Part shown: positions 1 through 64,000 of the stretch, one piece after another
How positions within the stretch are numbered: position 1 is the first letter of the stretch
Layout of the letters: every line of letters starts with the position of its first letter
Virus record (IMG/VR): IMGVR_UViG_3300032307_000516
Span: 1-64,000 of that record
Source: a virus
Strand: one strand, 5' to 3'
DNA length: 64,000 nt
Notes under the pieces: model-generated
Seen by the model: the letters and a program-made list of their open reading frames with translations, nothing else
What the model was told of the DNA's origin: nothing
Databases searched by the model: none
Position numbers and translations under genes: made by a program

Positions 1-3000
1 GGATCGTCAGGAACTAGTGGATCGTCAGGAACTAGTGGATCGTCAGGAACTAGTGGAACGTCAGGTACTAGTGGAACTAGTGGTTCAAGTGGAAGTTCTG
101 GATCTAGCGGTTCTTCTGGAACAAGAGGAACTTCCGGATCTAGTGGATCTTCAGGAACTTCCGGAGCTAGCGGATCGTCAGGAACTAGTGGATCGTCAGG
201 AACTAGTGGATCGTCAGGAACTAGTGGAACTTCCGGAGCTAGTGGATCGTCAGGAACTAGTGGAACATCAGGATCTAGTGGAACATCAGGATCTAGTGGA
301 ACATCAGGATCCTCAGGTTCTTCTGGTTCTTCTGGTTCTTCTGGATCATCTGGTTCTTCTGGATCTAGCGGAACATCTGGATCTTCAGGAACTAGTGGAA
401 CTTCAGGATCTTCTGGATCTAGTGGTTCTTCAGGAACTAGGGGAACTTCAGGAACTTCCGGATCTAGTGGAACTAGTGGTTCAAGCGGAACTTCAGGAGC
501 AGCAGGAGCTAGTGGATCCTCAGGAACTAGTGGAACATCAGGAGCTCCTGGACCAGGAGGAACAATAGCTTATTGTGGATCTTTTTACGATACAGCTATA
601 CAGACAAACGCTGGAGCTACAGCGACTAATTATTTTAGATACAATACTACAGATTTCGCATTAGGTGTTTCTATCCAAAACAGTAGCGAAATTACTATTG
701 ATAACGCTGGTACATATAACATACAATTTTCTGCACAGATTGATAAATCTGACTCAGGAAGTGACGTAATTGAAATATGGTTATCAAAAAATGGGTCAAA
801 TGTACCAGACTCATCAACAACTTTGGAAGTTGTCGGAAACAGCACAGAACTAGTAGCTGCTTGGAACTGGTTAGTAGAAGCTGAGGATGGTGATTATTAT
901 GAGATAGCTTGGCACTCGAATGACTTAAACGTTTTTATTCTTGCAAGAGGTACACAAACAAATCCAACAAGACCTGCTATACCTTCGGTAATTCTTACTG
1001 TATCACAGGTAACTTACACCCAGATTGGACCTACTGGAGGATCTGGAACTAGCGGAACTAGCGGTACCTCAGGATCTAGCGGTACCTCAGGATCTAGCGG
1101 ATCATCGGGATCTAGCGGATCATCGGGATCTAGCGGAAGTTCGGGAACAGGAGGAACATCTGGATCTTCTGGAACATCAGGATCTAGTGGTTCTTCTGGA
1201 ACATCTGGAACATCTGGATCTAGTGGAACATCTGGCTTAAGTGTTTCTGCAAGTTTTATGAGAGGATCTCGTTCAACTCAACAGACCACGGGATTAACTA
1301 CTAATAGCTTAGTTGTCTTTACACAAACTGATGTTTCAACGGGATCAGATATCTCATTAAATACTAGCACCGGACAGATTACACTTGCTGCTAATAAAAC
1401 TTATAGAATCTTAGGACAAGTTCCCAACGTGACTATATCAGGGGCTTCTGTTAGACCATCTTTCTGTTGGTATAATGAAACTACCGCTGCATATGTCGGA
1501 AGTGCTGCTTCTTATTACCAGCCATCAGATGCTGCCGGATTTGCTGCCGGGGGAGGTCTTTCAGACTTGGTTCTAACTACCACACAGACCACAGTAATTT
1601 CATACCGAATTTTAAGTACTAATAGCTCATTAACCGGTCTTGGTGGTAATGGTGACTTTGGATTAACTGGTTCTTATCCTTGGTTTGATATAGAGGTTAT
1701 ATCAGGGCATTCTCCTTTGTTAAGTGGAACATCTGGATCTTCAGGATCATCAGGTTCTTCAGGAACTAGTGGTTCTTCAGGTTCTAGTGGAACATCTGGC
1801 TCTTCAGGAACTAGTGGTTCTTCAGGTTCTAGTGGATCTTCGGGGACTAGAGGAACTTCAGGAACTTCGGGTTCTAGTGGAACATCTGGCTCTTCAGGAA
1901 CTAGTGGTTCTTCAGGATCTTCAGGATCTTCAGGAACTAGCGGTTCTTCAGGATCTTCCGGAACTAGTGGAACATCTGGCTCTTCGGGGACTAGAGGAAC
2001 TTCAGGAACTTCGGGTTCTAGTGGAACATCTGGCTCTTCAGGAACTAGTGGTTCTTCAGGTTCTTCAGGATCTTCAGGAACTAGTGGAACATCTGGCTCT
2101 TCAGGAACTAGCGGAACTTCAGGATCTTCCGGAACTAGTGGAACATCTGGCTCTTCGGGAACTAGCGGAACTTCAGGATCTTCAGGATCTAGTGGGTCTT
2201 CAGGATCTAGTGGAACATCAGGAACAACCCCAATAGGAGTTCTGAATTATCAGCAGACTCAAGGAACACAAGTAACAATCAATGCGGGTGCAACTGGTAC
2301 AGTAGTTAGCGCTCCTGCTATTACAACTACAGGCAAGGCAGTACAAATTTTAGTCACAGGAGATGCTAATCCAAATTCAGCAGCAGGGGGTTGGTGTAGA
2401 CTTCAATTATTCAGGGACTCTACTGCAATAGGAAAAATTGTACAGCCTGAGTCAAGTGCACAAAACGAAAATGTCCCTTATGCTTTAAACGTTATAGACG
2501 CACCTACAGCTGGGACATATACATATTCACTAAGGGCAACAACTGTAAGCGGAAGTAATTTTCAGTTCGGAGAATCAGATGGACCGGTGATAAATGTTAT
2601 AGAGCTAGCAGGTTCAGGATCTTCAGGAACATCCGGATCTTCAGGAACCTCAGGATCTAGTGGATCTTCAGGGTCGTCAGGAACTAGTGGAACATCTGGA
2701 TTTACGGTATTAAATAATACAGATAACAACGTTCTAACAGCAACTGGTGTTTCTGGCCAAGCCAACGGGGAATCTACCTTAACGTATGATGGAGTAACCC
2801 TTAAAATGCTTGCTCAATCGGGTGATGAAGGTGGCGAAATTTTCTTAAACAAACCGGTTACAAATAGTTCAATCAACACTGGTGTTACAATTGACATCTA
2901 TCAAAATAGACTTAGATTCTTCGAATCAGGAGGTTCTGCTAGAGGTGCTTATATTGACTTGACAACACAAGCCGCGGGAGTTGCTACGAACCTTTCACCA

Positions 3001-3426
3001 AATGCTTGGCTTTATGTAACAAGAAACACGAATCAAACTATAGGTTCAGGAAACTGGGGTAGCAGGGATATTATTTTTAATAATCAAGTTTATTCAAATA
3101 ATATAACATATAACACATCAACAGGAATAGCCACTCTAACAGCAGGGACTTATAGGATCACAGCAAGATTAGCTTGGAGTGCTGGAGCAACTTATCTAAT
3201 ACAATACTCATTGTTTGATAGCTCAAATAATCAATTGGGTCCAACTGTTGAACAGATACAGCCAACTTCAGGTAGTAATAACGTTAGTTCTGGTGATTTT
3301 GACATGATATATGATACAGCCTCTACGATAGACGTTAAAATTAGAACATTAAGTACTACCAATGCTTTATCCGGTGAGTTCATTAGAGGAGATCTGAATA
3401 CACAGTTCATTATTCAGAAGCTTTGA
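1..3426 (+). CDS. Gly-Ser/Thr triplet-repeat (collagen-like) fibre protein with C1q/BclA-like globular domains, 5'-truncated
   Basis: Frame 1 is open from base 1 (GSSGTS...) into the listed 823..3426 ORF. (G-S/T-S)n tracts alternate with beta-rich domains (GSFYDT..Q, AGTYNIQFSAQ). Confidence 0.75.
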   Translation, partial: GSSGTSGSSGTSGSSGTSGTSGTSGTSGSSGSSGSSGSSGTRGTSGSSGSSGTSGASGSSGTSGSSGTSGSSGTSGTSGASGSSGTSGTSGSSGTSGSSGTSGSSGSSGSSGSSGSSGSSGSSGTSGSSGTSGTSGSSGSSGSSGTRGTSGTSGSSGTSGSSGTSGAAGASGSSGTSGTSGAPGPGGTIAYCGSFYDTAIQTNAGATATNYFRYNTTDFALGVSIQNSSEITIDNAGTYNIQFSAQIDKSDSGSDVIEIWLSKNGSNVPDSSTTLEVVGNSTELVAAWNWLVEAEDGDYYEIAWHSNDLNVFILARGTQTNPTRPAIPSVILTVSQVTYTQIGPTGGSGTSGTSGTSGSSGTSGSSGSSGSSGSSGSSGSSGTGGTSGSSGTSGSSGSSGTSGTSGSSGTSGLSVSASFMRGSRSTQQTTGLTTNSLVVFTQTDVSTGSDISLNTSTGQITLAANKTYRILGQVPNVTISGASVRPSFCWYNETTAAYVGSAASYYQPSDAAGFAAGGGLSDLVLTTTQTTVISYRILSTNSSLTGLGGNGDFGLTGSYPWFDIEVISGHSPLLSGTSGSSGSSGSSGTSGSSGSSGTSGSSGTSGSSGSSGSSGTRGTSGTSGSSGTSGSSGTSGSSGSSGSSGTSGSSGSSGTSGTSGSSGTRGTSGTSGSSGTSGSSGTSGSSGSSGSSGTSGTSGSSGTSGTSGSSGTSGTSGSSGTSGTSGSSGSSGSSGSSGTSGTTPIGVLNYQQTQGTQVTINAGATGTVVSAPAITTTGKAVQILVTGDANPNSAAGGWCRLQLFRDSTAIGKIVQPESSAQNENVPYALNVIDAPTAGTYTYSLRATTVSGSNFQFGESDGPVINVIELAGSGSSGTSGSSGTSGSSGSSGSSGTSGTSGFTVLNNTDNNVLTATGVSGQANGESTLTYDGVTLKMLAQSGDEGGEIFLNKPVTNSSINTGVTIDIYQNRLRFFESGGSARGAYIDLTTQAAGVATNLSPNAWLYVTRNTNQTIGSGNWGSRDIIFNNQVYSNNITYNTSTGIATLTAGTYRITARLAWSAGATYLIQYSLFDSSNNQLGPTVEQIQPTSGSNNVSSGDFDMIYDTASTIDVKIRTLSTTNALSGEFIRGDLNTQFIIQKL

Positions 3427-3447
3427 TAATATTAGGATATATAAGTT

Positions 3448-3702
3448 ATGAATCATATCCAATTATTCGAGAATTTTATACCAGGAGGTAAAAAAGAATT
3501 TACTGATTCCGAAATTCAATATTATCAGAAATTATGGGATTGGCTTCACGATAAGTACAGATACAATAAATTCTTCTCCAGTCTTTGGGATAAAGTAAAG
3601 ACAAAAAAATCCCTAACTAGCAAACAATGGATTGAATTAGAATTTCTACTTAAAAACGGAAAATCTAGATACGAAGCTGGTATTCTACCTAATAATTATT
3701 AA
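3448..3702 (+). CDS. Hypothetical protein with capsid-targeting-like N-terminus (putative internal head protein)
   Basis: ORF starting MNHIQLFENF, with GATATATA motif at 3436. Confidence 0.55.
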   Translation: MNHIQLFENFIPGGKKEFTDSEIQYYQKLWDWLHDKYRYNKFFSSLWDKVKTKKSLTSKQWIELEFLLKNGKSRYEAGILPNNY

Positions 3703-3760
3703 TTTTACGAAACAAAACCTTAGTTTAATCTATAAAAAACAAAGGTTATTGTAATTCGAG

Positions 3761-4387
3761 ATGGTAAGAAAAAGAAATTGGGGTGTATCGAATGTTTTTT
3801 CTGAAGCACATAGAAGATGTCTTCCTGGAAATTTTTGTTTGTGGGATGTAGACGGTTTTATGTTAGACGGAACAGGAGAACCCTGTGCTATTTATGAAGG
3901 CAAATTCAAAATGGCAAGTGTAGATAGAGGTAACTTTATAGAATCTTTTTATCACTCGAATAATCTCCAGGCATCATTTCTAAGAAAGATGTCGCAAGTA
4001 ATACCAGTTTGGATATGCGAGGAATCAACCAATACCTGGTGGTATCTTCACAATACAATTCTAGTTAAAGGAGAAAATCCTGAAATGGATCTTTACAAGA
4101 CGGAAAATCGTATTTATGTTGAAGATATACTAAGACCCGGATTTTCTATGAATAATCCTTCTGGTATATTTGTAAGAACAGAAGGCGAAAAACCTTGTGA
4201 TCTTGTTGGAATTGCTGAAAGATTATCATATCTTTTAAATGTACCGACAGTTCTAGTTAATGATATTTTCGAGGAAGGACACGTACACTTTAAAAACCAA
4301 GACAAGGATATTCAATTAAAATCCGAAGTGCTAGAATCTTTTGAAGGCGATTGGTTGAATGACTGGAAAAATCTAGAAATTGTCTAA
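3761..4387 (+). CDS. Hypothetical protein, possible PD-(D/E)XK nuclease fold
   Basis: 208-aa ORF; the DVD...YEGK spacing is suggestive only. Confidence 0.45.
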   Translation: MVRKRNWGVSNVFSEAHRRCLPGNFCLWDVDGFMLDGTGEPCAIYEGKFKMASVDRGNFIESFYHSNNLQASFLRKMSQVIPVWICEESTNTWWYLHNTILVKGENPEMDLYKTENRIYVEDILRPGFSMNNPSGIFVRTEGEKPCDLVGIAERLSYLLNVPTVLVNDIFEEGHVHFKNQDKDIQLKSEVLESFEGDWLNDWKNLEIV

Positions 4388-4460
4388 GAAAATCCAAGAA
4401 TAAACCATTTATTCTGAAACTATACTCCCGCCTTTTAGATATGATAATAAAAGAATTTAT

Positions 4461-4814
4461 ATGCCTAAAAGTAGAGTAAGAAAGAAAAAAGGTAAACCGG
4501 TTAAGTATACTCCGAAGCCTCAGGGGATATCAAAAACTAAAATGAAACAGTTGATGGAGTTGATTGCAAAACAACAAGAATTGATGCAAGCACAGTCAAC
4601 AGAAACACCAGAACTTCGTGAAGGTGAAGGTGAACTTATTATTGGATCAGAATTTACAAAAAAATTAAATGTAAATCCTTCAACAGAGATTTTAGAAGGA
4701 CCTGGATTATCTGATATTAAAGAAGAGGTAAAAGAGAGTGAGAGAAAATCTGAAGAAATCTTAGAGGTTGCTCCAGATGCAGAAGAAGGACCAGTATCTG
4801 GAGAAGTAGAATAA
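4461..4814 (+). CDS. Hypothetical protein (basic N-terminus, acidic C-terminus)
   Basis: ORF with A-rich leader. Confidence 0.55.
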   Translation: MPKSRVRKKKGKPVKYTPKPQGISKTKMKQLMELIAKQQELMQAQSTETPELREGEGELIIGSEFTKKLNVNPSTEILEGPGLSDIKEEVKESERKSEEILEVAPDAEEGPVSGEVE

Positions 4815-4880
4815 TTCTACAACTCAGATCTTTACTGATCTTTAAAATGGTTATATACCATATCAAATAATCAAAGACTA

Positions 4881-5198
4881 ATGGATTCTATCAATGACGA
4901 AAAACTAAACGAAGCAATAAACGGTGGTAAAACAACACTGGTTTGGTTCTCAGCAGAATGGTGCGGACCATGCAAACTTCTAAGACCTCCTATGGAGAAG
5001 ATTTCTAAAGAACTTTCAGAGAGTTACAATTTCGTAAAAGCTGATGTTGGATCAGCATCAGAAACAACAAAAAGATTTGGTATTAGAAATATTCCAACGT
5101 GCGTTCTAACTAGAGACGGCGAAGAGATCGGAAGATTCTCTGGAGTAAAAAACGAAGAGCAAATAAAAAATTTTTTAGAGGAACATCGTTCTATTTGA
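4881..5198 (+). CDS. trxA: Thioredoxin
   Basis: WCGPC active site, IPT cis-Pro motif, 105 aa. Confidence 0.95.
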   Translation: MDSINDEKLNEAINGGKTTLVWFSAEWCGPCKLLRPPMEKISKELSESYNFVKADVGSASETTKRFGIRNIPTCVLTRDGEEIGRFSGVKNEEQIKNFLEEHRSI

Positions 5199-5207
5199 AA
5201 CTTTTAT

Positions 5208-5246
5208 TATATTTGCAGATAAATAATAAAAACACGTTCTTTAACA
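5208..5246 (+). promoter_or_regulatory. Bacteroidota-type -7 promoter element plus boxA-like antitermination site
   Basis: TATATTTG at 5208-5215; CGTTCTTTAACA at 5235-5246. Confidence 0.65.
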
Positions 5247-5483
5247 TACTTATTTTCTTGAAGCGGTTTAGAAGGTTACTTCACAACATGATAAACGCAG
5301 AAGGATTAGTTCTCCGGTTCTAATCTACACAGGTCTCAGTACTGCTATAGGTGAGGCGCTTCTATATTCTAAAGGATATAGGAGAAAAATCAGTAGCTCG
5401 GTTTAATTCACCTGACTAGAAATTCGGGAATGATTACCTCCCATAAGGAGGAACCACCTTTTAAAGATTTCTCAAGAAAGTAT
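5246..5483 (+). ncRNA. Y-RNA-like element 1 (long form)
   Basis: TTTCTTGA-AGCGG-TTTAGAAGGT-TACTTC ... ACCTTTTAAA-GATTTC-TCAAGAAAG. Terminal and inner stems pair; lies upstream of the TROVE gene. Confidence 0.7.
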
Positions 5484-5495
5484 TATTAATAAAAT

Positions 5496-5569
5496 AAACT
5501 CCGAAGCGGGAACAAGGATTACATCATTAAGGAAAAGAAAAACATCCTCGTTTATTATTCTCGGTTTTT
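5496..5569 (+). ncRNA. Y-RNA-like element 2 (short form)
   Basis: CCGA-AGCGG-GAACAAGGAT-TACATC ... ATCCTCGTTT-ATTATTC-TCGG. Confidence 0.65.
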
Positions 5570-5576
5570 AAATTAT

Positions 5577-5652
5577 TATTCTGAAGCGGGATAAAGAGTT
5601 ACTTCATATAACTTTGCACGAAAAAACGCTCTTTATCAAAATACTCAGGATA
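5577..5652 (+). ncRNA. Y-RNA-like element 3 (short form)
   Basis: TATTCTGA-AGCGG-GATAAAGAGT-TACTTC ... GCTCTTTATC-AAAATAC-TCAGGATA. Confidence 0.7.
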
Positions 5653-5659
5653 TAACTTT

Positions 5660-5696
5660 AAGGGGTTTGAACTACGGTTTAAACCCCTTTTTTATT
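5660..5696 (+). terminator. Intrinsic terminator between the Y-like array and the TROVE gene
   Basis: AAGGGGTTTGAAC-TACG-GTTTAAACCCCTT followed by a T-run. Confidence 0.8.
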
Positions 5697-5720
5697 GCGT
5701 AAAAATTAAAAATAAAATAT

Positions 5721-7367
5721 ATGTCAAGACTAGGCGAATTTGCTGACAAAAAAACAGCAATGCAAATTTTACAAAACTCCACTTACGGAGCACTAGGAGT
5801 AGAGAACTTCATGGGAGGGATATCTTACAGCTTATCACCTCTAAACACATTAAAGATTGTTGCTGCTTCTTCAATCTTTGGAGAACCACAATATTATAGA
5901 GATGGATTAGGTGCTCCTAGTAACCTTAGCACTATCTTGGACTATTCTATATTAGCTCCGATGTTCAAAGCAGAATCTGGAGCTTTAAAAGATAATCTGA
6001 GTGCTGTAGATATCTTCGAAGAAGCCATACAGGCAGCTTTAGACTTCGACTTTAAAGCAACATTGGATTTAGCTTTAGAACTCCGTAACGAGTACTATAT
6101 GCGTCTAAATCCAGCTGTAATATTTGTTAAAGCAAGTATGCACGAAGGTCGTCAGGAGTTCAACGAGAAAAATCCTGGGTACATGAAGATGATAGGTAAA
6201 GCTATTGCTCTTAGACCTGATGATTTAACAAATCAGTTCGAATACTATATGTATAAGAACGGAGGTAAAAAAGGTCTTTCATCTTTGGTGAAAAGAACTT
6301 GGGCAGAAAGACTTGCAGAATTCTCGCGTTACCAATTGAACAAATACAAGGGTAAAAGATTAATCGACCTTGTTCGTATCTCTCACGCTAAAAGTGAAGA
6401 TATTAATGAGCTAATGACAACTGGTACATTAAAAGTAGAAGAGTCAGAAAAAACATGGGAGATCTTAAGATCAGAAAAAAAATCATGGGAAGAGATTGTA
6501 AACACTATCTCAATCCCACATATGGCTCTTTTGAGAAACCTTAGAGGTATTTTTACTGAAGTCGAAGATCCTACACTTACTGCAAGAATTTTAACTCAGT
6601 TAAAAGGCGGTGTTATAAAAGGAAAACAATTCCCTTTTAGATATTGGTCAGCTTATAAAGCTGTATCCAATTCACAGATCCACCACAAACAACTTGTTTT
6701 GGATACTCTTGAAGAATGTTTAGACATCTCTGTAGAGAATATGCCTAAATTAAAAGGTAAAACGGTTTGTCTTTCTGATAACTCAGGATCTGCATGGGGT
6801 GCTTTCAATAGCGAATATGGATCAGTTACTGTAGCAGAGATTGCTAACTTGTCTTCATTAATTACATCACTACAATCTGATTCAGGAGAAGTTGGTGTAT
6901 TTGGGGATGATCTTTCATTGAAAGGAGTATCTAAAAGAAATGGCCTTCTTACACAATTAGAAGAAACTTCTAAAAGAGGTAGAGCTCAAGGAGGTGGTAC
7001 AGAAAATGGAATTTGGGTATTCTTTGATGAAGCCATCAAAAATAAAGTCCATTACGACAACATCTTTATCTATTCAGATATGCAAGCAGGTCACGGTAAT
7101 CTTTATGGACACGGACACACAGTAGGTAAAACTAAATTTGTCCACCCAAGAAAAGGCGGAACATACGTAGACGTACTTGCTATGGCTCAGGAATACAGAG
7201 ATAAAGTTAATCCTAAGGTTAATTTATTTACAGTTCAAGTAGGAGGTTACAACAACAGTGTTCTTCCTGAGGCTCTTTACAGAGGAGCAATATTAGCTGG
7301 TTGGACTGGTAAAGAACCTGTATTTGCTAAAGCAATTATAGACATTTGGGATTCAGTAGAAGCCTAA
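5721..7367 (+). CDS. rsr: TROVE-domain Ro60-like RNA-binding protein with C-terminal vWA domain
   Basis: Motifs ALLRNLR, QFPFRYWSAY, MIDAS-like DNSGS and IFIYSDMQ; 548 aa. Confidence 0.92.
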   Translation: MSRLGEFADKKTAMQILQNSTYGALGVENFMGGISYSLSPLNTLKIVAASSIFGEPQYYRDGLGAPSNLSTILDYSILAPMFKAESGALKDNLSAVDIFEEAIQAALDFDFKATLDLALELRNEYYMRLNPAVIFVKASMHEGRQEFNEKNPGYMKMIGKAIALRPDDLTNQFEYYMYKNGGKKGLSSLVKRTWAERLAEFSRYQLNKYKGKRLIDLVRISHAKSEDINELMTTGTLKVEESEKTWEILRSEKKSWEEIVNTISIPHMALLRNLRGIFTEVEDPTLTARILTQLKGGVIKGKQFPFRYWSAYKAVSNSQIHHKQLVLDTLEECLDISVENMPKLKGKTVCLSDNSGSAWGAFNSEYGSVTVAEIANLSSLITSLQSDSGEVGVFGDDLSLKGVSKRNGLLTQLEETSKRGRAQGGGTENGIWVFFDEAIKNKVHYDNIFIYSDMQAGHGNLYGHGHTVGKTKFVHPRKGGTYVDVLAMAQEYRDKVNPKVNLFTVQVGGYNNSVLPEALYRGAILAGWTGKEPVFAKAIIDIWDSVEA

Positions 7368-7383
7368 ATAAAACCATTATTTT

Positions 7384-7412
7384 AAATCCCTAGCATTGCT
7401 AGGGATTTTTTT
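7384..7412 (+). terminator. Intrinsic terminator
   Basis: AAATCCCTAGC-ATT-GCTAGGGATTT plus T-run. Confidence 0.85.
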
Positions 7413-7449
7413 GTGGGTTTCTACTAAGATATTGGATAAATATACTTGT

Positions 7450-7728
7450 ATGAAAAATTTAAAGACATTTGAGAATCATAGTTTCGAAGTTTACGATTCA
7501 GGTTCTAATATATTAAAAGGATACGGAGAAGAATTCCCATTTTCAAATTTATCCGTGGGAGACAAATTAGTTTATATGGGAACTCCATGTGAGGTTTACG
7601 AAGTATCTGATACTATTATTACATTACAGAATCTAAACCAAAATACAAAAAGATTTACTGTGAATCAAAACATGTTTAATAAAGGCGGATTTATCTCTAA
7701 AAAAGATACTCCAGCTAAACTCAAATAA
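7450..7728 (+). CDS. Hypothetical protein with capsid-targeting-like N-terminus
   Basis: ATG at 7450 (MKNLKTFENH) preferred; the TTG at 7396 lies inside the terminator. Confidence 0.6.
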   Translation: MKNLKTFENHSFEVYDSGSNILKGYGEEFPFSNLSVGDKLVYMGTPCEVYEVSDTIITLQNLNQNTKRFTVNQNMFNKGGFISKKDTPAKLK

Positions 7729-7737
7729 AAATAAAAA

Positions 7738-7884
7738 ATGGCTAAAACTAAAACTATCGATTCTAGCAAGTATTACAAGCATAGTACTAAGAAAAAAAGA
7801 CCTGGAATTCATTCCAAGTGTAAAAGTAGTGTAAGTAAGAATTCTAAGAACTATAAGAAAGCTTACGTTGGTCAGGGTAAATAA
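7738..7884 (+). CDS. Small Lys-rich protein ending in YxGQG (48 aa; not in ORF track)
   Basis: MAKTKTIDSSKYYKHSTKKKRPGIHSKCKSSVSKNSKNYKKAYVGQGK, A-rich leader. Confidence 0.65.
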   Translation: MAKTKTIDSSKYYKHSTKKKRPGIHSKCKSSVSKNSKNYKKAYVGQGK

Positions 7885-7909
7885 TAAGGATATATAAAAT
7901 AAAAAAAAG

Positions 7910-8260
7910 ATGAAACATCTAAGAATTTACGAACAATATGCAGAGGAAGTTATGCCAACGGAAGACACTGCAACTGATGTTCATTTCGAAACTGAAACTA
8001 CTGACTTTAAACCTACTGACGGAAATAGCGAAGGTAACTATATTGTTACTTTTCAAAATGCAGAAGGTGAAGATACAACAATAGAAATTGCTGGCGCTTC
8101 TGAGCCAGAATATGTTGGAAGTTCAATGGTAAGCAATATCGAGATGATCGAAGATTCAAGCTCTGACGGAAAAAAATATTCAATCGTTGGATATTACGAT
8201 GAAGTGCCTGGTCAAGACGGTGAATATGAGCTTAAAAAAGTACTAGTAGAAGAAATATAA
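7910..8260 (+). CDS. Acidic hypothetical protein with capsid-targeting-like N-terminus
   Basis: Starts MKHLRIYEQY; GATATATA at 7889. Confidence 0.6.
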   Translation: MKHLRIYEQYAEEVMPTEDTATDVHFETETTDFKPTDGNSEGNYIVTFQNAEGEDTTIEIAGASEPEYVGSSMVSNIEMIEDSSSDGKKYSIVGYYDEVPGQDGEYELKKVLVEEI

Positions 8261-8262
8261 TC

Positions 8263-8544
8263 ATGTCAATCAGAGTCTATTCAGGATACGATGAATTTAA
8301 GTTCGAGGAAGAAGAAATCTGCGAATATTTAGAATCCGATTTCTCAGATTCAAACGATGATGATGAATCAGATGATGTATTTTTTTATACTGAATCTAAA
8401 ATAGATTTTAGAGACGATGCTGATTTTTATATAATCTGTGATACAGAGGACGAGGAGACAGCAGAGGATATAGCTTCTTATTTAGGTAAGGCTAAAAAAA
8501 TAAATTTAGAAGATTTTAGGAAATCATTTTTTTATATAAGATAA
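8263..8544 (+). CDS. Acidic hypothetical protein
   Basis: 93-aa ORF directly after the upstream gene. Confidence 0.55.
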   Translation: MSIRVYSGYDEFKFEEEEICEYLESDFSDSNDDDESDDVFFYTESKIDFRDDADFYIICDTEDEETAEDIASYLGKAKKINLEDFRKSFFYIR

Positions 8545-8594
8545 AATATCTATATTTGTGAAACAAAACAACAAATAAGATATATAAAGTTTAA

Positions 8595-8654
8595 ATGAAA
8601 ACAATACTTAACATATTACCTTCAATATTAAGACCGTCGATAAGACGATCCTAA
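8595..8654 (+). CDS. Attenuator leader peptide 1 (MKTILNILPSILRPSIRRS)
   Basis: Rich in ATA, TTA, AGA, CCN and TCN codons; the stop codon overlaps the antiterminator strand. Confidence 0.8.
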   Translation: MKTILNILPSILRPSIRRS

Positions 8655-8732
8655 AGGTCCTGTGTTAATAAAAAATAATCATTAACTAAACCGGGACCTT
8701 TAAAAGTCTCGGTTTTTTTATGTTCTTTGACA
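8652..8732 (+). promoter_or_regulatory. Attenuator 1: antiterminator/terminator switch plus boxA
   Basis: TAAAGGTCCTG (8652-62) pairs with CGGGACCTTTA (8692-8702), competing with terminator AAACCGGGAC/GTCTCGGTTT plus T-run; TGTTCTTTGACA at 8721. Confidence 0.8.
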
Positions 8733-8749
8733 TGTTGGATTATCAAATT

Positions 8750-8836
8750 GGAGAGGTGGCAGAGCCTGGTTTATTGCACCGGTCTTGAAAACCGACGTAG
8801 TGAAAGCTACCGGGGGTTCGAATCCCTCCCTCTCCG
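8750..8836 (+). tRNA. tRNA-Ser(TGA)
   Basis: Cloverleaf, loop CTTGAAA, long variable arm. Confidence 0.95.
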
Positions 8837-8841
8837 CATTT

Positions 8842-8915
8842 GGTCCGCTAGCTCAGCTGGATAGAGCAACTGCCTTCTAAGCAGTAGGTCTCAGGTTCGA
8901 ATCCTGAGCGGATCA
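8842..8915 (+). tRNA. tRNA-Arg(TCT)
   Basis: Cloverleaf, loop CTTCTAA. Confidence 0.95.
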
Positions 8916-9082
8916 CACAAATCCCTCTGCCTAGCGCTGGGTATGGATCGAAGATAGAATATGCCTCTACACCGTAGACAGGTAGGATACCTCGGTATTC
9001 TTTAATGATATGCACACTTATTCTCCAAATCGTTGGTTGGCACAGTTTGTATGTTCTGGTGATACTTAAAGACATACAATTT

Positions 9083-9155
9083 CGGGATGTAGATCAGTTG
9101 GTAGATCGCCTGGTTTGGGACCAGGAGGCCCCAGGTTCGAGTCCTGGTATCCCGA
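9083..9155 (+). tRNA. tRNA-Pro(TGG)
   Basis: Cloverleaf, loop TTTGGGA, C1:G72. Confidence 0.95.
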
Positions 9156-9158
9156 CTA

Positions 9159-9221
9159 CGGAGGCTGTAAAGTCAAACAGTGAAGAATTTAAAGGATGAC
9201 ATCTTTAAATCCCTCCGACCA
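9159..9221 (+). ncRNA. CCA-ended tRNA-like mini-RNA with Pro-like acceptor end
   Basis: CGGAGG/CCTCCG-A-CCA closing two hairpins. Confidence 0.5.
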
Positions 9222-9222
9222 T

Positions 9223-9296
9223 AGAGGCGTAGCTCAATTGGTTAGAGCACATGCCTTATACGCATGCGGTCACGAGTTCGACTCTCGTCGTCTCTA
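9223..9296 (+). tRNA. tRNA-Ile(TAT)
   Basis: Cloverleaf, CATGC-CTTATAC-GCATG. Confidence 0.9.
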
Positions 9297-9300
9297 CTTA

Positions 9301-9374
9301 GGTCCCTTAGCTCAGTAGGTTAGAGCAACTGACTCATAATCAGTAGGTCCACGGTTCGAGCCCGTGAGGGACCA
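9301..9374 (+). tRNA. tRNA(CAT), probably Ile2 (lysidine type)
   Basis: Cloverleaf, loop CTCATAA, ileX-like acceptor GGTCCCT. Initiator and elongator Met tRNAs are found elsewhere in the window. Confidence 0.8.
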
Positions 9375-9465
9375 CAAAGATACGGATGAGATTTCTAAAT
9401 CTCCTACTTACTTATGAAAAGAAGGATTCCGTAACTAATACCATATAGTAGTGATGGTATTGTCT

Positions 9466-9548
9466 GCCCGGATGTTGAAATAGGTAGACAAGACGGACTT
9501 AAAATCCGTTGGCCATTGGTCGTGAGGGTTCAAGTCCCTCTCCGGGTA
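9466..9548 (+). tRNA. tRNA-Leu(TAA)
   Basis: Cloverleaf, loop CTTAAAA, variable arm. Confidence 0.95.
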
Positions 9549-9553
9549 CAAAT

Positions 9554-9660
9554 ATAATAGTGGCAGAGAGGCTTAATGCTGAGCATACATAGAGTCTGGG
9601 AATGTGGTATGTATGATACCTATACACGGGGACTCGCAGGTTCGAATCCTGTCTATTATA
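9554..9660 (+). ncRNA. Non-canonical tRNA-like RNA with expanded anticodon arm
   Basis: Acceptor ATAATAG/CTATTAT, D-arm, T-arm GCAGG-TTCGAAT-CCTGT; an 8-bp CATACATA/TATGTATG arm with 16-nt loop. Confidence 0.6.
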
Positions 9661-9663
9661 TAT

Positions 9664-9768
9664 ATAGGAGTGGCGGAAGCGTGATCTTTGCAAAGGTCCG
9701 ATAGATAGACGACAGGGTGTCATACCCGAGAATGAAAGTTCATATTGGTGCAAGTCCAATCTCCTGTA
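9664..9768 (+). ncRNA. Non-canonical tRNA-like RNA with D-loop insertion
   Basis: Acceptor ATAGGAG/CTCCTGT, T-arm ATTGG-TGCAAGT-CCAAT, GAAA-capped variable arm, extra hairpin in the D-loop. Confidence 0.55.
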
Positions 9769-9792
9769 CTTTTTTGATATATATAAAGAATC

Positions 9793-10164
9793 ATGAGTGA
9801 ACATATTAAGATATCAGGAATGGGTATAGAAATATACAAAAATGATATACCAGGTGTAAGATGGAATAAAGCTCAGTCTTTTGCTCAGATTCTTGGAGAT
9901 GGATGGAGATTACCAACTTTAGAAGAACTTGCTTTAATAAGATCAATAAGAAATATAGGTGATATAGGAAGATTTCCTGTAGAATATTCGGATTTTTCCG
10001 ATTCATATTACTGGAGTAACGAAGAACGCGAATTTACTACTAAAAAAATGATGGGAAGTAGTCTTAAAAGTACCTATGCTTACTTTTTTGATATGGCTGA
10101 AGGAACTTCTTCACACAATAAAAAGTCATACGAGCTTAGGGCTAGATTTGTTAGAGATATATAA
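9793..10164 (+). CDS. DUF1566/Lcl C-terminal-like domain protein
   Basis: GWRLPTLEEL and YYWS motifs. Confidence 0.75.
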   Translation: MSEHIKISGMGIEIYKNDIPGVRWNKAQSFAQILGDGWRLPTLEELALIRSIRNIGDIGRFPVEYSDFSDSYYWSNEEREFTTKKMMGSSLKSTYAYFFDMAEGTSSHNKKSYELRARFVRDI

Positions 10165-10167
10165 ATC

Positions 10168-10944
10168 ATGCCAACAACAAGAGCATTTGCATATAATCCA
10201 GCACAAGCAACAATTTCTGGAACTACAAATATAGGTACATTATGTGTAGGTGTATCTGCTTTAAATTACGGAGGAAATCCTGGTGGATTAACTTGGTGGA
10301 TGGGTCCGGACGAGGATAATTCTTATGTTATAGCTAAGGATGTGCCAACAGCAGACTTCCCTACTCCAGTAGGTAATGTTGGTAATGTACAATTTTGGAG
10401 ATGTTCTAACAACAGCTCAGAATTCACTAATCTTGTTACATTAATAAGTGGTACTACACAAGCATCTGCTTCTGCTGCTCAATCGTGGCTATCAACAAAT
10501 AATTATTGGACTAATTACACTAGCGGAGTAACTTTCTCACAACCTTTTGTAAATGGTACTGCACCAACAAATGCAGTAGAAACTGCTTGGAATACATTTA
10601 GAGCATCTTTAACAGGTTCTTATACACAATTTGTTGTATCTAATTCATTAGGGTTTAGTTTAACAGTAAGTCATGCTACTTCAGTACAGACTTTGGCAAA
10701 TGCACTAAGAAATGCAACAAATAATACCTCGGTAACTATAAACAGCGTAGTTTGGAGAGTAGGAACAGGATGTGGAACTCCTAAAATAGGTGGGGTTGCT
10801 GTTGAATTTTCCAACGTAGCAAGCTGTAGTTCATCAAGTACTATAGCATTTAGACCTATGATTAATAACTTAAACTGGGGAGGTATGGGTACAGGATCTA
10901 CTGTAGGACAGGCTTCACAAACAATGACACTAACATTTAGCTAA
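10168..10944 (+). CDS. Hypothetical Thr/Ser/Gly-rich virion-type protein
   Basis: 258-aa ORF with late-type motif upstream. Confidence 0.6.
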   Translation: MPTTRAFAYNPAQATISGTTNIGTLCVGVSALNYGGNPGGLTWWMGPDEDNSYVIAKDVPTADFPTPVGNVGNVQFWRCSNNSSEFTNLVTLISGTTQASASAAQSWLSTNNYWTNYTSGVTFSQPFVNGTAPTNAVETAWNTFRASLTGSYTQFVVSNSLGFSLTVSHATSVQTLANALRNATNNTSVTINSVVWRVGTGCGTPKIGGVAVEFSNVASCSSSSTIAFRPMINNLNWGGMGTGSTVGQASQTMTLTFS

Positions 10945-11096
10945 TGGAAACTTATAGAATAATAGACTTAAGAGTAACCCCAAATGAAATAGTACCAGGT
11001 AAGGAATCTGTTACTTTAGAAGAGGGACAATTATGGATAGACGAGAACGGAGGAGATTGTCCATTGTGCGACTATACGCTATTAATCAATGAATAA
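10944..11096 (+). CDS. Small hypothetical protein (50 aa; not in ORF track)
   Basis: TAATG overlap with the upstream gene; METYRIIDLRV...CPLCDYTLLINE. Confidence 0.5.
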   Translation: METYRIIDLRVTPNEIVPGKESVTLEEGQLWIDENGGDCPLCDYTLLINE

Positions 11097-11202
11097 ATGT
11101 AGATTTTTTAAAATAATTTGAAAAAAATACAAAAAACATTTTTTTAAACGGGAACTTTTCCGTACTTTTGGAGTATATAATAAAAAAGGAACAAAACTTT
11201 CA

Positions 11203-11292
11203 ATGAAACACTTTTTAAATATCGAAATGGATCTTCAGCTTCTAAAAGGAGACGAACGTCTTGAGGATACAAATAAGTGTCAGAGGAAATAA
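11203..11292 (+). CDS. Attenuator leader peptide 2 (MKHFLNIEMDLQLLKGDERLEDTNKCQRK)
   Basis: Core enriched in GAR, GAY and CTN codons; the 3' end carries the antiterminator strand. Confidence 0.75.
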   Translation: MKHFLNIEMDLQLLKGDERLEDTNKCQRK

Positions 11293-11362
11293 ATTTATAT
11301 AAAGATATAATTTAAACCTCTGATAACCTCAGAGGTTTTTTTGTTTTATACGCTCTTTGAAA
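11278..11362 (+). promoter_or_regulatory. Attenuator 2: antiterminator/terminator switch plus boxA
   Basis: TGTCAGAGG (11278-86) pairs with CCTCTGATA (11317-25), competing with AAACCTCTGA/TCAGAGGTTT plus T-run; CGCTCTTTGAAA at 11351. Confidence 0.78.
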
Positions 11363-11366
11363 TTAT

Positions 11367-11441
11367 GGTCCCTTCGTCTATCGGTTAGGACGTTAGGTTT
11401 TCATCCTAGAAAGAGGGGTTCGATTCCCCTAGGGACTACCA
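11367..11441 (+). tRNA. tRNA-Glu(TTC)
   Basis: Cloverleaf, loop TTTTCAT, encoded CCA. Confidence 0.92.
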
Positions 11442-11446
11442 GAAAA

Positions 11447-11520
11447 GGTCCTACAGTCCAGTTGGAGTGGACGCCGCCCTGTCACGGCGGAGATCGCGGG
11501 TTCGAGTCCCGCTAGGACCG
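11447..11520 (+). tRNA. tRNA-Asp(GTC)
   Basis: Cloverleaf, loop CTGTCAC, G73. Confidence 0.95.
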
Positions 11521-11618
11521 CTAAAACTTATGCTACATAGAGCAAAGCAGAAAGGTACGATCTGGTACACTATGAAGTACAAATAGAAAGTCAGATCATA
11601 AGTTTTAAAAAATTATAT

Positions 11619-11691
<73 letters not shown>

Positions 11692-11905
11692 CTAATAAGT
11701 TATTTGAAATATTTGCGAAAAGTTCGATGGAATCAATTATAGGTCCAGGGCACAAATCCGTGTGAGGAATCCAATTGATAGAAGAACCTTCTACTGAGTA
11801 ATGCACGTACACGTGATATCCATAGAAAAGTCCTAATAAGTTAAAGGCAAAGGAGTTGATAATACCGGTTAAAAACAACTTTATCTCTTTAGATAGCAAA
11901 TAAAT

Positions 11906-11985
11906 GCCCTCGTGGTGGAATTGGTAGACACGCTAGACTTAGGATCTAGTGCGAAAGCGTGAGAGTTCGAGTCTCTCCGAGGGTA
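11906..11985 (+). tRNA. tRNA-Leu(TAG)
   Basis: Cloverleaf, loop CTTAGGA, variable arm. Confidence 0.95.
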
Positions 11986-11987
11986 CT

Positions 11988-12485
11988 ATGAAAGTTATAT
12001 TTTTAGATTTTGATGGTGTTCTTAATCTTATACCTCAAGGACATGACTATTACGGAGGGATTTTTCACCCTGAATTTGTCGGCAACCTAGGTAGGATTAT
12101 AGAGGAAACTGGAGCAAAACTTGTGATAAGCTCTTCGTGGAGAACTATGGGATTGGAAAGACTTAGAATGATGTGGGAACATCGTTTATATCCAGGAGAC
12201 ATCATAGGAGTTACCCCAGATCTTAGATGGAGGACAAAAAAAGATGCTATGGAATTAAACGAAGTCGAGTACGTTAGAGGAGATGAAATAGAGTCATGGC
12301 TAAATCTACATCCGGAGGTAACTAATTATGTTATACTTGACGATGATGATGATATGTTACAATCACAAAGAATAAACTTTGTAAGAACATCTGATAATAT
12401 TAATCATCCTGATTGCATTGATATAGGATACGGATTAACTAATATTTGTTCTAACGATGCAATTAGAATTTTAAACAGAAAATAA
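11988..12485 (+). CDS. HAD phosphatase, Swiss-army-knife RNA-repair type (HAD_SAK_2-like)
   Basis: IFLDFDGV, ISSSWR, RGDEI and ILDD motifs; ATG at 11988 lies just after the tRNA. Confidence 0.85.
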   Translation: MKVIFLDFDGVLNLIPQGHDYYGGIFHPEFVGNLGRIIEETGAKLVISSSWRTMGLERLRMMWEHRLYPGDIIGVTPDLRWRTKKDAMELNEVEYVRGDEIESWLNLHPEVTNYVILDDDDDMLQSQRINFVRTSDNINHPDCIDIGYGLTNICSNDAIRILNRK

Positions 12486-13054
12486 TGAAAGTTATATTTT
12501 TAGATCATGATGGAGTAATTTGTCTTTCCCAGCAATTTGGTGGGCGTTACAAAAAGCAGACTAAAGCTAGAACTAAGCTTTCTCAAAACGTGATGGATTT
12601 TCCAGTCGATGCTAGATTTGATAACTTCGATAAGAAAGCTATTAAAGTTCTAAACCTAATCTTAGAAGATACTGGAGCTGAAATAGTTGTTTCTTCTGAT
12701 TGGAAGAACTGGGCAAATGTTGAAGAAATGGGCGAATATTACGAACAACAAGGTATAATTAAAAAGCCTATTGATTTTACACCTAGAGAATACACAATGC
12801 CAGAGAAACAAGAATGGCATCCAGACTGGGATTTAGAAGCATCAAGAACTTTAGAAATCCAAGAATGGCTAAAAGATCATCCAGAGGTTACTCATTGGGT
12901 AGCAATAGATGATTTAGATATGAGCTTTAAAGAGGTATCAAATAATAGAAGCGGTACTGGCTGGGGCTTAAAAAACTTTGTACACACCCCAAGTATCACT
13001 GAAGGGATTAAAAAAATGGGTATAAAAGAAAAAGTTTTAAAATTTTTAAAATAA
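12485..13054 (+). CDS. HAD phosphatase, HAD_SAK_2-like paralog
   Basis: IFLDHDGV, VSSDWK, RTLEI and AIDD motifs. Confidence 0.85.
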   Translation: MKVIFLDHDGVICLSQQFGGRYKKQTKARTKLSQNVMDFPVDARFDNFDKKAIKVLNLILEDTGAEIVVSSDWKNWANVEEMGEYYEQQGIIKKPIDFTPREYTMPEKQEWHPDWDLEASRTLEIQEWLKDHPEVTHWVAIDDLDMSFKEVSNNRSGTGWGLKNFVHTPSITEGIKKMGIKEKVLKFLK

Positions 13055-13137
13055 TTTCAAAAAACATTTTTTTATTTAAAAAATATATTGTACTTTTACG
13101 AAACTATTCTGGAAACAGGATATATAATTAAGAAAAA

Positions 13138-13245
13138 ATGAAAAACTGTAGTAAACATAACATCAATCGCATGAACAGTCAAATTAATGGCTGCTATCAA
13201 ACGGTGGCGTTTTGGGCTAAGGGGAAAGAACCCGATCGAAGCTAA
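13138..13245 (+). CDS. Attenuator leader peptide 3 (MKNCSKHNINRMNSQINGCYQTVAFWAKGKEPDRS)
   Basis: Codons 2-30 encode exactly the 16 amino-acid types served by tRNA operon 3. Confidence 0.85.
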   Translation: MKNCSKHNINRMNSQINGCYQTVAFWAKGKEPDRS

Positions 13246-13319
13246 TACAGAAAATCATAATTAGATATTTTGGAAAAGGCTTCGATTTAATCGAAGCCTT
13301 TTTTATTTGTTCTTTGACA
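13234..13319 (+). promoter_or_regulatory. Attenuator 3: antiterminator/terminator switch plus boxA
   Basis: GATCGAAGC (13234-42) pairs with GCTTCGATT (13279-87), competing with AAAAGGCTTCGA/TCGAAGCCTTTT; TGTTCTTTGACA at 13308. Confidence 0.82.
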
Positions 13320-13332
13320 TACTGGAAAAAAT

Positions 13333-13405
13333 GGTACCGTAGCTCAGTTGGTAGAGCACTAGACTGAAAATCTAGGTGTCGCCGGTTCGATTCCGGCCGG
13401 TACCA
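13333..13405 (+). tRNA. tRNA-Phe(GAA)
   Basis: Cloverleaf, loop CTGAAAA. Confidence 0.95.
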
Positions 13406-13476
13406 CAATACTAAACAAGAAATTGTCTCACTAAACTAATCATGTTTAGTATTACAAAAACAAGTTTAGTAACAAT

Positions 13477-13550
13477 GATCTCGTAGCTCAGTTGGCTAGA
13501 GCACCTCACTTTTAATGAGGGAGTCGAGGGTTCGAGCCCCTCCGGGATCA
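13477..13550 (+). tRNA. tRNA-Lys(TTT)
   Basis: Cloverleaf, loop CTTTTAA. Confidence 0.95.
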
Positions 13551-13556
13551 CTACAC

Positions 13557-13629
13557 ACGTCAGTAGCTCAATTGGTAGAGCGTTGGTCTCCAAAACCAAA
13601 GGTCGTAGGTTCGATTCCTACCTGGCGTG
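13557..13629 (+). tRNA. tRNA-Trp(CCA)
   Basis: Cloverleaf, loop CTCCAAA. Confidence 0.95.
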
Positions 13630-13635
13630 CTAAAA

Positions 13636-13708
13636 GGCTCTGTAGTTCAAGGGATTAGAATGGATCACTACGGATGATCTGATCCTGGTTCGAATCCAGG
13701 TGGAGTCT
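13636..13708 (+). tRNA. tRNA-Arg(ACG)
   Basis: Cloverleaf, loop CTACGGA. Confidence 0.9.
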
Positions 13709-13719
13709 CAAACAAATAA

Positions 13720-13791
13720 GGTCGTGTGGTCGAGTGGTTTAGGCACTAGTCTGCAAAACTAGTTATACTGGTTCAATTCCAGTCACGGCCT
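13720..13791 (+). tRNA. tRNA-Cys(GCA)
   Basis: Cloverleaf, loop CTGCAAA, U73. Confidence 0.93.
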
Positions 13792-13925
13792 CAAAAAATG
13801 TAAGAAGTATGAAAATAGTTATTGAAGGAAAAATGAAATCGTCGAATCACAGATTAAATGCGATTCCAGTTAAAATTGAAAGAAAAAATTCTCTAATCAA
13901 AAGAATCAAAAGATTGATTAATAAA

Positions 13926-14011
13926 GGAAAGTAATCTCAGATGGTGACGGGGCTCGCCTGCTAAGCGAAGCGTACCTTAATTGGTATTTGGTTCGATTCC
14001 AATTCTTTCCG
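13926..14011 (+). tRNA. tRNA-Ser(GCT), somewhat divergent
   Basis: Loop CTGCTAA, variable arm, G73; mismatches at stem ends. Confidence 0.8.
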
Positions 14012-14017
14012 CAACAT

Positions 14018-14091
14018 TGACATATAGCTCAGTTGGTTAGAGCGTTGATCTGATACGTCAAAGGTCGAAGGTTCGAATCCTTCTATGTCAA
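14018..14091 (+). tRNA. tRNA-Ile(GAT)
   Basis: Cloverleaf, loop CTGATAC. Confidence 0.93.
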
Positions 14092-14154
14092 CTTAAAAAT
14101 TATAAAAATGAAAAAAGAATTTGACAACTTGTAGGTTTAATTAAACCCTACAAG

Positions 14155-14346
14155 ATGAGTAAAAACACAAACAGAGCAAAACTGAACAAAGCAATGAATG
14201 GTAGAGAACACAGAAACATTTTAAATAATGCTCTTTATCCTCCATACAGTGAATATGATCACACATGGTGGCATGGAAATTTATCCAATCACAAATGGAG
14301 ATCATACAAAACCTGGAAACACAACAGAAAAACAAAATGGAAGTAA
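14155..14346 (+). CDS. Small basic Trp-rich protein inside the tRNA operon
   Basis: 63-aa ORF filling the tRNA spacer, ending KTWKHNRKTKWK. Confidence 0.55.
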   Translation: MSKNTNRAKLNKAMNGREHRNILNNALYPPYSEYDHTWWHGNLSNHKWRSYKTWKHNRKTKWK

Positions 14347-14357
14347 TTCCATTTTAC

Positions 14358-14430
14358 AGTCTCTTAGCTCAGTTGGTAGAGCGCTTGGTTTACATCCAAG
14401 ATGTCGGGGGTTCGAGCCCCTCAGGGACTA
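14358..14430 (+). tRNA. tRNA-Val(TAC)
   Basis: Cloverleaf, loop TTTACAT. Confidence 0.95.
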
Positions 14431-14433
14431 CAA

Positions 14434-14586
14434 GATTAGAAGCGGTAGATTTGGTTACTTCGCACTTTTAATGCCCGTGTCGGGGGTTCGAATCCCTCAT
14501 CTAGCTCCATAGCAGATCCTAGGATTTGTGCTAGATTAGCTCAGCGGTAGAGCAGGTTCCAAACCAAATCTAAATATTCTCTAATC
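14434..14586 (+). ncRNA. Y-RNA-like element 4 containing a circularly permuted tRNA-Lys(TTT)
   Basis: GATTAGA-AGCGG-TAGATTTGGT-TACTTC [tRNA 3' half, CCA, linker, tRNA 5' half] ACCAAATCTA-AATATTC-TCTAATC. Confidence 0.8.
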
Positions 14587-14592
14587 CTAATA

Positions 14593-14680
14593 TTGATTAG
14601 AAGCGGTGAAAGGGGTTACTTCTCAAAACCTTGTAAATTTTTGACCAAAAAACCACCCCGATTAAATATTCTCTAATCAA
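14593..14680 (+). ncRNA. Y-RNA-like element 5 (short form)
   Basis: TTGATTAGA-AGCGG...GGGGT-TACTTC...ACCCC...AATATTC-TCTAATCAA. Confidence 0.7.
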
Positions 14681-14684
14681 AACT

Positions 14685-14756
14685 GGGGATGTAGCTCAGC
14701 GGTAGAGCTCCCGACTGTTAATCGGTAGGTCGCTGGTTCGAATCCAGCCTTCCCCG
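14685..14756 (+). tRNA. tRNA-Asn(GTT)
   Basis: Cloverleaf, loop CTGTTAA, G73. Confidence 0.92.
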
Positions 14757-14792
14757 CAATTCAGAGTGTTGAGCAATTGGTTGCTCAGCTGA
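14756..14792 (+). repeat. Truncated duplicate of the tRNA-Tyr 5' half (direct repeat of 15940-15976)
   Basis: GCAATTCAGAGTGTTGAGCAATTGGTTGCTCAGCTGA versus GCACTTCGGAGTGTTGAGCAATTGGCTGCTCAGCTGA (3 mismatches). Confidence 0.85.
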
Positions 14793-14829
14793 TAAAAGAA
14801 TATATTATATTTAGATTCAATTTTAAGTT

Positions 14830-15765
14830 ATGACAGGATACCATATATACTACCAAACATCAGAAGATGGAGAATATGAGCAAATAAATTATTTAGTTCA
14901 ATTAGCTTCAATTTTAAATTGGAAAAAGAATTATGGCCCCATCAAATTGTATTGTAACCAAAGATTTCTAGAGTCTATATCCAAATATGGAATTGATAAA
15001 GAATATGATTTTATTGATACTGAGTATTTAGAATCAGTTCCATATAAAGATAGTATGTCGACATTTTGGAGCTTTTGCAAAATTTATGTCGCTAAAAAGA
15101 TTGTCGAAACTGAATCGGAATTTTGTATTTTAGATACTGATTTATGGATTCAAGCGCCTGACTTATTAAGTCAAGAACATGATTTAGTTTTACATCACGC
15201 TGAAGCTTATGATCTAAATTATGATCGCAACCCATATCCAGATCCTAGAAATTGGTTAATTGAGTCAGAGATAGAAGAATATGATTGGAATACCTCTCCC
15301 GCAAATTGCGCGATATTGTATTTTAAAAATAAAAGTAAAGAGTTAATAGATGCTTGGTATGAATTTGCAATTAAAATAGTAGAGCGTCATAAAGATAATA
15401 ATACAGAACCGAATTTGCGTTGCGGTACTATTTTTATCGAGCAACGTCTATTACCTACAATAGCAAAGAAAATGGGTATATCAATGACGGTCGTGTCTCC
15501 TTGTACTTATTTAACTTGGATACCAGCTTCATTGGCTGATGGGCGGGAATGGAGGCCTTCATTAGATTATTCAGAACGATCTTTATATATTGGTTCTAAT
15601 ATTAAACATGTATGGGGAGCAAAAAAGTTTTATTCTGAAAATTGGATTCGGGAGTTAATAATTGACAATGCTATGATAGGAATTAATTTAGTTCAGAATC
15701 AAGAAAGAAAGTATTTTAAGTTATACAGTGATGTGCATGAAGTGCATCCAAAAAAATATATTTAA
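14830..15765 (+). CDS. Putative GT-A fold nucleotide-diphospho-sugar transferase
   Basis: FWSFCKIY...ILDTDLW (DxD), NCAIL, IFIEQRLL and HVWG motifs. Confidence 0.65.
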   Translation: MTGYHIYYQTSEDGEYEQINYLVQLASILNWKKNYGPIKLYCNQRFLESISKYGIDKEYDFIDTEYLESVPYKDSMSTFWSFCKIYVAKKIVETESEFCILDTDLWIQAPDLLSQEHDLVLHHAEAYDLNYDRNPYPDPRNWLIESEIEEYDWNTSPANCAILYFKNKSKELIDAWYEFAIKIVERHKDNNTEPNLRCGTIFIEQRLLPTIAKKMGISMTVVSPCTYLTWIPASLADGREWRPSLDYSERSLYIGSNIKHVWGAKKFYSENWIRELIIDNAMIGINLVQNQERKYFKLYSDVHEVHPKKYI

Positions 15766-15851
15766 AATAAATTAAAAAATATTTGGTACTTACAAATGGT
15801 AACACCTTATATTTATATATAGTTAAAAAGAAATAGTTCTTTAAAAATATT

Positions 15852-15940
15852 GGAAGGGTGACAGAGTTGGTCTATCGCGCCGGTCTTGAAAACCGGTGAA
15901 CTCGAAAGGGTTCAGTGAGTTCGAATCCAACCTTCCCTCG
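15852..15940 (+). pseudogene. Degenerate tRNA-Ser(TGA)
   Basis: Anticodon and variable arms intact, but the T-stem and acceptor 3' strand are out of register. Confidence 0.7.
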
Positions 15941-15945
15941 CACTT

Positions 15946-16030
15946 CGGAGTGTTGAGCAATTGGCTGCTCAGCTGACTGTAAATCAGCCGCCTTACGGCA
16001 TTGGGGGTTCGAATCCCTCCGCTCCGACCA
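15946..16030 (+). tRNA. tRNA-Tyr(GTA) with C1:G72
   Basis: CGGAGTG/CGCTCCG-A-CCA, loop CTGTAAA, variable arm. Confidence 0.92.
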
Positions 16031-16033
16031 AAT

Positions 16034-16108
16034 GCAGGTATCGTATAACGGTCATTACTTCTGACTTCCAATCAGAAGATCTCGGTTCGATTCCGGGTAC
16101 CTGCTCCA
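16034..16108 (+). tRNA. tRNA-Gly(TCC)
   Basis: Cloverleaf, loop CTTCCAA, U73, CCA. Confidence 0.93.
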
Positions 16109-16111
16109 AAT

Positions 16112-16151
16112 GCCGGGTGATCCTCTCGTTGAATCACGAGAGCCGGCTCCA
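16112..16151 (+). ncRNA. CCA-ended 12-bp minihelix (tRNA top-half mimic)
   Basis: GCCGG-gtgatc-CTCTCGT-tgaatc-ACGAGAG-CCGGC-T-CCA. Confidence 0.55.
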
Positions 16152-16152
16152 C

Positions 16153-16226
16153 GGGGGATTAGCTCAGTTGGCTAGAGTACTTGCCTTGCACGCAAGGGGT
16201 CATCGGTTCGAATCCGATATCCTCCA
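16153..16226 (+). tRNA. tRNA-Ala(TGC)
   Basis: Cloverleaf, G3:U70, loop CTTGCAC. Confidence 0.95.
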
Positions 16227-16235
16227 CTTTTATAT

Positions 16236-16308
16236 GGCGAGTTAGCTCAGTTGGTAGAGCGTCGGAATCATACCCCGAAGGTCGGCAGTTCGAACCTGCC
16301 ACTCGCTA
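16236..16308 (+). tRNA. tRNA-Met(CAT), elongator
   Basis: Cloverleaf, loop ATCATAC. Confidence 0.88.
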
Positions 16309-16310
16309 CT

Positions 16311-16387
16311 GTGACGGTAGCTCAGTTGGTTAGAGCGTCTGATTGTGGTTCAGAAGGTCGGGGGTTCGATTCCCCTCTGTCACCCCA
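16311..16387 (+). tRNA. tRNA-His(GTG)
   Basis: Cloverleaf, loop TTGTGGT, C73, CCA; the -1 base is T rather than G. Confidence 0.92.
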
Positions 16388-16388
16388 T

Positions 16389-16461
16389 GCCTTTGTAGCT
16401 CAGCTGGTAGAGCGCTTCACTTGTAATGAAGATGTCGCAGGTTCGATCCCTGTCAAAGGCT
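16389..16461 (+). tRNA. tRNA-Thr(TGT)
   Basis: Cloverleaf, loop CTTGTAA. Confidence 0.95.
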
Positions 16462-16467
16462 CTATAA

Positions 16468-16540
16468 TGTCCTGTGGTGTAATTGGCAACACGTCTGATT
16501 TTGGTTCAGAAGAGTCCAGGTTCGAGCCCTGGCGGGACAT
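16468..16540 (+). tRNA. tRNA-Gln(TTG)
   Basis: Cloverleaf, loop TTTTGGT. Confidence 0.93.
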
Positions 16541-16586
16541 CTAAAAAATAAGATAAATACAATAACCAGTATGTAAAAATAGAGCT

Positions 16587-17075
16587 ATGAAAGTGCTAGT
16601 ATTAAATAATGACTTTACGCCTATAAGCGTTACCGATTTTGCCCGGGGATTTAAGCTTGTATATAAAGGTAAAGCAGAAATTTTAGAGCACGATGAACAA
16701 AACCCAATTGTTACTGATCAAAGCACCTACAAAAGACCATCAGTAATTCGACTTCTAAAGTATGTTGTTTTGCCTTTCAAAAAGCTAAAACCTACAAGGG
16801 AAAATATCTTTAAAAGAGATGAGATGAAATGTATCTATTGTGATACATCAAAAAATCTCACAATAGATCACGTTTTTCCCAGATCTAGAGGTGGTGGTAA
16901 CACATGGGAAAATTTAGCTACATGCTGTTCAAAATGTAACGGTAGAAAAGGAGATAGAACCCCGGAAGAAGCCGGAATGAAAATGAGACAAAAGCCATTT
17001 AAACCCGGATATGGCTATTTCATAAGGAATTTTTCCAAAGGAATAGATGTGTGGACAGCATATCTTCCAGATTAA
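16587..17075 (+). CDS. HNH endonuclease (McrA-like)
   Basis: CIYC...LTIDHVFPRSRGGGNTWENLATCCSKCN. Confidence 0.92.
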   Translation: MKVLVLNNDFTPISVTDFARGFKLVYKGKAEILEHDEQNPIVTDQSTYKRPSVIRLLKYVVLPFKKLKPTRENIFKRDEMKCIYCDTSKNLTIDHVFPRSRGGGNTWENLATCCSKCNGRKGDRTPEEAGMKMRQKPFKPGYGYFIRNFSKGIDVWTAYLPD

Positions 17076-17146
17076 TAATTTATAGGAATCGTTTTTTTTA
17101 TTCTAGAAGTTTCTATATTTTTATCATAACCAAAAATGTAAAATAT

Positions 17147-17698
17147 ATGAAATACTATTTAATCATCCTATTATCAGCATTTATAGGTTTTAATTCTTTC
17201 TCACAAAGTGCTATAGAAAAAGAGTTATTAAATCAGCTTAATGTTTATCGTAAAAGCAAAGGTTTAGGACCTATGTCTATCGATGCAAAATTATACGATG
17301 TAGCATTATATCATTCTAGATACTTAGAACAATGCGCAATAGTAGGACATAATACACATTATGATAAATTGCCTCACGATGAGCAGTTCGATATCAAAAA
17401 CCACAAAGAAATGAATACAGATCTTCGTGCTGCGATGTATCCAGATGGAAATATGTACGGGGAAATATCAATGCAATCTTTTTTAATCGATTCGACTGCT
17501 AATGTTACTAAAATATGTAAATCAATAATCGATCAATTCGCAGGGTCTCCAAATCACAAAGAAATCATGGTTACAGATTTTGGTACGGATAAAAGATTAA
17601 AACCAATTGTGGGTATTTCAGTAATACAGGTAAAATGCGATATTCCAGGAAACTATAAGTATGTCGTAAATATAGATTTCGGGGTTATTACTTTTTAA
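17147..17698 (+). CDS. Secreted CAP/SCP-domain protein
   Basis: Signal peptide from ATG 17147; LNVYRKSKGL, HSRY and SPNHKEIM motifs. Confidence 0.75.
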   Translation: MKYYLIILLSAFIGFNSFSQSAIEKELLNQLNVYRKSKGLGPMSIDAKLYDVALYHSRYLEQCAIVGHNTHYDKLPHDEQFDIKNHKEMNTDLRAAMYPDGNMYGEISMQSFLIDSTANVTKICKSIIDQFAGSPNHKEIMVTDFGTDKRLKPIVGISVIQVKCDIPGNYKYVVNIDFGVITF

Positions 17699-18983
17699 CA
17701 TCTCCTCCACAGGTTGCAGCTAAACTAAAAGCTGTACCTGCACAAGGTGAAAATACCACCATATCTAATGAGTCTTTTACAAATGTTTTATTTACTTTTA
17801 TAGTTATATCATCAATATCGACAACATTAGGCATTGGTAATTTTTTGGACTTTATTAAACTTGATGTGGTCATACCCGCTTTATTATCCGAATATGTAGT
17901 ATATTTGCTTATATCGTAAGTTGAGTATACCTCTATTTTTCCTTGAGCATCAAAGAAATTAGGATTTAATGATTTAATATCGCCTTTAAGTCCTAATTTT
18001 TTAATTCTTGCATTAATTCCATTAACTAGAGCGTTTCCTTTGTTGTATACTTCATTTAATGCTTTTTTGTAATCCTTGACCATATATGTTTTATTGTCTA
18101 TGATTCTTTTTTCTGGCATTAATCCGTTTCCTTTTTCTGCTTCTGCTTTTGCTTTAGTGAAAACCGCCTCATCATAAGGCTCTACTACCACTCCTCCTAA
18201 AGATCCGCAGAAAGGAGAAAGCCTATGTTCGTCGTTATATTTATAGAGGAATGAATCTGGTACAGTTTGTGGGTTGAAATTAATATTCATTACGTCTCCT
18301 GCTTTTGCTATGATATAAACATTCTTATCGTATCCAGCAAAGAAGTTCTCTGACGTACCTTTACCACCTCTTCCTGTAGTTGTTTTGTTACAAGAGACCT
18401 TTCTATCCTCTTCTATTTTTTCTCCCTCTGCATCGATACCTGATGATATCTTTTGATATTTTTTAAATTCCTCAGAATCCTTATCTGAGCCAGATTTATA
18501 CTCTGGACCTTGATTAGGTTTTGGTGTTTTTGTTATCTTAACCTTATTTTTAACATTAGCAAGGAAAGTCTCCTTCTCTTCTGTTTTAAGAGCTAGATAT
18601 TTAAAAAGTAAATCATTTATTATTCCCTCTAATGTTTCCAATCTTGCTTTAGCAAGTCCGGTATTTGATAGATCTGTATATCCGGATTCTTTTAAAGCAG
18701 CTTTCGCATTAGGTCCTAAAGGTACTTTACTTGTGGATGCTATTAGGTTAATATTAAGTCTTTGTCCTATATAGTCTTGTGATTTCATAATGGGCAATAT
18801 ACCTTTTCTGAAATCATTTTCTATTTTTTTTAAAGATTCCTCGCTAATATCTTTTTTTAAGAATTTACCGGAATCGAAATTAAAATCCCAGTCAACTTCT
18901 TGATTTCCTGGTTTTTCTTCCTCATATACTTTATTGTATGATTCGTTAATAAATTCTGTAAATGATAATACTGATCTTTTCAT
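17688..18983 (-). CDS. Hypothetical protein with capsid-targeting-like N-terminus
   Basis: Starts MKRSVLSFTEFINES; GATATATA upstream on the minus strand. Confidence 0.65.
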   Translation of the reverse strand: MKRSVLSFTEFINESYNKVYEEEKPGNQEVDWDFNFDSGKFLKKDISEESLKKIENDFRKGILPIMKSQDYIGQRLNINLIASTSKVPLGPNAKAALKESGYTDLSNTGLAKARLETLEGIINDLLFKYLALKTEEKETFLANVKNKVKITKTPKPNQGPEYKSGSDKDSEEFKKYQKISSGIDAEGEKIEEDRKVSCNKTTTGRGGKGTSENFFAGYDKNVYIIAKAGDVMNINFNPQTVPDSFLYKYNDEHRLSPFCGSLGGVVVEPYDEAVFTKAKAEAEKGNGLMPEKRIIDNKTYMVKDYKKALNEVYNKGNALVNGINARIKKLGLKGDIKSLNPNFFDAQGKIEVYSTYDISKYTTYSDNKAGMTTSSLIKSKKLPMPNVVDIDDITIKVNKTFVKDSLDMVVFSPCAGTAFSLAATCGGDVKK

Positions 18984-19061
18984 CTTAATATATTTTTATA
19001 TATATCCCTCATATTTTGGAATTTTTGGGATAATATTTAGTATAACAATAAAAAGAAATAT

Positions 19062-20126
19062 ATGCTATTTGACTTTGACGATATTCTTATCGAACCAGAA
19101 ATGCACACATCGATACTTTCTAGAAAAAAAGTAGACGTATTCGACGAGAAACAAATGCTCCCTCTTTTTACAGCTCCAATGGATACAGTAATTAGTATGG
19201 AAAATTGTGATTTTTTCAATTACGAAAGAATATACGGGATTATTCCAAGAAAGTTAAATTACGAATTAACAGACATCTCGACCGACTATAAAATGTGGTT
19301 TTCTTATGGTTTAGATGATTTTAAGAGACTTTTTATTGATAATAAGGCTAACATAGGTCTAGGAGAGAAAGCGTACGCCTTAATTGATATAGCGAACGGA
19401 CATATGAAGATTGTAAAAGATCTAGTTGAACAATCTAAAGAGATCTATGGAAGAAGCTTAGTTATTATGGTTGGTAATTGTGCTAATCCTTTAACTTATC
19501 TTTCTTTAGCACAGGCAGGAGCTGATTATGTTAGAATGGGTATTGGAAACGGAGCAGGATGTTTAACAACAGTACAAACTGGTGTTGGTTATCCTATGGC
19601 ATCACTTATTCACGAAACAGCAAAGATTCAGCAAGAGAGAAATCTACAAACTAAAATAGTTGCTGACGGGGGATTCAAAAAATATTCTGACGTTATAAAA
19701 GCTTTAGCTCTTGGAGCAGATTATGTAATGTTAGGTAGTATCCTTAATAAAGCTCTAGAAAGTTGTGGAGAGACGTATGAAGAGAATAGAAAATATGATT
19801 CTTGGACAGAGCCAGGAGAAAAAGTTGATCAGTACTCCAAAGATGTTTTTAACCAATTCGTTTCAGGTAAGAAATACTTTAAGAAGTTTAGAGGTATGTC
19901 TACGAAGGAGGTTCAGAAAAGCTTAGGTAAAACCGATCTAAAGACTTCCGAAGGAATCAGTAAGATGCAGCCTGTTGAATATACACTTAACGGATGGACA
20001 GAAAATTTCAAGGACTATCTTAAATCTGCAATGAGTTATACTGATTGTCTGACTCTAGGAGAATTTATTGGCAAAGTGAGGTTCAATAAAATCACTAAAA
20101 ATTCTATGGAAAGATACCTAAAATAG
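19062..20126 (+). CDS. IMP dehydrogenase/GMP reductase family protein
   Basis: APMDTV, DIANGH, GIGNGAGCLT, VADGG and FRGMST motifs. Confidence 0.9.
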   Translation: MLFDFDDILIEPEMHTSILSRKKVDVFDEKQMLPLFTAPMDTVISMENCDFFNYERIYGIIPRKLNYELTDISTDYKMWFSYGLDDFKRLFIDNKANIGLGEKAYALIDIANGHMKIVKDLVEQSKEIYGRSLVIMVGNCANPLTYLSLAQAGADYVRMGIGNGAGCLTTVQTGVGYPMASLIHETAKIQQERNLQTKIVADGGFKKYSDVIKALALGADYVMLGSILNKALESCGETYEENRKYDSWTEPGEKVDQYSKDVFNQFVSGKKYFKKFRGMSTKEVQKSLGKTDLKTSEGISKMQPVEYTLNGWTENFKDYLKSAMSYTDCLTLGEFIGKVRFNKITKNSMERYLK

Positions 20127-20167
20127 GAAACTAGCTCAGGTTTTTTAGTATAATAAGAAAAGATTTA

Positions 20168-20962
20168 ATGAAAAAGTTTGGAAGATTTAATGACGTGATC
20201 CGTTGGACCGCTCAGCAGATGTATGATTACTCATATATTGTTCATACTGAAAAATGGCAAGGAAAGGAAATCAAACACGATCCTAGATATGCTATGATCG
20301 AAACATTAAATCTTTCATTCTCTTGTCAGATGTCACCAGATATAAAAGTTATAGGTGAACAAATTAAACCTAATTTTGCATGGGCAGACGAACACTTCGA
20401 GGAAAGAGTTAGCGGTTCTCCTCTTAATCCACCTCCTTCTCATGTTCGTTGGCCTTATGCACAAAAAAATAATTCAGAATTTGGAGGAGAAGAAAAATTC
20501 TCACACACCTATCCTGAAAGAATCTGGCCTAAATATGGCGAATTAGATAGCAATAGTAAAGAGGAAAAGATCAAGGGTATCAGATATGATTATGGAGATT
20601 TTAGTGATGTTGTTGATTTAATGGTTAGAGAACCTTTCACCAGACAAGCATTTCTTCCTATCTGGTTTCCTGAAGATACCGGATCCGTTCACGGAGAAAG
20701 AGTACCTTGTACTATCGGATATCATTTCATAAGAAGAGGAGATTGGGTTCATGTTGTTTATTACATCAGATCTTGCGATTTCTTTAGACATTTCAGAGAC
20801 GATATTTATCTTTGTGCTAAAAAAGTATTTTGGTTAATTGAAGAATGTAAGAAAAAAGATCCAGAAAATTGGAAAGATGTAAAACCGGGAATGCTCACTA
20901 TGCACATTACCTCTTTACATGCTTGGGCATCTGAAAAGCCTATGCTTAAGAATTTATTATAA
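20168..20962 (+). CDS. Thymidylate-synthase-fold pyrimidine (hydroxy)methyltransferase
   Basis: TRQA, VPCT (catalytic Cys), YIRSCD and SLHAW motifs. Confidence 0.8.
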   Translation: MKKFGRFNDVIRWTAQQMYDYSYIVHTEKWQGKEIKHDPRYAMIETLNLSFSCQMSPDIKVIGEQIKPNFAWADEHFEERVSGSPLNPPPSHVRWPYAQKNNSEFGGEEKFSHTYPERIWPKYGELDSNSKEEKIKGIRYDYGDFSDVVDLMVREPFTRQAFLPIWFPEDTGSVHGERVPCTIGYHFIRRGDWVHVVYYIRSCDFFRHFRDDIYLCAKKVFWLIEECKKKDPENWKDVKPGMLTMHITSLHAWASEKPMLKNLL

Positions 20963-20975
20963 GGATATATAATAG

Positions 20976-21785
20976 ATGCTAAAACATCTAAGAGACTTTA
21001 AAAACTTCCTAAACGAATCTATAAGAATAGAGAAAGTAGATCCTGCGTCATATCAAGACGAGACTGTTACTGCTTTACCGTATTCAAAACTCATAGATGA
21101 AAATCGACAAGCGTTTCTTAAAAAAGTTGTAAGAATATCAGAGGATTTAGGAATAGATCCTTTATGGCTTATGCACACTATTTTTCATGAAAGCGAATTC
21201 GATCCAAAGAAAAAAGATAGGATGTCTGGAGCAGTTGGGCTTTTATCTTTTATGCCTTTAGTTATACAAAAATTTATAGATACAGAAAGCGGTAAAACTT
21301 TAACTCCCAATGATGTTCTACAGATGTCCAATATCGATCAACTAGATATTATTAGATCTTTTTATAAGGCCTGGTTCGAAAGAATGAGACTAAAAAAACC
21401 TATAGTAGCTGGAGATTTTGCAGCAATTACTTTTTATCCTGCAGTAATAAAAAAAGATTGGGAGTGGGAATTTCCGGATTATATTGTAGAAAAGAATAAC
21501 CAAATGTTTAAATCGTTCCCGTCAGGGGGTAGAACAAAGAAAGATTACTATGAATATATCGATCAGGTTTTTAAAAACGATAAAGAATATAGTGATTTTA
21601 GCGATAGACTACTAGGTAATTTTACAGGAGCTATAGCTGAGCCTGGAGAATATGAAAATAAAAAACCTTTAGAATATTATAGAGAACTTCTTACAAGTAT
21701 AGAAGACCCGGTTCTTAGTCAACAATCTCAAGCACAACTACAGGACCAACAAGAGACTGAAAAATTTAAACAATCAGACAAATAA
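20976..21785 (+). CDS. SLT-type lytic transglycosylase with capsid-targeting-like N-terminus
   Basis: FHESEFDP...SGAVGLLSFMP; starts MLKHLRDFKNFLNES. Confidence 0.75.
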   Translation: MLKHLRDFKNFLNESIRIEKVDPASYQDETVTALPYSKLIDENRQAFLKKVVRISEDLGIDPLWLMHTIFHESEFDPKKKDRMSGAVGLLSFMPLVIQKFIDTESGKTLTPNDVLQMSNIDQLDIIRSFYKAWFERMRLKKPIVAGDFAAITFYPAVIKKDWEWEFPDYIVEKNNQMFKSFPSGGRTKKDYYEYIDQVFKNDKEYSDFSDRLLGNFTGAIAEPGEYENKKPLEYYRELLTSIEDPVLSQQSQAQLQDQQETEKFKQSDK

Positions 21786-21796
21786 AAAACGAAGCT

Positions 21797-22063
21797 ATGA
21801 AATTTATTACTAATTTTTTTAAAAAACTGTTTGGTAAAACAGAAAAAAATATCGAAGATAAAGATATCGATATCAGAATAGAAATATGGGAGCCACCAAA
21901 GAATGTTGAGATCTATCAAGAAATAAGAGAAGATCACGAAAAATCCCAAGTAGAATTAAAACCAAAAAAGAAAAAACCTTCTAAGCCAAGAGCTAAAAAA
22001 GAGGATAATTCTAAACCAGTTGAAGCTCCTAAAAAAACCACAAGAAAGAAAAAATCGGAGTAA
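21797..22063 (+). CDS. Hypothetical Lys-rich protein
   Basis: 88-aa ORF. Confidence 0.5.
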   Translation: MKFITNFFKKLFGKTEKNIEDKDIDIRIEIWEPPKNVEIYQEIREDHEKSQVELKPKKKKPSKPRAKKEDNSKPVEAPKKTTRKKKSE

Positions 22064-22190
22064 TTCTTGGAACTTTTTAAGTCTTAGTTATATAATAATA
22101 GAACTAGAGGTTTCTAGTCACTTCCCGGTCAACAAACCGTAGAGCTTTCAGAAATGGACGCAAAGGAAGGGGCCAAATAAAATAATCTTT

Positions 22191-23039
22191 ATGTATTATT
22201 CAACGCCAAGTGGGATGTCGCAGTGTACTGCTAGCATCACAAGAAACAGAAACAGAGCCAAAATTTATGGCGATTCCATCTATCTGAAAGATGGAGAGAA
22301 CTTCGAGATTGAATTATTCAATCCAACCACAGCAAGGGTACTTGCGAAAATCACTATCAACGGTAAGTCAATTTCAAATTCAGGAATTGTATTAAAGCCA
22401 GGGGAAAGAGTTTACCTTGAAAGATTTATTGATTCCAACAATAAATTTGTTTTTGAAACCTACGAGGTTGAAAAATCTAACGAGGCTTTAAATGCTATTG
22501 TAGACAATGGATTAATCAAGATTGAGTTTTTTAACGAGATCACATTAAATTCTGGTTTTACCCTACAAGGATCAACAGGGTTTGGATCAACGATAACAAC
22601 CCTTGGTACTAATTATCAGTATACCTCACAAGGTCCTATTGGTACTGTTGGTCCTAGTGGTACAATAGGATTAAATAGTATAACTAACGATTCTTATTTC
22701 AATAATTCAACACTTACTGCATCTTTTGGAGGAACAACATCGAATAATATTTTCGTTACTACTTCAATGATAAATGAATCTATTAAGGGATCCAACGAAA
22801 GTAATTCTAAAGGAATTGAAACAGGAAGAATTGAGAAAGGTGAATCTAGCGAACAATCTTTCTCAACTACTAATGGTAATTTTAGCTATTTTCCTACAAC
22901 AACTATTTCTTATCGATTGTTACCAACTTCAGCAAAACCAGTAGAGACTTCTGAAATTAGAAACTATTGTACTGGATGTGGATCTAGAATAAAGAAATCC
23001 AGCTGGAAATTCTGCCCTTCGTGCGGTGAAAAATTCTAA
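22191..23039 (+). CDS. Hypothetical protein with C-terminal zinc ribbon
   Basis: YCTGCG...FCPSCG. Confidence 0.7.
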   Translation: MYYSTPSGMSQCTASITRNRNRAKIYGDSIYLKDGENFEIELFNPTTARVLAKITINGKSISNSGIVLKPGERVYLERFIDSNNKFVFETYEVEKSNEALNAIVDNGLIKIEFFNEITLNSGFTLQGSTGFGSTITTLGTNYQYTSQGPIGTVGPSGTIGLNSITNDSYFNNSTLTASFGGTTSNNIFVTTSMINESIKGSNESNSKGIETGRIEKGESSEQSFSTTNGNFSYFPTTTISYRLLPTSAKPVETSEIRNYCTGCGSRIKKSSWKFCPSCGEKF

Positions 23040-23049
23040 ACCTTACTAC

Positions 23050-23088
23050 ACAAAAAACCCAGGAGAGATCCTGGGTTTGTAGTTTTTA
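23050..23088. terminator. Bidirectional terminator between convergent genes
   Basis: AAACCCAGGA-GAGA-TCCTGGGTTT flanked by A- and T-runs. Confidence 0.7.
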
Positions 23089-23874
23089 TAGGTATTGTGA
23101 CCAGTCGTTAGCCATTTCAGCTTGAGAAATCTCCATATCAGTATAAGGTCTAATATTTTGTAATGGAGTTCCTTGGTAAGACATATAAGCATCTTTAGGA
23201 ACTGGGATTTGATATTGAGGTTCTCCTCCATATCCTCCGTACATACTAGCAGAAGCAGTAGATGGCATAGATCCAGTTTTAGGACCAAACATCCATTCAG
23301 TAAATTTAACACCAGTTTTTAAATTTCTTGCCTCTTTTTTAAGTGCTCTAATTTTTGAAGTATCTTTAGCTAGATTAGTAAGATGAGCACCTCCGTTAGT
23401 AACGAATTTTTTTAGAGATCCTAACATTTTACCAGTATAAGGCGCTATACCAGCGAACTTTGAAGTAAATTTAGCACTTTTAAAAAAAGCTGCTATTTTC
23501 GGGAAGAATTTTGCTACTAGATTTACCAATGGTTTTAGGATTGATCCTCCGATTGCTGCACCTTTTCCTAAAGCTTTAACAAGTAATGTACCACCAGCTC
23601 CGATGTATTGTCCGAAAATTGGAATTAATCCTATAGCACAAAGTCCTGCTAGAAGATATTCTCCCTGTTTAGCGTAAGAAACTAAGTTAATTCCCTCTGC
23701 TACCGAACCAACACCTGGAATCAAAGCTGCGAAGTCTAATACTGTATTATACCAATGCTCTAGTAATTGTGGATCCTCCGAATTGAGATAATCTAATGAT
23801 TCTTTTATCTGTTGAGGAGAAAAATGTATTTTGTTCTCTGATATAAATTGGTCTATAGACAATAAATTCTCCAT
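23086..23874 (-). CDS. Hydrophobic protein with pre-toxin-TG-like segment and capsid-targeting-like N-terminus
   Basis: LDFAALIPGVGSVAEGIN...IGLIPIFG; starts MENLLSIDQFISEN. Confidence 0.6.
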   Translation of the reverse strand: MENLLSIDQFISENKIHFSPQQIKESLDYLNSEDPQLLEHWYNTVLDFAALIPGVGSVAEGINLVSYAKQGEYLLAGLCAIGLIPIFGQYIGAGGTLLVKALGKGAAIGGSILKPLVNLVAKFFPKIAAFFKSAKFTSKFAGIAPYTGKMLGSLKKFVTNGGAHLTNLAKDTSKIRALKKEARNLKTGVKFTEWMFGPKTGSMPSTASASMYGGYGGEPQYQIPVPKDAYMSYQGTPLQNIRPYTDMEISQAEMANDWSQYL

Positions 23875-23936
23875 GAATTTTTTATTTTATATATCCCTGA
23901 TTCGAATCTTTTACATTTAGATACACTATAAATATC

Positions 23937-24293
23937 ATGTTATACAGATCAAATAAGATTTACGTCGACGATTCCTCAATACACGGGAGAGGAGTTTTTT
24001 GTTCCGATACAATAAAGCAAGGAGAAATTCTAGAGGAGTGCCACTTTTTCTTGGTTCCTCCTGGATTAGAATATCCAGCTATTTTACATGATCATTTTTT
24101 TAGCTGGCCAAAAAGGGGAGAGGGATTATGTATATGCCTTGGTTTTGGAAGCATATTTAATCATTCAGATTCGGGATTTAATGCAGACTGGGAAACAGAC
24201 ACACAGAAAAATAAAATAATATTTTTTGCTACACGAGAAATAAATCCAGGGGAAGAAATATTTACAAATTATCAAAAGCCTGGAAATATCTAA
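23937..24293 (+). CDS. SET-domain protein (putative lysine methyltransferase)
   Basis: HGRGVF, FNHS and ATREINPGEEIFTNY motifs. Confidence 0.9.
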   Translation: MLYRSNKIYVDDSSIHGRGVFCSDTIKQGEILEECHFFLVPPGLEYPAILHDHFFSWPKRGEGLCICLGFGSIFNHSDSGFNADWETDTQKNKIIFFATREINPGEEIFTNYQKPGNI

Positions 24294-24351
24294 GGAAACA
24301 TTTTTTTATAAACAAAATAATAGTTACATTTACACTAATAAAATAATCGAT

Positions 24352-24621
24352 ATGGACATGGATAACATAAAAAAACTCCAAGATTTAGAAGATCAAATCG
24401 ATGAACTCTATGATGAACAATCGAGAAAACTCTATAATTATATAGAGACGATGGGTGAAAAAGCTTTCGAAGAAGGAAGCCCTTTATATAAATTTAGAGA
24501 CTCAGATCTTTTTGAGAGATTGATTAATCATTTTGAACAATTGGAGGAATACGAGAAGTGTGCATTTTTAGTAAAGGCATCTTGGAATATTAAAAGATCT
24601 ATAATAGAGAGCCTTCTCTAA
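24352..24621 (+). CDS. Hypothetical protein with UVR-like EEYEKCA motif
   Basis: 89-aa ORF. Confidence 0.55.
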   Translation: MDMDNIKKLQDLEDQIDELYDEQSRKLYNYIETMGEKAFEEGSPLYKFRDSDLFERLINHFEQLEEYEKCAFLVKASWNIKRSIIESLL

Positions 24622-24663
24622 AAACTTGGAAACTTATTTGCTACTTTCTACTATAAATATAGT

Positions 24664-24942
24664 ATGGAAAGGGGCAAAAAATATATCAAAAGATCTGCTG
24701 ATGGTAGATATTTTGTTTACATAGAAAAACCTGAATACATTATTGATAAGGAGAAGAAAACAAAGCTATGGCTTTCTTCTCCTTTTTTGTTTTCTGAGGC
24801 ATTCGACGATAATCCAATCGAAGCAGAAAAAACCCTAAATGCTCTTATTGAATGGAACGAGGAATCTCAGGACTTTGAGTCTTGTTCTAAACTTCTTAAT
24901 CTTAAGAGAAGTTTTCAAAATAATTCAAAACCGTTGAATTAA
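24664..24942 (+). CDS. Hypothetical protein
   Basis: 92-aa ORF. Confidence 0.5.
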   Translation: MERGKKYIKRSADGRYFVYIEKPEYIIDKEKKTKLWLSSPFLFSEAFDDNPIEAEKTLNALIEWNEESQDFESCSKLLNLKRSFQNNSKPLN

Positions 24943-24977
24943 AACGGTTTAATGAGGGTATAATAAAGAAAATACTT

Positions 24978-25283
24978 ATGGAAGAAATTTTTGAAAGTGA
25001 AAATTTGCTCTGTGGAAGAATGATTTCTTATTCAAAATCTTCTTACCGAAACCAGTTCCCCGAAAATGAGGTTTACTTCAATGCAAACATCTTTGTTTTA
25101 GGAGAGGGTAAAGTTTGGTATGGTGATATTGATGTTACTAAGGATAAGGAAAAATTGGAAAATATAGCAAGTGAAATTGGGAAAGACTTATACATCCTTA
25201 GAGAAATGGATGGAAGATTTGGAAATGAAGAATTAAAAGACTCTGAAATTATTACTAGAGCAATGTGTAAAATAACTAAATAA
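24978..25283 (+). CDS. Hypothetical protein
   Basis: 101-aa ORF upstream of uvsX. Confidence 0.6.
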   Translation: MEEIFESENLLCGRMISYSKSSYRNQFPENEVYFNANIFVLGEGKVWYGDIDVTKDKEKLENIASEIGKDLYILREMDGRFGNEELKDSEIITRAMCKITK

Positions 25284-25293
25284 GAAAAATAAG

Positions 25294-26466
25294 ATGGCAA
25301 AAAAAGAATTTTCGTTTACAGAATTAGACAAAGCCCTTTCGAAGATCGATGGATTTGAAATGGGGTCAATTTTAGAAAATAATGATTTCTCCGAAGTCGG
25401 AGATTGGATTCCTACAGGTAACTATTTATTAAATGCTCAATTATCTGGTACTTTGTTCGGGGGTATTGCAAATAATAGATCAATGGGTATTGCAGGAGAT
25501 CCACAGACTGGTAAATCATTCTTATGTATGAATATCGTAAGAGAAGCACAGAAAAAAGGATACAACGTAATTTATTGTGATACCGAAGGTGCTATTGATA
25601 AGTCAGGAGCAAAAAAATTCGGTATCGATACTAATACAGTACGTTACCAACCTATCAAGACTATCTCAGATTTTAAAGTATTTGTTGCTAACTTGGTAGA
25701 CAAGGTTAAAGCATACAGAAAAGACGGAGCAGATCCTAAAATTGCTATCATTCTAGATTCACTTGGTATGTTATCAACAGATAAAGAAACTGGTGATGCT
25801 TTAAAAGGAAAAAGCGTAATGGATATGGGTATTAGATCTAAGGAATTAAGATCATTATTCAGAGTTATTACATTAGATCTTACAGCTGTTAAGATTCCAT
25901 TGATTTGTACAAACCACACGACTACAGGTAACATTGGAGGATTTATGCCAACGAAAGAAGCTGCTGGTGGTGACGGACCTATCTTCTCAATGAGTAATGT
26001 TATTATGCTTTCTAAAGCTCAGTTAAAAGAAGGAAGCGATAACACAAGAACTGGTATCGTTGTTACATCTACTCCAAAGAAAGCAAGATTTACTAGACCT
26101 TATCCTGTTAAATTCCACATTTCATTTATGAATGGTATGAATGCTTACGTTGGATTACAAGATTTTGTTTCTTGGGACATTTGCGGTATTGAGAGAGGAA
26201 AACTTGAAGTTGATAAGAAGACCGGAGAAATGGAATTTACACCTAATGCTTCATCAACACGTTGGGCAATTAAACACTTAGGAAAAACAGTTACCTCCTC
26301 ACAATTATTCTCCTCTGAAATATTTACTGATGAGGTTTTACATATGATTGACGAGAAAGCTATTAAGCCACATTTCTTATTACCAGATCTTTTCGATGAT
26401 AACGAATTAGCAATATTAGCTAATCCAGAGAGTGAAGAAGAAATAGAAGAGAATGGAGAAGAGTAA
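25294..26466 (+). CDS. uvsX: UvsX/RecA-like recombinase
   Basis: Walker A GDPQTGKS, DTE, ILDSLGML and NHT motifs. Confidence 0.92.
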   Translation: MAKKEFSFTELDKALSKIDGFEMGSILENNDFSEVGDWIPTGNYLLNAQLSGTLFGGIANNRSMGIAGDPQTGKSFLCMNIVREAQKKGYNVIYCDTEGAIDKSGAKKFGIDTNTVRYQPIKTISDFKVFVANLVDKVKAYRKDGADPKIAIILDSLGMLSTDKETGDALKGKSVMDMGIRSKELRSLFRVITLDLTAVKIPLICTNHTTTGNIGGFMPTKEAAGGDGPIFSMSNVIMLSKAQLKEGSDNTRTGIVVTSTPKKARFTRPYPVKFHISFMNGMNAYVGLQDFVSWDICGIERGKLEVDKKTGEMEFTPNASSTRWAIKHLGKTVTSSQLFSSEIFTDEVLHMIDEKAIKPHFLLPDLFDDNELAILANPESEEEIEENGEE

Positions 26467-26746
26467 ACTTAAAATGAAATATCTTCTGGGTATATGGAAG
26501 GATCTTCCAGAATACCCAACAAAGGAAGATGTTATCTATGAGCTTAATTCATATCTAATTAAAGATGGAAGACCTGATGGGGAATTTTCAGATCAGACTT
26601 TCAATTCGTTTTTACCTGAGAATTGGGAAAATGAAAAATTTGGGGATATGGTAAAAGAATTAATAGAGACAGAGATTTTTGAGAAGACTGAAAAAACATT
26701 AGGAAATAAAAATTGGTACAAAATAAAGGATAACCCACACTATTAA
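26453..26746 (+). CDS. Hypothetical protein
   Basis: ORF between uvsX and the helicase. Confidence 0.6.
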   Translation: MEKSKLKMKYLLGIWKDLPEYPTKEDVIYELNSYLIKDGRPDGEFSDQTFNSFLPENWENEKFGDMVKELIETEIFEKTEKTLGNKNWYKIKDNPHY

Positions 26747-26749
26747 AAA

Positions 26750-28051
26750 ATGCAGAATCAACACTTAGAAAATATTTGGTTTAAAGCGGTAATTGATAAT
26801 CCAGCTTATATTGAAGCAACTGAATCTAGCTACTTTAAGAATCCAGATTATCAAGAGGCTTTTAAAGTTGTAAAATCATTCTGGAAAAAATATCAGCAAA
26901 TTCCTAGCAAAAATCAAGTTAGGGAATCTGCTAAGCTTTTAAAGATTGAAGACAAACTTACTGATTCCCTATTGGAGTCTATGTGGTCTATATCATTAAG
27001 TGATTATGATCTAGATTGGTTACAACAAAACACTGAATCTTGGATAGAGTGGAAGACTCTCGAGAAAAGTGCGGTTGACTCTATTAATTACATTAAAAGT
27101 ACCGATGTAACTCCTGACAACATTAAAGATGTAATTAACACTTACAAATCCATCGTTGTTGACAGAAACAAGGTGGATTTCTCATTTGATATGGGATTAA
27201 ACTTTAATGATCCGGAAGCTCATAAACAATATGCTAACAGTACATTCTCCAGTGGATATGAATATATCGATTTCTGTCTGGGAGGAGGATTTTCTGCTAA
27301 ATCCCTGTATGTTCTATTAGGACAGCCAAAAGTTGGTAAAACATTATGGTTAGGTAATATTGCAACACAAGCAGTAAGGGCTTCTAATAATGTTGCTATC
27401 ATTACTCTAGAGCTTGGTGACAGAAAATACATGAAAAGATTAGGGTCTAATCTTTTAGGTATTAAAATGTCAGAATATAAGAACACAGCTGACAATGACG
27501 AGTTACTAAAGAAGAAAATTAGAAATATCGGATTTGACAATTTAGCAACTCCTGGTCAGTTGGTAGTAAAAGAATTCCCAACATCACAGGCATCTGCAAT
27601 TGACGTGGAAAACTGGCTTAGTAAAACTGAGCAGATAATGGGAATAAAATTTAAGATCGTTATTATAGACTACATTAATATTATGAAGAACTGGAGAAAT
27701 CCCAATTCAGAGAATACTTACATGAAGATCAAACAGATTGCAGAAGATCTTAGAGCTGCTGCACAAAGAAATGATTGGGCTATAGTAACTGCAACACAAA
27801 CAAAACAAAGCGAATTTGATGCTACAGATTTAAGTATGAATTCAGCATCAGAATCATCTGGGCTAGTAGCTACTGTTGATGGTATGTTTGGTATTATCCA
27901 AGATCCGTTAATGTATACCGCAGGTGAATATAAATTAAAGCTACTAGCAAACAGGGACGAAGGTTATAAAAACTCATACAAGAAATTCTTGGTTGATTAC
28001 AATTTTATGAGAATCTCAGAAGATCCCAATTCTCAAATAATGAATGATTGA
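26750..28051 (+). CDS. gp41-like DnaB-family replicative helicase
   Basis: GQPKVGKT, ITLE, IIDYINI, IAEDLR and TATQT motifs. Confidence 0.93.
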   Translation: MQNQHLENIWFKAVIDNPAYIEATESSYFKNPDYQEAFKVVKSFWKKYQQIPSKNQVRESAKLLKIEDKLTDSLLESMWSISLSDYDLDWLQQNTESWIEWKTLEKSAVDSINYIKSTDVTPDNIKDVINTYKSIVVDRNKVDFSFDMGLNFNDPEAHKQYANSTFSSGYEYIDFCLGGGFSAKSLYVLLGQPKVGKTLWLGNIATQAVRASNNVAIITLELGDRKYMKRLGSNLLGIKMSEYKNTADNDELLKKKIRNIGFDNLATPGQLVVKEFPTSQASAIDVENWLSKTEQIMGIKFKIVIIDYINIMKNWRNPNSENTYMKIKQIAEDLRAAAQRNDWAIVTATQTKQSEFDATDLSMNSASESSGLVATVDGMFGIIQDPLMYTAGEYKLKLLANRDEGYKNSYKKFLVDYNFMRISEDPNSQIMND

Positions 28052-28524
28052 TGAAAAAACAAAAAAAACTGATTGAAGATGATGCGAACGATCTTGACTT
28101 AAATCCAGAGATTGAGGATATAGAATCCAAAAACGTAGAATTAGAAGAATTCGAGGTTAACCCTAATCTAGACTATAGAAGTTTACAATCTACAGTCACT
28201 TACGAAGATGAGGAATATTTACATTCAGTTAAGCTGAATGATAAGATAGATGAGATCTTTTTAAAATCAAGATGGACAGTTATTAGTCCGAGTAAAAAGA
28301 TTCCTAAAGATCTTATTCCTTTAATATTCCAGGACATCCTTAAGGAATTAGAAGAAACTGAATTCACAATGGTAGAGAAATTTGTTGCAATATGTGACTA
28401 TACAGCTATTAATTACCAGAAAGCTTATGAATCTATCCATATGAAATATAAAGAGCTTATAGTTCAAGAAATGGACCAAAAATATGGGATTCTAGGCAAG
28501 AAAGGTATTAAAAAAATATTTTAA
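28048..28524 (+). CDS. Hypothetical protein, possibly gp33-like late transcription co-activator
   Basis: Acidic N-terminus and helical C-terminus loosely resembling gp33. Confidence 0.4.
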   Translation: MMKKQKKLIEDDANDLDLNPEIEDIESKNVELEEFEVNPNLDYRSLQSTVTYEDEEYLHSVKLNDKIDEIFLKSRWTVISPSKKIPKDLIPLIFQDILKELEETEFTMVEKFVAICDYTAINYQKAYESIHMKYKELIVQEMDQKYGILGKKGIKKIF

Positions 28525-29633
28525 TGTTAGATTTTCCAAAAATAAAGAGAGTAATTTTTATTACTGATACTCACTTAGGTGTAAGAAACAACTCTAACGA
28601 CTGGATAGAGATACATGAGGATTATTTTAAAAATTGGTTCATTCCATTATGTAAGAAGATTTATAGACCGGGAGACTGTTTAGTTCATCTCGGGGATGTT
28701 TATGATAGTAGGCAATCATTAAATCTTAGGGTACTTAATCTTGGAATAGATATTTTCGAAGAATTATCTGGTATCTTTAAAGACGGTATTTTTATAATAT
28801 GCGGAAACCATGACATTTATGGTAAAAATACCAACGAGGTTAACTCATTAAAATCTCTAAAATGGATCCCAAGAATTAAAATATTCGAAGAACCTGAAAC
28901 GATCCAGATGGGTCCAAAGAAAGTTTTCTTGATGCCATGGAGAAAAGATCACGAAGCAGAAAGAGAAACACTATCACAAGCAGAAAAACATGATTATATG
29001 TTCTGTCACACTGACGTAAAGGGACTTATGTTTAATAAGTTTGTTAGAATTGAAGCAGGACTTGAATATTCTGATATGGATAAATTTGAAAGAGTTTATT
29101 CTGGACATATACATTACTCACAAACATTTGGAAAAATGAGAATGCTCGGATCCCCGTATCAATTAACAAGATCTGATACAGATAATGCTAAAGGTATTAC
29201 AGTTTTAGATCTAGAAACAGGATTTGAAGAATACTACGAAAATAAATATTCTCCAAGATTTGTGAGAATGGCATTTGAACAAGTATTGAATTCTACGCCA
29301 TTAGAGTTAAATCCTATTTTTAAAAACAATTTTATAGACATATTAGTAGATCCTGAGGTTGCAGTTAAAGCACCACTGGGATTATTAACCGAATATGTTA
29401 ATCCTCCACTCAAGATATCCTTTACTCCTATTACTAATAACGAACAGGAAGTAGTAGATGAAGGATTTCACGATTTGGAAGGTAAGAGCTTTTCCATATT
29501 AGACTTGACACAATTGTATCTAGATAAATGCAATTATGAGGATGATAAGAAAACTAAGATTTATAAAGCGATAGAAAAACTTTTACATAAGGTTTCAGTC
29601 AAAGTAGAAGAAGATGAAGATACAGAAGATTGA
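28524..29633 (+). CDS. gp47-like Mre11/SbcD nuclease
   Basis: DTHLG, GDVYD, GNHD and SGHIH motifs. Confidence 0.93.
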   Translation: MLDFPKIKRVIFITDTHLGVRNNSNDWIEIHEDYFKNWFIPLCKKIYRPGDCLVHLGDVYDSRQSLNLRVLNLGIDIFEELSGIFKDGIFIICGNHDIYGKNTNEVNSLKSLKWIPRIKIFEEPETIQMGPKKVFLMPWRKDHEAERETLSQAEKHDYMFCHTDVKGLMFNKFVRIEAGLEYSDMDKFERVYSGHIHYSQTFGKMRMLGSPYQLTRSDTDNAKGITVLDLETGFEEYYENKYSPRFVRMAFEQVLNSTPLELNPIFKNNFIDILVDPEVAVKAPLGLLTEYVNPPLKISFTPITNNEQEVVDEGFHDLEGKSFSILDLTQLYLDKCNYEDDKKTKIYKAIEKLLHKVSVKVEEDEDTED

Positions 29634-31281
29634 GTGGAGAAACGTTGCCTCTTACGGTAATAAGATACAAATTTTAGAGTTACCTGAAAAATCTGGCCTT
29701 ATACAGGTTGTAGGTGAAAACGGAGTTGGTAAATCAACTATTTCGGATGTTATTACATTCGGCCTATACGGTAAATTGGAAGGAAAGAAACTAAAGGATA
29801 TTCCTAATAGATCTAACAAATCTGCGTGGATGAAGATCACGTTCGAACAGGACGGGAGAATCTACGAGGTCGAGAGAGGATTAGATCCATCACTTTTTCA
29901 GTTATCTATAGATGGAAATATCTACGACCAGGCAGGTAAGGATAACGTACAGGAATTTCTAACTAATGACATATTAAAGATTCCTTACTACGTTTTTAAT
30001 AATACGATATCGTTATCGATTAATGATTTCAAAAGCTTCCTCAAAATGAGCACAGCTGATAAGAAATTAATCATTGATAAGATATTTGGATTTTATATCC
30101 TAAATGAAATGAGAGATATTCTTAAGGAAGAAACAAAGAATATTAAATCATCAATAGACAGATTGTCAGGGGAGATATTTGCAACAGGAAGATCCATAGC
30201 AGCTTCTCAAAAGGAACTAGATGAATTACAACAGAAAATAGTAGAAAATGCTGGATCTGAAATAGAAAGTGCAGAGGAAAATCTAGAAAATTATAAAGAG
30301 TTACTTAAGCTACATTCGGATAAGCTTAAGGATTTTAGATCTAAAGAAAACGAAGCACAGAGAAACGTAACAAAATCATATGAGATTTTAAGTGATCTTT
30401 CTTCCAAAATAAAAGAGCTAGATTCTAAAATGAATCTATACAACAACGAAAAATGTCCAACTTGTGAATCTGATCTGTCTACGGATTTTCACAAAAATGT
30501 ATTTGACGATCTATCAAAAGCAAGGGAAAAATATACGGACGATCTTAAAGAACTAAAAAATAATTACGAGGATGCTAAAAAAGTTCAATCAGATTTAGCA
30601 ACTATTAAGAATGATCTGTTCACAAAAGGTGGTAAGATTGAGAGTGCAATAAGAACTTTACATGATAAACTAAAAACTCTTAAGACTGCTAAGAACAATG
30701 ACCAATTAAATTCCATACGTAAATTGTTAAATTCTGCTAATGATGATCTATCGGATTTCAACCAGGAAAAAACAGTATGGGAAGAAAGACAAATATGGGT
30801 TAAGACACTGGACGAAGTATTAAGCGAGAAGGGCGTTAAACAGCTCGCTATTAAGTCTATTCTTCCTTCCCTTAATAATGAGATACTCAATACACTTTTG
30901 TCTCTACATTTGCCTTATAAAGTAGTATTTAATGAAGAATTTAATGCACAGATATTTCATATGGGCGAGGAGATATCTTCACAGACTTTATCTACTGGAG
31001 AAATGAAAAAAGTTGACTTTGCAGTACTTGTAGCAATAATTAAGTTGATGAAGATTCGATTCTCTTCGGTTAACATCCTATTTCTAGATGAGATCTTTAG
31101 TTCTGTAGATCCCGACGGGGTTCACAGTATATTGAATACATTAAGAAAATTGTCGGACGATTTAAGTATGAACATCTTTGTAATTAATCATGCCCCGATG
31201 CCGACAGAGATATTCGATTATAAAATAGAAATCTCAAAGAGAAATAATTTCTCTGATATTGCTTTTGAAAAGCTATCTTAA
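29614..31281 (+). CDS. gp46-like Rad50/SbcC ATPase
   Basis: GENGVGKS, CPTC hook, LSTGE and FLDE motifs. Confidence 0.93.
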   Translation: MKIQKIEWRNVASYGNKIQILELPEKSGLIQVVGENGVGKSTISDVITFGLYGKLEGKKLKDIPNRSNKSAWMKITFEQDGRIYEVERGLDPSLFQLSIDGNIYDQAGKDNVQEFLTNDILKIPYYVFNNTISLSINDFKSFLKMSTADKKLIIDKIFGFYILNEMRDILKEETKNIKSSIDRLSGEIFATGRSIAASQKELDELQQKIVENAGSEIESAEENLENYKELLKLHSDKLKDFRSKENEAQRNVTKSYEILSDLSSKIKELDSKMNLYNNEKCPTCESDLSTDFHKNVFDDLSKAREKYTDDLKELKNNYEDAKKVQSDLATIKNDLFTKGGKIESAIRTLHDKLKTLKTAKNNDQLNSIRKLLNSANDDLSDFNQEKTVWEERQIWVKTLDEVLSEKGVKQLAIKSILPSLNNEILNTLLSLHLPYKVVFNEEFNAQIFHMGEEISSQTLSTGEMKKVDFAVLVAIIKLMKIRFSSVNILFLDEIFSSVDPDGVHSILNTLRKLSDDLSMNIFVINHAPMPTEIFDYKIEISKRNNFSDIAFEKLS

Positions 31282-31303
31282 ATCCCCTTCGGATATATAA
31301 AAC

Positions 31304-31723
31304 ATGGCAGAAGTATATCCAGCAGGTACCACAACAATTAGAAATCTTACACCAAGATATTATTACTTCTTGGTAGTAAAACCTGATTCTTTAGTAGACG
31401 ATATTCCACAGAAAGAATATTTTGTTTACCGATACAAGGTTTCAGTTTCTTCAAGTGATGGTATAGCATCGCTAAAAAATTATTTCACAGGAGAGGATCT
31501 AATAGAATGCAGATCTTTATCCGATGTTGAATATGCAACTGGTATTTTTCAGCATCCTGATTATACAAACAGCAATATGTCTCCTTTAACATTTAAGCTT
31601 AGGGATATTCCTATCTATTTACAATCAACCATAGGTACAATAGATCTTAATAAGGATCCTTACCAATACGGAAGTAAACCTATTATTACCGATAGTACTT
31701 CCGTAATATTAGACAATAATTAA
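31304..31723 (+). CDS. Hypothetical protein
   Basis: ORF after a GATATATA motif. Confidence 0.6.
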   Translation: MAEVYPAGTTTIRNLTPRYYYFLVVKPDSLVDDIPQKEYFVYRYKVSVSSSDGIASLKNYFTGEDLIECRSLSDVEYATGIFQHPDYTNSNMSPLTFKLRDIPIYLQSTIGTIDLNKDPYQYGSKPIITDSTSVILDNN

Positions 31724-31724
31724 T

Positions 31725-32561
31725 ATGAATTTTTTAGAAAAATTTAATACCGACGACGTATTCTTTAGAGGTGTTATACTAGGATTACTTAGTAAGCTGA
31801 ACGAGACAATAACTTACACACAGGTTAATTCAGATCAATCCAAGAGCACTATATACATTCCATTTTTCTACTCTATGGTAGGAGATGAGCCTTTCTTACA
31901 GGATTTCTATCTTTCATACGAAGATTGTGACGGTAATCCTGCTTTTGCTGAAGGTAACTATGACGTTGTTCCTAGAGGAATATTGGAAATGGGAGCAATA
32001 AGAATAGACACAGGAGGAGCAACTACTAAATATGTAAGAGCTTCTTATGTAAAAGAGGTAGAAAAAGAAACCGGAAGTGAAATGGTTACCTACTCATCTT
32101 ACTTAAATCCTATACCTTTAGGGATACAAGTAACAGCAAAGATAAAAGCAGATACCACACTAGATGCTTTTAAAATTCAACAGAGTGTATTAGAAATACT
32201 TTATAAGAGGTTCCAATATTTCTTTTATTATAAAGGATTTAGAGTTCCCGTTCAAGTTAGTTTACAAGATTCACCCCCAGATAAGCAGCCTAACAATTTC
32301 CAGATGTCTTATGGGTCACAAAGAGGTGAAGCAATAACACTTAGTTTTTCTATGGATTTAGAGACATATTTGCCTCAATTGGATCTTTCAACTGAAAGAT
32401 TTAGAGGAAATCTAATGCAAGGAGGAATAAAATTAAATGTAGAATTAGGTACTGCACCTACAGATAACAGTACGATCATAAGTGGATTAGGAATCTATGA
32501 TATCAATAAGGATATTACAGGAGTGACTGGGGCAACCGGTCAAGCTCCTTATAATCCTTAA
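31725..32561 (+). CDS. gp15-like tail terminator/sheath stabiliser
   Basis: IPFFYS, VPRG, NPIP and LSFSMDLETYLP pattern; context next to the neck gene. Confidence 0.6.
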   Translation: MNFLEKFNTDDVFFRGVILGLLSKLNETITYTQVNSDQSKSTIYIPFFYSMVGDEPFLQDFYLSYEDCDGNPAFAEGNYDVVPRGILEMGAIRIDTGGATTKYVRASYVKEVEKETGSEMVTYSSYLNPIPLGIQVTAKIKADTTLDAFKIQQSVLEILYKRFQYFFYYKGFRVPVQVSLQDSPPDKQPNNFQMSYGSQRGEAITLSFSMDLETYLPQLDLSTERFRGNLMQGGIKLNVELGTAPTDNSTIISGLGIYDINKDITGVTGATGQAPYNP

Positions 32562-32866
32562 GAATTTAACATCTGATCCTTATTAGAATCTTCTTTTTTT
32601 TCTGGCTCCATTTCTCCAATACCAGAATCCTTAGATTTTCTGTATCCTAAAAGTGCTGCCCCTATAGAGATAAAGATAATAGATTGAGTTAAAATATCTA
32701 CACTCTTATCTAAGAACATTTTATCTATACATCCAAGAAAGAAACAAATACCCCCAATAAATACAATATAAAGTCCAGCTGTACCACTTCCTGAAGTTTT
32801 ACCGTCGGAGTTTGAAGTAAGTTGACCGAAGCTAAACTTCTCCATTGCTGCTCTTAATTTTTTCAT
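32558..32866 (-). CDS. Small two-TM membrane protein (holin-like)
   Basis: Two hydrophobic helices and a charged C-terminus. Confidence 0.55.
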   Translation of the reverse strand: MKKLRAAMEKFSFGQLTSNSDGKTSGSGTAGLYIVFIGGICFFLGCIDKMFLDKSVDILTQSIIFISIGAALLGYRKSKDSGIGEMEPEKKEDSNKDQMLNS

Positions 32867-32905
32867 AACATTTTTACTGATATATATTACAAACAGAAAG
32901 CCAAA

Positions 32906-35098
32906 ATGGCAGAACTAATAGAATTTACATCAATAGGCAATTATAGGATAATCTCCTACAACGATTCATTTAAGAACGTACAAAGTTTTAATGGATGGAT
33001 TATAGATGCGACAGGTGAAAATCCACCTAGCATTTTTCTTTATCTTGAATTTAGATGGAGTATTAATGGAGATAACTGGTCTTTGTGGAGTGAATTAACA
33101 GAGCCAGCAGTTCAAACTCTTCCTATATCACCGTCGAATCCTTTATGGGTGGAAATAAGATTAACAGCTGCTTCGGACGAGAATTCTAGTCCTTATTTCC
33201 CTCCAGGAACTCCCCTAAGTCCGCCTATAATATTAAACGACTTTGAGCTGGATTTAACTTATGTTACGGTAGATCCTAGGGATCTAATGACCGCACCTCC
33301 TGCACCTATTTGTAGTAAAGAATTAACTAACTACCCCATAGTTTTTACAGACTGTGATTTTACATTTAAACCTTATGATATAAACAGGGCAATAAATCTT
33401 TACCAGGATTTAAGTAAGGTTGTAAATAACGTTTTTGGACACGAAGTAGTATATTATTCAGTACAACCACAAGGTAGAGGAAAAGATGTAGTATTAAAAG
33501 AGTATACATTGTTTGATGTTGTTGACGAGAAATGCGTTAAGGTAATGGTACCAAATAACCAATTTCCAGATGCAGCTTTAACATTCGATTCGTGGGGATT
33601 AAATTTTAATCAACCTTTTGAAATTCATATAGATAGAAAATATTTTGAAGGGATATTTGGTAAAGGATCCCAACCTAGAAAAAGAGATATTATCTATTTT
33701 CCAAGAACAAATAGGATCTATAGAATAGATTCAATGTATGTATTTAGGGACATAAATAACTATCCAGTATATTTTAAGATACAGCTAGTAAAATACGATG
33801 TACAAAAAAATACAACATTTACTGATGCTGCAGTTGGTACAGCATTGCACGATTACACAGTAAATACGCAGGATTTATTCGGAGCTGAGGTACAGAATCA
33901 GGAGACTGATGTAACTAAGCCTCAACAATATGCAGTTACTTCACAGAGAAGACTAGAAGATCCTATAAGATCTTACATAAATAAAGATCTTCCCATTATA
34001 GAATACGATTTAAACAATAACTGGACTATCGTATTTAACAATTATTATGATCTAGATAAAATCTTTATAGATGATCCGAACACAATAGATCCAGTATCTC
34101 CCGATTCTGGATGGACAGACGAAGAAAGGGATGCTGTTAGATGGAAAGCAGATCCAGTTCTTACCGCAACAGAGGAAAGATCTTTTATGTGTTGGTTTAG
34201 AACTAGAAATTATCTTGATAGAAGCAAATTAGTACCTAAGCCTGCACCTAAATTACCTATTACAATAGATAACATAGGAACCGGTGAAATAACTTACACA
34301 ACCTATCCTATACCACATAATTTCCATATTAGACCTAATCCTAACGGATATGTTTCAATTCTAGGCGATTCAACAAGATCTGGAGGATTTGAAATACTAA
34401 ATATTGTGGATTCTTTCAGATTTACTGTTAAGGATGGAGGTGCATCAGCACCTGTTAATACTGCTGGATGGAAAGCTCAGAAAGCTCAGTCTAGAATATT
34501 GTTCGATGGGTATTATAACGGACAAGGATTATATCTAGATTTCATCTGGAGCGGATCAAATCCAGTAGAAAGCCCAACAACTAATAACTATCTACAAACA
34601 GGTAGTTTTAGGATAAGGATAAATAACCTAGAGATCTCTTCTCCTTTTGGAGCGGGAATCGCAAGCACATTAGGTCCTTTTATACCTAGCGTTGACGATT
34701 GGTTTGGATTCGTTTTTAATTTCTCTAACGTTTTTAGACAATATTCAATTAAGGTGTGGAAGTTAACTTATGATCCAGAGAATCCAACAACTCAAACCTC
34801 GGATTTGAGTTTAGTACATTCTTTGGATGGAGTGACAACTCAGGCATATACATTTAATGTACCGCCTGTTATAGAAGAAAATTATGATAGTCCTTTTTAT
34901 GGAACTAATAATTATGCTTTTAAAACTAGATCTTGTCCTTTATGGGCAACGAACTATAGATTTTTTAAATACATGGTAGAAGAGGAAAAACAATCAACGA
35001 TTTTAAACCAAAATATAATAGATGATGCTCAGTTGGGTATTATTATAGATAACGCTAAACCGATACTGAAACTTCCAAAAGTTGCCAGAAACAGATAG
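32906..35098 (+). CDS. gp14-like neck protein with extra N- and C-terminal domains
   Basis: Central FGHEVVYY...SWGL...IDRKYF...PRKRDIIYFP segment. Confidence 0.65.
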   Translation: MAELIEFTSIGNYRIISYNDSFKNVQSFNGWIIDATGENPPSIFLYLEFRWSINGDNWSLWSELTEPAVQTLPISPSNPLWVEIRLTAASDENSSPYFPPGTPLSPPIILNDFELDLTYVTVDPRDLMTAPPAPICSKELTNYPIVFTDCDFTFKPYDINRAINLYQDLSKVVNNVFGHEVVYYSVQPQGRGKDVVLKEYTLFDVVDEKCVKVMVPNNQFPDAALTFDSWGLNFNQPFEIHIDRKYFEGIFGKGSQPRKRDIIYFPRTNRIYRIDSMYVFRDINNYPVYFKIQLVKYDVQKNTTFTDAAVGTALHDYTVNTQDLFGAEVQNQETDVTKPQQYAVTSQRRLEDPIRSYINKDLPIIEYDLNNNWTIVFNNYYDLDKIFIDDPNTIDPVSPDSGWTDEERDAVRWKADPVLTATEERSFMCWFRTRNYLDRSKLVPKPAPKLPITIDNIGTGEITYTTYPIPHNFHIRPNPNGYVSILGDSTRSGGFEILNIVDSFRFTVKDGGASAPVNTAGWKAQKAQSRILFDGYYNGQGLYLDFIWSGSNPVESPTTNNYLQTGSFRIRINNLEISSPFGAGIASTLGPFIPSVDDWFGFVFNFSNVFRQYSIKVWKLTYDPENPTTQTSDLSLVHSLDGVTTQAYTFNVPPVIEENYDSPFYGTNNYAFKTRSCPLWATNYRFFKYMVEEEKQSTILNQNIIDDAQLGIIIDNAKPILKLPKVARNR

Positions 35099-35112
35099 AA
35101 TAAGATTGGTAT

Positions 35113-35676
35113 ATGAGAAACCATATAAAGAAGTTTACACATTTTATTAGTGAGAGCATTGATCAATCCTCTTATCAATCAAATTACGAGGATTGGGAAA
35201 AAGGATTAATAATGGCCTGGGGTCATCTTCTTTACCTTGGATATCATGATCTGCCTTATAATATTAATAATATAGTATCCGAGGATGAAACGAGGGGATA
35301 CTTTGAGGAGTATTACTGGAATGCAGAGGATGATGAGGATCTTCGAGACTGGATGAGTAATAATCCGCCTACAGTAGGTAAAGGAGAAGCAATATTCGAC
35401 AAAAATAGACTGAATATGATGATGAACGATATTGCAATGAAGACAAGAACTTTAGATCCTATCACGATATATCGATACGAAGATCAGGACTACGAGGAGG
35501 GGTGGAACTCATACACTACTGATCCAGAATTAGATTATTCTAACGGAGGAAAGATAACTAAAAAGTCTTATATAATTCCTGCTGGATATCCAGTGATTTT
35601 TGCAGGTGGCATAGGAGATCGTGACGAAGTTATTATAAATCTTTCCAGTAGAGAAAAGAAAAAATTAATCAGATAA
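35113..35676 (+). CDS. Putative R-S-E ADP-ribosyltransferase-fold internal head protein
   Basis: TIYRY, WNSYTTD and RDEVII motifs; starts MRNHIKKFTHFISES. Confidence 0.5.
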   Translation: MRNHIKKFTHFISESIDQSSYQSNYEDWEKGLIMAWGHLLYLGYHDLPYNINNIVSEDETRGYFEEYYWNAEDDEDLRDWMSNNPPTVGKGEAIFDKNRLNMMMNDIAMKTRTLDPITIYRYEDQDYEEGWNSYTTDPELDYSNGGKITKKSYIIPAGYPVIFAGGIGDRDEVIINLSSREKKKLIR

Positions 35677-35724
35677 AGATATTTTATAAAAATCATCTAT
35701 TTCAGTCCTTAATATATAGAACAT

Positions 35725-36486
35725 ATGCCAAGAAGAAAACCGAAAAAACAAAATCTTTCGAAAGAGCAGGAACTTAATCTCAAGGATAAACTTGATGGGA
35801 TTATTTTGGCGGACGAAATGCTTTCAGGATTAAGTGCTCCTGATATTCCCCCAATGAAACCACAAAGATTCATAAATGTAGATTCAGTTAAAACAGAGGT
35901 AGAAGTGGAAGCTAGAGCAATATTAGATTCACTATCAAGGTTTTATAATGATATGGAAAATCTTCCTGCTGATAGTTATATCAAACACAAGCAAAAGATA
36001 GACGCATTAAGCATCTCTACAATGGCTTTTCAAATAAGAACTGCTCAGCACGCTATCTCAAAATTAGTTGAGGAGATAGATTCAGGAAGAATGGAGCCAA
36101 GATTATTCGAGGTTCTAGCTCAACTACAGAATCAGATCATGCAAATGCCTAAGAACTTTTCCAATTATATGTCACAAATGGAAAAGAACTACAAGCAGTT
36201 AAGAAGTGAATCTGAGGAAATAAACAAAGAAAACATAGAATTCGATTCAGATGGAAATCTAATGCAATCCAAGGATAATATGGACGCTCTTAAAGTTAGA
36301 GGAAACAAATCTCTAATGGAAAACCTACAGAATATGATGAAAAATGGCAGTATGGTTAAGGAAGCAGAAATAGTAATGCCTGATGACAATCTGATAAACC
36401 CTAAGACTAAGGACGGAGGAACCTCCGATCTTTTGGGCGGCGACGATGACGAGTACTTTGAAATAGAGGACGAAATCTTCGAATAA
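35725..36486 (+). CDS. Probable terminase small subunit (gp16-like)
   Basis: Immediately upstream of terL; PRLFEVLAQL helix. Confidence 0.65.
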   Translation: MPRRKPKKQNLSKEQELNLKDKLDGIILADEMLSGLSAPDIPPMKPQRFINVDSVKTEVEVEARAILDSLSRFYNDMENLPADSYIKHKQKIDALSISTMAFQIRTAQHAISKLVEEIDSGRMEPRLFEVLAQLQNQIMQMPKNFSNYMSQMEKNYKQLRSESEEINKENIEFDSDGNLMQSKDNMDALKVRGNKSLMENLQNMMKNGSMVKEAEIVMPDDNLINPKTKDGGTSDLLGGDDDEYFEIEDEIFE

Positions 36487-36496
36487 ATAGAAAAAT

Positions 36497-38299
36497 ATGG
36501 CTGAAGATAAATCTGGTAATAATTATTGGTCGACTGCAAAAGTTGAAGCTCTAATTTACAATGCGGAGGAGCACGGGGTAGACTATAAAGATATGGATAA
36601 CCCATTTCATGAAAACGACCCAGAGCTTAGAAAAGGTAACGTTCTTTTTGAATACACCGAATGGGAATTAGAGGAAATGCAAAAATGTGCCGCTGATGTG
36701 GTTTACTTTGCTAATAAGTATTGTCACGTTATGACCGACGAGGGAATTAGACAAATACAGCTAAGGGATTATCAGATACAAATTCTAAATCAGTACCAGT
36801 TCCATAGGAAAAATGTTTTCGTTTCTCCTAGACAATCTGGTAAAACCATTACTTCATCTATATTTCTTCTTTGGTATCTACTATTTAACTACGAAAAAAA
36901 TGCCATGATTATGGCGAACATTGGTGATACCGCTGCGGAATTAATGGATAAGATCAAGGTTATTATGAAGGGTCTTCCTTTCTTCTTAAAGCCCGGTCTA
37001 ATCGTTTATAACGTGATGACCATGAAATACGATAACGGATGTAGAATAATGGCTAAGACGACAACTAAAACATCGTCTATCGGTTATACAATCCACATGT
37101 TATACATGGATGAGTTCGCTCACATTAACCCGAACTTTATCAATCAGTTCTTCAAATCTGTTTATCCTACCATATCATCATCACAAATTGCAAGGGTTAT
37201 TATTACATCGACCCCAAATGGAATGAATAAATTCTGGGAGTTGTATAAAGGTGCAATCGACGGGGAAAATGAATTTAACCCAATTAGGGTAGAATGGTGG
37301 CAAATTCCAGGAAGAGATGAAGAATGGAGAAAGAAAGAAATAGCAGCATTAGGATCCGAGGAAGATTTTAATCAGGAATACGGATGCCAGTTCTTATCAT
37401 CTTCAAGGTTACTTTTAGATTCTCCTACACTTAAAAGATTAAAAACCAACGAGGAGAACTTTGTTTTTCACGAACTATCTCCTTTTGAGATGAGTCCTAT
37501 AGATTACACTCCTCTTTTATGGCACCCAAAATTTGATCCGACGTCAATATTTGAAAAAGATGCACAGAAATTCTATATTTCTATTGATACTGCAGGTGGA
37601 GGTGGAGGTGACTTTTCGGTAGTAAATATTTTTAAAGTTACACCTATGCCTACGAATAGTATAAAGAATAAAAAATTCTTTGAGGATGAAAGTGATTTCT
37701 TCTGTTTACTGCAAGTTGGTATCTACAGATCAAACACTGTACAGATTGAAGAGCTCAAAGCATTTGTAGAAATTTTAGTACTTCACGTTTTGGGAGAAGA
37801 AAATACAAGAATTGTATTGGAGATGGATTACAAAGGTGAGTTACTGATGGATAAATTACTTGACGGTGATGATTTTTATGATGAGATGTTCGTTTACACT
37901 AGACATTCAGAGGCTACGTCTAAATTAAGGCCCGGTGTAAAGCTAACAGTAAGAAACAAAGAAAAATTCTGTTATGATCTTAAAATAAATACTAGATCAT
38001 ATAAAATAATCCCCTCTGAGAAGAATACGATCCACGAATTAACAAATTTTGGTATAAATTCTAATGGAAGTTTCTCTAGTCAAATAGGAAAGGATGATAT
38101 AGCAATGACATTAGTTAATCTTAACTGTGTATTTGATAATGGAGATTTCCAAGAGACTGTATCAGAATTATATGATATTATTCCCGAAAAATTTAGAAAT
38201 CTAATAGAAGAAAGACTAAACGATTCAGTAGAAGCGACGCAAAATAGAAATAATGAGATGTCAAACTATACTTTCTTGAATGGCCTCCTTGATTCCTAA
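36497..38299 (+). CDS. terL: Terminase large subunit (gp17-like)
   Basis: LRDYQ, PRQSGKT, YMDEFAH, ITSTPNG, QEYGCQF and KDDIAM motifs. Confidence 0.95.
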   Translation: MAEDKSGNNYWSTAKVEALIYNAEEHGVDYKDMDNPFHENDPELRKGNVLFEYTEWELEEMQKCAADVVYFANKYCHVMTDEGIRQIQLRDYQIQILNQYQFHRKNVFVSPRQSGKTITSSIFLLWYLLFNYEKNAMIMANIGDTAAELMDKIKVIMKGLPFFLKPGLIVYNVMTMKYDNGCRIMAKTTTKTSSIGYTIHMLYMDEFAHINPNFINQFFKSVYPTISSSQIARVIITSTPNGMNKFWELYKGAIDGENEFNPIRVEWWQIPGRDEEWRKKEIAALGSEEDFNQEYGCQFLSSSRLLLDSPTLKRLKTNEENFVFHELSPFEMSPIDYTPLLWHPKFDPTSIFEKDAQKFYISIDTAGGGGGDFSVVNIFKVTPMPTNSIKNKKFFEDESDFFCLLQVGIYRSNTVQIEELKAFVEILVLHVLGEENTRIVLEMDYKGELLMDKLLDGDDFYDEMFVYTRHSEATSKLRPGVKLTVRNKEKFCYDLKINTRSYKIIPSEKNTIHELTNFGINSNGSFSSQIGKDDIAMTLVNLNCVFDNGDFQETVSELYDIIPEKFRNLIEERLNDSVEATQNRNNEMSNYTFLNGLLDS

Positions 38300-38378
38300 G
38301 GAAAGAATGATATATACATAGAAAAAGAAGTCTAAAGAAGCGAACTTCTTCGATATATAAAAAAAATAAAAATTAGAG

Positions 38379-41300
38379 ATGGCCAAACAAGTTAAACTTG
38401 ACTTATCACAATTCAAAGCATCTGGTGTTTACACTTTGGAGTTTGATGCTTCGGAAAATATTATAATCAACCCACAGACGATTCGTTTGGTAGTTGGTTA
38501 TTCTAATATTGGACCTTTTAATACTCCAGTATACTGCCCGGACATCACAACTTTTCAAGCAGTTTTTGGAGGAATTGATAAAACTCTAGAGAAAAAAGGA
38601 TCTTTTTTCCATAGATCTGTACTAACATGTTTAGGCAGCGGACCGGTATTTGCATTAAATCTTAGAATACTTAACAATACAGTAGATGTAAACGGAGATC
38701 CTGATTTTGCTGCTGGTGCTGATGTTGCTAGATATCGTGCTTTCTCTGTCGATACAGAAGAGCAAAATGGTAACAATGCAACAGGAGGATATTCAGACCC
38801 GTTAACAAAACAAGACAAATTAGTATCTTCTTACTATAATAAAGAGAAATTCTGGTTCCCAGATACTGATTATTTCTTAGCAACCGAGGATACATCAGGT
38901 TCAAAACCAGATTCTAGAAAACTATTCAGCTTAGTTAACATAGGACAAAATCCGGTAAGTATAATTGTTAGAAAATCTCTTGACTCGCCATTCCCTTTAA
39001 AAGGATTCGATATTACAGCTAGAGAATATTTTGGAGCTGATAACGTTCCTTCGTTCATGAATCAATATGATTACCTTTCAGATTGGTTTATTGATGTAAT
39101 TGCAATTAGCGGTAACTGGACAGATTATCAAGCTTTAGCAAATGATCCAGTTTACAGTACATATTTTACATCTAAAGGATTCATCAAGGCACAAATTGAC
39201 AATTTCTTAGCTCAAGACGGAATTAACATCGTTACAACTGTAACTGGTACACTTATTCCTAACTTTGTAGACCAAAACGGTACACTTAGATACATCCAGA
39301 CTTTGATTAATAACCAAGCCCAAACAACTGGTATCTTCTGTGCAGTTAACGAAGAAGCTTTAGATGATATAGAAAATAACTCTTCAGTAATTGACTTAGT
39401 GGGTCACCACTTAGTTGATGAACTTGGCGTAGATTCGGACATTTCAAATCCTAAAAATCTTAACTTCTTATCATACAGCCAAAATCTATTCGCAGATTTC
39501 ACTTATTATAAAAACGTTGCAGGGTCTACTGGAGGTACAGAAATTACAGATACCGGTATTTCACCTTCAACTGGATTTGATATCTTACCAGAAACCGGTA
39601 CTTTAGTGGAGGATACATTATTTAACGTAAGTGGAGACGCGGGTATACCTACAACTTTATGGGCTACTTTCGATGCTGCTGATAGAGATGGTGGAGCTAA
39701 CAATAATGCGTACATCTATCTGGAGACATTATTTACTAACCCGGTAGATCACGACGATCAAATTACAACATTAGAAGGATTTGTTACAACTAATAATAAT
39801 TCACCAGCTTCTAGATGGGTACTTGGTAAAGTTAAAAACCTACCAATACCAGGATATTTAGGATTTTATAATGGGGATCTTGTTAAATTAAAAATTGTAG
39901 AAGCTAAAACAATAACTAATTCAACCTTACCTGTAGGTCAAAGAACACAAATAAGACTATTATTATCGCACCCACTTGTTGGTTCAGGTGCTTCTACAAC
40001 ATATGTTGAGCCTTGGTACGAAACAAACAAGAGTACAGCTGATGCTTACCAAATCGGTAACCCAGATTACTTCGATAATGATGACGTTTTCTTCTCACCA
40101 GATATTCCAGTAGGAACTGATAGTTACTTAGCTTACGAGAACTCTGCAATGTATAGAGATTGGGTAAAAGGTAACATTAGTGATGGCGATATAGACTGGA
40201 AAGATAATACAGGATCATTGCTTCAATATCTTAAATTTGAGAATAACGTTGATAGAGATGGATTCAATATCTTAGTATGTAGAGCATATGCGGATGATAC
40301 ATTCACAACACCTGAAGTTATTGCAACTTGGGACACAACTTATGTTAGCTCACTTCCTGTAGGTACAAACGAAACAACAGGCGAAAGTTTCAATATCGTT
40401 TCAACTAACGGTAACCTTAGCGATTATGTTGACATTATTACTCAGCTAGCACCTAACATTATTGAAATGTCTGTTGCTGAGGCTAATTCATCAGGTATTA
40501 AAGTAGGTGATCTATTAGTTTCTACAGACACTCAAACTTATGATAATCCTTTAACTGAAAATTTACAGTCAAGATTAACAAGAGTACTTGAAGTTAAAAC
40601 AGTAGCTTCTGCTTCTTCACCTGGAGTTTATACAATCCAAGTTAAGACTGAAAGACCTATCCAACTTTACCCTGGTACAACTACTAGAGTATGGAAGTTT
40701 AAATCTATCCAAGAGTTTGTTACTTCATTCAACTTCACATATCTACCAGGAGCAGCTATTAAAGCAGCTTCAGTTCCAAACGGAACAGATACAAGAATGA
40801 ATGCTATCTTGGATGTACTTTACAATACTAACTTAGCTAGAACTCTTGCAGATACTGACGTTATTACATTCAGATACGTAGTAGATACATTTGATGGAGG
40901 TATTCAGCCAAACTGTAAATACCAACTTACAAGACTTGCTAAGAACAGACAAAAATGTATGGCAATCTGTAACGTACCTTCAATGCAGAAATTCTCAGAA
41001 TCAGTAGATCCTAGATTTACTTCTGCACCTACTGCAACAGATCCAGCTCCAATTTTACAAGCTAGATACATTGCAGATGGAGGTAATTTAAGTTTAAATC
41101 CTTCATTTACATTCTCTCTTCCTGACGAGGATCAAGGAGCTAAATTCTCTGGATTCTTTGCTCCATTCTTAACAATTAGAGATAATGGTAAGAACTTAAA
41201 CGTTCCACCAGCACCATACGTATCTAATAACTTCATCCGTAAGTTTATCACAGGTGAACCTTATTCAATCGTAGCAGGTGTTAAAAGAGGTATTATTTCA

Positions 41301-41789
41301 GCTGGTAACTTAGTTGGTCTAGAGTATGACTTCGATCTTCAAGATAGAGAATATCTAGAGCCTTTCGGTATCAACCCAATCATTCGTAAAAGAGGAGTTG
41401 GTGTAGTTATCTACGGTAACCAAACAAGCTACCAAAGAACTAACTCAGCATTTAATAACTTACACGTTAGAGATCTATTAATCACAGTAGAATCTGCAAT
41501 TGAAGAAATCTTAGCAAACTACGTTTTCGATTTCAACGAGGATTCAGTAAGACTTGAGATTAAAACTTTAGTAGATAACTACTTAACTGGAGTAAGATCA
41601 GTAGGAGGTATTTATAACTACTTAACTATTATGGACTCTTCTAACAATACTCCTGCAATCATCGATCAAAACATCGGTATCATAGACGTTATTATCGAAC
41701 CTGCAAGAGGAATTCACAAGTTTATTAATAGAATGACAGTTACTAGAACAGGTGGTATTGCTTCTGGAGGATTTATCCAATTTAGCTAA
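38379..41789 (+). CDS. Tail sheath protein (gp18-like)
   Basis: SGVYTLEFD N-terminus; GINPI, YGNQT, LHVRDLL and DFNEDSVR in the C-terminal sheath domain. Confidence 0.92.
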   Translation: MAKQVKLDLSQFKASGVYTLEFDASENIIINPQTIRLVVGYSNIGPFNTPVYCPDITTFQAVFGGIDKTLEKKGSFFHRSVLTCLGSGPVFALNLRILNNTVDVNGDPDFAAGADVARYRAFSVDTEEQNGNNATGGYSDPLTKQDKLVSSYYNKEKFWFPDTDYFLATEDTSGSKPDSRKLFSLVNIGQNPVSIIVRKSLDSPFPLKGFDITAREYFGADNVPSFMNQYDYLSDWFIDVIAISGNWTDYQALANDPVYSTYFTSKGFIKAQIDNFLAQDGINIVTTVTGTLIPNFVDQNGTLRYIQTLINNQAQTTGIFCAVNEEALDDIENNSSVIDLVGHHLVDELGVDSDISNPKNLNFLSYSQNLFADFTYYKNVAGSTGGTEITDTGISPSTGFDILPETGTLVEDTLFNVSGDAGIPTTLWATFDAADRDGGANNNAYIYLETLFTNPVDHDDQITTLEGFVTTNNNSPASRWVLGKVKNLPIPGYLGFYNGDLVKLKIVEAKTITNSTLPVGQRTQIRLLLSHPLVGSGASTTYVEPWYETNKSTADAYQIGNPDYFDNDDVFFSPDIPVGTDSYLAYENSAMYRDWVKGNISDGDIDWKDNTGSLLQYLKFENNVDRDGFNILVCRAYADDTFTTPEVIATWDTTYVSSLPVGTNETTGESFNIVSTNGNLSDYVDIITQLAPNIIEMSVAEANSSGIKVGDLLVSTDTQTYDNPLTENLQSRLTRVLEVKTVASASSPGVYTIQVKTERPIQLYPGTTTRVWKFKSIQEFVTSFNFTYLPGAAIKAASVPNGTDTRMNAILDVLYNTNLARTLADTDVITFRYVVDTFDGGIQPNCKYQLTRLAKNRQKCMAICNVPSMQKFSESVDPRFTSAPTATDPAPILQARYIADGGNLSLNPSFTFSLPDEDQGAKFSGFFAPFLTIRDNGKNLNVPPAPYVSNNFIRKFITGEPYSIVAGVKRGIISAGNLVGLEYDFDLQDREYLEPFGINPIIRKRGVGVVIYGNQTSYQRTNSAFNNLHVRDLLITVESAIEEILANYVFDFNEDSVRLEIKTLVDNYLTGVRSVGGIYNYLTIMDSSNNTPAIIDQNIGIIDVIIEPARGIHKFINRMTVTRTGGIASGGFIQFS

Positions 41790-41834
41790 TAAATTTGATG
41801 ATCAAAAAGAATGTTAAATATATAAAATAAAAAC

Positions 41835-42407
41835 ATGGCAGGATTACCACATTATTCAAGTTCGAAGGCTTCTATTAACAAGTTCGAACCAGTTTTCCTC
41901 AACCAGTTTGAGGTTACTATAAGTCCACCTGCGGGTGTGGCTATTCCGCAAGGAAATCCTGGAAGTAATAATATACTTCTAGAGCAAGTAACTAGAGTTT
42001 CTGGATTACAGGTAGATCAAAACCCAGGGGAGATCACACAGCAATATAAATTTGCTAAAAGATATTACGCTGGAGCAGCTCCACAAAGAACTGGTTTAGA
42101 TTGTGATATAGAGTTTGAAGTCAACTTAAATGATGACAATTCAATGTATGTTTTTAAAGTACTTCGTCAGTGGTCAGATTTAATTTACAATCCCCTAACA
42201 GGTGCAATGGGATTAAAAGCAGATTATGCTGGTAACATTTTAATAAATGTCTTTAATAAACAAGGAGATGTTTATAGAAAAATTAACCTTAGAGATTGCT
42301 TCCCTAGTACACCTATTACTGAAATGGCTTTAAATTACACTCAAACGTCTATTTACAAATTAAATGTTACTTGGGCAGTTGATTACTTTGATGACGTATT
42401 TATATAA
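41835..42407 (+). CDS. Tail tube protein (gp19-like), copy 1
   Basis: Follows the sheath gene; RQWSDLIYNPLTG and DCFP motifs. Confidence 0.85.
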   Translation: MAGLPHYSSSKASINKFEPVFLNQFEVTISPPAGVAIPQGNPGSNNILLEQVTRVSGLQVDQNPGEITQQYKFAKRYYAGAAPQRTGLDCDIEFEVNLNDDNSMYVFKVLRQWSDLIYNPLTGAMGLKADYAGNILINVFNKQGDVYRKINLRDCFPSTPITEMALNYTQTSIYKLNVTWAVDYFDDVFI

Positions 42408-42417
42408 TTAAAAAGAA

Positions 42418-42996
42418 ATGGCAGGATTACCACATTTTAGCTCCTCAAAGGCAGCGGTTCAATTATACGAACCAGTTTATCTTAACCAGTTCGAGGTTAT
42501 TATTCAACCTCCAGTTGGTGTAGGAAATCCTCAAGGAAACGGGGGAAGAACACTATTAGTAGAAAACGTTCTATCAGTAGCTGGTCTTGCAGTTGATAAA
42601 AACCCAGGATTAGCAGAACAAAGATACAAATTCTCTAGAAGAAGATATGCAGCAGCAGCTGTTGACGATACTGGTGTAAAAGTTAGAATCGATTTTGAGA
42701 CCAACTTAGACGACAATAACAGTAACTATGTTTTCAAAACATTACGTGAATGGTCAGATTTAATCTATAACCCATTAACTGGTGCTACTGGTATCAAATC
42801 AACATATGCAGGAGGAACTTATATTCTTATCTCCATCTTCAATAAACAAGGAGATGTATTCAGAAGAGTTAAGTTAGTTAACTGCTTCCCTGTAGATCAG
42901 ATCAAGGCAATGGACTTAGATTATACAAACGGAACAACTCCTTATAAAATATCTTTATCTTTTAGAGCAGACTATTTTGAAGATGTATTCAACTAA
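42418..42996 (+). CDS. Tail tube protein (gp19-like), copy 2
   Basis: Paralog of the upstream gene (MAGLPH, REWSDLIYNPLTG, NCFP). Confidence 0.85.
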   Translation: MAGLPHFSSSKAAVQLYEPVYLNQFEVIIQPPVGVGNPQGNGGRTLLVENVLSVAGLAVDKNPGLAEQRYKFSRRRYAAAAVDDTGVKVRIDFETNLDDNNSNYVFKTLREWSDLIYNPLTGATGIKSTYAGGTYILISIFNKQGDVFRRVKLVNCFPVDQIKAMDLDYTNGTTPYKISLSFRADYFEDVFN

Positions 42997-43025
42997 TTTG
43001 TAGATATTTCTTACAATAAATATAT

Positions 43026-43058
43026 AAATGGAGACCTTAGAGTCTCCATTTTTATTTT
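43026..43058 (+). terminator. Intrinsic terminator
   Basis: AAATGGAGAC-CTTAGA-GTCTCCATTT plus T-run. Confidence 0.8.
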
Positions 43059-43123
43059 AAAATGTTTTTGTTAATCTGGAAACTTAAACATAAAAATAGG
43101 TAAAAGAAATATAAGCAAATGAC

Positions 43124-44191
43124 ATGGTTGACCATTTAGACGACGAACTATTAAACGAACTGAGCAAGAAAGAGCAAGGTTCAAGATTTGAGTACGATCA
43201 ATTACAACAACAGGAATCTACTCCAGATCCAGATGTAGATGATGTAAATATTCCATCTTGGATCCCACAAGATTATCAAAAGCCTTCTGCTGAGGAGTTA
43301 ATACAAAGATCTGAACAAAATAACTCTCCTAATCTTGGAAAATCTACTAGAGTTCCTATGGGAATGGAGAGTGAGTGGAAGAATCTTCCACCTGAAACTT
43401 TACCATCCAAAGGATTTGGATATCCCGAAGGATTTGAAATTGCTATTAAACCAGCATCTGTTAAGGAAATTCGTCACTTTTCCACAGTAGATGATGACGA
43501 CAGAATAGATTTGGATGACAAATTAAACACAATCCTATCTAAATGTATGAAGATAAGATGGGACGGTGGATTTTTAGAAAATTATGATCTTTGGTACGAG
43601 GATAGATTCTTTATCATAATGTCAATCAGGGATTTAACATTCATCAAAGGTGAAAATAGGATTCTTCTTCCAGTCACTAAAAACTGTACAAAACCTGATT
43701 GTAATATAGCAGATCAGATAGAATTAAAAGCTAATCTTCTAGATAGTTTTGTAATCGATCCAGAGTTACTAAAAAGATACAGTAAAGACACATATTCTTT
43801 TAGATTTGTTCCCAAAGACGGAAGTCCAGATATGGATCTTTACATCCCTACAGTAGGTGTTACTACTTTATGTAGAAAAATACTTTCTGAAAAAAGGAGG
43901 AAAGGAAAGAAATTCGACGAGAGCTTCTCTAAAGTTGCAAGTTTTATTATTCCGGATTGGAGAAATCTAGACGAAAGACTTTATGACCAATACGAAAGGG
44001 CATCCAACGAATGGACTCCCTTACAATTTTCAATTGCAGATCAGATTAGTGAAAAAATAAATTTTGCAACTAAATCGAGAATCTATAGTAAATGTTCTAG
44101 CTGTGATGGGGAGGTCACAGCAGAAATATCATTTCCCGGAGGGTACAGATCCCTTTTCGTTATTTCAGATATCCTTAGCCAATTACTTTGA
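43124..44191 (+). CDS. gp26-like baseplate hub/tail assembly chaperone
   Basis: LPSKG, DRFFIIMSIR and two Cys pairs (CTKPDC, CSSC); position after the tail tubes. Confidence 0.65.
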   Translation: MVDHLDDELLNELSKKEQGSRFEYDQLQQQESTPDPDVDDVNIPSWIPQDYQKPSAEELIQRSEQNNSPNLGKSTRVPMGMESEWKNLPPETLPSKGFGYPEGFEIAIKPASVKEIRHFSTVDDDDRIDLDDKLNTILSKCMKIRWDGGFLENYDLWYEDRFFIIMSIRDLTFIKGENRILLPVTKNCTKPDCNIADQIELKANLLDSFVIDPELLKRYSKDTYSFRFVPKDGSPDMDLYIPTVGVTTLCRKILSEKRRKGKKFDESFSKVASFIIPDWRNLDERLYDQYERASNEWTPLQFSIADQISEKINFATKSRIYSKCSSCDGEVTAEISFPGGYRSLFVISDILSQLL

Positions 44192-44369
44192 TATTAAATT
44201 TAGGTTGTGGGAAGAATTTAAAGTATCTCTAGATTCTTTAGAAGCACTTCCTTTCTATGAATATCAGATCTATATAGATAAGCTAAACGAAAAGATAGAG
44301 AAAGAGAACAAAAAATCCGAACAAGGAGATTTAGTTGAAGCATTTTCATTTTCAAAGCCAAAAAGTTAA
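44106..44369 (+). CDS. gp51-like baseplate assembly protein (start uncertain; possible frameshift product)
   Basis: SLANYF...SLDSLEALPFYEYQIY pattern; overlaps the upstream ORF in the +1 frame. Confidence 0.6.
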   Translation: MGRSQQKYHFPEGTDPFSLFQISLANYFDIKFRLWEEFKVSLDSLEALPFYEYQIYIDKLNEKIEKENKKSEQGDLVEAFSFSKPKS

Positions 44370-44385
44370 ACTTTTTGGCTTTTTA
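44354..44385 (+). terminator. Intrinsic terminator
   Basis: AAAGCCAAAAAG/CTTTTTGGCTTT hairpin plus T-run. Confidence 0.7.
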
Positions 44386-44407
44386 GGTATATAAATAAAA
44401 AAACATT

Positions 44408-46072
44408 TTGGCAGGAGAAACAGGATCAGAATTCCCAGTTTTTAAAACTGAAGGCGGTGCTTTTGACAGAGCTAAGTTCAACGAGTCACTTTCCACTAGC
44501 GGAGGAGCTATAGGGGTAGACAGTAGCGTTCTTGATGCTTTAAAAGAAGCAAATAGTGTAGGGGATGCAGCAAAGAAATTTTTCAAGGGTGCTTTTGAAC
44601 AGAATTTAAAAGCATTAGATCCTGCTTATGATCCTCGAAGTGTATTTTATAGAGAAGCACGTTCACCTTCAGGATTATATCAGAAATCCATACAGAATAA
44701 AATAGATAACGGGGAAGCAATAGACGGAAAAGAAATTTTCGAAATGTCTAAGAAAGCTGCAGAGAAAAAGATTGCTAATGTGGCAATACTTAAAACAGGT
44801 AAAGTTACTGAGATTTTAGAAAATGTCGGATTTGACGACTTTAAGAGTTTTGATGCTTACGAAGATGTAAAAAGCGATTTTGATAGTAAGATCAAAGAGG
44901 ATAAGTTTAAGTTCGATTCAGTATTGGATGGATTTTGGCTTCTTCTGGATGATTTGAATAGCAAAGAGCCAATTCCAACACAAACATTACAATATTTAAA
45001 CAACCCCGAGAATAGCGCAATTCTGTCCGCTGTAGCTAAAGTGCTAGAATCAGAAGGATTCAATAGCGAAAGTGTTTTAGCTATGTCTAAAAGATACGAA
45101 GAAAGTTTAGCTAAACTTGTAGAAATATCTGAAAAGGGATCTGTTGAAGGAGCTAAAACCCCTGCAGAAGAAAAAAAGATTGAAACATCCTCTACTGCAA
45201 CAACAGAGGAACAAAAAGTAGGAGAAAAAAAAGAGGAAACTAAAGGTGGTGAAACAGGATCAACCCCTGTAGAATCTGCTAAAACCGAAACAACTGCGAC
45301 AACTACAGGAACAACAGGTACAGAAGCAAAAGGTACTACCCAAGAAAATACACTTGCTAACAAAACCGGAGAAGAGCCTAAGAAATTAGATGGAGTATCA
45401 GGTACTGGAGGTACAGAAAATAAAAGCCAGCCAGCATCAGCCGAAGTATCATCTAAGATAGACAATTTAATATCGAATCTTTTCGGCGTTAAAGGTGGTG
45501 CAGGGGGAACAGGAGCAGGAGCAGGTGGAACAGGAGCAGGTGGAACAGGAGCAGGAACAACTGGAGGAGCACAATCTCTAGAAAATAAATTGACAACAGC
45601 TGCTAGTAATACATCACAGGAAGTAAGATCTGCTATAGATAAAAATTTAGAATCATTGGGATTTAAAGCTAAATCGTCACCAAGTGGAAATTCTACTAGT
45701 ACTGTAGAAAATTTATCACCTAAGAATGAAACTTCTTCCACCCCTAAGGGTATAAAAGAAACAGAGACACAAAAGTTAAGTAGTGTGGCTCCTCCTGCGG
45801 AAAATAAGCCAACAGAGGAAACTACCACATCTACTACAACGCCAGTGAATTCTGAGACAGTAACTAATAAGGTATCGGCAGAAACGGCAAGTGTCAATTC
45901 CACCACAGGAAACGAGCAAACAAAGGGCGAAACTCCGAAAGAAACCGTTAGTTCTACAGGCAATGAAGACTTAAGTAAAAAAATGGAAACTATGGTTACA
46001 CTACTGACTCAATTGAATAATACACTCCAAGGACCTCTATTAGTAACCTCAACTTCAAAAAAAATTGACTAA
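44408..46072 (+). CDS. Hypothetical tail-associated protein with Thr/Gly/Glu low-complexity C-half
   Basis: 554-aa ORF, TTG start, TATAAATA upstream. Confidence 0.55.
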   Translation: MAGETGSEFPVFKTEGGAFDRAKFNESLSTSGGAIGVDSSVLDALKEANSVGDAAKKFFKGAFEQNLKALDPAYDPRSVFYREARSPSGLYQKSIQNKIDNGEAIDGKEIFEMSKKAAEKKIANVAILKTGKVTEILENVGFDDFKSFDAYEDVKSDFDSKIKEDKFKFDSVLDGFWLLLDDLNSKEPIPTQTLQYLNNPENSAILSAVAKVLESEGFNSESVLAMSKRYEESLAKLVEISEKGSVEGAKTPAEEKKIETSSTATTEEQKVGEKKEETKGGETGSTPVESAKTETTATTTGTTGTEAKGTTQENTLANKTGEEPKKLDGVSGTGGTENKSQPASAEVSSKIDNLISNLFGVKGGAGGTGAGAGGTGAGGTGAGTTGGAQSLENKLTTAASNTSQEVRSAIDKNLESLGFKAKSSPSGNSTSTVENLSPKNETSSTPKGIKETETQKLSSVAPPAENKPTEETTTSTTTPVNSETVTNKVSAETASVNSTTGNEQTKGETPKETVSSTGNEDLSKKMETMVTLLTQLNNTLQGPLLVTSTSKKID

Positions 46073-46129
46073 GGGGGTTTACTTTTTGAAAACAATCTAC
46101 TATATTTGTAAAAATAAAATCTAAATAAA

Positions 46130-46402
46130 ATGAGTAAAAATTACGAGATCACTAAGGAGCTAAGGCAGGCTTCATTAGAATTCCTAAAGGAGTTTGGGAA
46201 TTACCAAAAATGCCTAGAAATTTTAAGCGATGAAGAAAAATTAGAATTTACCGAAGAAGAAGTTAATGAAATATTGAATCTATTGGGCTCATTCAGATTA
46301 AGGGATGTCTTCAACATCGTAGAAAGATATAAAGTTGAAGTTACACCTTTAAAATCTCAAACTGATGAGCAATCAGAGCCTATCACAGGACAAGCAGAAT
46401 AA
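46130..46402 (+). CDS. Hypothetical protein
   Basis: ORF downstream of TATATTTG at 46101. Confidence 0.6.
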   Translation: MSKNYEITKELRQASLEFLKEFGNYQKCLEILSDEEKLEFTEEEVNEILNLLGSFRLRDVFNIVERYKVEVTPLKSQTDEQSEPITGQAE

Positions 46403-46802
46403 AGTCGATCGTTTATACTTAAAAATGGCTAAGGTATGGGCCGAGAATTCTCACTGTAAGAGAAGTCAGGTCGGGTGTCTTATTGTCAATAATCGACAAA
46501 TTATATCTGATGGATACAACGGAACACCTTCCGGATTTCCTAACAATTGTGAAGATTGCGACAACAACACATTACACACAGTATTACACGCTGAAGCCAA
46601 TGCTATTACTAAAATAGCTAAAAGTACGAACAGCGCAGAAGGTTCAACACTTTATGTGACTCTCTCACCATGTTTCGATTGTGCTAAACTTATAATTCAG
46701 GCAGGAATTAAAAGAATAGTATACTCTGAAGTTTATAGAAAGACAGATTCTTTTAAACTTTTCGAAGAAGCAGGTATAGAAATAAAACAAATGGATATTT
46801 AA
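46365..46802 (+). CDS. dCMP deaminase
   Basis: GYNG, HAEANAI and SPCFDC motifs. Confidence 0.95.
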   Translation: MSNQSLSQDKQNKVDRLYLKMAKVWAENSHCKRSQVGCLIVNNRQIISDGYNGTPSGFPNNCEDCDNNTLHTVLHAEANAITKIAKSTNSAEGSTLYVTLSPCFDCAKLIIQAGIKRIVYSEVYRKTDSFKLFEEAGIEIKQMDI

Positions 46803-46816
46803 AAAAATTAGAAAAA

Positions 46817-47434
46817 ATGGCAGTAAAAAACATTCAGGAATTAGCAGAAAGCTTTATGCGAACGTCGTCAGATAAAGACTTCGTAGAATTATATAAAAGA
46901 ATCAAACCAGGATTATTGAATCATTGTAAATCTATATTAATAGATACAGATGCAGCAGAGGATGCGGTATCGAATACAATGGCAAAGATCTGGACAAAAA
47001 TATCACAATACGATCCGCAGAGAGGTAATTTTTCTACATGGGTATACAATATAGCAAGAAACGAATCCTTAGTAATAAAAAAGAGTGAAGACCGTTATAT
47101 GCCAATAATACAGGAGATAGTTAAAAATAATGATGACGGAGAAGATACAGTTCAAAGAGTAAGTCATTATCAGGATAATATCTACAACTGTGATTATATT
47201 AGTAGTGAGGCAAATGAAATGGAGGATCTATACGAAAATGTATTAGAGAGAATGAAAGATCTTCCAGATATCTACAAAGATATTCTTTTCGACCGAGAGA
47301 TCTTAAGAATGAAATATCAAGAGATAGCTGATAAGCACGGAATGAAAAAAAGAGCTATTGCTACTAGAATACGTAGAGCTAGATTAAAAGTTAGAGAGAT
47401 GTTTCCTGGAGTTAATTTGACTTTCAACGATTGA
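46817..47434 (+). CDS. ECF-like sigma-70 family RNA polymerase sigma factor
   Basis: Region 2 AEDAV...FSTWVYNIARN; region 4 YQEIA...TRIRRAR. Confidence 0.9.
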   Translation: MAVKNIQELAESFMRTSSDKDFVELYKRIKPGLLNHCKSILIDTDAAEDAVSNTMAKIWTKISQYDPQRGNFSTWVYNIARNESLVIKKSEDRYMPIIQEIVKNNDDGEDTVQRVSHYQDNIYNCDYISSEANEMEDLYENVLERMKDLPDIYKDILFDREILRMKYQEIADKHGMKKRAIATRIRRARLKVREMFPGVNLTFND

Positions 47435-47492
47435 TCCCAATAAATCAGATTGTAACTTTTTCTTTCGTTTAATCTAAAAATAGAAAAGATTT

Positions 47493-47954
47493 ATGAATTA
47501 TCCTTTCAAAAGAGTTGTAATAGATATCAAAAATTATCTTTATATCCGTAGGATCATAAAGAAAAATCGAGATACTATTGAATGGCAAAAGTTTAAATTA
47601 AGAGTGGATTGGATCGGAAGAATCTATACGGTAATAAATCTTCCACCTGAGGTTTTATATTCACCGGATACACCCGAGGAAATTAGACCGGCTTATGTAC
47701 TTGAAGAATCCAAGCCTTTAAATGAATATTTAACAAGCTTAAATCTACAGGAAATAATACTTCCAAGTATTAATCCCATACCATCTTCTACTTCTTACCT
47801 ATTAACATATACCCCATATTTTCAAAGATTGTCGTTAAGATGGATCCTATACCGAACTATATTACTTCTAGTTCTTATTTGGACTCAAGTAAAATTTGGA
47901 TTTTTGGGATGGGTAGGATCACAACTAATTAATCTATATGAGTTTATCTTCTGA
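47493..47954 (+). CDS. Hypothetical membrane protein
   Basis: C-terminal hydrophobic segment. Confidence 0.6.
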   Translation: MNYPFKRVVIDIKNYLYIRRIIKKNRDTIEWQKFKLRVDWIGRIYTVINLPPEVLYSPDTPEEIRPAYVLEESKPLNEYLTSLNLQEIILPSINPIPSSTSYLLTYTPYFQRLSLRWILYRTILLLVLIWTQVKFGFLGWVGSQLINLYEFIF

Positions 47955-48696
47955 TATAAACATAACAAGACAAGCATATCCTTGGGGTAGAGCTTACATA
48001 ATAGAAGGAGCCGATGAGGCTCCTTTAATTTTACCATCTGTTACTACTATATTAAAACTAGTAGAAAATAAAAAATACGAAAAGCTCAGGAAAGAATTCG
48101 GTGAGAAAAGGTGGGAGAAGATACTTCACGATGCTGCGGAAAGGGGAACTGTCATGCACACCATGCTGGAGCTTTTTCTTTTGGAATGGGCAAAAGAAAA
48201 GAATGTTGACAGATCTTTAAAAAAAGCACAGATATTTGCAATCGAAGAATCTAGAAGAGATAACGGTAAATACCTAAAATATGTTGAGAAAGGTAGGAAT
48301 CTATTCTGGAATTTCTATCATGCTAAGTTCTGGGAAAATATCTCGGAAGTTGTAGACAATGAAGCATTTCTTTACACCACATTCAAAGGAGGATGGGCAG
48401 GAGCTTGCGATTTTGTTTATAGAGATTTAGAAATGAATCTAATAGTAGATGATTTTAAATCTTCAACCTCTCCTAAAGACGAGGAAGACATATTAAATTA
48501 CAAATTACAGATAGCTGCTTATATGTTTATGTGTGCTGAAAAATATGGTGAGGTTCCAAAGGTTGGAAAGATAAGGATAGCAAATGAACAGACCCCGGAT
48601 TTGCAAATATTTGAAGTCCACGATTATGAGCTAAAAGAATATCTTTCACAGTTTATTGAATTGGCTCAAAAATTTAGAAAAATACACTCCATATAA
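47938..48696 (+). CDS. PD-(D/E)XK exonuclease
   Basis: PSVTTIL, RGTVMH, AGACD, DDFKSS and QIAAY motifs. Confidence 0.88.
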   Translation: MSLSSDINITRQAYPWGRAYIIEGADEAPLILPSVTTILKLVENKKYEKLRKEFGEKRWEKILHDAAERGTVMHTMLELFLLEWAKEKNVDRSLKKAQIFAIEESRRDNGKYLKYVEKGRNLFWNFYHAKFWENISEVVDNEAFLYTTFKGGWAGACDFVYRDLEMNLIVDDFKSSTSPKDEEDILNYKLQIAAYMFMCAEKYGEVPKVGKIRIANEQTPDLQIFEVHDYELKEYLSQFIELAQKFRKIHSI

Positions 48697-48744
48697 GAAA
48701 CTTCTTATTATTTCCAAGTATAACAAACATAAAAAATATTTAAA

Positions 48745-49254
48745 ATGGCAAAGACTAAAATTAAAGAAGCAGCACCAGCTATTACTGAAGAACAAAACGA
48801 AGCAATCCTTGATAAGTTCATCACTAATGTAGATCAAGAAAAAGTTGCTTCAATCAGAAAAGATTTAGAGGACTTTAAAAAAAGTCTTACTGATAAGGAG
48901 TATGCAGTTTCAATGGATGCTAACTTATTAAAAAGATTTGACACATTCATGAACGAGGAAGTGGAATGGAGATCTAAAGAAGCATTAGGTGTTACTGAAA
49001 TTATTAAAAGAATCGAAGCCATTAAAAAAGAAGGAATTAAAGATGGTGTAGCATACTTAACAAATCTTGAAGTTGAGGCTTCTCACTATTTTCTTATGAA
49101 ATGGTCAGGAAAGGGATCTTCAGAAGTTAAGGATTTCATTTCTTTATGGAAAACTTTCGAAGAAACACTAGCTCTTATCCAACAAGATAACGCTGTAGTT
49201 AAAGACTTAGAACAACAATTAGCTGCTGCAGAACAAGGAGTAGAGATTGAATAA
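48745..49254 (+). CDS. Hypothetical helical protein
   Basis: 169-aa ORF followed by a terminator. Confidence 0.65.
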   Translation: MAKTKIKEAAPAITEEQNEAILDKFITNVDQEKVASIRKDLEDFKKSLTDKEYAVSMDANLLKRFDTFMNEEVEWRSKEALGVTEIIKRIEAIKKEGIKDGVAYLTNLEVEASHYFLMKWSGKGSSEVKDFISLWKTFEETLALIQQDNAVVKDLEQQLAAAEQGVEIE

Positions 49255-49278
49255 TTAATAACCTGCTACTATAATACT

Positions 49279-49309
49279 AAAGACTGGATTTAACTCCAGT
49301 CTTTTTTTT
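49279..49309 (+). terminator. Intrinsic terminator
   Basis: AAAGACTGGA/TCCAGTCTTT plus T-run. Confidence 0.8.
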
Positions 49310-49326
49310 GTGGATATATAGAGAGT

Positions 49327-50481
49327 ATGAAAAAGAAATTGTTTCCTTGGATAATAGCACTCTCGGCTTTAGCTGTCTCCGGATCTGCTGCATTCTATTC
49401 AGTATCAGGATTAGGTAAAATGTTTGCTGGAGCTTCTTTGCAAGTTATGGTTCTTGCAGGCAGTCTAGAATTTGCAAAACTTGTAACGGCTTCACTTTTG
49501 TACCAATATTGGACTTCTCTTAATAGATTGCTCAAAGTTTACCTATCTATAGCCACTCTTATTTTGATTTTAATAACGTCTGCTGGGATTTACGGGTTCT
49601 TGTCAGCTGCTTATCAAGAAACAGCTTTTAAAGTCCAGAATCAGGACAAAAACATCGAAATATTGGATAAGAATATTTCCATAATCAAAACTGAAATAGC
49701 CAATTACGAATCACAGGTTAAGCAGAAAAATGATAGGGTATCACAATTAACTACGATTAGAACAAATCTTCAATCCACACAGGATGTATTAATAGAAAAG
49801 GGGAAATCTACCAACGCTGTTAGACAGCAAATTAAAGATGTTGATTCAGAGATCAAAAGAGTAGATTCCGAGGTATCAGCACTTAATGATTCAATATCTT
49901 CTAAAAATAGTAAAATATCTTTAATCGAAACCAATAAACTAGACGTATCCTCCGACTCAGATCTTGCTAAAGAAGTTGGACCACTTAAATATATTGCCGA
50001 ATTAACTGGAAAGGGATTGGGTGAGATTGTGAATTGGTATATTATAGTACTGATGCTAGTTTTTGATCCACTAGCAATAGCTTTAGTTATTGCTGCAAAC
50101 TTTGCATTTCAGAAATCCAAAGATGACGAGGGAGTAGATACAAAAAATAAAATAACAGAAGAAAACAAAAAAGATGATATGAAAGATGTAGCTAAAAAAT
50201 TATGGGGGACTTTAACCAAATTTACAAGAAGAAAAAACAAATCCTCTAATGAAGATACCAAGGATCCAATTATAGAAGAAGCACTTACTCCGAAAAAGGA
50301 ATCACCTTTCATATCTGTTTCTGATATAGTCAAAGAAGATTTGGTAGATAATAAGAATGAGGAGGAGATTCAAGAGAGTGAAGAGGATAAATACAATAGG
50401 GAAATGGAAGAATATAAGAGAAGAAGGGATAGATTCAGAAACAATCCTGGAAACCAAGGCCCATTAAGAAGAACGAGATGA
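49327..50481 (+). CDS. Membrane-anchored coiled-coil protein
   Basis: Three N-terminal TMs (LEFAK, GIYGFLS), coiled coil, EVGPLKYIA and VFDPLA. Confidence 0.75.
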   Translation: MKKKLFPWIIALSALAVSGSAAFYSVSGLGKMFAGASLQVMVLAGSLEFAKLVTASLLYQYWTSLNRLLKVYLSIATLILILITSAGIYGFLSAAYQETAFKVQNQDKNIEILDKNISIIKTEIANYESQVKQKNDRVSQLTTIRTNLQSTQDVLIEKGKSTNAVRQQIKDVDSEIKRVDSEVSALNDSISSKNSKISLIETNKLDVSSDSDLAKEVGPLKYIAELTGKGLGEIVNWYIIVLMLVFDPLAIALVIAANFAFQKSKDDEGVDTKNKITEENKKDDMKDVAKKLWGTLTKFTRRKNKSSNEDTKDPIIEEALTPKKESPFISVSDIVKEDLVDNKNEEEIQESEEDKYNREMEEYKRRRDRFRNNPGNQGPLRRTR

Positions 50482-51062
50482 TAAAACCAATTTATACAAC
50501 AAATCCGGAGTACATAAAGTTCTTAGATTGTAATCCTGCGGTCTATAGAAGAGTAGCATTCCAATCTTGTAATTTAGATATAAAAGAAGGATCAAAGGTT
50601 TTGTCTACTATATCATTATGTGACTTTAAATTGGAATCATTAGGAAGCGGGGATCTTGGAGGATGTGGAGGATCTTTAAAAAGAAATATAACTTTAAAAG
50701 CTTCTTCTAATTATGTACTAACAGCGCCGGAAGTAGGTCAAGAGCAAGGGGAGGTTCAGCTGATTGTAATAAAGGTTAAGTACGATAGTAAAATAGATCC
50801 AGCGGATAGGTATTTGACTTGGGAATATAAGGGAAATGCTTATCCTATAAATTCTCTTATGGTTTTAACCGGTAGAACAGAACCAGGGATACCTTGGCAA
50901 GGATGGGATTTAAGTTATTACTCTAACAATCCTCCTTCTCCAGACTTTTCACCCCATATATTTCCACCGATTACTTCTCCGGATTTAACTTTCGGAGGTA
51001 TTATGTTTACCAACCCTAATCAGTCTTATGATGCTGAACTAGAAATATTTGTTTTTAACTAA
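50478..51062 (+). CDS. Hypothetical structural protein
   Basis: Paralog of the next gene (FQxCNL, ISLCD, GWDL, GG..NP). Confidence 0.65.
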   Translation: MIKPIYTTNPEYIKFLDCNPAVYRRVAFQSCNLDIKEGSKVLSTISLCDFKLESLGSGDLGGCGGSLKRNITLKASSNYVLTAPEVGQEQGEVQLIVIKVKYDSKIDPADRYLTWEYKGNAYPINSLMVLTGRTEPGIPWQGWDLSYYSNNPPSPDFSPHIFPPITSPDLTFGGIMFTNPNQSYDAELEIFVFN

Positions 51063-51616
51063 TGGCTACACCACCTCTAGTATGTAATACTATTCCTTTC
51101 GAAGGAGCTATCTTCCAAAGATGTAACCTACAGGTTATTAACGGAACAACTGTAATTAGAGAAATCTCTTTATGTGACACAGACATAACGATAAACAATT
51201 TTTCGAGCTTTTCTGGATGCGTCTATGGTAACTCGACACTTCTATTAAACTCTGAAGGACTTGGAGAGCTTTCTTTTATAATGATAAAAGCAACATATCC
51301 TACTACTTTACCAGTAGCTAGTAGATTTATAAATATAATCTATGATGGAGCTTATTTGCCGATGTCAAATTTAACTATATTAACAGGCAATCCTAGTGAT
51401 TATTCACCAAATTTTCCAGGTAGAGGATGGGATTTAGATCCTAATGGAAGCGATATCGAATCTCCTTTCTTCAGCCAAGGAGGTATGTTACTCTATAATC
51501 CTCATAGTGTTAGGGTAAACGTTGAGGTGATATTAGCTGGAGGATTTTCAACTTCCAACGGATCATCAAACGATTTTATCGTTTCGGAAGATGGAGATTT
51601 TATAATGTCCGAATAA
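51062..51616 (+). CDS. Hypothetical structural protein
   Basis: Paralog of the previous gene. Confidence 0.65.
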   Translation: MATPPLVCNTIPFEGAIFQRCNLQVINGTTVIREISLCDTDITINNFSSFSGCVYGNSTLLLNSEGLGELSFIMIKATYPTTLPVASRFINIIYDGAYLPMSNLTILTGNPSDYSPNFPGRGWDLDPNGSDIESPFFSQGGMLLYNPHSVRVNVEVILAGGFSTSNGSSNDFIVSEDGDFIMSE

Positions 51617-51629
51617 AAAAAATTATAAA

Positions 51630-52865
51630 ATGTCGAATAGAAAAAGACCTATATCTAATTATCCAACCGCTGAACAATTTACAGATGGTGATTTTTTATT
51701 GGGGCTGCACGAGGGAAAAACATCCAAATTTCCTCAAACAATAATAACTTCAGCAGGTCCTACAGGTGATAGCGGAACCAGTGGAACATCAGGATTATCT
51801 GCTTTAGGCTTACCATCAAAAGTTATTTTTACTGATAATACAGGATGGACATATGATGGAACTGCGGGAACTAATACTAAAACTTTCACATTCTCAACTC
51901 CATTTCAAAATACCAACTATTCTGCGGATTTAATTTGGCAACTTGCGGACTTTGATGCTACCGCTCATAGTAATAGTTTTAGTGATAATTTTGGGTCAGT
52001 AATATTCCTAAATAAAACAGCATCTTCAATAGATGTTGAATTTGATTATGTTTCATCCGATATATCGGGATTACCAGGTTTTAATGCCCGTTTAGTTTTG
52101 ATTGCAGAAGGGGAAAGTAATGGGTCAGGTATAAATGGTACATCGGGCACTAGCGGAACATCAGGATCAAGTGGAGCCAGTGGTTCTTCAGGTACTTCAG
52201 GAACATCAGGAATAAATGGAACTAGCGGATCTTCTGGAACATCAGGATCTTCTGGAACATCAGGAACTAGTGGATCTTCTGGAACATCAGGAACTAGTGG
52301 ATCTTCTGGAACATCAGGTTCATCGGGTACTTCTGGAACATCAGGAACTAGTGGATCTTCGGGAACATCAGGATCTTCGGGAACATCAGGATCTTCGGGA
52401 ACATCAGGAACTAGTGGATCTTCTGGAACATCAGGTTCATCGGGTACTTCTGGAACATCAGGATCTAGTGGCACAGCAGGAACTTCAGGATCTAGCGGAA
52501 CTTCTTTTTCGTCACCCTATACTGGAAACATACAAATAAACGGACAGGCGTGGATTACTGCTGACGCAAACGGAAACACCACATCAACAACAGCTGTTGA
52601 TTGGAATAATGGAAATATACAGACCTTCACACTAAACGCTAACCCAACAACTTTTACTTTTAGCAACGGACAAGCAGGAGCTACTTACATTTTAATAATA
52701 AGACAAAATTCCTCAGGTTCATATACAGTGAGCTGGCCTGGAACAGTAGCTTGGTCTGGAGCTTCAACTCCAACTATGACTCCAACCGCTAATAGATATG
52801 ATGTTTATACATTTATTTATGATGGTACTAAATACTTTGGATCGTATGTACAAAACTTTACGTAA
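51630..52865 (+). CDS. Gly-Ser/Thr repeat fibre protein
   Basis: (GTS/GSS)n tract followed by a VDWNNGN...WPGTVAW domain. Confidence 0.75.
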   Translation: MSNRKRPISNYPTAEQFTDGDFLLGLHEGKTSKFPQTIITSAGPTGDSGTSGTSGLSALGLPSKVIFTDNTGWTYDGTAGTNTKTFTFSTPFQNTNYSADLIWQLADFDATAHSNSFSDNFGSVIFLNKTASSIDVEFDYVSSDISGLPGFNARLVLIAEGESNGSGINGTSGTSGTSGSSGASGSSGTSGTSGINGTSGSSGTSGSSGTSGTSGSSGTSGTSGSSGTSGSSGTSGTSGTSGSSGTSGSSGTSGSSGTSGTSGSSGTSGSSGTSGTSGSSGTAGTSGSSGTSFSSPYTGNIQINGQAWITADANGNTTSTTAVDWNNGNIQTFTLNANPTTFTFSNGQAGATYILIIRQNSSGSYTVSWPGTVAWSGASTPTMTPTANRYDVYTFIYDGTKYFGSYVQNFT

Positions 52866-54265
52866 TGATAGTATTTCCGTTTTCTTTTCTATCTGTTCAG
52901 AATAGTTTAATACTGGACTGGGACATACAAAATCAATCATCATATTCAGGAAGCGGATCAACTATAACGGATCTAAGAGGAAATTCTAACGGGACATTAG
53001 TTGGAACAATAGACTACACCTCAGGATACCCTAGTTATTTAACTATTCAGGGTAGCAGCAGTGAGTATATTGTTTCGTCTGTTAATCTAAACTCCAAATT
53101 ATCCCCTACCAATACAGGAACTTCAATATCATATTTTCTTTGGGTTTACCCTACAGGAAACGGTGTTATATTAAACGAACAAGGAACAACGACACCCGCT
53201 AGTAGCTGGCACGATACACAAATTGAAATTGTATCTGGATCATTGAAATTTAGGCTCTGGCAATTAGCTTCTCCTTTTTTAACCTCCAGTACTAGTATAA
53301 CTTTAAATACATGGAATCACATAGGATTAACCTATGATGGTACTAATTTAATCGCATACCTAAACGGGTCGCAAGTAGCTTCCACAACTTCTTTTTCGAG
53401 GCTTACGCCTTACAACGATGGCAGTGGAGTAGGCTTATATTATTCCCTAGGAGCAACTGACAACGCTACAAATATGGGTGACGGCAACGGTGCTACATTT
53501 AGATTCGGCTCATTTCGTGTATATAACACAGGATTAACAGGAACTCAAGTTTTGAATCTTTACAACGACACTAAATCTAGCTACAGCATAGTTACTGATA
53601 GTCTTTTCATGAAATTAGATGCGTCTAATTACACTAGGGGAACTTGGATTGATGAAACAGGTAACGGAAATAATGCAACAATCAACGGAGCTACTTGGCT
53701 GTCATCAGACGGAGGAATATTTGATTTAGATGGTTCTAGTAATACTATTAGTATACCTAATAACTCGTCATTATCCTTATCTGCATCAGTACAAAAAACA
53801 ATACAGGTTTGGGTTAAATTTGACACTTTACCTGCATTGAATGTACAGATTCCAGTCTTTGGTAAGCTTTCTTCTAATTATGGATTTGATGGATATTGGG
53901 GCGGTTTATATTCTAATAGCGGTTTAGTAAGATGTGTTACCAATGGAACAGGTGCACAGAAAATATCTAATTCATCTCTAACAGTTAACTCTAATACATG
54001 GTACCTATTTACTTTTGTTTCACAAATATCATCAACTAGCAATACAACTAAGGTTTATATTAATACTACTGAATACATTACTACTGCTCACGGATCTGAT
54101 TCATATTCGGAATCTAACCCGCTTTATTTGGGATGGATCGGATCTGGTGTTGGATCTGCATACCTTAACGGAAAGATAGGAGCCTGTTATTTCTACACAA
54201 AAGGATTAAGCGTATCGGAGATTACTACAAACTACAATGCTACAAAATCTAAATACGGTTTATAA
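52865..54265 (+). CDS. Tandem LamG/concanavalin-A-like domain protein
   Basis: Two lectin-like domains (WNHIGLTYDG, WYLFTFV). Confidence 0.82.
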   Translation: MIVFPFSFLSVQNSLILDWDIQNQSSYSGSGSTITDLRGNSNGTLVGTIDYTSGYPSYLTIQGSSSEYIVSSVNLNSKLSPTNTGTSISYFLWVYPTGNGVILNEQGTTTPASSWHDTQIEIVSGSLKFRLWQLASPFLTSSTSITLNTWNHIGLTYDGTNLIAYLNGSQVASTTSFSRLTPYNDGSGVGLYYSLGATDNATNMGDGNGATFRFGSFRVYNTGLTGTQVLNLYNDTKSSYSIVTDSLFMKLDASNYTRGTWIDETGNGNNATINGATWLSSDGGIFDLDGSSNTISIPNNSSLSLSASVQKTIQVWVKFDTLPALNVQIPVFGKLSSNYGFDGYWGGLYSNSGLVRCVTNGTGAQKISNSSLTVNSNTWYLFTFVSQISSTSNTTKVYINTTEYITTAHGSDSYSESNPLYLGWIGSGVGSAYLNGKIGACYFYTKGLSVSEITTNYNATKSKYGL

Positions 54266-54267
54266 AA

Positions 54268-55617
54268 ATGATAGTATTTCCGTTTTCTTTTACTAAATCT
54301 ACCTCAACTTTAGCCGAGGGTTTAATAATTAAGCTAGATGCTAATGATACATCTAGTTATCCAGGTACAGGAACTAGCGTATTTAATTTACAAAGCGGAT
54401 CTTATAACCACACTTTATCTGGAGCTACATACACTATTCTTGATGGTATTAAATGCTTTGATTGTACAACAGGAACTAATAGAGTTGTGGTAGATAGCAC
54501 AGGTCCCACTTTACCAACCACTGGATACACATACATTACTTGGGCGAGAGTGATATCGAGCAATTCTTCTTTTAGAACCTTACTCTACACGAACTCTCCA
54601 AAATATACACCAATCACCGTACCTAGTGGTACAGATACACTCGGATATTGGGATACGCAGTTCAGAACTTCTGGATATAATCTGACTTCCTCCGAAGAAA
54701 CCTGGGTTCAATTCTCTGTAGTAGGTGATAACTCATCGCAAACATTTTATATCAACGGTGGTCAGGTAGGAAGTACAATTGCTTACGGTTCAGGAGGAAC
54801 TACTCACTGGGGATGGGGTAATAATGATAATACAGTACAGCCTTGGGGTCATGTTGCTAATTTATATTATTACAATAGAAAACTAAGCCTATCTGAAATA
54901 GTAGATCAGTATAATACATTATCCCCAACTTTCTATAACTATGTAAGATCAAATTTAGTTTTATATTTTGATCCGAATAATCCATCTAGCTACGTTTCAG
55001 GATCTACTGTAAATGATCTTTCCGGTAATTCATTAAACGGAACTTTAAGTAGTGTTACATATACAACGCCATCATTCAATTTCGATGGAGCATCATCTCA
55101 AATATCAATCGCAGATAATTCTTTATTAGAGCCAGGAAGTGGTAGCTTCACAGTGGAGGTTTGGGTCAATCAATCTGTATCCGGTAATGATGTTGTACTT
55201 GGTAAATTTAATAACGGAGGCCTTGCACAAAATGTAAGTTACAGTATAAGAACAACAGGTACAACATTTTATGCACAAATAGGATCAGGAAGTGGCAGTG
55301 GTTCGACATTATATATTAATAGCACAAACTTCACTGGAACACTAAACACGTGGTACCAAATTGTTTATGTATTTAAAAACGGAGGAACTAAAACATTAGA
55401 AACTTTCGTAAATGGTTCAAGCATCGGTACTGTAAGCCATAATTTATCAAGCATACTAAATTCAACTAATCCTCTTTATATTGGAAGTTACAATGGAGGT
55501 GAATATTCTCAATGGTTTGCTGGTAAAATAGGAATTACAAGAATCTATAATAAAGCTCTAGATAGTTCAGAAATAGTACAGAATTTTGAAAATGATGCCT
55601 CTAGATATGGACTTTAG
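54268..55617 (+). CDS. Tandem LamG/concanavalin-A-like domain protein, paralog
   Basis: Same MIVFPFSF start; WYQIVYV and RIYNKAL motifs. Confidence 0.82.
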   Translation: MIVFPFSFTKSTSTLAEGLIIKLDANDTSSYPGTGTSVFNLQSGSYNHTLSGATYTILDGIKCFDCTTGTNRVVVDSTGPTLPTTGYTYITWARVISSNSSFRTLLYTNSPKYTPITVPSGTDTLGYWDTQFRTSGYNLTSSEETWVQFSVVGDNSSQTFYINGGQVGSTIAYGSGGTTHWGWGNNDNTVQPWGHVANLYYYNRKLSLSEIVDQYNTLSPTFYNYVRSNLVLYFDPNNPSSYVSGSTVNDLSGNSLNGTLSSVTYTTPSFNFDGASSQISIADNSLLEPGSGSFTVEVWVNQSVSGNDVVLGKFNNGGLAQNVSYSIRTTGTTFYAQIGSGSGSGSTLYINSTNFTGTLNTWYQIVYVFKNGGTKTLETFVNGSSIGTVSHNLSSILNSTNPLYIGSYNGGEYSQWFAGKIGITRIYNKALDSSEIVQNFENDASRYGL

Positions 55618-55769
55618 GCTATAAATTAAATAAATCTTAGTAAATTATATGATACATACAATAGTATCAACAATAAATAATCTAATAATACCTTAGATGC
55701 AATTTCCGATAAAGCTAATCTAGGAAAATCTTTCTAGATGATGATATATACTAAAAAAGCAAATTAAAA

Positions 55770-58100
55770 ATGGAAAAAAATATTAATCCAGAGATCAACA
55801 GATTAAACATGGAAACATCTAAGCAAGCAGCGGATTCTCTTAGAGAGTGGGCAGGTCTAGGTGCTTCTAAAGCTCCTGTTGCTTCTTCTTTCCTTAATGG
55901 ATCGACTTCTCAAATGCTTAAAGAATCAAATAACAATGATTTTTCACCAAAATCAAAAGGAAATACATCTTTTAGTTTCGGACTTACTAACACAGTTTCA
56001 GCACTTAAAAATTCGAGTATTTATGAATTACCAGCAGGTAAAATTCTTCTTGAAAAATACGAATTCCTTCTTTTTAATAAGGGTATCTCTGAAGCTTTCT
56101 TAATCGAAGGATTAATTGAAGACCTTAGATCTTTTTCTTGGGAAAATTCAGTTGCACCGGTTTTAGAAAACTTATCTGACACTTATGAAAAAAATAGAAG
56201 AGAGGTTGAGGTTTTAAAAACATATGAAACTATCAAAGGAACTTCTGGGAAAGAATTATTCTCTGATGCAACTTCTCAAATGAAAAATTGGTTAGTATCT
56301 GAAAGAAGAACATCAGATACTTTAATCCATGGTCTTAAAAGATTTGGGTTTAATCCAATGGTTAGAAATTTAGTTAGTTTCCTTTCCATTTATGAAAATA
56401 ATGAAACTGGTAAATTTAACGTAGGATATGATAATGATGTTTGTGAAGTTACTAACATTTATTCACCAGTTCACGTAAACGAGAACGAATCTATATTCTA
56501 TGCTTCTGGTAAATTCTTCAAATTAGATGGAGATACTAATAGCATCTTCGAATGCGAAATGGACGATGTTCCTGCTGAACTTTCTGACAAAGCTCAAGTA
56601 TTAGCTGATAGAGATATTAAAATTGGTAACAATAAGATCTCTTTAAATCTTGGAAATAATAGAATAGAGATCGTATTTGAAAACGAGTCTAAAAACATTT
56701 ACTTTGACGGTAAACAAATAAATGAGGAAGATCTTCCAGCAGTAGTTAGTGTTTCAACCAATAATCTATTAGAAGGATCAAATCACAAGATTGCAAAAGC
56801 GGTATTTGTTTCTAATGTAGCTGAAGAATTAGTTGATCTTGACTTCGGTAAGAAGATCAAATCTAAAATCTACGAAGGAGTAGAAGCTAACATCTTCAAA
56901 ATCGAAGGTAAAATATACGTACAAACTGTTAATCCTTCAATGAGACTTAACAAAATGTATGAAGCAAATGCAACTCAAGCTATTAACATCGTACAAGATT
57001 TCCTTAAATATGATATCTCTGAATCTCTTACAGAATTCTTAGACGGAGAAAAAGCTTTCTTAAGCATCATGAAAAATGATAAGAAAGAGATCGTTAATAA
57101 TATTGAAATCTTAGAAAGTGAATTAAGAAAAATAGACCAAGCTAAGGAACAAAATCCTTTACTCGCAAATTCTCAAGAATTAAATTCTTTACAAGAGGGA
57201 ATCGAAAACGAAATTGAATCTCTTAAAGATAGATGGAATCAAATTAATGTCGAGATTTCTAGATTCGAGAATAAAGCTAAAGTGGTTGATTCAGTTAATG
57301 AAGATATGGGATATCCAATTGACACTGAAGTTAGAGTAAAAAGAAATGGTGTTAAAGGTAAAGTAATAGGTGTTGACGGAAGCTCAAAAACTTATACAGT
57401 GCTTTTTAAGGAGGGTAAGACCGGAGAATATTTTTTCTCTGACGTAGAGGATCTTACCGACGAAGTAGAAAACTATGATATTAAAGCACCTGAATTAGAT
57501 CTTGAATTTAGCGCGGATCTTACAAACGAGTCAGAGGAAAACTTTGCAGCTGCTCCAGATAAAGCATCTGCTAGCCACTACGATAAAGTTTTTATGAGTA
57601 TGTACAAAAAACATTTATCTGCTGCTCCTGATAAAAAAACTGGAGCATCTCCTAAATTTGTTGAAGATTCAAAGAATGCTAATTTAGCTTCTGTTTCGAA
57701 TTCAGGAAAAAAATCACCTTTAACTGGAAGAGGAGTTAAAAACGTTTCTGGAATGGCTACTTCACCTAAAGGAAGTGCAGGAAAGGGTAAAAACTTTATA
57801 GATAATCCTTCAAATGCAGATTTAGCTGATGCACCTGGATCTAAAATTAAAACTCCAGGTAAATTCATTCAGGATCTTAAAAATATGAATTTGTCTTTAA
57901 AAGAAAGCCAAAAAAATTCACACATCGAAAAGGCTCCTAAAGCAAAAGTTGAGAAGCCAAAAAAATTCATAGAAAACGAAGATGATGCTAATTTAGCTGA
58001 TGCTCACGGTAACAGCAAAAAAAATGGTAAAAAATTCGTAGAAGATATGAATAGAGCAGGACTTTCTAAAGCACCTGCTTCGAAATCAAAAAAAAAGTAA
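55770..58100 (+). CDS. Large hypothetical late protein with C-terminal (N/D)AxLA(D/S)AP-like repeats
   Basis: 776-aa ORF, GATATATA upstream, ending in A AAA AAG TAA. Confidence 0.7.
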   Translation: MEKNINPEINRLNMETSKQAADSLREWAGLGASKAPVASSFLNGSTSQMLKESNNNDFSPKSKGNTSFSFGLTNTVSALKNSSIYELPAGKILLEKYEFLLFNKGISEAFLIEGLIEDLRSFSWENSVAPVLENLSDTYEKNRREVEVLKTYETIKGTSGKELFSDATSQMKNWLVSERRTSDTLIHGLKRFGFNPMVRNLVSFLSIYENNETGKFNVGYDNDVCEVTNIYSPVHVNENESIFYASGKFFKLDGDTNSIFECEMDDVPAELSDKAQVLADRDIKIGNNKISLNLGNNRIEIVFENESKNIYFDGKQINEEDLPAVVSVSTNNLLEGSNHKIAKAVFVSNVAEELVDLDFGKKIKSKIYEGVEANIFKIEGKIYVQTVNPSMRLNKMYEANATQAINIVQDFLKYDISESLTEFLDGEKAFLSIMKNDKKEIVNNIEILESELRKIDQAKEQNPLLANSQELNSLQEGIENEIESLKDRWNQINVEISRFENKAKVVDSVNEDMGYPIDTEVRVKRNGVKGKVIGVDGSSKTYTVLFKEGKTGEYFFSDVEDLTDEVENYDIKAPELDLEFSADLTNESEENFAAAPDKASASHYDKVFMSMYKKHLSAAPDKKTGASPKFVEDSKNANLASVSNSGKKSPLTGRGVKNVSGMATSPKGSAGKGKNFIDNPSNADLADAPGSKIKTPGKFIQDLKNMNLSLKESQKNSHIEKAPKAKVEKPKKFIENEDDANLADAHGNSKKNGKKFVEDMNRAGLSKAPASKSKKK

Positions 58101-58348
58101 ATACACAAAAAATAATTGAGTCTGTTACCGGCAATCCTGAAGAGGGGCTTGGTAACAGACTCAATTTTATTTTAGACGATTTGAAAGATTGTCTAATAAA
58201 AATAGAAGAATTGGAAACTTCTAGTAAGGAACACGGTAAGATAGGAATAGAAACAATTAGAAATTCTAGGAAAGATTTGGAACAATTAAGGGTAAATTTA
58301 GAAAAACAACTGCAAAAGCTCCAAAATAATCTCCCAGAAGAACAATGA
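58097..58348 (+). CDS. -1 frame extension (83 codons) of the upstream gene, no ATG
   Basis: Open from the slippery site to a TGA overlapping the next ATG; coiled-coil-like sequence. Confidence 0.55.
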   Translation, partial: VNTQKIIESVTGNPEEGLGNRLNFILDDLKDCLIKIEELETSSKEHGKIGIETIRNSRKDLEQLRVNLEKQLQKLQNNLPEEQ

Positions 58349-58701
58349 TCTACGTAAAAAACAAAGAACTAAAAAGAGCACTTTTAGAAAGCAAAGAAAA
58401 AGGCCAGCTCACAGGAGAAACCGTTGAAATGTTTACACTTATAGTAAACGGTATGTCCAAAACCCATTCCTATAGAGATAACGAAGACAGAGAAGACTGT
58501 ATATCCTCAGGATTAGAGGATTTAGTTAAATACTGGAATCGTTACGATCCAGCAAAATCGGATAATCCATTTGCATTCATATCTCAAATAGCACACAACG
58601 GGATGAAAAAAGGATGGAAAAAAATTCACCCACCAAAATCAATTAAAACTATTCCTTTCTCGAGAATAGTAAGAGAAGAGAACTCCGTCTATAACGTTTA
58701 A
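58345..58701 (+). CDS. gp55-like late sigma factor (short)
   Basis: YVKNKEL, REDCIS and YDPAKSDNPFAFISQIAHN motifs. Confidence 0.8.
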   Translation: MIYVKNKELKRALLESKEKGQLTGETVEMFTLIVNGMSKTHSYRDNEDREDCISSGLEDLVKYWNRYDPAKSDNPFAFISQIAHNGMKKGWKKIHPPKSIKTIPFSRIVREENSVYNV

Positions 58702-58703
58702 TT

Positions 58704-59192
58704 GTGGATATTAAAAAGTTAAAACCGAATGGAAAGTGGAAGTCTGGTAAATATTTTCCAAACAACCCAGAAAAGTACATCGGTGATATCCATAATATAA
58801 TATACAGAAGCTCTTGGGAAAGAAAATTTTGTCAATATTGTGACATAAATCCTAACATATTAAAATGGAGTTCTGAACCTCTTTCAATACCTTATTGGAG
58901 TCCTATCGATAAGAAAGAGCATAAATATTTTGTTGATTACTATATACAAGTAAAAAAAGCAGATCAAACAATAGAAAATTGGTTTATAGAGATCAAACCT
59001 GAAAATCAATACGACATAACAAAGCGTCCACAAGAACCTACCGGTAATTTAACTGAAAAGAAAATCAGAAATTATAATGAGAAGCTTAAGACGTGGATAA
59101 TAAATAGAGCAAAGTTTGAAGCTGCAACAAGATTTGCCGAAGCAAGAGGTTATAAATTTGGAGCTATCAACGAAAGCTTTATAATGAGATGA
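58704..59192 (+). CDS. gp4-like head completion nuclease
   Basis: NPEKYIGD, YRSSWE, WSSE, EIKP and NRAKF motifs. Confidence 0.92.
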   Translation: MDIKKLKPNGKWKSGKYFPNNPEKYIGDIHNIIYRSSWERKFCQYCDINPNILKWSSEPLSIPYWSPIDKKEHKYFVDYYIQVKKADQTIENWFIEIKPENQYDITKRPQEPTGNLTEKKIRNYNEKLKTWIINRAKFEAATRFAEARGYKFGAINESFIMR

Positions 59193-59782
59193 AACCTTTT
59201 AAAGATCAATTTGAAGATTATCAATTAAGCATTTCTGGATTATCCTCGTTAGCAGAGGAATCTTTTATGTTTTGGTTTAAAAATTTTGTAAACCAGAAGA
59301 GCCAATTTAATCCCCTTGACTTTTTACCTGGTAAATTTTATTCTTTTGAATACAACGATGTATTGGAAAAGAATAAAAAATTCATAAATAAAAGACCAGT
59401 TATATTCTTTACTGGATTTATGAACTACGAGAATAAGCAAGCTTTTAGTGGTATAGATATAATATTGATGCCACCTATTTTTAGGTTAGCATTTTTTTCA
59501 AGAATACAATCTGTTTACCAGGATATAATAGAATCTAACATAAGAAAGGTAGAGAATGGAGAGAATCTCGGGCAAATGCCTCTTAAGACTGATTACGAAA
59601 CTCTAGATATCATTATGAAAGGCATACCATATAAAAATACATATAGGGCATGGGATTTAAAAAAAGTTCGTGATGTAATGGAAATTCCCTACGAAGATTG
59701 GACTAGAATAGTATATCTACATACTAGGTCAATTCAAGGGACCCCGATAGAAGAGATATATACTAAAAACTCAAAGATCTAA
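59189..59782 (+). CDS. gp2-like DNA end protector
   Basis: PGKFYSFEY, PVIF and EIPYEDW motifs; follows gp4. Confidence 0.65.
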   Translation: MKPFKDQFEDYQLSISGLSSLAEESFMFWFKNFVNQKSQFNPLDFLPGKFYSFEYNDVLEKNKKFINKRPVIFFTGFMNYENKQAFSGIDIILMPPIFRLAFFSRIQSVYQDIIESNIRKVENGENLGQMPLKTDYETLDIIMKGIPYKNTYRAWDLKKVRDVMEIPYEDWTRIVYLHTRSIQGTPIEEIYTKNSKI

Positions 59783-61404
59783 TGGCTGGATTTACAGACG
59801 GAAATAAAACTTTTTTTAGCTCTATCGTTGATAGTATTAAAAAGGTTAGTAGCTTCGGGATGGCTTATGAGGATCTTGTTATAAAGAATTCGCAAGCTGT
59901 AGGTGTTACTGAAGCACAATTCTTACAAAAAGGAGGTATCAAAGATGAGGCTTTCCTTTTTGGATTAAGAAGAGCTGATACCTCAACAAAACAGTATATA
60001 GCTTATTTCGATAAGGATTATAAAAACAAAAGACATTACCTACAAGGATTTGCACAGAATCCCGAGATTGAATTTATCTTGGATACCATATGTGACGAAT
60101 CTATTGTATATGACGAAAAGAACTTCTGGGCTTATTTCTCTTTCATGCAGCACGAAGATGTTGATGAAGAGACATACAAGAAAGTACAAAAGAGATACAG
60201 AGAGATTTACAATCTATTTGGATTCAATCAAGATATTTTAGCTTGGCACCTTTACAGAAAATTCTTAGTAGAAGGTATCTTATCATTCGAAATTGTTTTC
60301 GATAAAAAAGGTAAGAACATCGTAGGATTTAAAGAATTGGATCCAGCATCTCTGGTACCAACTGTAGAGCAACAACCAGATGGAAGCTATATTGATATTT
60401 GGATTCAATATCCAGACAATCCGTCTTTGACAAGAAAACTTTACGATTCTCAGATAATTTATATAAGTTACGCAAAAGGAGGTGGTACATCATCTAGAGT
60501 AAGTTATGTTGAAAGAATGATTAGATCTTTTAACCTCCTGAGAATCATGGAACACACAAGAATCATATGGAACGTGATGAATTCATCATATCGTATGGCA
60601 ATGACAGTTCCTATCGGTACTAAATCACCACAAAAAGCTAAGCAAACTCTCGGAGAACTTATGTCTATCTATAAAGAAGATATAAGATTAAATACAGACA
60701 GTGGAGAATTAACAGTAGACGGAAGACCTAAAATACAATTCTTTAAAAACTATTTAATGCCTTCATCACCTAACGGAACTCCTGATATACAACCTTTAGC
60801 AGGAGCTGGTGATGCAACAGCATTTAGTGATACAACAGCATTAAAATATTTTGCTAATAAACTTCGAATGGATTCAAAAATTCCGGTAACACGATTTGGA
60901 AGGGAAGAATCAGGATCCGAAGGTACAATTACATTCGCAGCAGAGGGGGTTGATCAAGAAGAAATCAGATTTGGTAAATTCATTAACAGATTAAGATCTA
61001 TTTACCAGGACATACTTATGAAGCCTTTATGGGTTCAGTTCTGTTTAGATTTTCCTGAATTAAAGAAAGATTATATCCTTAAATCGGAATTTGGTCTAGA
61101 TTATGTTAAGGAGAACATGTTTAGAGAATCTAAAGATATGGAAGTAATGACCGCAAGAAAGGATCAGGTGATTAAAATATCTGCTCTTAAAAATTCAGAA
61201 GGCAAAAATTACTTCAGTATGGATTTCCTTATAGATCGATTCCTAGGAATGACCAATCAGGATTTATTAGATAATAAAAAAGCTAAAGAAAAAGCTGCCG
61301 AAGCAAAAAAAGAGGCTGAAGGAGCAACAGGAGCTGAAGGAGCTACTGGTGCTGAAGGAGCTACCGGAGGCGAAGAAGGCGGAGGCGAAGAATTCAAATT
61401 ATAA
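59782..61404 (+). CDS. Portal protein (gp20-like), copy 1
   Basis: PEIEFILDTICDE, SYVERMIRSFNLLRIME, KYFANKL and EEIRFGKFINRLR motifs. Confidence 0.9.
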   Translation: MAGFTDGNKTFFSSIVDSIKKVSSFGMAYEDLVIKNSQAVGVTEAQFLQKGGIKDEAFLFGLRRADTSTKQYIAYFDKDYKNKRHYLQGFAQNPEIEFILDTICDESIVYDEKNFWAYFSFMQHEDVDEETYKKVQKRYREIYNLFGFNQDILAWHLYRKFLVEGILSFEIVFDKKGKNIVGFKELDPASLVPTVEQQPDGSYIDIWIQYPDNPSLTRKLYDSQIIYISYAKGGGTSSRVSYVERMIRSFNLLRIMEHTRIIWNVMNSSYRMAMTVPIGTKSPQKAKQTLGELMSIYKEDIRLNTDSGELTVDGRPKIQFFKNYLMPSSPNGTPDIQPLAGAGDATAFSDTTALKYFANKLRMDSKIPVTRFGREESGSEGTITFAAEGVDQEEIRFGKFINRLRSIYQDILMKPLWVQFCLDFPELKKDYILKSEFGLDYVKENMFRESKDMEVMTARKDQVIKISALKNSEGKNYFSMDFLIDRFLGMTNQDLLDNKKAKEKAAEAKKEAEGATGAEGATGAEGATGGEEGGGEEFKL

Positions 61405-61407
61405 GAG

Positions 61408-63057
61408 ATGGCTGGATTTTTAGATAACATAGGTAAATTTAACCCAAACGTATCAAGGATACTAAAAACTATTAGTGGACTTGGATCTTTTGGTATGGAT
61501 TACAAGGACATGGTAATTCAAGACTCTATGGCTATCGGTATATCCGAAGCAGATCTTAGAGAAAGATTTGGATTTAGCGGGGATGATGAGGACTTCATCT
61601 ACAGTATTGCTGCACAAGATACTACGAACAGAAAGTATATTGCATATTTCGATAAGGATTATCCTTTTAAAAGAGACTTCTTAAGAACATTTGCTCTGAA
61701 TGCTGAAATAGAATACATCTTAGACACTATTTGTGATGAGGGTATAGTATATGATGAAAAGAACTTCTTTTGTCACAATGCGATGCTTAGTATGGATTTA
61801 CAGGACGAAGTAATAAAAGCTCTTAGAAAGAATTTCAGAAAGCTATACGTACTTCATAATTTTGCAAACGGATTAACTGCATGGCAATACTTCAGACAGT
61901 TATTAGTAGAAGGATTCTTAGCATTTGAAATAATATATTCTAGTGATGGTAAAGAAATCGTAGGATTTAAAGAATTGGATGCTATAAGTCTTACACCTGC
62001 AGTAGAGAAAAAAGCTGACGGGACTAGAGAAACCATATGGTGGCAGTACTACGGAGAAACGACTAGACAAAGAAGATTGTTAGATGCGCAAGTTATTTAT
62101 ATCTCTTATGCTAAAGCAAATACTGTTTCTAGAACTTCTTATGTTGAACGTCTTATCAGATCTTATAACTTATTAAAGATTATGGAGCATTCCAGAATTA
62201 TATGGAATGTGATGAACGCTCAGTATAGAATTAAAATGACGGTTCCTATTGGAAGTAAGTCACCACAAAAGGCAAAAGAGACTTTAGGTGAACTTATGTC
62301 AGTTTACAAAGAGGATATTAAATTAGATACAACTTCGGGGGAACTTGCTATTAATGGCAGGCCTGATCTTCAATTTTACAAAAATTACTTATTTCCTCAG
62401 CAAGGAGGAGATTCAGTTAAAGTTGAAACAATAAATGCACAAGGACCAAACCTAAACGTAATGGATTCTGTTCTTTATTTCTATAACAAACTAAGACAGG
62501 ATTCAAAAATTCCTTACAACAGGTTCTCATCACGATTTGGGGTAGGAGCTAACAACGTATTTCATACCGCTGCAGATGGTGCAGAAAGGGATGAGGTTAG
62601 ATTCTCTAAGTTTATCACTAGATTAAGATCGATATTTCAGGAAATAGTTGTTAAGCCATTATGGATTCAAATGTGTCTTGAATTCCCACATTTAAAAAAC
62701 GATACAGAATTTAGAAGCCAAATAGGTATTAAATTTGAAAGTGATAACACATTCGGGGAATCTAGAGAGATAGAACAATTACTCAAAAAGATAGATTTTG
62801 TAACAGCCCTTGGGGAGATAAAAGAAACTGTTAACGATGAGGAAATACAATACTTTAATCAAGACTTCCTTATTGAAAGATGGCTAGGTCTTCCTAATGA
62901 CGATATACAAATGAATAAAACATATCTGGAAAAAGATAAGGAAGAAGGACAAGGAGCAGCTACTGGAGCAGCACCAGCAGAAGGTGGAGAAGCAGCTACC
63001 GGAGCAGCACCAGCAGAGGGTGAAGCACCAGCAGAAACACCAGCAGAAGGAGCATAA
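61408..63057 (+). CDS. Portal protein (gp20-like), copy 2
   Basis: Full-length paralog with the same motifs (RDEVRFSKFITRLR). Confidence 0.9.
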   Translation: MAGFLDNIGKFNPNVSRILKTISGLGSFGMDYKDMVIQDSMAIGISEADLRERFGFSGDDEDFIYSIAAQDTTNRKYIAYFDKDYPFKRDFLRTFALNAEIEYILDTICDEGIVYDEKNFFCHNAMLSMDLQDEVIKALRKNFRKLYVLHNFANGLTAWQYFRQLLVEGFLAFEIIYSSDGKEIVGFKELDAISLTPAVEKKADGTRETIWWQYYGETTRQRRLLDAQVIYISYAKANTVSRTSYVERLIRSYNLLKIMEHSRIIWNVMNAQYRIKMTVPIGSKSPQKAKETLGELMSVYKEDIKLDTTSGELAINGRPDLQFYKNYLFPQQGGDSVKVETINAQGPNLNVMDSVLYFYNKLRQDSKIPYNRFSSRFGVGANNVFHTAADGAERDEVRFSKFITRLRSIFQEIVVKPLWIQMCLEFPHLKNDTEFRSQIGIKFESDNTFGESREIEQLLKKIDFVTALGEIKETVNDEEIQYFNQDFLIERWLGLPNDDIQMNKTYLEKDKEEGQGAATGAAPAEGGEAATGAAPAEGEAPAETPAEGA

Positions 63058-63147
63058 TATCGGAACTTAGTATTTTAAGCAGAGTATAATAATAGAATAC
63101 TTTTTATTATTAAGTAGGAATTTCTACATTTGCTTAAAATTTGTCCA

Positions 63148-64000
63148 ATGAAAAAAGAACTCAGAATATTACTAGAGATTGAATCGTCGACCGGAAATGG
63201 ATCTCAAAAAATTAAACAGGATCTTATAAAGAATAACTATTCACCAATCCTTGAATATTTTCTAAAAGTTGCATTAGATCCATTCCTTACTACGAAGTTA
63301 CATAAACTAGAAGTAATAGAGGAATCACCATATTTAGTTGGAGATGATTATAATCCATTCGATAAATTCAAAGATCTAACATCTAGGCTTTTTATAGCCC
63401 CAGCTCCCAACGATAAGTTTAGGGAAGAAGCATTCGAATTAGTAAATTGTGTAGATCTTTCGTTTGATGAAAGAAAGATCCTAGGAAAAATCCTAACTAA
63501 AAGATTAAATATTGGTATAGGTGCTAAGCTAATCAATAAGGCTTTTGGTAAAGAAGTTATACCAGATCCTAGTCTAATGCTAGCACAGGATGACGAAGAC
63601 GAAATAAAAAAATGGAGTTCAATCGTGTGTGAAGAAAAATATGATGGAGTTAGAGTTATCGCATTTGTTTCTGGTAAAGAAGTTAAGTTCTACACAAGAG
63701 CATTTAACGAGATTCCTAATCACTATTTAGAAAAAATAGCAGGTGAATGTTTAGGAATGATCAAAAATTCTCAATTACAAGGAGATTGGTTTTTTGATGG
63801 AGAACTTACTGATCTAGATAGAAAGAGTGTATCTGGAAAAGTTAATCAGATGCTAAAAGGGAAACCTATGAATTCCATAGGTGACGAACTTATATTTAAT
63901 GTATTTGATCTGGAAGATGCAGATACTCTTAAAACAGGCAAGGGTATAATTCCGTTTGATATTAGAAGACAATCCCTAGAGGGTGTTTTTAGCACGTATA
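63148..64000 (+). CDS. ATP-dependent DNA ligase, 3'-truncated
   Basis: ATG at 63148; MLA, EEKYDGVR, FFDGEL and VFD motifs; TACATTTG promoter element at 63125. Confidence 0.92.
   Translation, partial: MKKELRILLEIESSTGNGSQKIKQDLIKNNYSPILEYFLKVALDPFLTTKLHKLEVIEESPYLVGDDYNPFDKFKDLTSRLFIAPAPNDKFREEAFELVNCVDLSFDERKILGKILTKRLNIGIGAKLINKAFGKEVIPDPSLMLAQDDEDEIKKWSSIVCEEKYDGVRVIAFVSGKEVKFYTRAFNEIPNHYLEKIAGECLGMIKNSQLQGDWFFDGELTDLDRKSVSGKVNQMLKGKPMNSIGDELIFNVFDLEDADTLKTGKGIIPFDIRRQSLEGVFSTY

Follow-up and report, generated by a model that had tools for sequence, protein, structure and literature searches.

Five putative Y RNA genes share a docking scaffold beside a predicted Ro60 gene in a phage genome fragment

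In a 64,000-nt stretch of phage DNA, we identified five copies of a structured RNA scaffold on the same strand as a gene for a Ro60-like (TROVE) protein. Judged from sequence, we assign a probability of about 0.78 to the reading that these elements are Y RNA genes of the YrlA/YrlB kind and that their products are the RNA partners of this Ro60. Conservation of Ro60 and its Y RNAs extends from bacteria to humans. Publications already cover Y RNAs beside phage Ro60 genes, the permuted-tRNA cargo and the modular plan, and the finding is therefore less novel than a preliminary description of this DNA had implied. What looks new is a distinct docking consensus missed by Rfam at its threshold, arrays of two to seven Y RNA paralogues, the position of Y RNA copies tightly between tRNA genes and, in distant relatives, a scaffold that closes around whole tRNA-like units. 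Some of the copies may already be among the phage Y RNAs in the supplementary tables of Chen 2014.

The phage clade provides a natural RNA series in which one docking module carries many inner modules, some of which, in relatives, are complete tRNA look-alikes. It bears on what the bacterial tRNA-like Y RNAs do. The covariance model used here (R1) recovers Y RNAs that Rfam misses at threshold, some of them annotated, or annotatable, as ordinary tRNA genes. One clade member, Bacillus phage G, is growable in the laboratory; through the clade, the bases that Ro60 reads, what each module recruits and the action of Ro particles against tRNA-targeting host defences become testable.

Five scaffold copies in the window

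The window, meaning the whole stretch analysed (positions 1-64,000 of IMG/VR record IMGVR_UViG_3300032307_000516), contains scaffold copies c1-c5, all on the + strand (Table 1). The preliminary description had placed the copies at 5246, 5496, 5577, 14434 and 14593; all five were present and four of these starts held, with the best-paired boundary of c1 shifted from 5246 to 5251. The motif GAAGCGG occurred eight times, exclusively on the + strand, against 2.56 ± 1.6 expected by chance, and none of 100 shuffled sequences reached eight. The longer pattern GAAGCGG-N8-12-TACWTC was found five times in the forward and zero times in the reverse direction, and a backwards-read control gave zero in both. 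The remaining GAAGCGG sites, at 12948, 50644 and 52950, were not accompanied by the rest of the scaffold.

MFE folds of c1, c3, c4 and c5 gave an outer stem, the 5-nt AGCGG and an inner stem. The c2 fold was weak, no better than that of shuffled sequence, and its outer stem was the weakest of the five (CCGA/UCGG plus AAA/UUU); the inner stem of c5 contained two mismatches. We built R1 from 19 copies with short cargo and searched both strands of the entire 64 kb with its filters disabled. It scored every copy, c2 at E = 2e-14 and c1 at E = 0.012, the low score of c1 arising because its cargo of about 170 nt breaks the alignment. This unfiltered search revealed no sixth copy in the window, the other 22 of the 27 listed matches having E >= 0.25. 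At the gathering threshold, Rfam reported only tRNAs in the window.

The cargo, described earlier as varying from a short A-rich loop to a multi-hairpin RNA to a permuted tRNA, indeed ranged from 18 nt (c2) to about 174 nt (c1) and included a unit of T arm, closed acceptor and D arm (c4). Both c1 stems were retained in orthologous long copies (15 in one comparison, 11 in another). The c1 cargo matched no described family, and Rfam at E <= 10 on 5100-5800 returned only noise.

Table 1. Features of the Ro60 region and the associated tRNA operon, in window coordinates.
Feature	Position	Strand	R1 (bits)	MFE z-score	Basis and remarks
Conserved upstream boxes	5195-5249	+			TTGAAAC..., then ACGTTCTTTAACATAC; candidate promoter/5' leader of c1-c3
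Y-like RNA c1, 232 nt	5251-5482	+	19.6	-2.96	MFE fold, orthologue stems, R1; multi-hairpin cargo
c1 outer stem	5251-5261 / 5472-5482	+			
c1 AGCGG	5262-5266	+			
c1 inner stem	5267-5275 / 5457-5465	+			
c1 UUACUUC	5276-5282	+			
c1 3' loop GAUUUC	5466-5471	+			
Y-like RNA c2	5496-5568	+	64.2	-0.23	R1; A-rich cargo
Y-like RNA c3	5577-5652	+	80.7	-3.35	R1, MFE; short A-rich loop cargo
Intrinsic terminator	5660-5695	+			13-bp stem and T run; between array and Ro60 start codon
Predicted Ro60/Rsr orthologue, 548 aa	5721-7367	+			TROVE HEAT-repeat ring and C-terminal vWA
Terminator after Ro60 gene	7384-7408	+			
Two tandem HAD-domain genes	11949-13054	+			'Swiss Army Knife' RNA-repair type; inside tRNA region
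tRNA-Val	14358-14431	+			Ends 2 nt before c4
Y-like RNA c4, YrlA type	14434-14586	+	50.0	-3.62	R1, Rfam YrlA, MFE
c4 hairpin	14462-14474	+			7-nt loop CUUUUAA
c4 T arm	14482-14498	+			
c4 acceptor-like stem, 7 bp	14499-14505 / 14530-14536	+			Closed by 24-nt insert starting UCCA
c4 D arm	14539-14553	+			
Y-like RNA c5	14593-14680	+	73.0	-1.45	R1; short cargo; 3' end 4 nt before tRNA-Asn
tRNA-Asn	14685-14757	+			Directly downstream of c5

Covariation of the stems and invariance of the loops

The scaffold had been described as stems that change in sequence yet stay paired, joined by nearly constant loops, and the alignments upheld this. Of the 305 cells in a MAFFT alignment built from 19 short copies, 94.1% were paired, compared with 64.5 ± 1.9% after shuffling, and 0 of 500 shuffles reached the observed value. 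Double changes occurred in 15 of the 17 pairs, and slid registers paired at 39-52%. When 79 distinct copies were aligned to the model, 91.7% paired versus 56.8%, with double changes in all 17 pairs; this alignment was fitted to the model and therefore leans towards the structure.

The loop segments AGCGG, UUACUUC and AAUAUUC-UC were nearly invariant. In 80/80 copies, AGCGG kept its G and C, UUACUUC kept its U, C, U and C, and the same C preceded the closing UC. Such invariance of unpaired bases is typical of a site contacted by protein. A terminal helix, formed by the 5' and 3' ends, is interrupted by a conserved internal loop, as expected of a Y RNA. We also considered pairing of GAAG with CUUC within one copy and rejected it, since the middle U/A of UUACUUC varies with no accompanying change in its partner.

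The Ro60 gene product

The preliminary description had named the adjacent TROVE gene a phage Ro60, and Pfam, PHROG and AlphaFold/Foldseek agreed. The Pfam TROVE match reached 38.3 bits against a cut-off of 23, with only residues 238-323 aligned, and PHROG 850 ('RNA-binding protein') matched at E = 2.9e-47. The AlphaFold model (pLDDT 78, pTM 0.78) consisted of a HEAT-repeat ring followed by a vWA domain. Foldseek matched it to phiLo Ro60 (9kop, E = 1.4e-15), Xenopus Ro (1yvp, 1.7e-11) and Deinococcus Rsr (2nvo, 2.7e-11). The fold matches 9kop, 9l5y, 1yvp, 2nvo and 9nen spanned 516-600 alignment columns (E 1e-15 to 2e-9); isolated vWA domains came after them. The PDB sequence profile reached phiLo Ro60 alone, and it took the fold search to bring out the likeness to Xenopus Ro and Deinococcus Rsr. 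The DxSxS of the vWA MIDAS was present (D353, N354, S355, G356, S357), and DNSGS was invariant in 15 relatives. NCBIfam gave no family match for the Ro60 or the HAD-domain proteins. By sequence and predicted structure, the product is judged to be a true Ro60 orthologue.

Linkage of the scaffold to TROVE genes

Relative to the TROVE gene, c1-c3 are located 69-470 nt upstream and c4-c5 7 kb downstream, all on its strand. A covariance-model search for co-occurrence with TROVE genes had been proposed as a check on the family. R1 gave a match at E <= 0.01 in 45 of 48 viral loci, which had been fetched by TROVE similarity, and all 121 matches at E <= 1 in these 48 loci lay on the TROVE strand. In five whole records (1.49 Mb), 15/15 matches fell within about 5.6 kb of the TROVE gene and on its strand; all six matches in the 497-kb genome of phage G are among these 15. 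Among bacterial/MAG TROVE loci, the scaffold was present in 48 of 80, and 66 of 68 matches shared the strand of the gene. Rfam YrlA had 0 matches in 14 loci that R1 hits.

The linkage is partly confounded, as TROVE genes adjoin tRNA clusters in most of these phages. One locus, L042, had three copies and zero tRNA genes, indicating that the scaffold is linked to TROVE and not to tRNA clusters. In the distant relatives L033-L051, the copies lay downstream of the TROVE gene. R1 found nothing in a Nitratidesulfovibrio phage whose TROVE protein is 35% identical (best E 0.086, wrong strand), and when cultured phages were searched at the DNA level, the sole match was the TROVE gene of phage G. An exact 14-base motif scan of IMG/VR returned at least 118 stretches; among the 80 loci listed, R1 confirmed five. 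Two of these five hold TROVE, the third has TROVE elsewhere in its 96%-complete record, and none was seen in the last two, from records with a completeness of 9% and 3%. For IMG/VR this pattern is too short, so that co-occurrence is not measurable from that scan.

The tRNA-like module of c4 and of distant relatives

Rfam YrlA (RF02553) matched c4 at model positions 23-86 with 28.3 bits (E = 3e-4), covering the tRNA-like core only; its gathering score of 69 bits was not reached by c4 or anything else in the window. The T arm, closed acceptor stem and D arm were present in permuted order with all three helices aligned, as in a YrlA-type effector module. The T-arm side of c4 was closest to the window's own tRNA-Lys(UUU). 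As a normal cloverleaf tRNA, c4 received no ARAGORN call and 22 bits from the Rfam tRNA model (cut-off 29), and it has no anticodon stem of normal length. The "permuted tRNA" of the preliminary description is thus present in c4, but as a novelty it does not stand, being the already published YrlA architecture. c4 was missing from relatives L007 and L014. An encoded NCCA after the acceptor-like stem, read from the sequences, occurred in only two of six permuted copies and was rejected as a family feature.

In distant relatives, the scaffold clamps entire tRNA-like units, whose anticodons are those for Lys, Ser, Leu and Thr. ARAGORN called full tRNAs inside 8 of 94 distinct copies, all in relatives. 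Embedded tRNA-Lys-like units were alike to the regular tRNA-Lys of the same phage in 45-50 of 80-85 aligned columns. The covarying stems, the invariant loops, the strand and position linkage and the YrlA-like module in c4 together support the original identification of the family as Y-RNA-like and linked to Ro60.

Array surroundings and expression

The upstream boxes recurred before the first copy in most of 17 loci inspected. A sigma-70 scan did not flag a promoter at 5195-5249, and their promoter or leader role is accordingly putative. A hairpin with a T run stood at the position matching the first terminator in 15 of 17 loci examined, and the order Val, Y copy or copies, Asn was also found in L012, L007 and L014. 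Pfam HAD_SAK_2 matched the tandem HAD-domain genes at E = 8.4e-27 and 9.3e-23. Neither RtcB nor a CCA-adding enzyme was found in the 72-kb record, an absence that carries little weight in about 25% of a genome.

Whole contigs of 354, 233 and 369 nt inside 5275-5640 were present in three metatranscriptome runs, each from a different study, and 0/3 crossed the terminator; cover of the Ro60 gene was patchy. The contigs inside the array give a weak hint of expression, since DNA may be present in such data and RNA ends are not visible in contigs.

Comparison with known Ro60 and Y RNA systems

YrlA combines a Ro-binding module with a circularly permuted tRNA mimic, and is described with a 5' motif GNCGAAN0-1G and a YUAY element after the stem (Chen et al. 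2014, PMC4201824; Wang et al. 2018, bioRxiv 10.1101/312249). This modular plan, a Ro-docking plus an effector module, has been published for YrlA and other Y RNAs. In the window scaffold, GAAG and UUAC occupy the places of the published motifs. Most copies contained GAAG; CGAAG was limited to those with C as the paired base (c2; some relatives, GGCGAAGCGG), and full GNCGAAG to some relatives, the G two bases upstream not being conserved. The window bases that precede GAAG are paired and for that reason vary.

Like YrlA and YrlB as described in Salmonella, Mycobacterium smegmatis and others, the elements lie within a few kb of a Ro60/Rsr gene on its strand, have paired termini with a conserved 5' motif containing GAA(N)G and YUAY after the stem, and include one paralogue with a circularly permuted tRNA mimic beside others with simple loops. 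In those systems one precursor yields several RNAs by processing, as it would here. M. smegmatis YrlA is reported to be cleaved by RNase P and to receive CCA. Unlike YrlA/YrlB, the docking consensus reads GA-AGCGG ... UUACUUC ... AAUAUUC-UC, Rfam YrlA stays below its gathering score (a phage G copy, at 36.2 bits, as well as c4), there are five paralogues rather than the two described, and two copies are squeezed in between tRNA genes. The small window copies have A-rich loops, whereas those of the published small Y RNAs are described as pyrimidine-rich.

Metazoan Y RNAs (human Y1, Y3, Y4, Y5) are also described as paralogues with a common Ro-binding terminal helix, and their differing internal loops are thought to recruit different proteins. 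They are separate polymerase III genes, unlike the window RNAs in arrays and tRNA operons. Neither in sequence nor by model was a likeness to the window RNAs detectable: Rfam Y_RNA (RF00019) had no match at E <= 10 in 5100-5800 or 14340-14700.

Among phages, the gp540 (TROVE) locus of Bacillus phage G has been reported with a Y-like RNA (PMC12135203, citing Chen 2014). We found gp540 to be 53.5% identical to the window Ro60 and the scaffold to be shared: upstream of gp540 a gap of 1 kb contains four copies, one 158-nt copy is YrlA-like and one copy sits in the tRNA cluster. None of these copies is annotated in the phage G record. The window protein has its best sequence and fold match in the Ro60 of Thermus phage phiLo, which in vitro binds Yrl1 and Yrl2, encoded upstream of its gene, and forms a ternary complex with host PNPase (NAR 2025, PMC12135203). 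The phiLo system resembles ours in its phage Ro60 and its upstream Y-like RNAs with stem, internal loop, stem and a CGAA-type motif. It differs in having two RNAs, for which no tRNA-like module is reported, and in that its RNA binding was demonstrated in vitro, whereas that of the window Ro60 is predicted. Ro60-like gp130 of coliphage Bas63 counters the Ppl defence system according to the PhageMaP preprint (PMC11482910), whose authors guess that some annotated tRNAs are Y RNAs. There too, the phage Ro60-like gene adjoins a tRNA gene block; gp130 was absent among the listed matches of our Ro60 protein search.

Proposed mechanism and alternative explanations

We propose that c1-c3 would be made as a single transcript stopping at the terminator that follows them, with the Ro60 mRNA probably arising by read-through. 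c4 and c5 would be transcribed within the tRNA operon, and their ends set by the enzymes that process the adjoining tRNA-Val and tRNA-Asn. In each RNA, the 5' and 3' ends would pair as the outer stem, and the asymmetric internal loop (AGCGG opposite AAUAUUC), the second stem and UUACUUC would form a constant docking module for the Ro60 ring. The variable inner module, be it a tRNA look-alike (c4), an A-rich single-stranded loop (c2, c3, c5) or a conserved multi-hairpin domain (c1), would decide the further contacts of the particle, and one Ro protein may thereby have several tethered functions. The role is most likely RNA surveillance, decay or repair during infection, with the host attacking tRNAs or other RNAs.

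The copies could instead be cis-acting structured spacers, read by a ribonuclease or another phage protein rather than by Ro60, that serve as processing or stability signals in tRNA operons and as a leader or attenuator of the Ro60 mRNA. Copies do lie 1-7 nt from tRNA ends in several loci, and the Ro60 gene has c1-c3 in its 5' region, with a possibly attenuating terminator after them. We nevertheless consider spacers improbable: copies are found downstream of TROVE in L033-L051 and without any tRNA gene in L042, the tRNA genes of phage G outside the TROVE region have no nearby copies, and the invariant loop bases, effector-like variable cargo and YrlA-type module fit the plan of a Y RNA. It is very unlikely that c4 and the tRNA-bearing copies of relatives are tRNA genes or pseudogenes matured to ordinary tRNAs, with the scaffold as a precursor clamp only. 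The full tRNAs called by ARAGORN would fit this, as would the acceptor-like stem of c4 followed by UCCA and the RNase P cleavage and CCA of M. smegmatis YrlA; against it stand the permuted order and failed tRNA calls of c4, the limited likeness of the embedded Lys-like units to regular tRNA-Lys, and the lack of any tRNA-like part in three of the five window copies.

A selfish repeat (MITE-like or homing) with terminal inverted repeats and no RNA-level function would account for multiple copies with inverted termini and for cargo gained or lost, as with c4 in L007 and L014. Mobile repeats, however, preserve sequence, not pairing, whereas here the stem sequences differ and pairing is kept by double changes. 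All copies also share a single orientation and are restricted to TROVE neighbourhoods, and we regard such a repeat as extremely improbable.

Within the Y RNA reading, a more specific role can be put forward tentatively, although we think it doubtful. The array would be an evolvable set of Ro60-held tRNA or anticodon-loop look-alikes that protects the phage from tRNA-cutting host nucleases, each Y RNA being a different bait for such nucleases or for the repair enzymes that act after them. Ro60 would keep hold of the bait and recruit decay or repair factors, and insertion of tRNA pieces into the constant docking helix would exchange one bait for another. Nucleases of phage defence that recognise the anticodon stem-loop are reported to target host tRNA-Lys (PARIS AriB; PMC11464382), and a decoy role for YrlA has been floated (PMC7790460). 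The Ro60-like phage protein that counters a defence system (PMC11482910) and the tRNA-like units clamped in distant relatives also underlie this reading. The CUUUUAA loop of c4 is Lys-type. In the cargo of 105 distinct copies, we counted 47 anticodon-like 7-nt loops, compared with 18 ± 4 in shuffled sequence, and CUUUUAA occurred seven times against 0.035 expected.

Five copies of one scaffold

In the window, GAAGCGG occurred at eight sites, all on the + strand, against an expectation of 2.56 ± 1.6. The extended pattern GAAGCGG-N8-12-TACWTC gave five forward matches and none in the reverse direction or in the control. The preliminary description had proposed five copies (c1–c5) sharing a stem-AGCGG-stem-TAC(T/A)TC-cargo layout, and we could read this layout in all five. 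From 5' to 3', the outer stem of a copy ends in GA and is followed by AGCGG, an inner stem (about 9 bp), UUAC(U/A)UC, the cargo (a variable inner module), the inner-stem partner, a 6–7-nt A/U-rich run with a final C, and UC with the outer-stem partner. Minimum-free-energy folds recovered it for c1, c3, c4 and c5; the fold of c2 was weak. We trained a covariance model, R1, on 19 copies with short cargo and searched both strands of the whole window with filters off. It scored c2–c5 at 50–81 bits and c1 at 19.6 bits and found no further match better than E 0.25, so the family has exactly five members here. A segment at about 13885–13903, inside a small ORF, looks like the 3' part of the c5 scaffold, with UUCUC and identical outer-stem bases, and has no matching 5' part; it is possibly the remnant of a copy.

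Positions of scaffold copies, neighbouring genes and scaffold-enclosed tRNA-like units
Feature	Record	Position	Strand	Remark
c1	window	5251-5482	+	long cargo
c2	window	5496-5568	+	short A-rich loop
c3	window	5577-5652	+	short A-rich loop
c4	window	14434-14586	+	permuted tRNA-like cargo
c5	window	14593-14680	+	short A-rich loop
Ro60 ORF	window	5721-7367	+	548 residues
HAD-domain tandem gene pair, 'Swiss Army Knife' RNA-repair type	window	11949-13054	+	in tRNA region; Pfam E 8.4e-27, 9.3e-23
RNA_ligase-family open frame	window	63622-64000		continues to record 64164; PF09414
Enclosed tRNA-like units	L033	11672-11804, 11821-11934		ARAGORN
Enclosed tRNA-like units	L034	11655-11784, 11909-12018		ARAGORN
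Enclosed tRNA-like unit	L036	1936-2046		ARAGORN
Enclosed tRNA-like units	L038	11782-11900, 11916-12046		ARAGORN
Enclosed tRNA-like units	L049	10568-10686, 10791-10918		ARAGORN
Enclosed tRNA-like unit	L052	7183-7294		ARAGORN

Selection on the RNA

Using the window TROVE protein as query, we collected 48 related viral loci (26–91% identity). We aligned 19 short copies, drawn from the window and 14 of these loci, with plain MAFFT. In this alignment 94.1% of cells pair, versus 64.5% after shuffling and 39–52% when the partner was slid, and 15 of 17 pairs carried double (compensatory) changes. An R1-fitted alignment of 79 distinct copies, which is biased towards structure by that fitting, gave 91.7% versus 56.8% shuffled, with double changes at 17/17 pairs. 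The G and C of AGCGG, four positions of UUACUUC and the C preceding the closing UC were identical in 80 of 80 copies. The described combination of divergent, still-paired stems with nearly constant loops thus held; judged from these alignments, fixed unpaired bases amid variable stems are the look of a specific protein-binding RNA.

Linkage to TROVE genes

The suggested covariance-model search for co-occurrence was run on TROVE loci. Of the 48 viral loci, 45 had at least one R1 match (E ≤ 0.01), and two of the other three are truncated at the TROVE gene; 121 of 121 matches with E ≤ 1 lay on the TROVE strand. Copies stand directly upstream of the gene in close relatives and directly downstream, often with one upstream, in the clade of 48–56% identity. 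Across five whole records (1.49 Mb), 15/15 matches at E ≤ 1e-3 fell within about 5.6 kb of TROVE on the same strand. Bacillus phage G (497,513 bp) had its 6/6 matches within 405,192–412,840, around gp540 (407,414–409,045), the closest cultured relative of the window Ro60 (53.5% identity). In its excised locus (L173, NC_023719), scaffold copies, at least six around gp540 and unannotated, lie at 5722–5879, 7199–7703 and 13304–13370. One further degenerate copy (GAUGCGG) seems present in the spacer before gp540. Locus L042 holds three scaffold copies and zero tRNA genes, indicating that the scaffold tracks TROVE rather than simply tRNA clusters.

In the reverse direction, we scanned IMG/VR for an exact 14-base motif, which gave mostly noise: among the matches listed, R1 confirmed 5 of 80, with TROVE in three of these records and the other two being 3–9% fragments. 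The scaffold was also found in 48 of 80 bacterial or MAG TROVE loci (66/68 matches on the gene's strand), from Bacteroidota, Clostridia, Synergistaceae and two isolates, Flavobacterium sp. 9AF (L178) and Bacillus sp. Brlt_9 (L210); several look phage-like, having long tRNA arrays. Among cellular genomes, a Crocinitomicaceae MAG contig (L175, Bacteroidota) carries the closest TROVE homologue, at 69% identity. In a Mogibacterium MAG contig (L207), a full-length ROOL RNA (648–1222, 310 bits) sits next to a long array of tRNAs and lies about 4 kb upstream of the TROVE homologue.

The family is real and conserved, and we put its identity as Y RNAs serving the phage Ro60 at a probability of about 0.78. 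Such RNAs might tether Ro60 to more than one partner and perhaps act as bait for defences that cut tRNAs.

Cargo and relation to known Y RNAs

Cargo spanned the range first described, from short A-rich loops to a multi-hairpin module of about 174 nt in c1 and a permuted tRNA-like unit in c4. The c1 cargo matched no Rfam family and is conserved as the first array copy in at least 15 loci. In c4, the T arm is followed by a 7-bp acceptor-like stem that an insert closes, then by the D arm. Positions 23–86 of Rfam YrlA align with this copy with a score of 28.3 bits (E 3e-4), short of the family's gathering score of 69. The T-arm side of c4 is most similar to the phage's own tRNA-Lys(UUU), with an 11-base identical run in common, and the hairpin 5' of the T arm has a 7-nt loop, CUUUUAA.

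Among 94 distinct copies from all loci, 54 were short-loop, 14 long c1-type, 9 medium of unassigned kind, 6 permuted tRNA-like and 3 T-arm only (one a c1-type long copy). Eight of the 94, none among the window's copies, held a complete normal-order tRNA according to ARAGORN (Lys-UUU five, Ser two, Thr one). Their inner stem is continuous with the acceptor stem, so that an entire tRNA look-alike, anticodon loop exposed, is clamped by the Y scaffold. ARAGORN called the enclosed units of six distant relatives (see table) as tRNA-Lys(ttt), Ser, Thr and Leu; embedded and regular tRNA-Lys of the same phages had only 45–50 of 80–85 aligned columns in common.

YrlA, a bacterial Y RNA, is described as a Ro-binding module joined to a tRNA mimic that is circularly permuted and whose acceptor stem is closed, and c4 has the same plan. 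By position, its published 5' motif GNCGAAN0-1G resembles GAAG(CGG) here, and YUAY after the stem resembles UUAC. Ro60-adjacent Y-like RNAs are reported from 254 bacteria and 22 phages (Chen 2014, PMC4201824), the latter including mycobacteriophages, CcrColossus and phage G according to the phiLo paper (PMC12135203), which itself describes a phage Ro60 binding two upstream Y-like RNAs in vitro and a complex with host PNPase. The kind is therefore already known, and a modular adaptor, as proposed in the preliminary description, is how Y RNAs are usually modelled. The window family differs from Rfam YrlA in a distinct docking-module consensus, beyond that model's reach, and from known Y RNA systems in the number of paralogues that a genome carries (five here, at least six in phage G), the location of copies within tRNA operons and, in relatives, whole-tRNA cargo. 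Our literature search, whose coverage excluded most subscription journals and key reviews, returned no account of such arrays or scaffold-clamped tRNAs.

Probable expression and processing

Between c3 and the Ro60 start codon lies a terminator, a 13-bp hairpin with a T run; its equivalent is present in 15 of the 17 loci inspected, and conserved boxes lie 5' of c1. Logan contigs of 354, 233 and 369 nt, from three metatranscriptome runs of three studies, fall wholly inside 5275–5640, and none of the three crosses the terminator. They are only a hint of c1–c3 expression, since contigs prove neither transcription nor RNA ends.

tRNA-Val ends 2 nt before c4, and tRNA-Asn begins 4 nt past c5. The same slot between tRNA-Val and tRNA-Asn holds c4 and c5 in L012 and a c5-type copy only in L007 and L014; copies also lie within 1–8 nt of tRNAs in L015, L027, L030, L040 and L041. 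This arrangement suggests that RNase P and tRNA 3'-end enzymes would set the Y RNA ends, and that cargo-bearing copies may have been gained and lost among relatives. In L030 (9730–9975), two Y copies flank a tRNA-Gly (9819–9892) directly upstream of the TROVE gene. tRNAs with anticodon UUA, which would read the stop UAA, occur at 12104–12193 (L034), 1826–1898 (L036), 17787–17858 (L043) and 12462–12535 (L173); none was called in the window.

The Ro60 gene and its neighbourhood

The Ro60 ORF matched Pfam TROVE (38.3 bits, cut-off 23) and PHROG 850 (E 2.9e-47), and its DNSGS metal-site motif is invariant across 15 relatives. Its AlphaFold model (pLDDT 78) matched Thermus phage phiLo Ro60, Xenopus and human Ro60 and Deinococcus Rsr over nearly full length, the next structure matches being isolated vWA domains. 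Sequence and model thus both identify the predicted protein as a Ro60 orthologue.

The window covers the first 64 kb of a 72-kb IMG/VR virus record. CheckV puts that record at about 25% complete, which makes it a piece of a large phage. ARAGORN called 26 tRNA genes in the window (8750–16541). A jumbo-phage review counts TROVE proteins with a tRNA-like partner as RNA-repair equipment. Besides the HAD-domain pair, a 452-residue open frame at the window end matched RNA_ligase barely above cut-off (27.9 bits versus 27); neither RtcB nor a CCA-adding enzyme was found in this partial record. A large ORF at 823–3426 with collagen triple-helix repeats (Pfam E 8.3e-33) probably encodes a fibre or structural protein. 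At 13925–14011, a probable additional tRNA, Ser-GCU-like with its CUGCUAA loop and long variable arm, was not called by ARAGORN and was seen only as a sub-threshold Rfam tRNA-Sec match (38.3 bits versus 47, E 7e-5). The 277-nt intergenic region 13056–13332, 5' of tRNA-Phe, had no match in Rfam; with a folding z of −4.43 versus shuffles and a strong terminator hairpin at its end, it may be another small RNA.

Follow-up and report, generated by a model that had tools for sequence, protein, structure and literature searches.

Layout of the tRNA modules

The window (the whole 64,000-nucleotide stretch analyzed, carried on a 72-kb contig of a lake phage) contained 26 tRNA genes predicted by ARAGORN, all on the + strand and grouped in four clusters. 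Its relatives, on contigs of 150 to 320 kb, are uncultured. Three modules, at positions 8551 to 8732, 11163 to 11362, and 13091 to 13319, were each placed to gate a tRNA cluster and shared one order of parts: a Bacteroidota-type promoter box, a short open reading frame (ORF) starting with ATG, a strong intrinsic terminator, an rrn-type boxA, and the tRNA genes (Table 1). This common layout, described in the first-pass annotation of the window, was recovered in all three modules. The three operons reported there hold as three leader-bearing modules, but the tRNA units of the window number four. The extra unit, cluster 4, carries a promoter-like box and a boxA-like site of its own, without a leader or terminator; clusters 3 and 4 are contiguous in relatives L001, L003, L005, and L009. 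The tRNA genes of operon 3 were interspersed with small ORFs and Y-RNA-like elements, and its tRNA-Ser(gct), at 13926 to 14012, needed a relaxed ARAGORN threshold to be called and fell under the Rfam cutoff.

Table 1. Features of the three leader modules and of the tRNA clusters in the window
Feature	Position	Strand	Basis or remark
Module 1 -7 promoter box (TAnnTTTG)	8551..8558	+	Read from sequence
Leader ORF 1, 19 codons, MKTILNILPSILRPSIRRS	8595..8654	+	ORF scan, codon match
Module 1 segment 1	8608-8622	+	Inside leader ORF 1
Module 1 segment 2 (antiterminator strand)	8653..8668	+	Nascent-RNA fold; overlaps stop codon
Module 1 intrinsic terminator	8688..8722	+	Stem 8688-8715 plus T run
Module 1 boxA GTTCTTTGACA	8722..8732	+	rrn type
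tRNA operon 1: Ser-tga, Arg-tct, Pro-tgg, Ile-tat, Met/Ile2-cat, Leu-taa	8750..9549	+	ARAGORN
Module 2 -7 promoter box TACTTTTG	11163..11170	+
Leader ORF 2, 29 codons, MKHFLNIEMDLQLLKGDERLEDTNKCQRK	11203..11292	+	Segment 2 at 11277-11287
Module 2 intrinsic terminator	11314..11345	+	Terminator-like site 11314-11338 plus T run
Module 2 boxA GCTCTTTGAAA	11352..11362	+
tRNA operon 2: Glu-ttc, Asp-gtc, Met-cat, Leu-tag	11367..11986	+	ARAGORN
Module 3 -7-like promoter box TACTTTTA	13091..13098	+	Aligns with TACTTTTG of relatives
Leader ORF 3, 35 codons, MKNCSKHNINRMNSQINGCYQTVAFWAKGKEPDRS	13138..13245	+	Segment 2 at 13233-13252
Module 3 intrinsic terminator	13271..13311	+	16-pair stem (site 13271-13305) plus T run
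Module 3 boxA GTTCTTTGACA	13309..13319	+
tRNA operon 3: Phe, Lys, Trp, Arg-acg, Cys, Ser-gct, Ile-gat, Val, Asn	13333..14757	+	Ser-gct is a weak call
Cluster 4: Ser-tga, Tyr, Gly, Ala, Met, His, Thr, Gln	15836..16541	+	tRNAs at 15851-16541
Cluster 4 boxA-like site	15836-15846	+

Promoters, terminators, and boxA

The promoter box of module 1 fits TAnnTTTG, presumably the Bacteroidota-type -7 promoter consensus, and was unchanged, together with the bases after it, in seven of seven aligned relatives. The TTTG of the module 2 box was invariant in nine of nine relatives. Within positions 7500 to 17500, the three strongest terminator-like sites (10 to 16 pairs plus a T run) were those of the three modules. 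The total of nine such sites did not exceed that in shuffled sequences (6.2 ± 2.2); what matters is therefore how strong these three are and where they lie. Leader ORFs in the window ended 21 to 33 nt before their terminators, and each terminator lay 29 to 35 nt from the first tRNA of its cluster, with no match to the promoter box in that interval in any of the three modules.

Each terminator was followed by GYTCTTTGAMA. At least 120 stretches, almost all of them from Bacteroidota, contained exact copies of the 17-mer form at the module 3 site, and the 17-mer lay between the spacer tRNAs and the 23S rRNA in all five Chitinophagia and Sphingobacteriia rrn operons checked. The phage element was classed as rrn type on its identity with the host rrn boxA and its location close to the 5' end of a unit that is not translated; by analogy, it may recruit Nus factors as in rrn operons. 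Across the phage clade, boxA was located directly 3' of a promoter or of an attenuator terminator. Other tRNA or noncoding-RNA units of the clade ran from promoter to boxA to genes with leader and terminator absent, which gives the leader and terminator the look of an added cassette.

Codon content of the leaders

Leader codons were compared with the codons read by the tRNAs of each operon. The limits of an operon's tRNA set (gaps, internal promoters) leave some freedom, and alternative rules for them were applied where the choice mattered. Matches to the leader's own operon were found for 14 of 19 codons in leader 1, 12 of 29 in leader 2, and 32 of 35 in leader 3 (P = 3e-6, 3e-3, and 1.5e-4, respectively, against phage codon usage; P = 3e-5, 0.043, and 1.3e-3 against random stop-free windows). 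Matches to the tRNA sets of the other modules were depleted (P ≥ 0.76). The synonymous families named in the first-pass annotation were confirmed: leader 1 contained ATA four times, TCN three times, and AGA, TTA, and CCN twice each, with one CTT and one CGA as exceptions; leader 2 contained CTN four times and GAR and GAY three times each, the exceptions being one TTA and 16 further unmatched codons (17 of 29 in all); and leader 3 contained ATY and CGN twice each and AGY three times. Codons 2 to 29 of leader 3 specified the 16 amino acids of the operon 3 tRNAs and no others (probability of all codons lying in the set, 4e-4; probability of all 16 being covered given that, 2.6e-3). Across nine leaders, matched codons made up 135 of the 185 codons that lie 13 nt or more upstream of segment 2 and 39 of the 89 in the tail (Fisher test, P = 4e-6). 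Most matched codons were used once or twice, with no long runs as in the his or pheA leaders, and the gain per hungry codon may thus be small.

Cellulophaga phage phi4:1, a cultured phage outside the clade of the window, was examined as a test of codon matching beyond that clade. It has three leader modules, in which 11 of 21, 21 of 26, and 11 of 31 codons matched the leader's own tRNA block (P = 0.0026, 0.00048, and 0.037; Fisher combined P = 7e-6). Against the other blocks, the same leaders gave P ≥ 0.87. The arginine codon was CGT for the block with Arg-acg and AGA for the block with Arg-tct.

Alternative pairings of the leader RNA

In each module, the 3' end of the leader ORF copied the 3' strand of the terminator and hence pairs with its 5' strand. 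This complementarity, noted in the first-pass annotation, proved stronger than in shuffled sequences, with dG values of the 2:3 duplex of -12.5 to -16.5 in the window modules versus about -5 to -7. The difference was significant for modules 2 and 3 (P = 0.003 each); the module 1 duplex was pooled with that of an identical relative and was given no separate P value, and in all type 1 relatives its duplex exceeded shuffles. Segment 2 lay within about 25 nt of the leader stop codon and so could be reached by a ribosome there.

Predicted folds were obtained with and without a ribosome footprint, as the first-pass annotation had proposed. In all three modules, nascent RNA ending at the terminator loop folded into the 2:3 antiterminator (in module 1, segment 2 paired with 8688 to 8701). 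Full-length RNA folded into the terminator, which a ribosome masked at the stop codon left intact. A 1:2 anti-antiterminator was clear in the full-length minimum-free-energy fold of module 1 (8608 to 8622 with 8653 to 8668) and weak or absent in the folds of modules 2 and 3.

Among the window modules and relatives together, all 32 distinct leader/terminator combinations paired (dG, -12.5 to -22.9 versus about -5 to -8 in shuffles; P ≤ 0.023 for each). Seven differing terminator stems were represented, each matched by the 3' end of its own leader. Module 2 of L007 and L008 carries a different stem, and the leader 3' end is altered in step with it.

Conservation in relatives

Leader ORFs, their ATG codons, and the antiterminator pairing were retained in the uncultured relatives. 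The ATG was invariant in the 7, 9, and 20 aligned sequences of modules 1, 2, and 3, respectively, and 38 of 45 distinct modules with a terminator before tRNAs had an ATG ORF of 19 to 53 codons ending 18 to 34 nt before the terminator. Clear indels inside leader ORFs measured 3, 12, 3, 3, and 3 nt; those outside measured 1, 1, 1, 2, and 2 nt and so on. The three modules shared the promoter and 5' region, and their peptide cores were wholly different, each matched to its own operon. Between relatives, positions of leader 1 swapped among operon codons (ATA, TCA, TTA, and TCG), and the (E)DDLLED core of leader 2 was conserved. The type 2 leaders of L007 and L008 kept four CTN leucine codons, with Leu-tag located about 4 kb away.

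Covariation of leader and operon in relatives, which the first-pass annotation had put forward as a check, was found in part. It was evident between leader types: when six leader types were permuted against six tRNA sets, the distant relative L172 included, the true pairing ranked second of 720 with relaxed wobble and first of 720 with strict wobble. L172 has a different leader, MTRNTHTMSFTICSKWAEVIDIAMSRGVL, that matches a different tRNA order and has codons for each of the 10 amino acids of Ala-Phe-Lys-Val-Trp-Arg-Cys-His-Ile-Met. Covariation failed in one subfamily, in which a 37-codon leader was nearly invariant and the tRNA set downstream was variable. In L018, L050, and L149, the Asn, Lys, and Thr tRNAs were absent and the leaders retained five Asn, four Lys, and three Thr codons, so that only 9 or 10 of 37 leader codons fell in the set. 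Matched codons were likewise not enriched in the 53-codon leader of L073 (z = 0.9).

Ribosome-mediated attenuation as the likely mechanism

Taken at the level of sequence, the modules are likely ribosome-mediated attenuators like those of trp and his, gauging the capacity to decode the codons of their own operon, and the phage probably makes each tRNA set only when that set is in short supply at the ribosome. This reading, offered in the first-pass annotation, is supported by the conserved ATG ORFs, the in-frame indels, the covarying antiterminator, the placement of matched codons, and the recurrence in phi4:1; each of these sequence-level predictions of it was borne out. Under the mechanism that we infer, the attenuator would follow a host-type promoter and precede the tRNA genes, and RNA polymerase would transcribe a short ORF written in the codons of the downstream tRNAs. 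A ribosome translating the leader to its stop codon would cover or unwind segment 2, the terminator hairpin (3:4) would form, and transcription would end before the tRNAs. With a decoding shortage as the physiological trigger, the ribosome would stall early, segment 2 would pair with the 5' strand of the terminator, and polymerase would read through to boxA, which, by analogy with rrn, would recruit Nus factors and make transcription processive over the long untranslated array, yielding the tRNA set. If so, each tRNA set would be under demand-driven feedback, and leader 3 would act as a roll call of its operon's 16 amino acids, an OR gate. A link to host anticodon nucleases is a guess, prompted only by the neighboring RNA-repair genes.

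The same switch could instead report general translation capacity (ribosome availability, host shutoff, or global starvation), with the codon match as a by-product. Leader 2 and the first six or seven codons of all three leaders (MK..LNI-like) do hold many unmatched codons, one subfamily retains its leader after tRNA loss, and the one regulated tRNA array found in the literature responds to general translational stress, according to the available part of its description (PMC8421152). This alternative is nevertheless unlikely: such a sensor would need no codon bias, whereas nine leaders from two unrelated phage lineages are enriched for their own sets and depleted for sister sets, the match extends to Arg CGN versus AGA and Ile ATA versus ATY, and matched codons are placed so that a stall on them would release segment 2.

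It is quite improbable that the terminators just end small genes or upstream transcripts, with the tRNAs expressed from unrecognized promoters or as products of constitutive read-through, and with a codon match due to chance or shared composition. Only 29 to 35 nt lie between the T run and the first tRNA, and boxA takes up this interval; the antiterminator copy at the ORF 3' end covaries with the stem; and the match statistics are far from chance and are repeated outside the clade. Weighing the other way are the room that the sequence leaves for phage-specific promoters, the promoter-like box owned by cluster 4, and L053, L081, and L101, in which the terminator of a long protein gene comes just before the tRNAs.

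Slightly less probable still are untranslated ORFs whose RNA senses tRNA or a protein directly (T-box-like or protein-mediated antitermination), the triplets pairing with anticodons. RNA-tRNA pairing would also be expected to produce codon-anticodon complementarity, and Bacteroidota mRNAs are without strong Shine-Dalgarno sites, so leader translation is not readable from the sequence. Against direct sensing, the ATG is invariant, indels inside the ORF are multiples of three, and matched triplets keep one frame from ATG to stop, the stop never being more than about 25 nt from segment 2; no Rfam family reached threshold, and neither Stem I nor any conserved T-box-like structure appeared in the folds. 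Hardly credible, finally, is a role of the leader peptides as functional, trans-acting small proteins, their composition selected for that role: the sequences are fairly conserved inside subfamilies and such leader peptides exist (peTrpL, as far as the available part of its source goes), but positions swap among operon-set codons rather than similar residues, and paralogous modules that share a promoter and 5' region have entirely different, operon-matched cores.

Comparison with known systems

Ribosome-mediated attenuation of the kind proposed here has its closest parallels in the trpL, hisL, leuL, and pheL attenuators, which likewise have a promoter-proximal ORF rich in regulatory codons, antiterminator and terminator hairpins that cannot form together, segment 2 at the stop codon, and a terminator before the first structural gene. 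In contrast to these, the phage modules would regulate tRNAs rather than enzymes, sit in a Bacteroidota phage, use many kinds of codon from once to a few times each, and carry an rrn-type boxA after the terminator. None of the Rfam leader families (Thr, Trp, His, and Leu) was found at the cutoff, the sole hit being Thr_leader at 8622 to 8722 (22.9 bits versus a cutoff of 55; E = 1). T-box gave no Rfam hit at E ≤ 1 within 7500 to 17500, and the folds were without T-box architecture.

Multivalent attenuators are known: the ilvGMEDA leader senses Ile, Val, and Leu, and the thr leader senses Thr and Ile. In these, as in the phage leaders, several kinds of hungry codon gate one operon, but they sense two or three amino acids of one pathway, whereas the phage leaders would sense up to 16, with a list equal to the operon's tRNA content. 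The pheST attenuator (pheM leader) and T-box riboswitches control aminoacyl-tRNA synthetase genes. There too, the charging or supply of specific tRNAs sets read-through into a gene of the translation apparatus; however, the targets are synthetases, the T-box binds tRNA without a ribosome, and the sensed tRNA is not known to be the system's own product in either case. Antitermination in rrn operons uses boxA with NusB/NusE, and lambda nut carries a boxA. The boxA of the host rrn spacer is identical to the phage 11-nt element extended to 17 nt; unlike it, the phage boxA heads tRNA or noncoding-RNA units, downstream of a terminator that would be regulated.

No description of codon-matched attenuators on phage tRNA genes was found in the literature searched. 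The trn operon of Anabaena sp. PCC 7120 is a long tRNA array induced by translational stress and coregulated with RNA-repair genes, according to the available part of its description (PMC8421152). In the available portions of PMC8421152 and PMC10272220, "attenuat" and "leader" (or "leader peptide") occur 0 times. As described in those portions, the trn operon resembles the proposed phage arrays in being a supernumerary tRNA array, silent by default and switched on when translation is impaired, and it differs in being controlled at the promoter, by the repressor TrcR on direct repeats (PMC10272220).

tRNA clusters and upstream modules

The window takes up the first 64 kb of a virus contig 72 kb long. 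ARAGORN predicted 26 tRNA genes in it, all on the + strand and arranged in four clusters (table). Of the terminator-like sites in this region, the strongest three were located 29 to 35 nt 5' of the first tRNA in clusters 1 to 3, each preceded by a short ATG ORF ending 21 to 33 nt upstream of the terminator and followed by GYTCTTTGAMA. A TAnnTTTG-type box, which we take to be the Bacteroidota -7 promoter element, was found 33 to 37 nt upstream of each leader ATG. The common layout of promoter, leader ORF, terminator, boxA-like site, and tRNAs proposed in the first-pass annotation was thereby borne out for the three modules, but of the clusters now recognized, only 1 to 3 carry a module; cluster 4 is immediately preceded by a promoter-like box and a boxA-like site and lacks both a leader and a terminator. 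Clusters 3 and 4 form a single unbroken array in relatives L001, L003, L005, and L009, and the ORF lying between them in the window resembles an insertion. The same ORF was found in L081, followed by a promoter, boxA, and Ser-tga, and a search for its relatives returned a single locus. A promoter between terminator and tRNA was rejected, as there is no space for one and the promoter box was unmatched.

Tracts with T-arm-like motifs next to and within the arrays may be degenerate, split, or permuted tRNAs. The 63-codon ORF inside cluster 3 is maybe a real small protein gene, since L014 and L036, both distant relatives, have a similar ORF ahead of tRNA-Ile-tat.

Predicted features of the window and their coordinates
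Feature	Positions	Strand	Content
Collagen-repeat ORF	823-3426		867 residues; collagen triple-helix repeats (Pfam Collagen, E=8e-33)
Noncoding stretch	5196-5700		450 nt; headed by promoter-like box and boxA-like GTTCTTTAACA (5236); three gaagcgg...ttacttc repeats; terminator at its end (about 5660-5695)
TROVE (Ro60-like) ORF	5721-7367		Adjoins Y-RNA-like repeats
Module 1	8551-8732		Promoter box, leader ORF, terminator, boxA
Leader ORF 1	8595-8654	+	19 codons
tRNA cluster 1	8750-9549	+	Ser-tga, Arg-tct, Pro-tgg, Ile-tat, Met-cat, Leu-taa (ARAGORN)
tRNA-like fragments	9556-9660		T-arm-like GGTTCGAATCC motifs; uncalled as tRNAs
Module 2	11163-11362		As module 1
Leader ORF 2	11203-11292	+	29 codons
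tRNA cluster 2	11367-11986	+	Glu, Asp, Met, Leu-tag (ARAGORN)
HAD_SAK_2 gene, first paralogue	11988-12485		Between tRNA operons 2 and 3
HAD_SAK_2 gene, second paralogue	12485-13054		Adjacent to the first
Module 3	13091-13319		As module 1
Leader ORF 3	13138-13245	+	35 codons
tRNA cluster 3	13333-14757	+	Phe, Lys, Trp, Arg-acg, Cys, Ile-gat, Val, Asn (ARAGORN)
Extra tRNA-Ser(gct)	13926-14012		ARAGORN call at relaxed threshold only; homologous to relatives' Ser-gct
63-codon ORF	14155-14346		Between tRNA-Ile and tRNA-Val; peptide very basic, Trp/Tyr-rich
Further repeat copies	14434-14680		Two gaagcgg...ttacttc copies in tRNA operon 3
tRNA-like fragments	14444-14560		T-arm-like GGTTCGAATCC motifs; uncalled as tRNAs; Rfam tRNA score of 22 bits for 14444-14506
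Intervening ORF	14830-15765		Between clusters 3 and 4
tRNA cluster 4	15851-16541	+	Ser-tga, Tyr, Gly, Ala, Met, His, Thr, Gln (ARAGORN)

Predicted terminator and antiterminator folds and their conservation

The claim that each leader's 3' end is complementary to the 5' strand of its terminator held in RNAfold predictions. In the nascent transcript ending at the terminator loop, the last part of the ORF (segment 2, the antiterminator strand) pairs with the terminator 5' strand in all three modules; the full-length RNA forms the terminator in all three, and the terminator is retained when 30 nt around the stop codon are masked. Codons 5 to 10 of leader 1 (8608-8622) pair with segment 2 in the full-length fold as a classical 1:2 helix, which is weak in modules 2 and 3.

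Relatives were collected with the second HAD-domain gene (80 IMG/VR and 80 metagenome loci), with a leader-1 pattern, and as tRNA regions from contigs of three large relatives. An ATG ORF of 19 to 53 codons ending 18 to 34 nt before the terminator was present in 38 of 45 distinct terminator-before-tRNA modules; the seven uncounted modules comprised four in which a long protein gene runs up to the terminator (L053, L081, L008:8744, and L101), one lacking any ORF (L106), one with an ORF of 9 codons (L164:7133), and one truncated by the contig end (L082). Duplex energies were taken per sequence because MAFFT left segment 2 of the two subfamilies unaligned, and counting antiterminator pairs over alignments that span the subfamilies was rejected on the same grounds. 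The ORF 3' end paired with the terminator 5' half far better than shuffled sequences did in 32/32 distinct leader/terminator combinations (dG of -12.5 to -22.9 versus about -5 to -8; each P ≤ 0.023). Seven different stem sequences were represented, with the copy in each leader fitting its own stem, which on the sequences compared is compensatory change across subfamilies.

The leader ATG was invariant in three alignments, and clear indels measured 3, 12, 3, 3, and 3 nt within the ORFs and mostly 1 to 2 nt outside them. In L008, L167, and L171, one inserted nucleotide close to the 3' end of leader 1 displaces the stop five codons downstream, to just past segment 2, so that the stop still adjoins segment 2. 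On the reverse strand of L164, at about 7105-7165, a type 1 terminator (resembling that of module 1) and boxA with a 9-codon leader ORF are followed by Arg-tct, Ile-tat, and Glu; this may be a decayed or rearranged attenuator. Among three freshwater RNA runs (each share 0.08 or less; contigs mostly other organisms' tRNAs), a 401-nt contig with 20 differences, possibly of DNA origin, covers 13231-13551 across terminator 3 and was given no weight.

Codon content of the leaders

Codons were counted as in set when read by an anticodon of the operon, under strict wobble or under relaxed rules in which U34 reads a whole four-codon family box. As the first-pass annotation had stated, leader codons matched their own operons: 14/19 codons of leader 1 (p=3e-6), 12/29 of leader 2 (p=3e-3), and, against the combined set of operons 3 and 4, 32/35 of leader 3 (p=1.5e-4) were in set relative to phage codon usage, with p ≥ 0.76 for each leader against the other modules' sets. 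Compared with random stop-free genome windows, the values were p=3e-5, 0.043, and 1.3e-3, and the observed fractions were reached by 1, 10, and 4 of the genome's 362 short ATG ORFs, the leaders themselves counted in. Leader 1 contains only Ile(ATA), Leu, Pro, Ser(TCN), and Arg after its sixth codon, and its positions exchange ATA, TCA, TTA, and TCG between relatives, not chemically similar residues. Codons 2 to 29 of leader 3 specify exactly the 16 amino acids with tRNAs in the array behind (chance of all 28 codons in set, 4e-4; given that, of all 16 amino acids covered, 2.6e-3), and E, P, and D are confined to its last six codons, which are segment 2. Across nine leaders, 135/185 codons situated 13 nt or more ahead of segment 2 were matched, versus 39/89 in the tail (Fisher p=4e-6); the 13-nt limit follows the size of a ribosome footprint, and the tail is also constrained by pairing. 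A ribosome stalled at the upstream codons would leave segment 2 free.

Modules 1 and 3 have common bases right after the promoter box and a common motif before the ATG, all three leaders have an N-terminal NI motif, and the modules look like paralogues whose cores diverged to suit their own operons. Co-variation of leader and tRNA content among relatives was found in part. With one representative for each of six leader types (near-identical relatives excluded), the true pairing with six tRNA sets ranked 2nd of 720 permutations under relaxed and 1st under strict rules (diagonal z-scores of 5.1, 2.9, 3.4, 1.4, 0.9, and 2.9). The distant relative L172 (contig of L041) has a 29-codon leader before Ala, Phe, Lys, Val, Trp, Arg-acg, Cys, His, Ile, and Met, in an array continuing, downstream of internal boxA sites, with Thr, Asp, Ser-tga, and Glu; the leader has every amino acid of this array, Ser as TCN, and lacks Gln and Tyr, the tRNAs for which are located elsewhere. 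Other relatives speak against co-variation: in one subfamily a 37-codon leader is nearly constant though some members lack the Asn, Lys, and Thr tRNAs behind it (L018, L050, and L149, with 9 to 10 of 37 codons in set), L007 and L008 retain CTN codons in leader 2 with Leu-tag about 4 kb off, and no codon enrichment was seen in the 53-codon leader of L073. At L007:8767 in the IMG/VR relative L007, where L008 has Leu-taa, ARAGORN called a tRNA with anticodon tta, which would read the stop TAA and is a possible suppressor tRNA.

Cellulophaga phage phi4:1 and other phages

A DNA search of GenBank phages with 8545-16540 gave matches at the tRNA level only, without a close relative. The cultured marine Lightbulbvirus phi4:1, related to the window through tRNAs only, contains three modules built in the same way, and one promoter sequence recurs unchanged ahead of two of them. 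Leader A (MKIQRLHLQELEQPIISGGTGV) precedes Pro, Glu, Gln, His, Leu-tag, Leu-taa, and Arg-acg and has 11/21 codons matched, 11 of them consecutive (p=0.0026); leader B ((V)QLTKTGITVIDKTKGARAYLGDTVIG) precedes Ala, Lys, Ile, Gly, Met, Asp, Thr, Val, Arg-tct, and Met (21/26, p=0.00048); and leader C (MKTNYCTYNNSNWSFSYDTGSVCTLGSDGLIG) precedes Tyr, Ser-gct, Asn, Trp, and Phe (11/31, p=0.037). The Fisher-combined p for own blocks was 7e-6, versus p ≥ 0.87 for other blocks, and Arg is encoded by CGT in leader A and by AGA in leader B, the choice dictated by the anticodons of each block. Antiterminator duplexes A, B, and C gave P values of 0.054, 0.024, and 0.006. The start of leader B is uncertain, possibly GTG, and the record annotates an upstream TTG. 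Annotated gp076 was rejected as a leader because it overlaps tRNA-Ser-like sequence. The identical promoter region ahead of leaders A and B spans roughly 40 nt (3040-3070 and 3985-4010 of the phi4:1 sequence, L297), and a 4-codon mini-ORF (ATG..TGA) overlaps the leader A ATG. In IMG/VR the promoter pattern matched phi4:1 itself and one chance sequence, and matches to the leader region were confined to 7 Lightbulbvirus records.

Terminators are annotated immediately before three tRNA blocks in the record of Caulobacter phage phiCbK, where gp335 (45 residues) precedes Pro x2, Lys x2, Leu x3, Ala, and Ser x2; by residue count only, 31/45 residues are these five amino acids. The phiCbK genome paper (PMC3556154) contains neither "attenuat" nor "leader." Three phages whose hosts belong to other phyla (Sphingomonas phage PAU, Vibrio phage D69, and Escherichia phage EcS1) had no terminator within 170 nt upstream of a tRNA.

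boxA and the putative host

The exact 17-mer GTTCTTTGACATAYTGG was present in at least 120 prokaryote genome stretches, nearly all from Bacteroidota (Pedobacter, Mucilaginibacter, Chitinophaga, Flavihumibacter, Sediminibacterium, Niabella, and others), and in 5/5 loci checked it lay between the spacer tRNAs and the 23S rRNA of the rrn operon. From this location, the site previously described as boxA-like is the host rrn boxA, and its identity points an uncultured lake phage clade to hosts that are probably within Chitinophagia or Sphingobacteriia. Within the clade, boxA is directly 3' of either the promoter or the attenuator terminator, so leader and terminator appear as a cassette inserted between promoter and boxA; this position would fit polymerase processivity over untranslated arrays. 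boxA is not invariably first after the terminator, as a tRNA or tRNA fragment intervenes in L013/L017 (about 2290-2368) and L172 (5529-5608). The pattern of T-run plus boxA was absent from 5/5 boxA-holding Bacteroidota genomes, in which no host counterpart of the module was found.

Neighboring genes

HAD_SAK_2, encoded by both adjacent paralogues, is the HAD domain of "Swiss Army Knife" RNA repair proteins. Lake viromes contain hundreds of relatives of the second paralogue, with 356 counted in IMG/VR and at least 502 in metagenomes, and a protein search with its ORF returned a single match at 25% identity. Rfam matches to YrlA (Y RNA-like) in the repeat regions were all subthreshold. The HAD_SAK_2 and TROVE genes make an RNA-damage theme plausible; an anticodon-nuclease trigger is not established thereby. 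With these RNA repair genes in the island (two HAD_SAK_2 and a Ro60-like TROVE protein), codon-matched attenuation would also be relevant to the arms race with tRNA-targeting defenses.

DISCUSSION

Phage tRNA arrays are commonly regarded as supplements that are either constitutive or programmed in time. The alternative folds, stem-matched leaders, codon match, and phi4:1 modules support, at the sequence level, the earlier reading of ribosome-mediated attenuation, and it is likely that the tRNA clusters are attenuated in a codon-specific manner. The mechanism is of a known kind; the tRNA target and the roll-call design, in which the leader would list the codons that its downstream tRNAs read, are new. 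Shortage could arise from host codon-usage mismatch, host shut-off, or anticodon-nuclease cleavage. The balance tips slightly toward a wider proposition, that unrelated phage lineages and hosts (freshwater giant phages of Chitinophagia/Sphingobacteriia-like hosts, marine phi4:1, and, on a partial check, phiCbK) run tRNA genes under roll-call leader-peptide attenuators, with shortage of any listed codon inducing exactly the relieving tRNA set; if so, viral tRNA supply would follow a general principle of feedback not seen before.

Leader codons equal to operon anticodons would mean that tRNA supply is set by measured decoding demand, and, if true, the leader would be a readable record of the decoding shortages a phage expects. 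A direct prediction is that a recoded leader would respond to a different inducing shortage, which is testable in culture with Cellulophaga baltica and phi4:1 and possibly with Caulobacter and phiCbK. A textbook mechanism would thus act on a target class, tRNA genes, for which searches of the available full texts yielded no report of leader-peptide attenuation. Among published systems, the Anabaena trn array, which is switched on under translational stress (PMC8421152), comes closest. "Attenuat" and "leader" are absent from the available portions of the two articles on that array (PMC8421152 and PMC10272220), and the system described there differs from the phage modules in that control is exerted at the promoter, through repeats bound by the repressor TrcR (PMC10272220).

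Follow-up and report, generated by a model that had tools for sequence, protein, structure and literature searches.

What governs the transcription of a large set of tRNA genes in a phage? The question is raised by a 64-kb window, the whole stretch of DNA analyzed here, which is the first part of a 72-kb phage contig with 34 % G+C. ARAGORN finds 26 tRNA genes in this window, grouped into four clusters. A Ro60/TROVE homologue is encoded upstream of the clusters and two HAD_SAK_2 RNA-repair-type proteins are encoded amid them (Table 1). The first three clusters share one layout, in which a short leader ORF and a terminator precede the tRNA genes, and the fourth cluster is without leader. We put at roughly 60 % the probability that the element in front of cluster 1 is a ribosome-mediated (leader-peptide) transcription attenuator gating the phage tRNA operon, a reading that rests on comparative sequence analysis.

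Deposited phages searched with the region using megablast and blastn gave only matches of tRNA size or chance matches, with no close relative among them. A scan of 185,579 prokaryote genomes for a prophage or host returned 1 match, in a GC-rich coding region without tRNAs, which we take as chance. For the habitat, shares under 0.2 were left out of account.

Table 1 Features of the candidate attenuator and of the neighbouring tRNA clusters (positions in the window)
Feature	Position	Strand	Remarks
Ro60/TROVE homologue	5721-7367		Upstream of the tRNA clusters
Promoter -7 box match	8551-8558	+	TATATTTG; fits TAnnTTTG, the Bacteroidota sigma-A consensus
Gene-start motif	8579-8587	+	GATATATAA; 9 matches vs 1.8 expected, 0 of 100 shuffles reach 9
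Leader ORF 1	8595-8654	+	19 codons plus TAA, MKTILNILPSILRPSIRRS; read directly as ATG 8595-8597, 18 internal codons and TAA 8652-8654; putative sensing block, codons 7-17
Region 1	8610-8621	+	AACATATTACCT; 5' strand of the predicted 1:2 anti-antiterminator helix (RNAalifold, 12 sequences)
Hairpin P1	8632-8650	+	Within the ORF; GACCGUC-GAUAA-GACGAUC; -5.8 kcal/mol
Region 2	8652-8666	+	Pairs with region 1 (8655-8666) or region 3 (8652-8662); starts with the stop codon
Intrinsic terminator (3:4)	8688-8719	+	Hairpin 8688-8715, 10-bp stem, 8-nt loop, seven T; -13.4 kcal/mol
Region 3	8692-8702	+	3' strand of the antiterminator; overlaps the terminator 5' arm; 2:3 helix -13.8 kcal/mol
boxA-like motif	8722-8733	+	GTTCTTTGACAT; after all three terminators, before cluster 4, and in relatives
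tRNA cluster 1	8750-9549	+	ARAGORN positions: Ser(TGA) 8750, Arg(TCT) 8842, Pro(TGG) 9083, Ile(TAT) 9223, CAT (Ile2-like) 9301, Leu(TAA) 9466
tRNA cluster 2	from 11367		Leader 2 ORF 11203-11292; layout as cluster 1
tRNA cluster 3	from 13333		Leader 3 ORF 13138-13245; layout as cluster 1

The codons of leader ORF 1 match the downstream tRNA genes

A preliminary description of this DNA, made from the sequence alone, had proposed that a leader ORF rich in rare codons senses the tRNAs encoded downstream of it. The codon string that it quoted agrees exactly with the sequence at 8595-8654, and the six tRNA genes that it named are those that ARAGORN finds from 8750 onwards. The CAT tRNA among them has the acceptor stem GGTCCC and is putatively Ile2-like. 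Codons 7-17 of the leader are ATA TTA CCT TCA ATA TTA AGA CCG TCG ATA AGA. Recounting codons 4-19 gave the same figures as before, with 13 of 16 within the TCN, AGR, CCN, ATA and TTR families and all four Ile codons being ATA.

The background was taken from 20,165 codons in 69 contig ORFs, of which the cluster 1 set (TCN, AGR, CCN, ATA, TTR) makes up 20.9 %. Against this fraction of 0.209, 13 of the 18 internal codons of leader 1 fall in the set (binomial p=4.2e-6), with all five of the five codon families represented (p=0.027). Sliding 18-codon windows of real genes (n=18,992) contain a maximum of 11 in-set codons and none reaches 13. Among 350 ATG ORFs of 15-40 codons in the six frames, leader ORF 1 ranks first by in-set codons. 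The match is complete over codons 7-17, where 11 of 11 are in the set (0.209^11 = 3e-8). The agreement between the leader codons and the downstream tRNAs is therefore far above chance.

The word rare has to be dropped from the earlier proposal. The rare-codon set of ATA, AGA and TTA is an E. coli notion, while in this phage ATA accounts for 41 % of Ile, AGA for 79 % of Arg and TTA for 43 % of Leu codons, each being the commonest codon for its residue. Since the sensed codons are the commonest ones of the phage, stalling would need a real tRNA shortage, and this counts against the attenuator reading.

Substitutions in relatives preserve the codon set

A protein search with Ro60 identified 48 viral contigs, 13 of which carry a leader 1 homologue at 75-95 % identity, and the same thirteen contigs were obtained when the viral collection was scanned for a motif. 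A scan of metagenomes gave at least 10 stretches with both flanking motifs, and at least 6 new leader 1 variants. The leader 1 alignment holds at least 20 rows and at least 17 distinct sequences. The ATG is kept in 19 of the 20 listed rows; the remaining one, L005, has ATA in its place and a tRNA cluster that is partly degenerate.

We compared each variant codon with a random non-stop codon at equal Hamming distance. For codons 7-17, 17 of the 20 different variant codons are still members of the set against 6.9 expected (p=1.5e-6; 17 distinct sequences listed). Codons 2-6, which serve as an internal control, vary freely and mostly out of the set (6 of 21 variant codons in set vs 4.3 expected). 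Counted over the same block in the 17 distinct sequences listed, 184 of 187 cells are in the set when read in frame, compared to 4/187 and 0/187 in the two shifted frames. In the first 12 distinct rows, Ile in codons 7-17 is ATA in all 31 cases; ATT and ATC, each of which is used in codons 2-6, are absent from this block. The substitutions are swaps between Ile, Ser and Leu (TTA-TCA-ATA, TCA-ATA-TTA-TCC-TCT and ATA-TCA-TCG) which change the residue and keep the tRNA set. They are most frequent in codons 10-12, the most variable positions, which lie outside every predicted helix.

This is the substitution pattern predicted by selection on codon identity and not by selection on the peptide or on the RNA fold. 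Ile/Ser/Leu swaps in the absence of any synonymous Ile change are in fact the opposite of what selection on the peptide would be expected to leave. The relatives provide the strongest evidence for the proposed reading of a codon set, and they strengthen the core of the preliminary description, namely a tRNA-matched leader ORF whose stop codon lies on the antiterminator strand and which a terminator separates from the tRNAs.

There are exceptions. L078 has CAG, an out-of-set codon, in place of CCG and thereby loses a pair of hairpin P1, and L011 and L012 have CTA, TTC and TTT. The latter two contigs lack tRNA-Pro and their leaders lack Pro codons, yet they keep three Ser codons though no tRNA-Ser lies downstream. 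This single informative lineage is no more than suggestive of a co-variation of leader codons with tRNA content. Two further codons, AAC at position 6 and CGA at position 18, are invariant and out of the set; they may be held by the RNA, AAC by the 1:2 helix and CGA by P1.

Alternative folds of the leader RNA

Folded to position 8722, the RNA has the terminator as its minimum-energy structure. When cut at 8705, ahead of the 3' arm of the terminator, its minimum-free-energy fold is an 11-bp helix between 8652-8662 and 8692-8702 with one G-U pair. Since 8692-8697 belongs to both, terminator and antiterminator are mutually exclusive. The fold z-score is -4.7. In 12 sequences, the G+C-rich terminator hairpin is paired in 99.2 % of cells with G-U changes only, and the antiterminator in 91.7 % of cells. 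The 8-bp core of the antiterminator is invariant and its end pairs are broken in 3-5 of the 12, so that the 11-bp helix of the preliminary description is present here but only its central 8 bp are kept in all relatives. L010 has one compensatory antiterminator pair (A-U to U-A), and the antiterminator covariation score is equalled by 44 of 500 shuffles. We discarded covariation within leader 1 as proof of either helix, the signal being too weak; the helices are conserved, not proven.

A predicted 1:2 helix (8610-8621 with 8655-8666, -5.6 kcal/mol) encloses P1. The sequence of region 1 is conserved with slight covariation, and 5 of the 10 pairs are broken in L012. P1 itself, in which L012 carries three G-U substitutions and no other type of change is seen, is paired in 100 % of cells (12 sequences) and is possibly a pause or timing hairpin. 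The 2:3 helix (-13.8 kcal/mol) is far stronger than 1:2, so that read-through may be the default of a leader that is not translated, in contrast to trp; this counts against the attenuator reading.

The position of the stop codon differs among relatives. It lies at the 5' end of region 2 in 9 of the 20 listed rows (8 of 17 distinct sequences) and at the 3' end in the other 11, where a 1-nt insertion shifts the stop 15 nt on. The earlier statement that the stop starts the antiterminator strand thus applies to this phage but extends to only those 9 rows. A ribosome terminating at either position would mask region 2.

Leaders 2 and 3 replicate the pattern

Leaders 2 and 3 are an independent replication, within the window, of the leader 1 pattern. 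Leader 1 has 13/18 codons in the cluster 1 set, 1/18 in the cluster 2 set and 3/18 in the cluster 3 set. For leader 2 the corresponding figures are 2/28, 11/28 (p=0.0086) and 10/28, and for leader 3 they are 1/34, 3/34 and 18/34 (p=0.0059). Codons of the leader's own cluster are enriched in each case and codons of the other clusters are scarce. Leader 3 contains all eight codon families of cluster 3 (p=0.003) and all fifteen families of clusters 3 and 4 combined (p=3e-5).

The three leaders have no common peptide motif, yet they have a common codon-to-tRNA logic. They also share a geometry, the best complement of the terminator 5' arm being located at the ORF stop codon in leaders 1, 2 and 3 (shuffle p 0.044, 0.009 and 0.006); the value for leader 1 means that the best upstream partner is stabler than 95.6 % of 1000 dinucleotide shuffles. 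Across the three paralogs, this partner is at the end of the ORF in 29 of 30 leader sequences. Swapping arms between the three leaders gave a diagonal matrix, with the own terminator as the best pairing each time. Indels in leaders 2 and 3 have lengths divisible by three, the sole exception being a single-base gap in L004 directly after the stop codon.

Promoter, start signals and downstream motif

Transcription is predicted to start at about 8563. The sequence TATATTTGTGAAAC around the candidate promoter box is unchanged in 10 of 14 rows; L038 and L010 have TACATTTG, L011 and L012 have TATCTTTG, and all four fit TAnnTTTG, a consensus located at -12 to -5 in Bacteroidota (PMC9723704, PMC6847099). 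The counterpart boxes of leaders 2 and 3 are TACTTTTG and TACTTTTA. In the window as a whole TAHHTTTG occurs no more often than expected (44 vs 53.4), which counts against the attenuator reading and lends a Bacteroidota host no genome-wide support, so the promoter call rests on conservation.

Each copy of the gene-start motif GATATATAA begins 12-27 nt before an ORF start (motif start to ATG), namely those of leaders 1 and 3 and of 7 real genes, so that the two leaders have the same start-associated signal as genes. A Shine-Dalgarno core precedes only 3 of the 69 genes and start regions are A-rich, that of leader 1 included. Such SD-poor, A-rich starts are described for Bacteroidota (PMC6847099). 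Judged from the box conservation, the scarcity of SD cores and the A-rich starts, the host signals look Bacteroidota-like. Leader-peptide attenuation has been reported as likely in one member of this group, Flavobacterium psychrophilum (PMC9723704).

The boxA-like motif after the terminators has the consensus G(T/C)TCTTTGA(C/A)AT. A search of the relatives by T-run plus boxA pattern returned only the three known leader types and chance matches in coding DNA. We considered a sigma-70 promoter at TTGACA (8727-8732) and rejected it: there is no well-spaced -10 box, the tRNA begins 17 nt on, and the hexamer lies within the boxA-like motif.

Two contigs from RNA libraries of two studies, X15 (8585-8807, 0 other letters) and X18 (8589-8806), bridge the ORF, the terminator, the boxA-like site and the start of tRNA-Ser. 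They are compatible with read-through transcripts or with DNA carry-over. Four RNA-library runs gave no cover over 8300-8571. The contig ends at 8585 and 8589 were not taken as start-site evidence, contigs being unable to show RNA ends.

Proposed mechanism

The proposed attenuator builds on the observed parts, their conservation, the codon match and its upkeep through substitutions, and the alternative folds. From these we infer translation of the ORF, its coupling to transcription, ribosome stalling and the direction of the switch. Transcription would begin at the Bacteroidota-type promoter near 8563. A ribosome would load on the SD-less, A-rich leader and translate its 19 codons while the polymerase nears the terminator. 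With fast decoding of codons 7-17, the ribosome would reach the stop codon and cover region 2 (8652-8666), the terminator at 8688-8719 would form and the tRNA genes would be off. If the matching aminoacyl-tRNAs are short, the ribosome would stall upstream of the stop, leaving region 2 to pair with 8692-8702; no terminator would form and the polymerase would read on, passing the boxA-like site into tRNA-Ser, -Arg, -Pro, -Ile(UAU), -Ile2-like and -Leu(UAA). The products of read-through would be the tRNAs that decode the stalling codons, giving negative feedback on their supply. One detail counts against the attenuator, as a ribosome stalled at codons 15-17 would already contact region 2.

The element has the structural hallmarks of a leader-peptide attenuator, which are a short ORF with a start codon, over-represented regulatory codons, an intervening terminator, an exclusive antiterminator and a stop codon placed to mask the antiterminator 5' strand. 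It departs from them in its target, since the genes downstream are six tRNA genes and not biosynthesis or synthetase genes.

Other explanations

We considered four other explanations for these observations, none of which accounts for the frame-specific, tRNA-set-preserving substitutions or for the threefold replication. The leader ORF may be a gene for a small functional peptide followed by an ordinary terminator, the tRNAs being transcribed by constitutive leak-through and the alternative helix being incidental. Cassettes of promoter, small ORF and terminator are common in phages, antiterminator covariation in leader 1 is weak, and the C-terminal LRPSIRRS of the peptide is nearly invariant. 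This C-terminus, however, coincides with P1 and region 2, where nucleotides rather than residues may be kept, and the variable positions swap Ile, Ser and Leu while the synonymous Ile codons are never used. Furthermore, three unrelated leaders each fit their own tRNA cluster, and each stop codon falls on a sequence that repeats the 3' arm of the leader's own terminator. We consider a peptide gene improbable. The parts, which would be identical, would also fit an element that is coupled to translation but reports a signal other than tRNA supply, such as a nascent-peptide arrest (at RPSIRRS, for example) caused by a ligand or factor, or else translation capacity or infection timing. The conserved Pro/Arg-rich tail could serve as an arrest peptide. 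Arrest peptides are conserved at the level of residues, whereas the block upstream of this tail varies its residues and keeps its tRNA set, and the codon-to-tRNA logic is shared by leaders that lack a common peptide motif. These points make such a signal very improbable.

Alternatively, the reading frame may be a by-product of an element that works as RNA only, for instance a switch responding to a protein or ligand, a site of RNA processing or a stabiliser of the 5' end. The conservation of 8610-8621 and 8630-8666 at the level of nucleotides, the P1 pairs kept through G-U changes and the fold z-score given above would be in line with this. The codon-set pattern, in contrast, is found in one frame alone (184/187 vs 4/187 and 0/187) and peaks in codons 10-12, which no helix includes; the ATG is retained in all but one of the listed rows; and the indels of leaders 2 and 3 respect the frame, bar the one post-stop base in L004. 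An Rfam scan of 7000-17000 found no leader family, or any other family, at threshold, the best being Thr_leader (RF00506) with 22.9 bits vs a gathering score of 55 (E=1). We give an RNA-only element very little credence. Finally, the terminator might just insulate the upstream genes, while a phage factor, or antitermination of the Nus type at the boxA-like motif, would control entry into the tRNA genes independently of the ORF. A boxA-like motif does follow every terminator and also precedes the leaderless fourth cluster. Being downstream of the terminator, however, the site cannot act on it, and both the codon match and the position of the stop on the antiterminator would be left unexplained, so that this arrangement too seems improbable.

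Comparison with known systems

Multivalent leader-peptide attenuators are known from enterobacteria, where thrL responds to Thr and Ile and ilvL/ivbL to Ile, Leu and Val; trpL, hisL and pheL are further examples. To our knowledge, all known leader-peptide attenuators regulate amino-acid biosynthesis or aminoacyl-tRNA synthetase genes. The phage element shares with thrL and ilvL a short leader rich in regulatory codons, an exclusive antiterminator and terminator, and a stop codon that would mask the antiterminator strand, together with a possible 1:2 helix and an internal hairpin. It differs from them in that it would control tRNA genes and not biosynthetic enzymes, and in that five codon families would be read at once, as set by the downstream anticodons (for Ile only ATA, for Leu TTA, for Arg AGR). 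Its phage setting, its SD-less Bacteroidota-type leader and a 2:3 helix stronger than 1:2 are further differences.

T-boxes bind uncharged tRNA directly and without a ribosome; they are about 200-300 nt long, have a conserved T-box sequence and control synthetase or amino-acid genes. Like a T-box, the phage element would choose between terminator and antiterminator according to the state of tRNA, and the outcome would act back on how much charged tRNA is available. Unlike a T-box, it is about 130 nt long and contains an ORF, and the Rfam scan of 7000-17000 gave no T-box match at E<=1.

The nearest published concept is the trn array of Anabaena PCC 7120, which is inducible by translational stress through promoter control by the repressor TrcR on direct repeats (PMC8421152, PMC10272220). 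The words attenuation, leader and terminator are absent from PMC8421152. Both systems comprise an extra set of tRNAs with RNA-repair genes nearby (rtcB in Anabaena; Ro60 and two HAD_SAK_2 here), and induction when translation is impaired, a trait of the Anabaena array, is proposed here for the phage clusters. Control in the phage differs in that it would act through a codon-matched leader ORF and a terminator, specific for each tRNA cluster.

The motif GTTCTTTGACAT presumably also resembles the boxA sequence of E. coli rrn operons. Like rrn boxA, it heads untranslated RNA operons; unlike boxA in its rrn and lambda roles, it comes after the attenuator terminator and is outside the switch. We regard it as a candidate site from its likeness, judged by eye, to boxA 12-mers such as Aquifex GGCUCCUUGGCA in PMC3177189.

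Significance for phage tRNA supply

A full-text literature search, from which subscription journals are largely absent, brought up no description of tRNA genes under leader-peptide control. Leader-peptide attenuation is known for amino-acid and synthetase genes, and as far as this search shows, tRNA genes as its target appear to be new.

It is conceivable, though unlikely, that the three attenuators are isoacceptor-specific damage sensors in an anti-defence island. A host anticodon nuclease or another tRNA-depleting defence would cause stalling on the matching leader only, and the matching tRNA cluster alone would be transcribed together with the embedded HAD_SAK_2 repair proteins, with Ro60 encoded upstream. 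The phage would then diagnose which tRNAs are attacked and replace exactly those.

The element is compact, spanning about 170 nt from its promoter to its terminator, and has at least 17 natural variants. It also provides a natural building block with which translation can be sensed in a codon-specific way. If the attenuator reading is true, it describes a closed loop in which the ribosome measures the decoding of a codon set and the output is the tRNAs that decode the same set. In infected cells, such a loop would act as a simple homeostat of the tRNA supply and would explain how large sets of tRNA genes are controlled in phages.

Recurrent motifs and neighbouring genes

All four tRNA clusters of the phage window are headed by a boxA-like motif, and this motif is kept in relatives. 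The sequence GATATATAA is present in 9 copies in the window compared to 1.8 expected. In every case it lies on the coding strand of a downstream ORF with the motif start positioned 12-27 nt from the ATG. Possible roles are a promoter of the phage or a signal for the start of translation.

The Ro60/TROVE homologue shares 53.5 % identity with gp540 of Bacillus phage G, and tRNA clusters adjoin Ro60/TROVE homologues in many other viral contigs as well. The tRNA region of this Ro60-encoding phage also contains a weak match to YrlA (Y RNA-like) at 14474-14558, scoring 28.3 bits, below the threshold of 69. Within the same region, the HAD_SAK_2 pair is found immediately 3' of tRNA-Leu(TAG); HAD_SAK_2 is the 'Swiss Army Knife' HAD domain, associated with RNA repair. 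The spacer of cluster 1 is absent from the related contigs L004, L010 and L038 and is covered by RNA-library contigs.

Positions of features in the window and in other viral contigs (L-numbers)
Feature	Position	Remark
Ro60/TROVE homologue	5721-7367	548 aa; a short way upstream of tRNA region
boxA-like motif	8722-8733, 11351-11362, 13309-13320, 15828-15840	G(T/C)TCTTT(G/A)A(C/A)AT
Spacer	8917-9082	166 nt; between tRNA-Arg and tRNA-Pro
HAD_SAK_2 proteins, tandem	11988-12485 and 12485-13054	E=6.5e-27 and 9.3e-23
tRNA-like gene	13925-14011	GCT anticodon loop, long variable arm
GATATATAA	3436, 7889, 8579, 10156, 13119, 20964, 23887(-), 31292, 38352
Suppressor-type tRNAs	L038 17787-17858; L029/L040/L046 12104-12193; L031 1826-1898	anticodon TTA

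Unusual tRNA and tRNA-like genes

The CAT tRNA of cluster 2 (11619-11692) combines a 1:72 mismatch with GGG/CCC in the anticodon stem, both of them initiator-like features. The CAT tRNA at 9301 has the acceptor stem GGTCCC and on that basis appears Ile2-like. Several viral contigs that are related or carry Ro60 encode suppressor-type tRNAs. Two further stretches in 9550-9790 have a tRNA-like T-arm and acceptor-like ends together with long inserts, and neither ARAGORN nor Rfam calls a tRNA there.

The tRNA-like gene with the GCT anticodon loop is likewise not called by ARAGORN, and its Rfam tRNA-Sec score of 38.3 bits is under threshold. If functional, this gene would decode the AGT/AGC codons of leader 3, the leader ORF preceding cluster 3.
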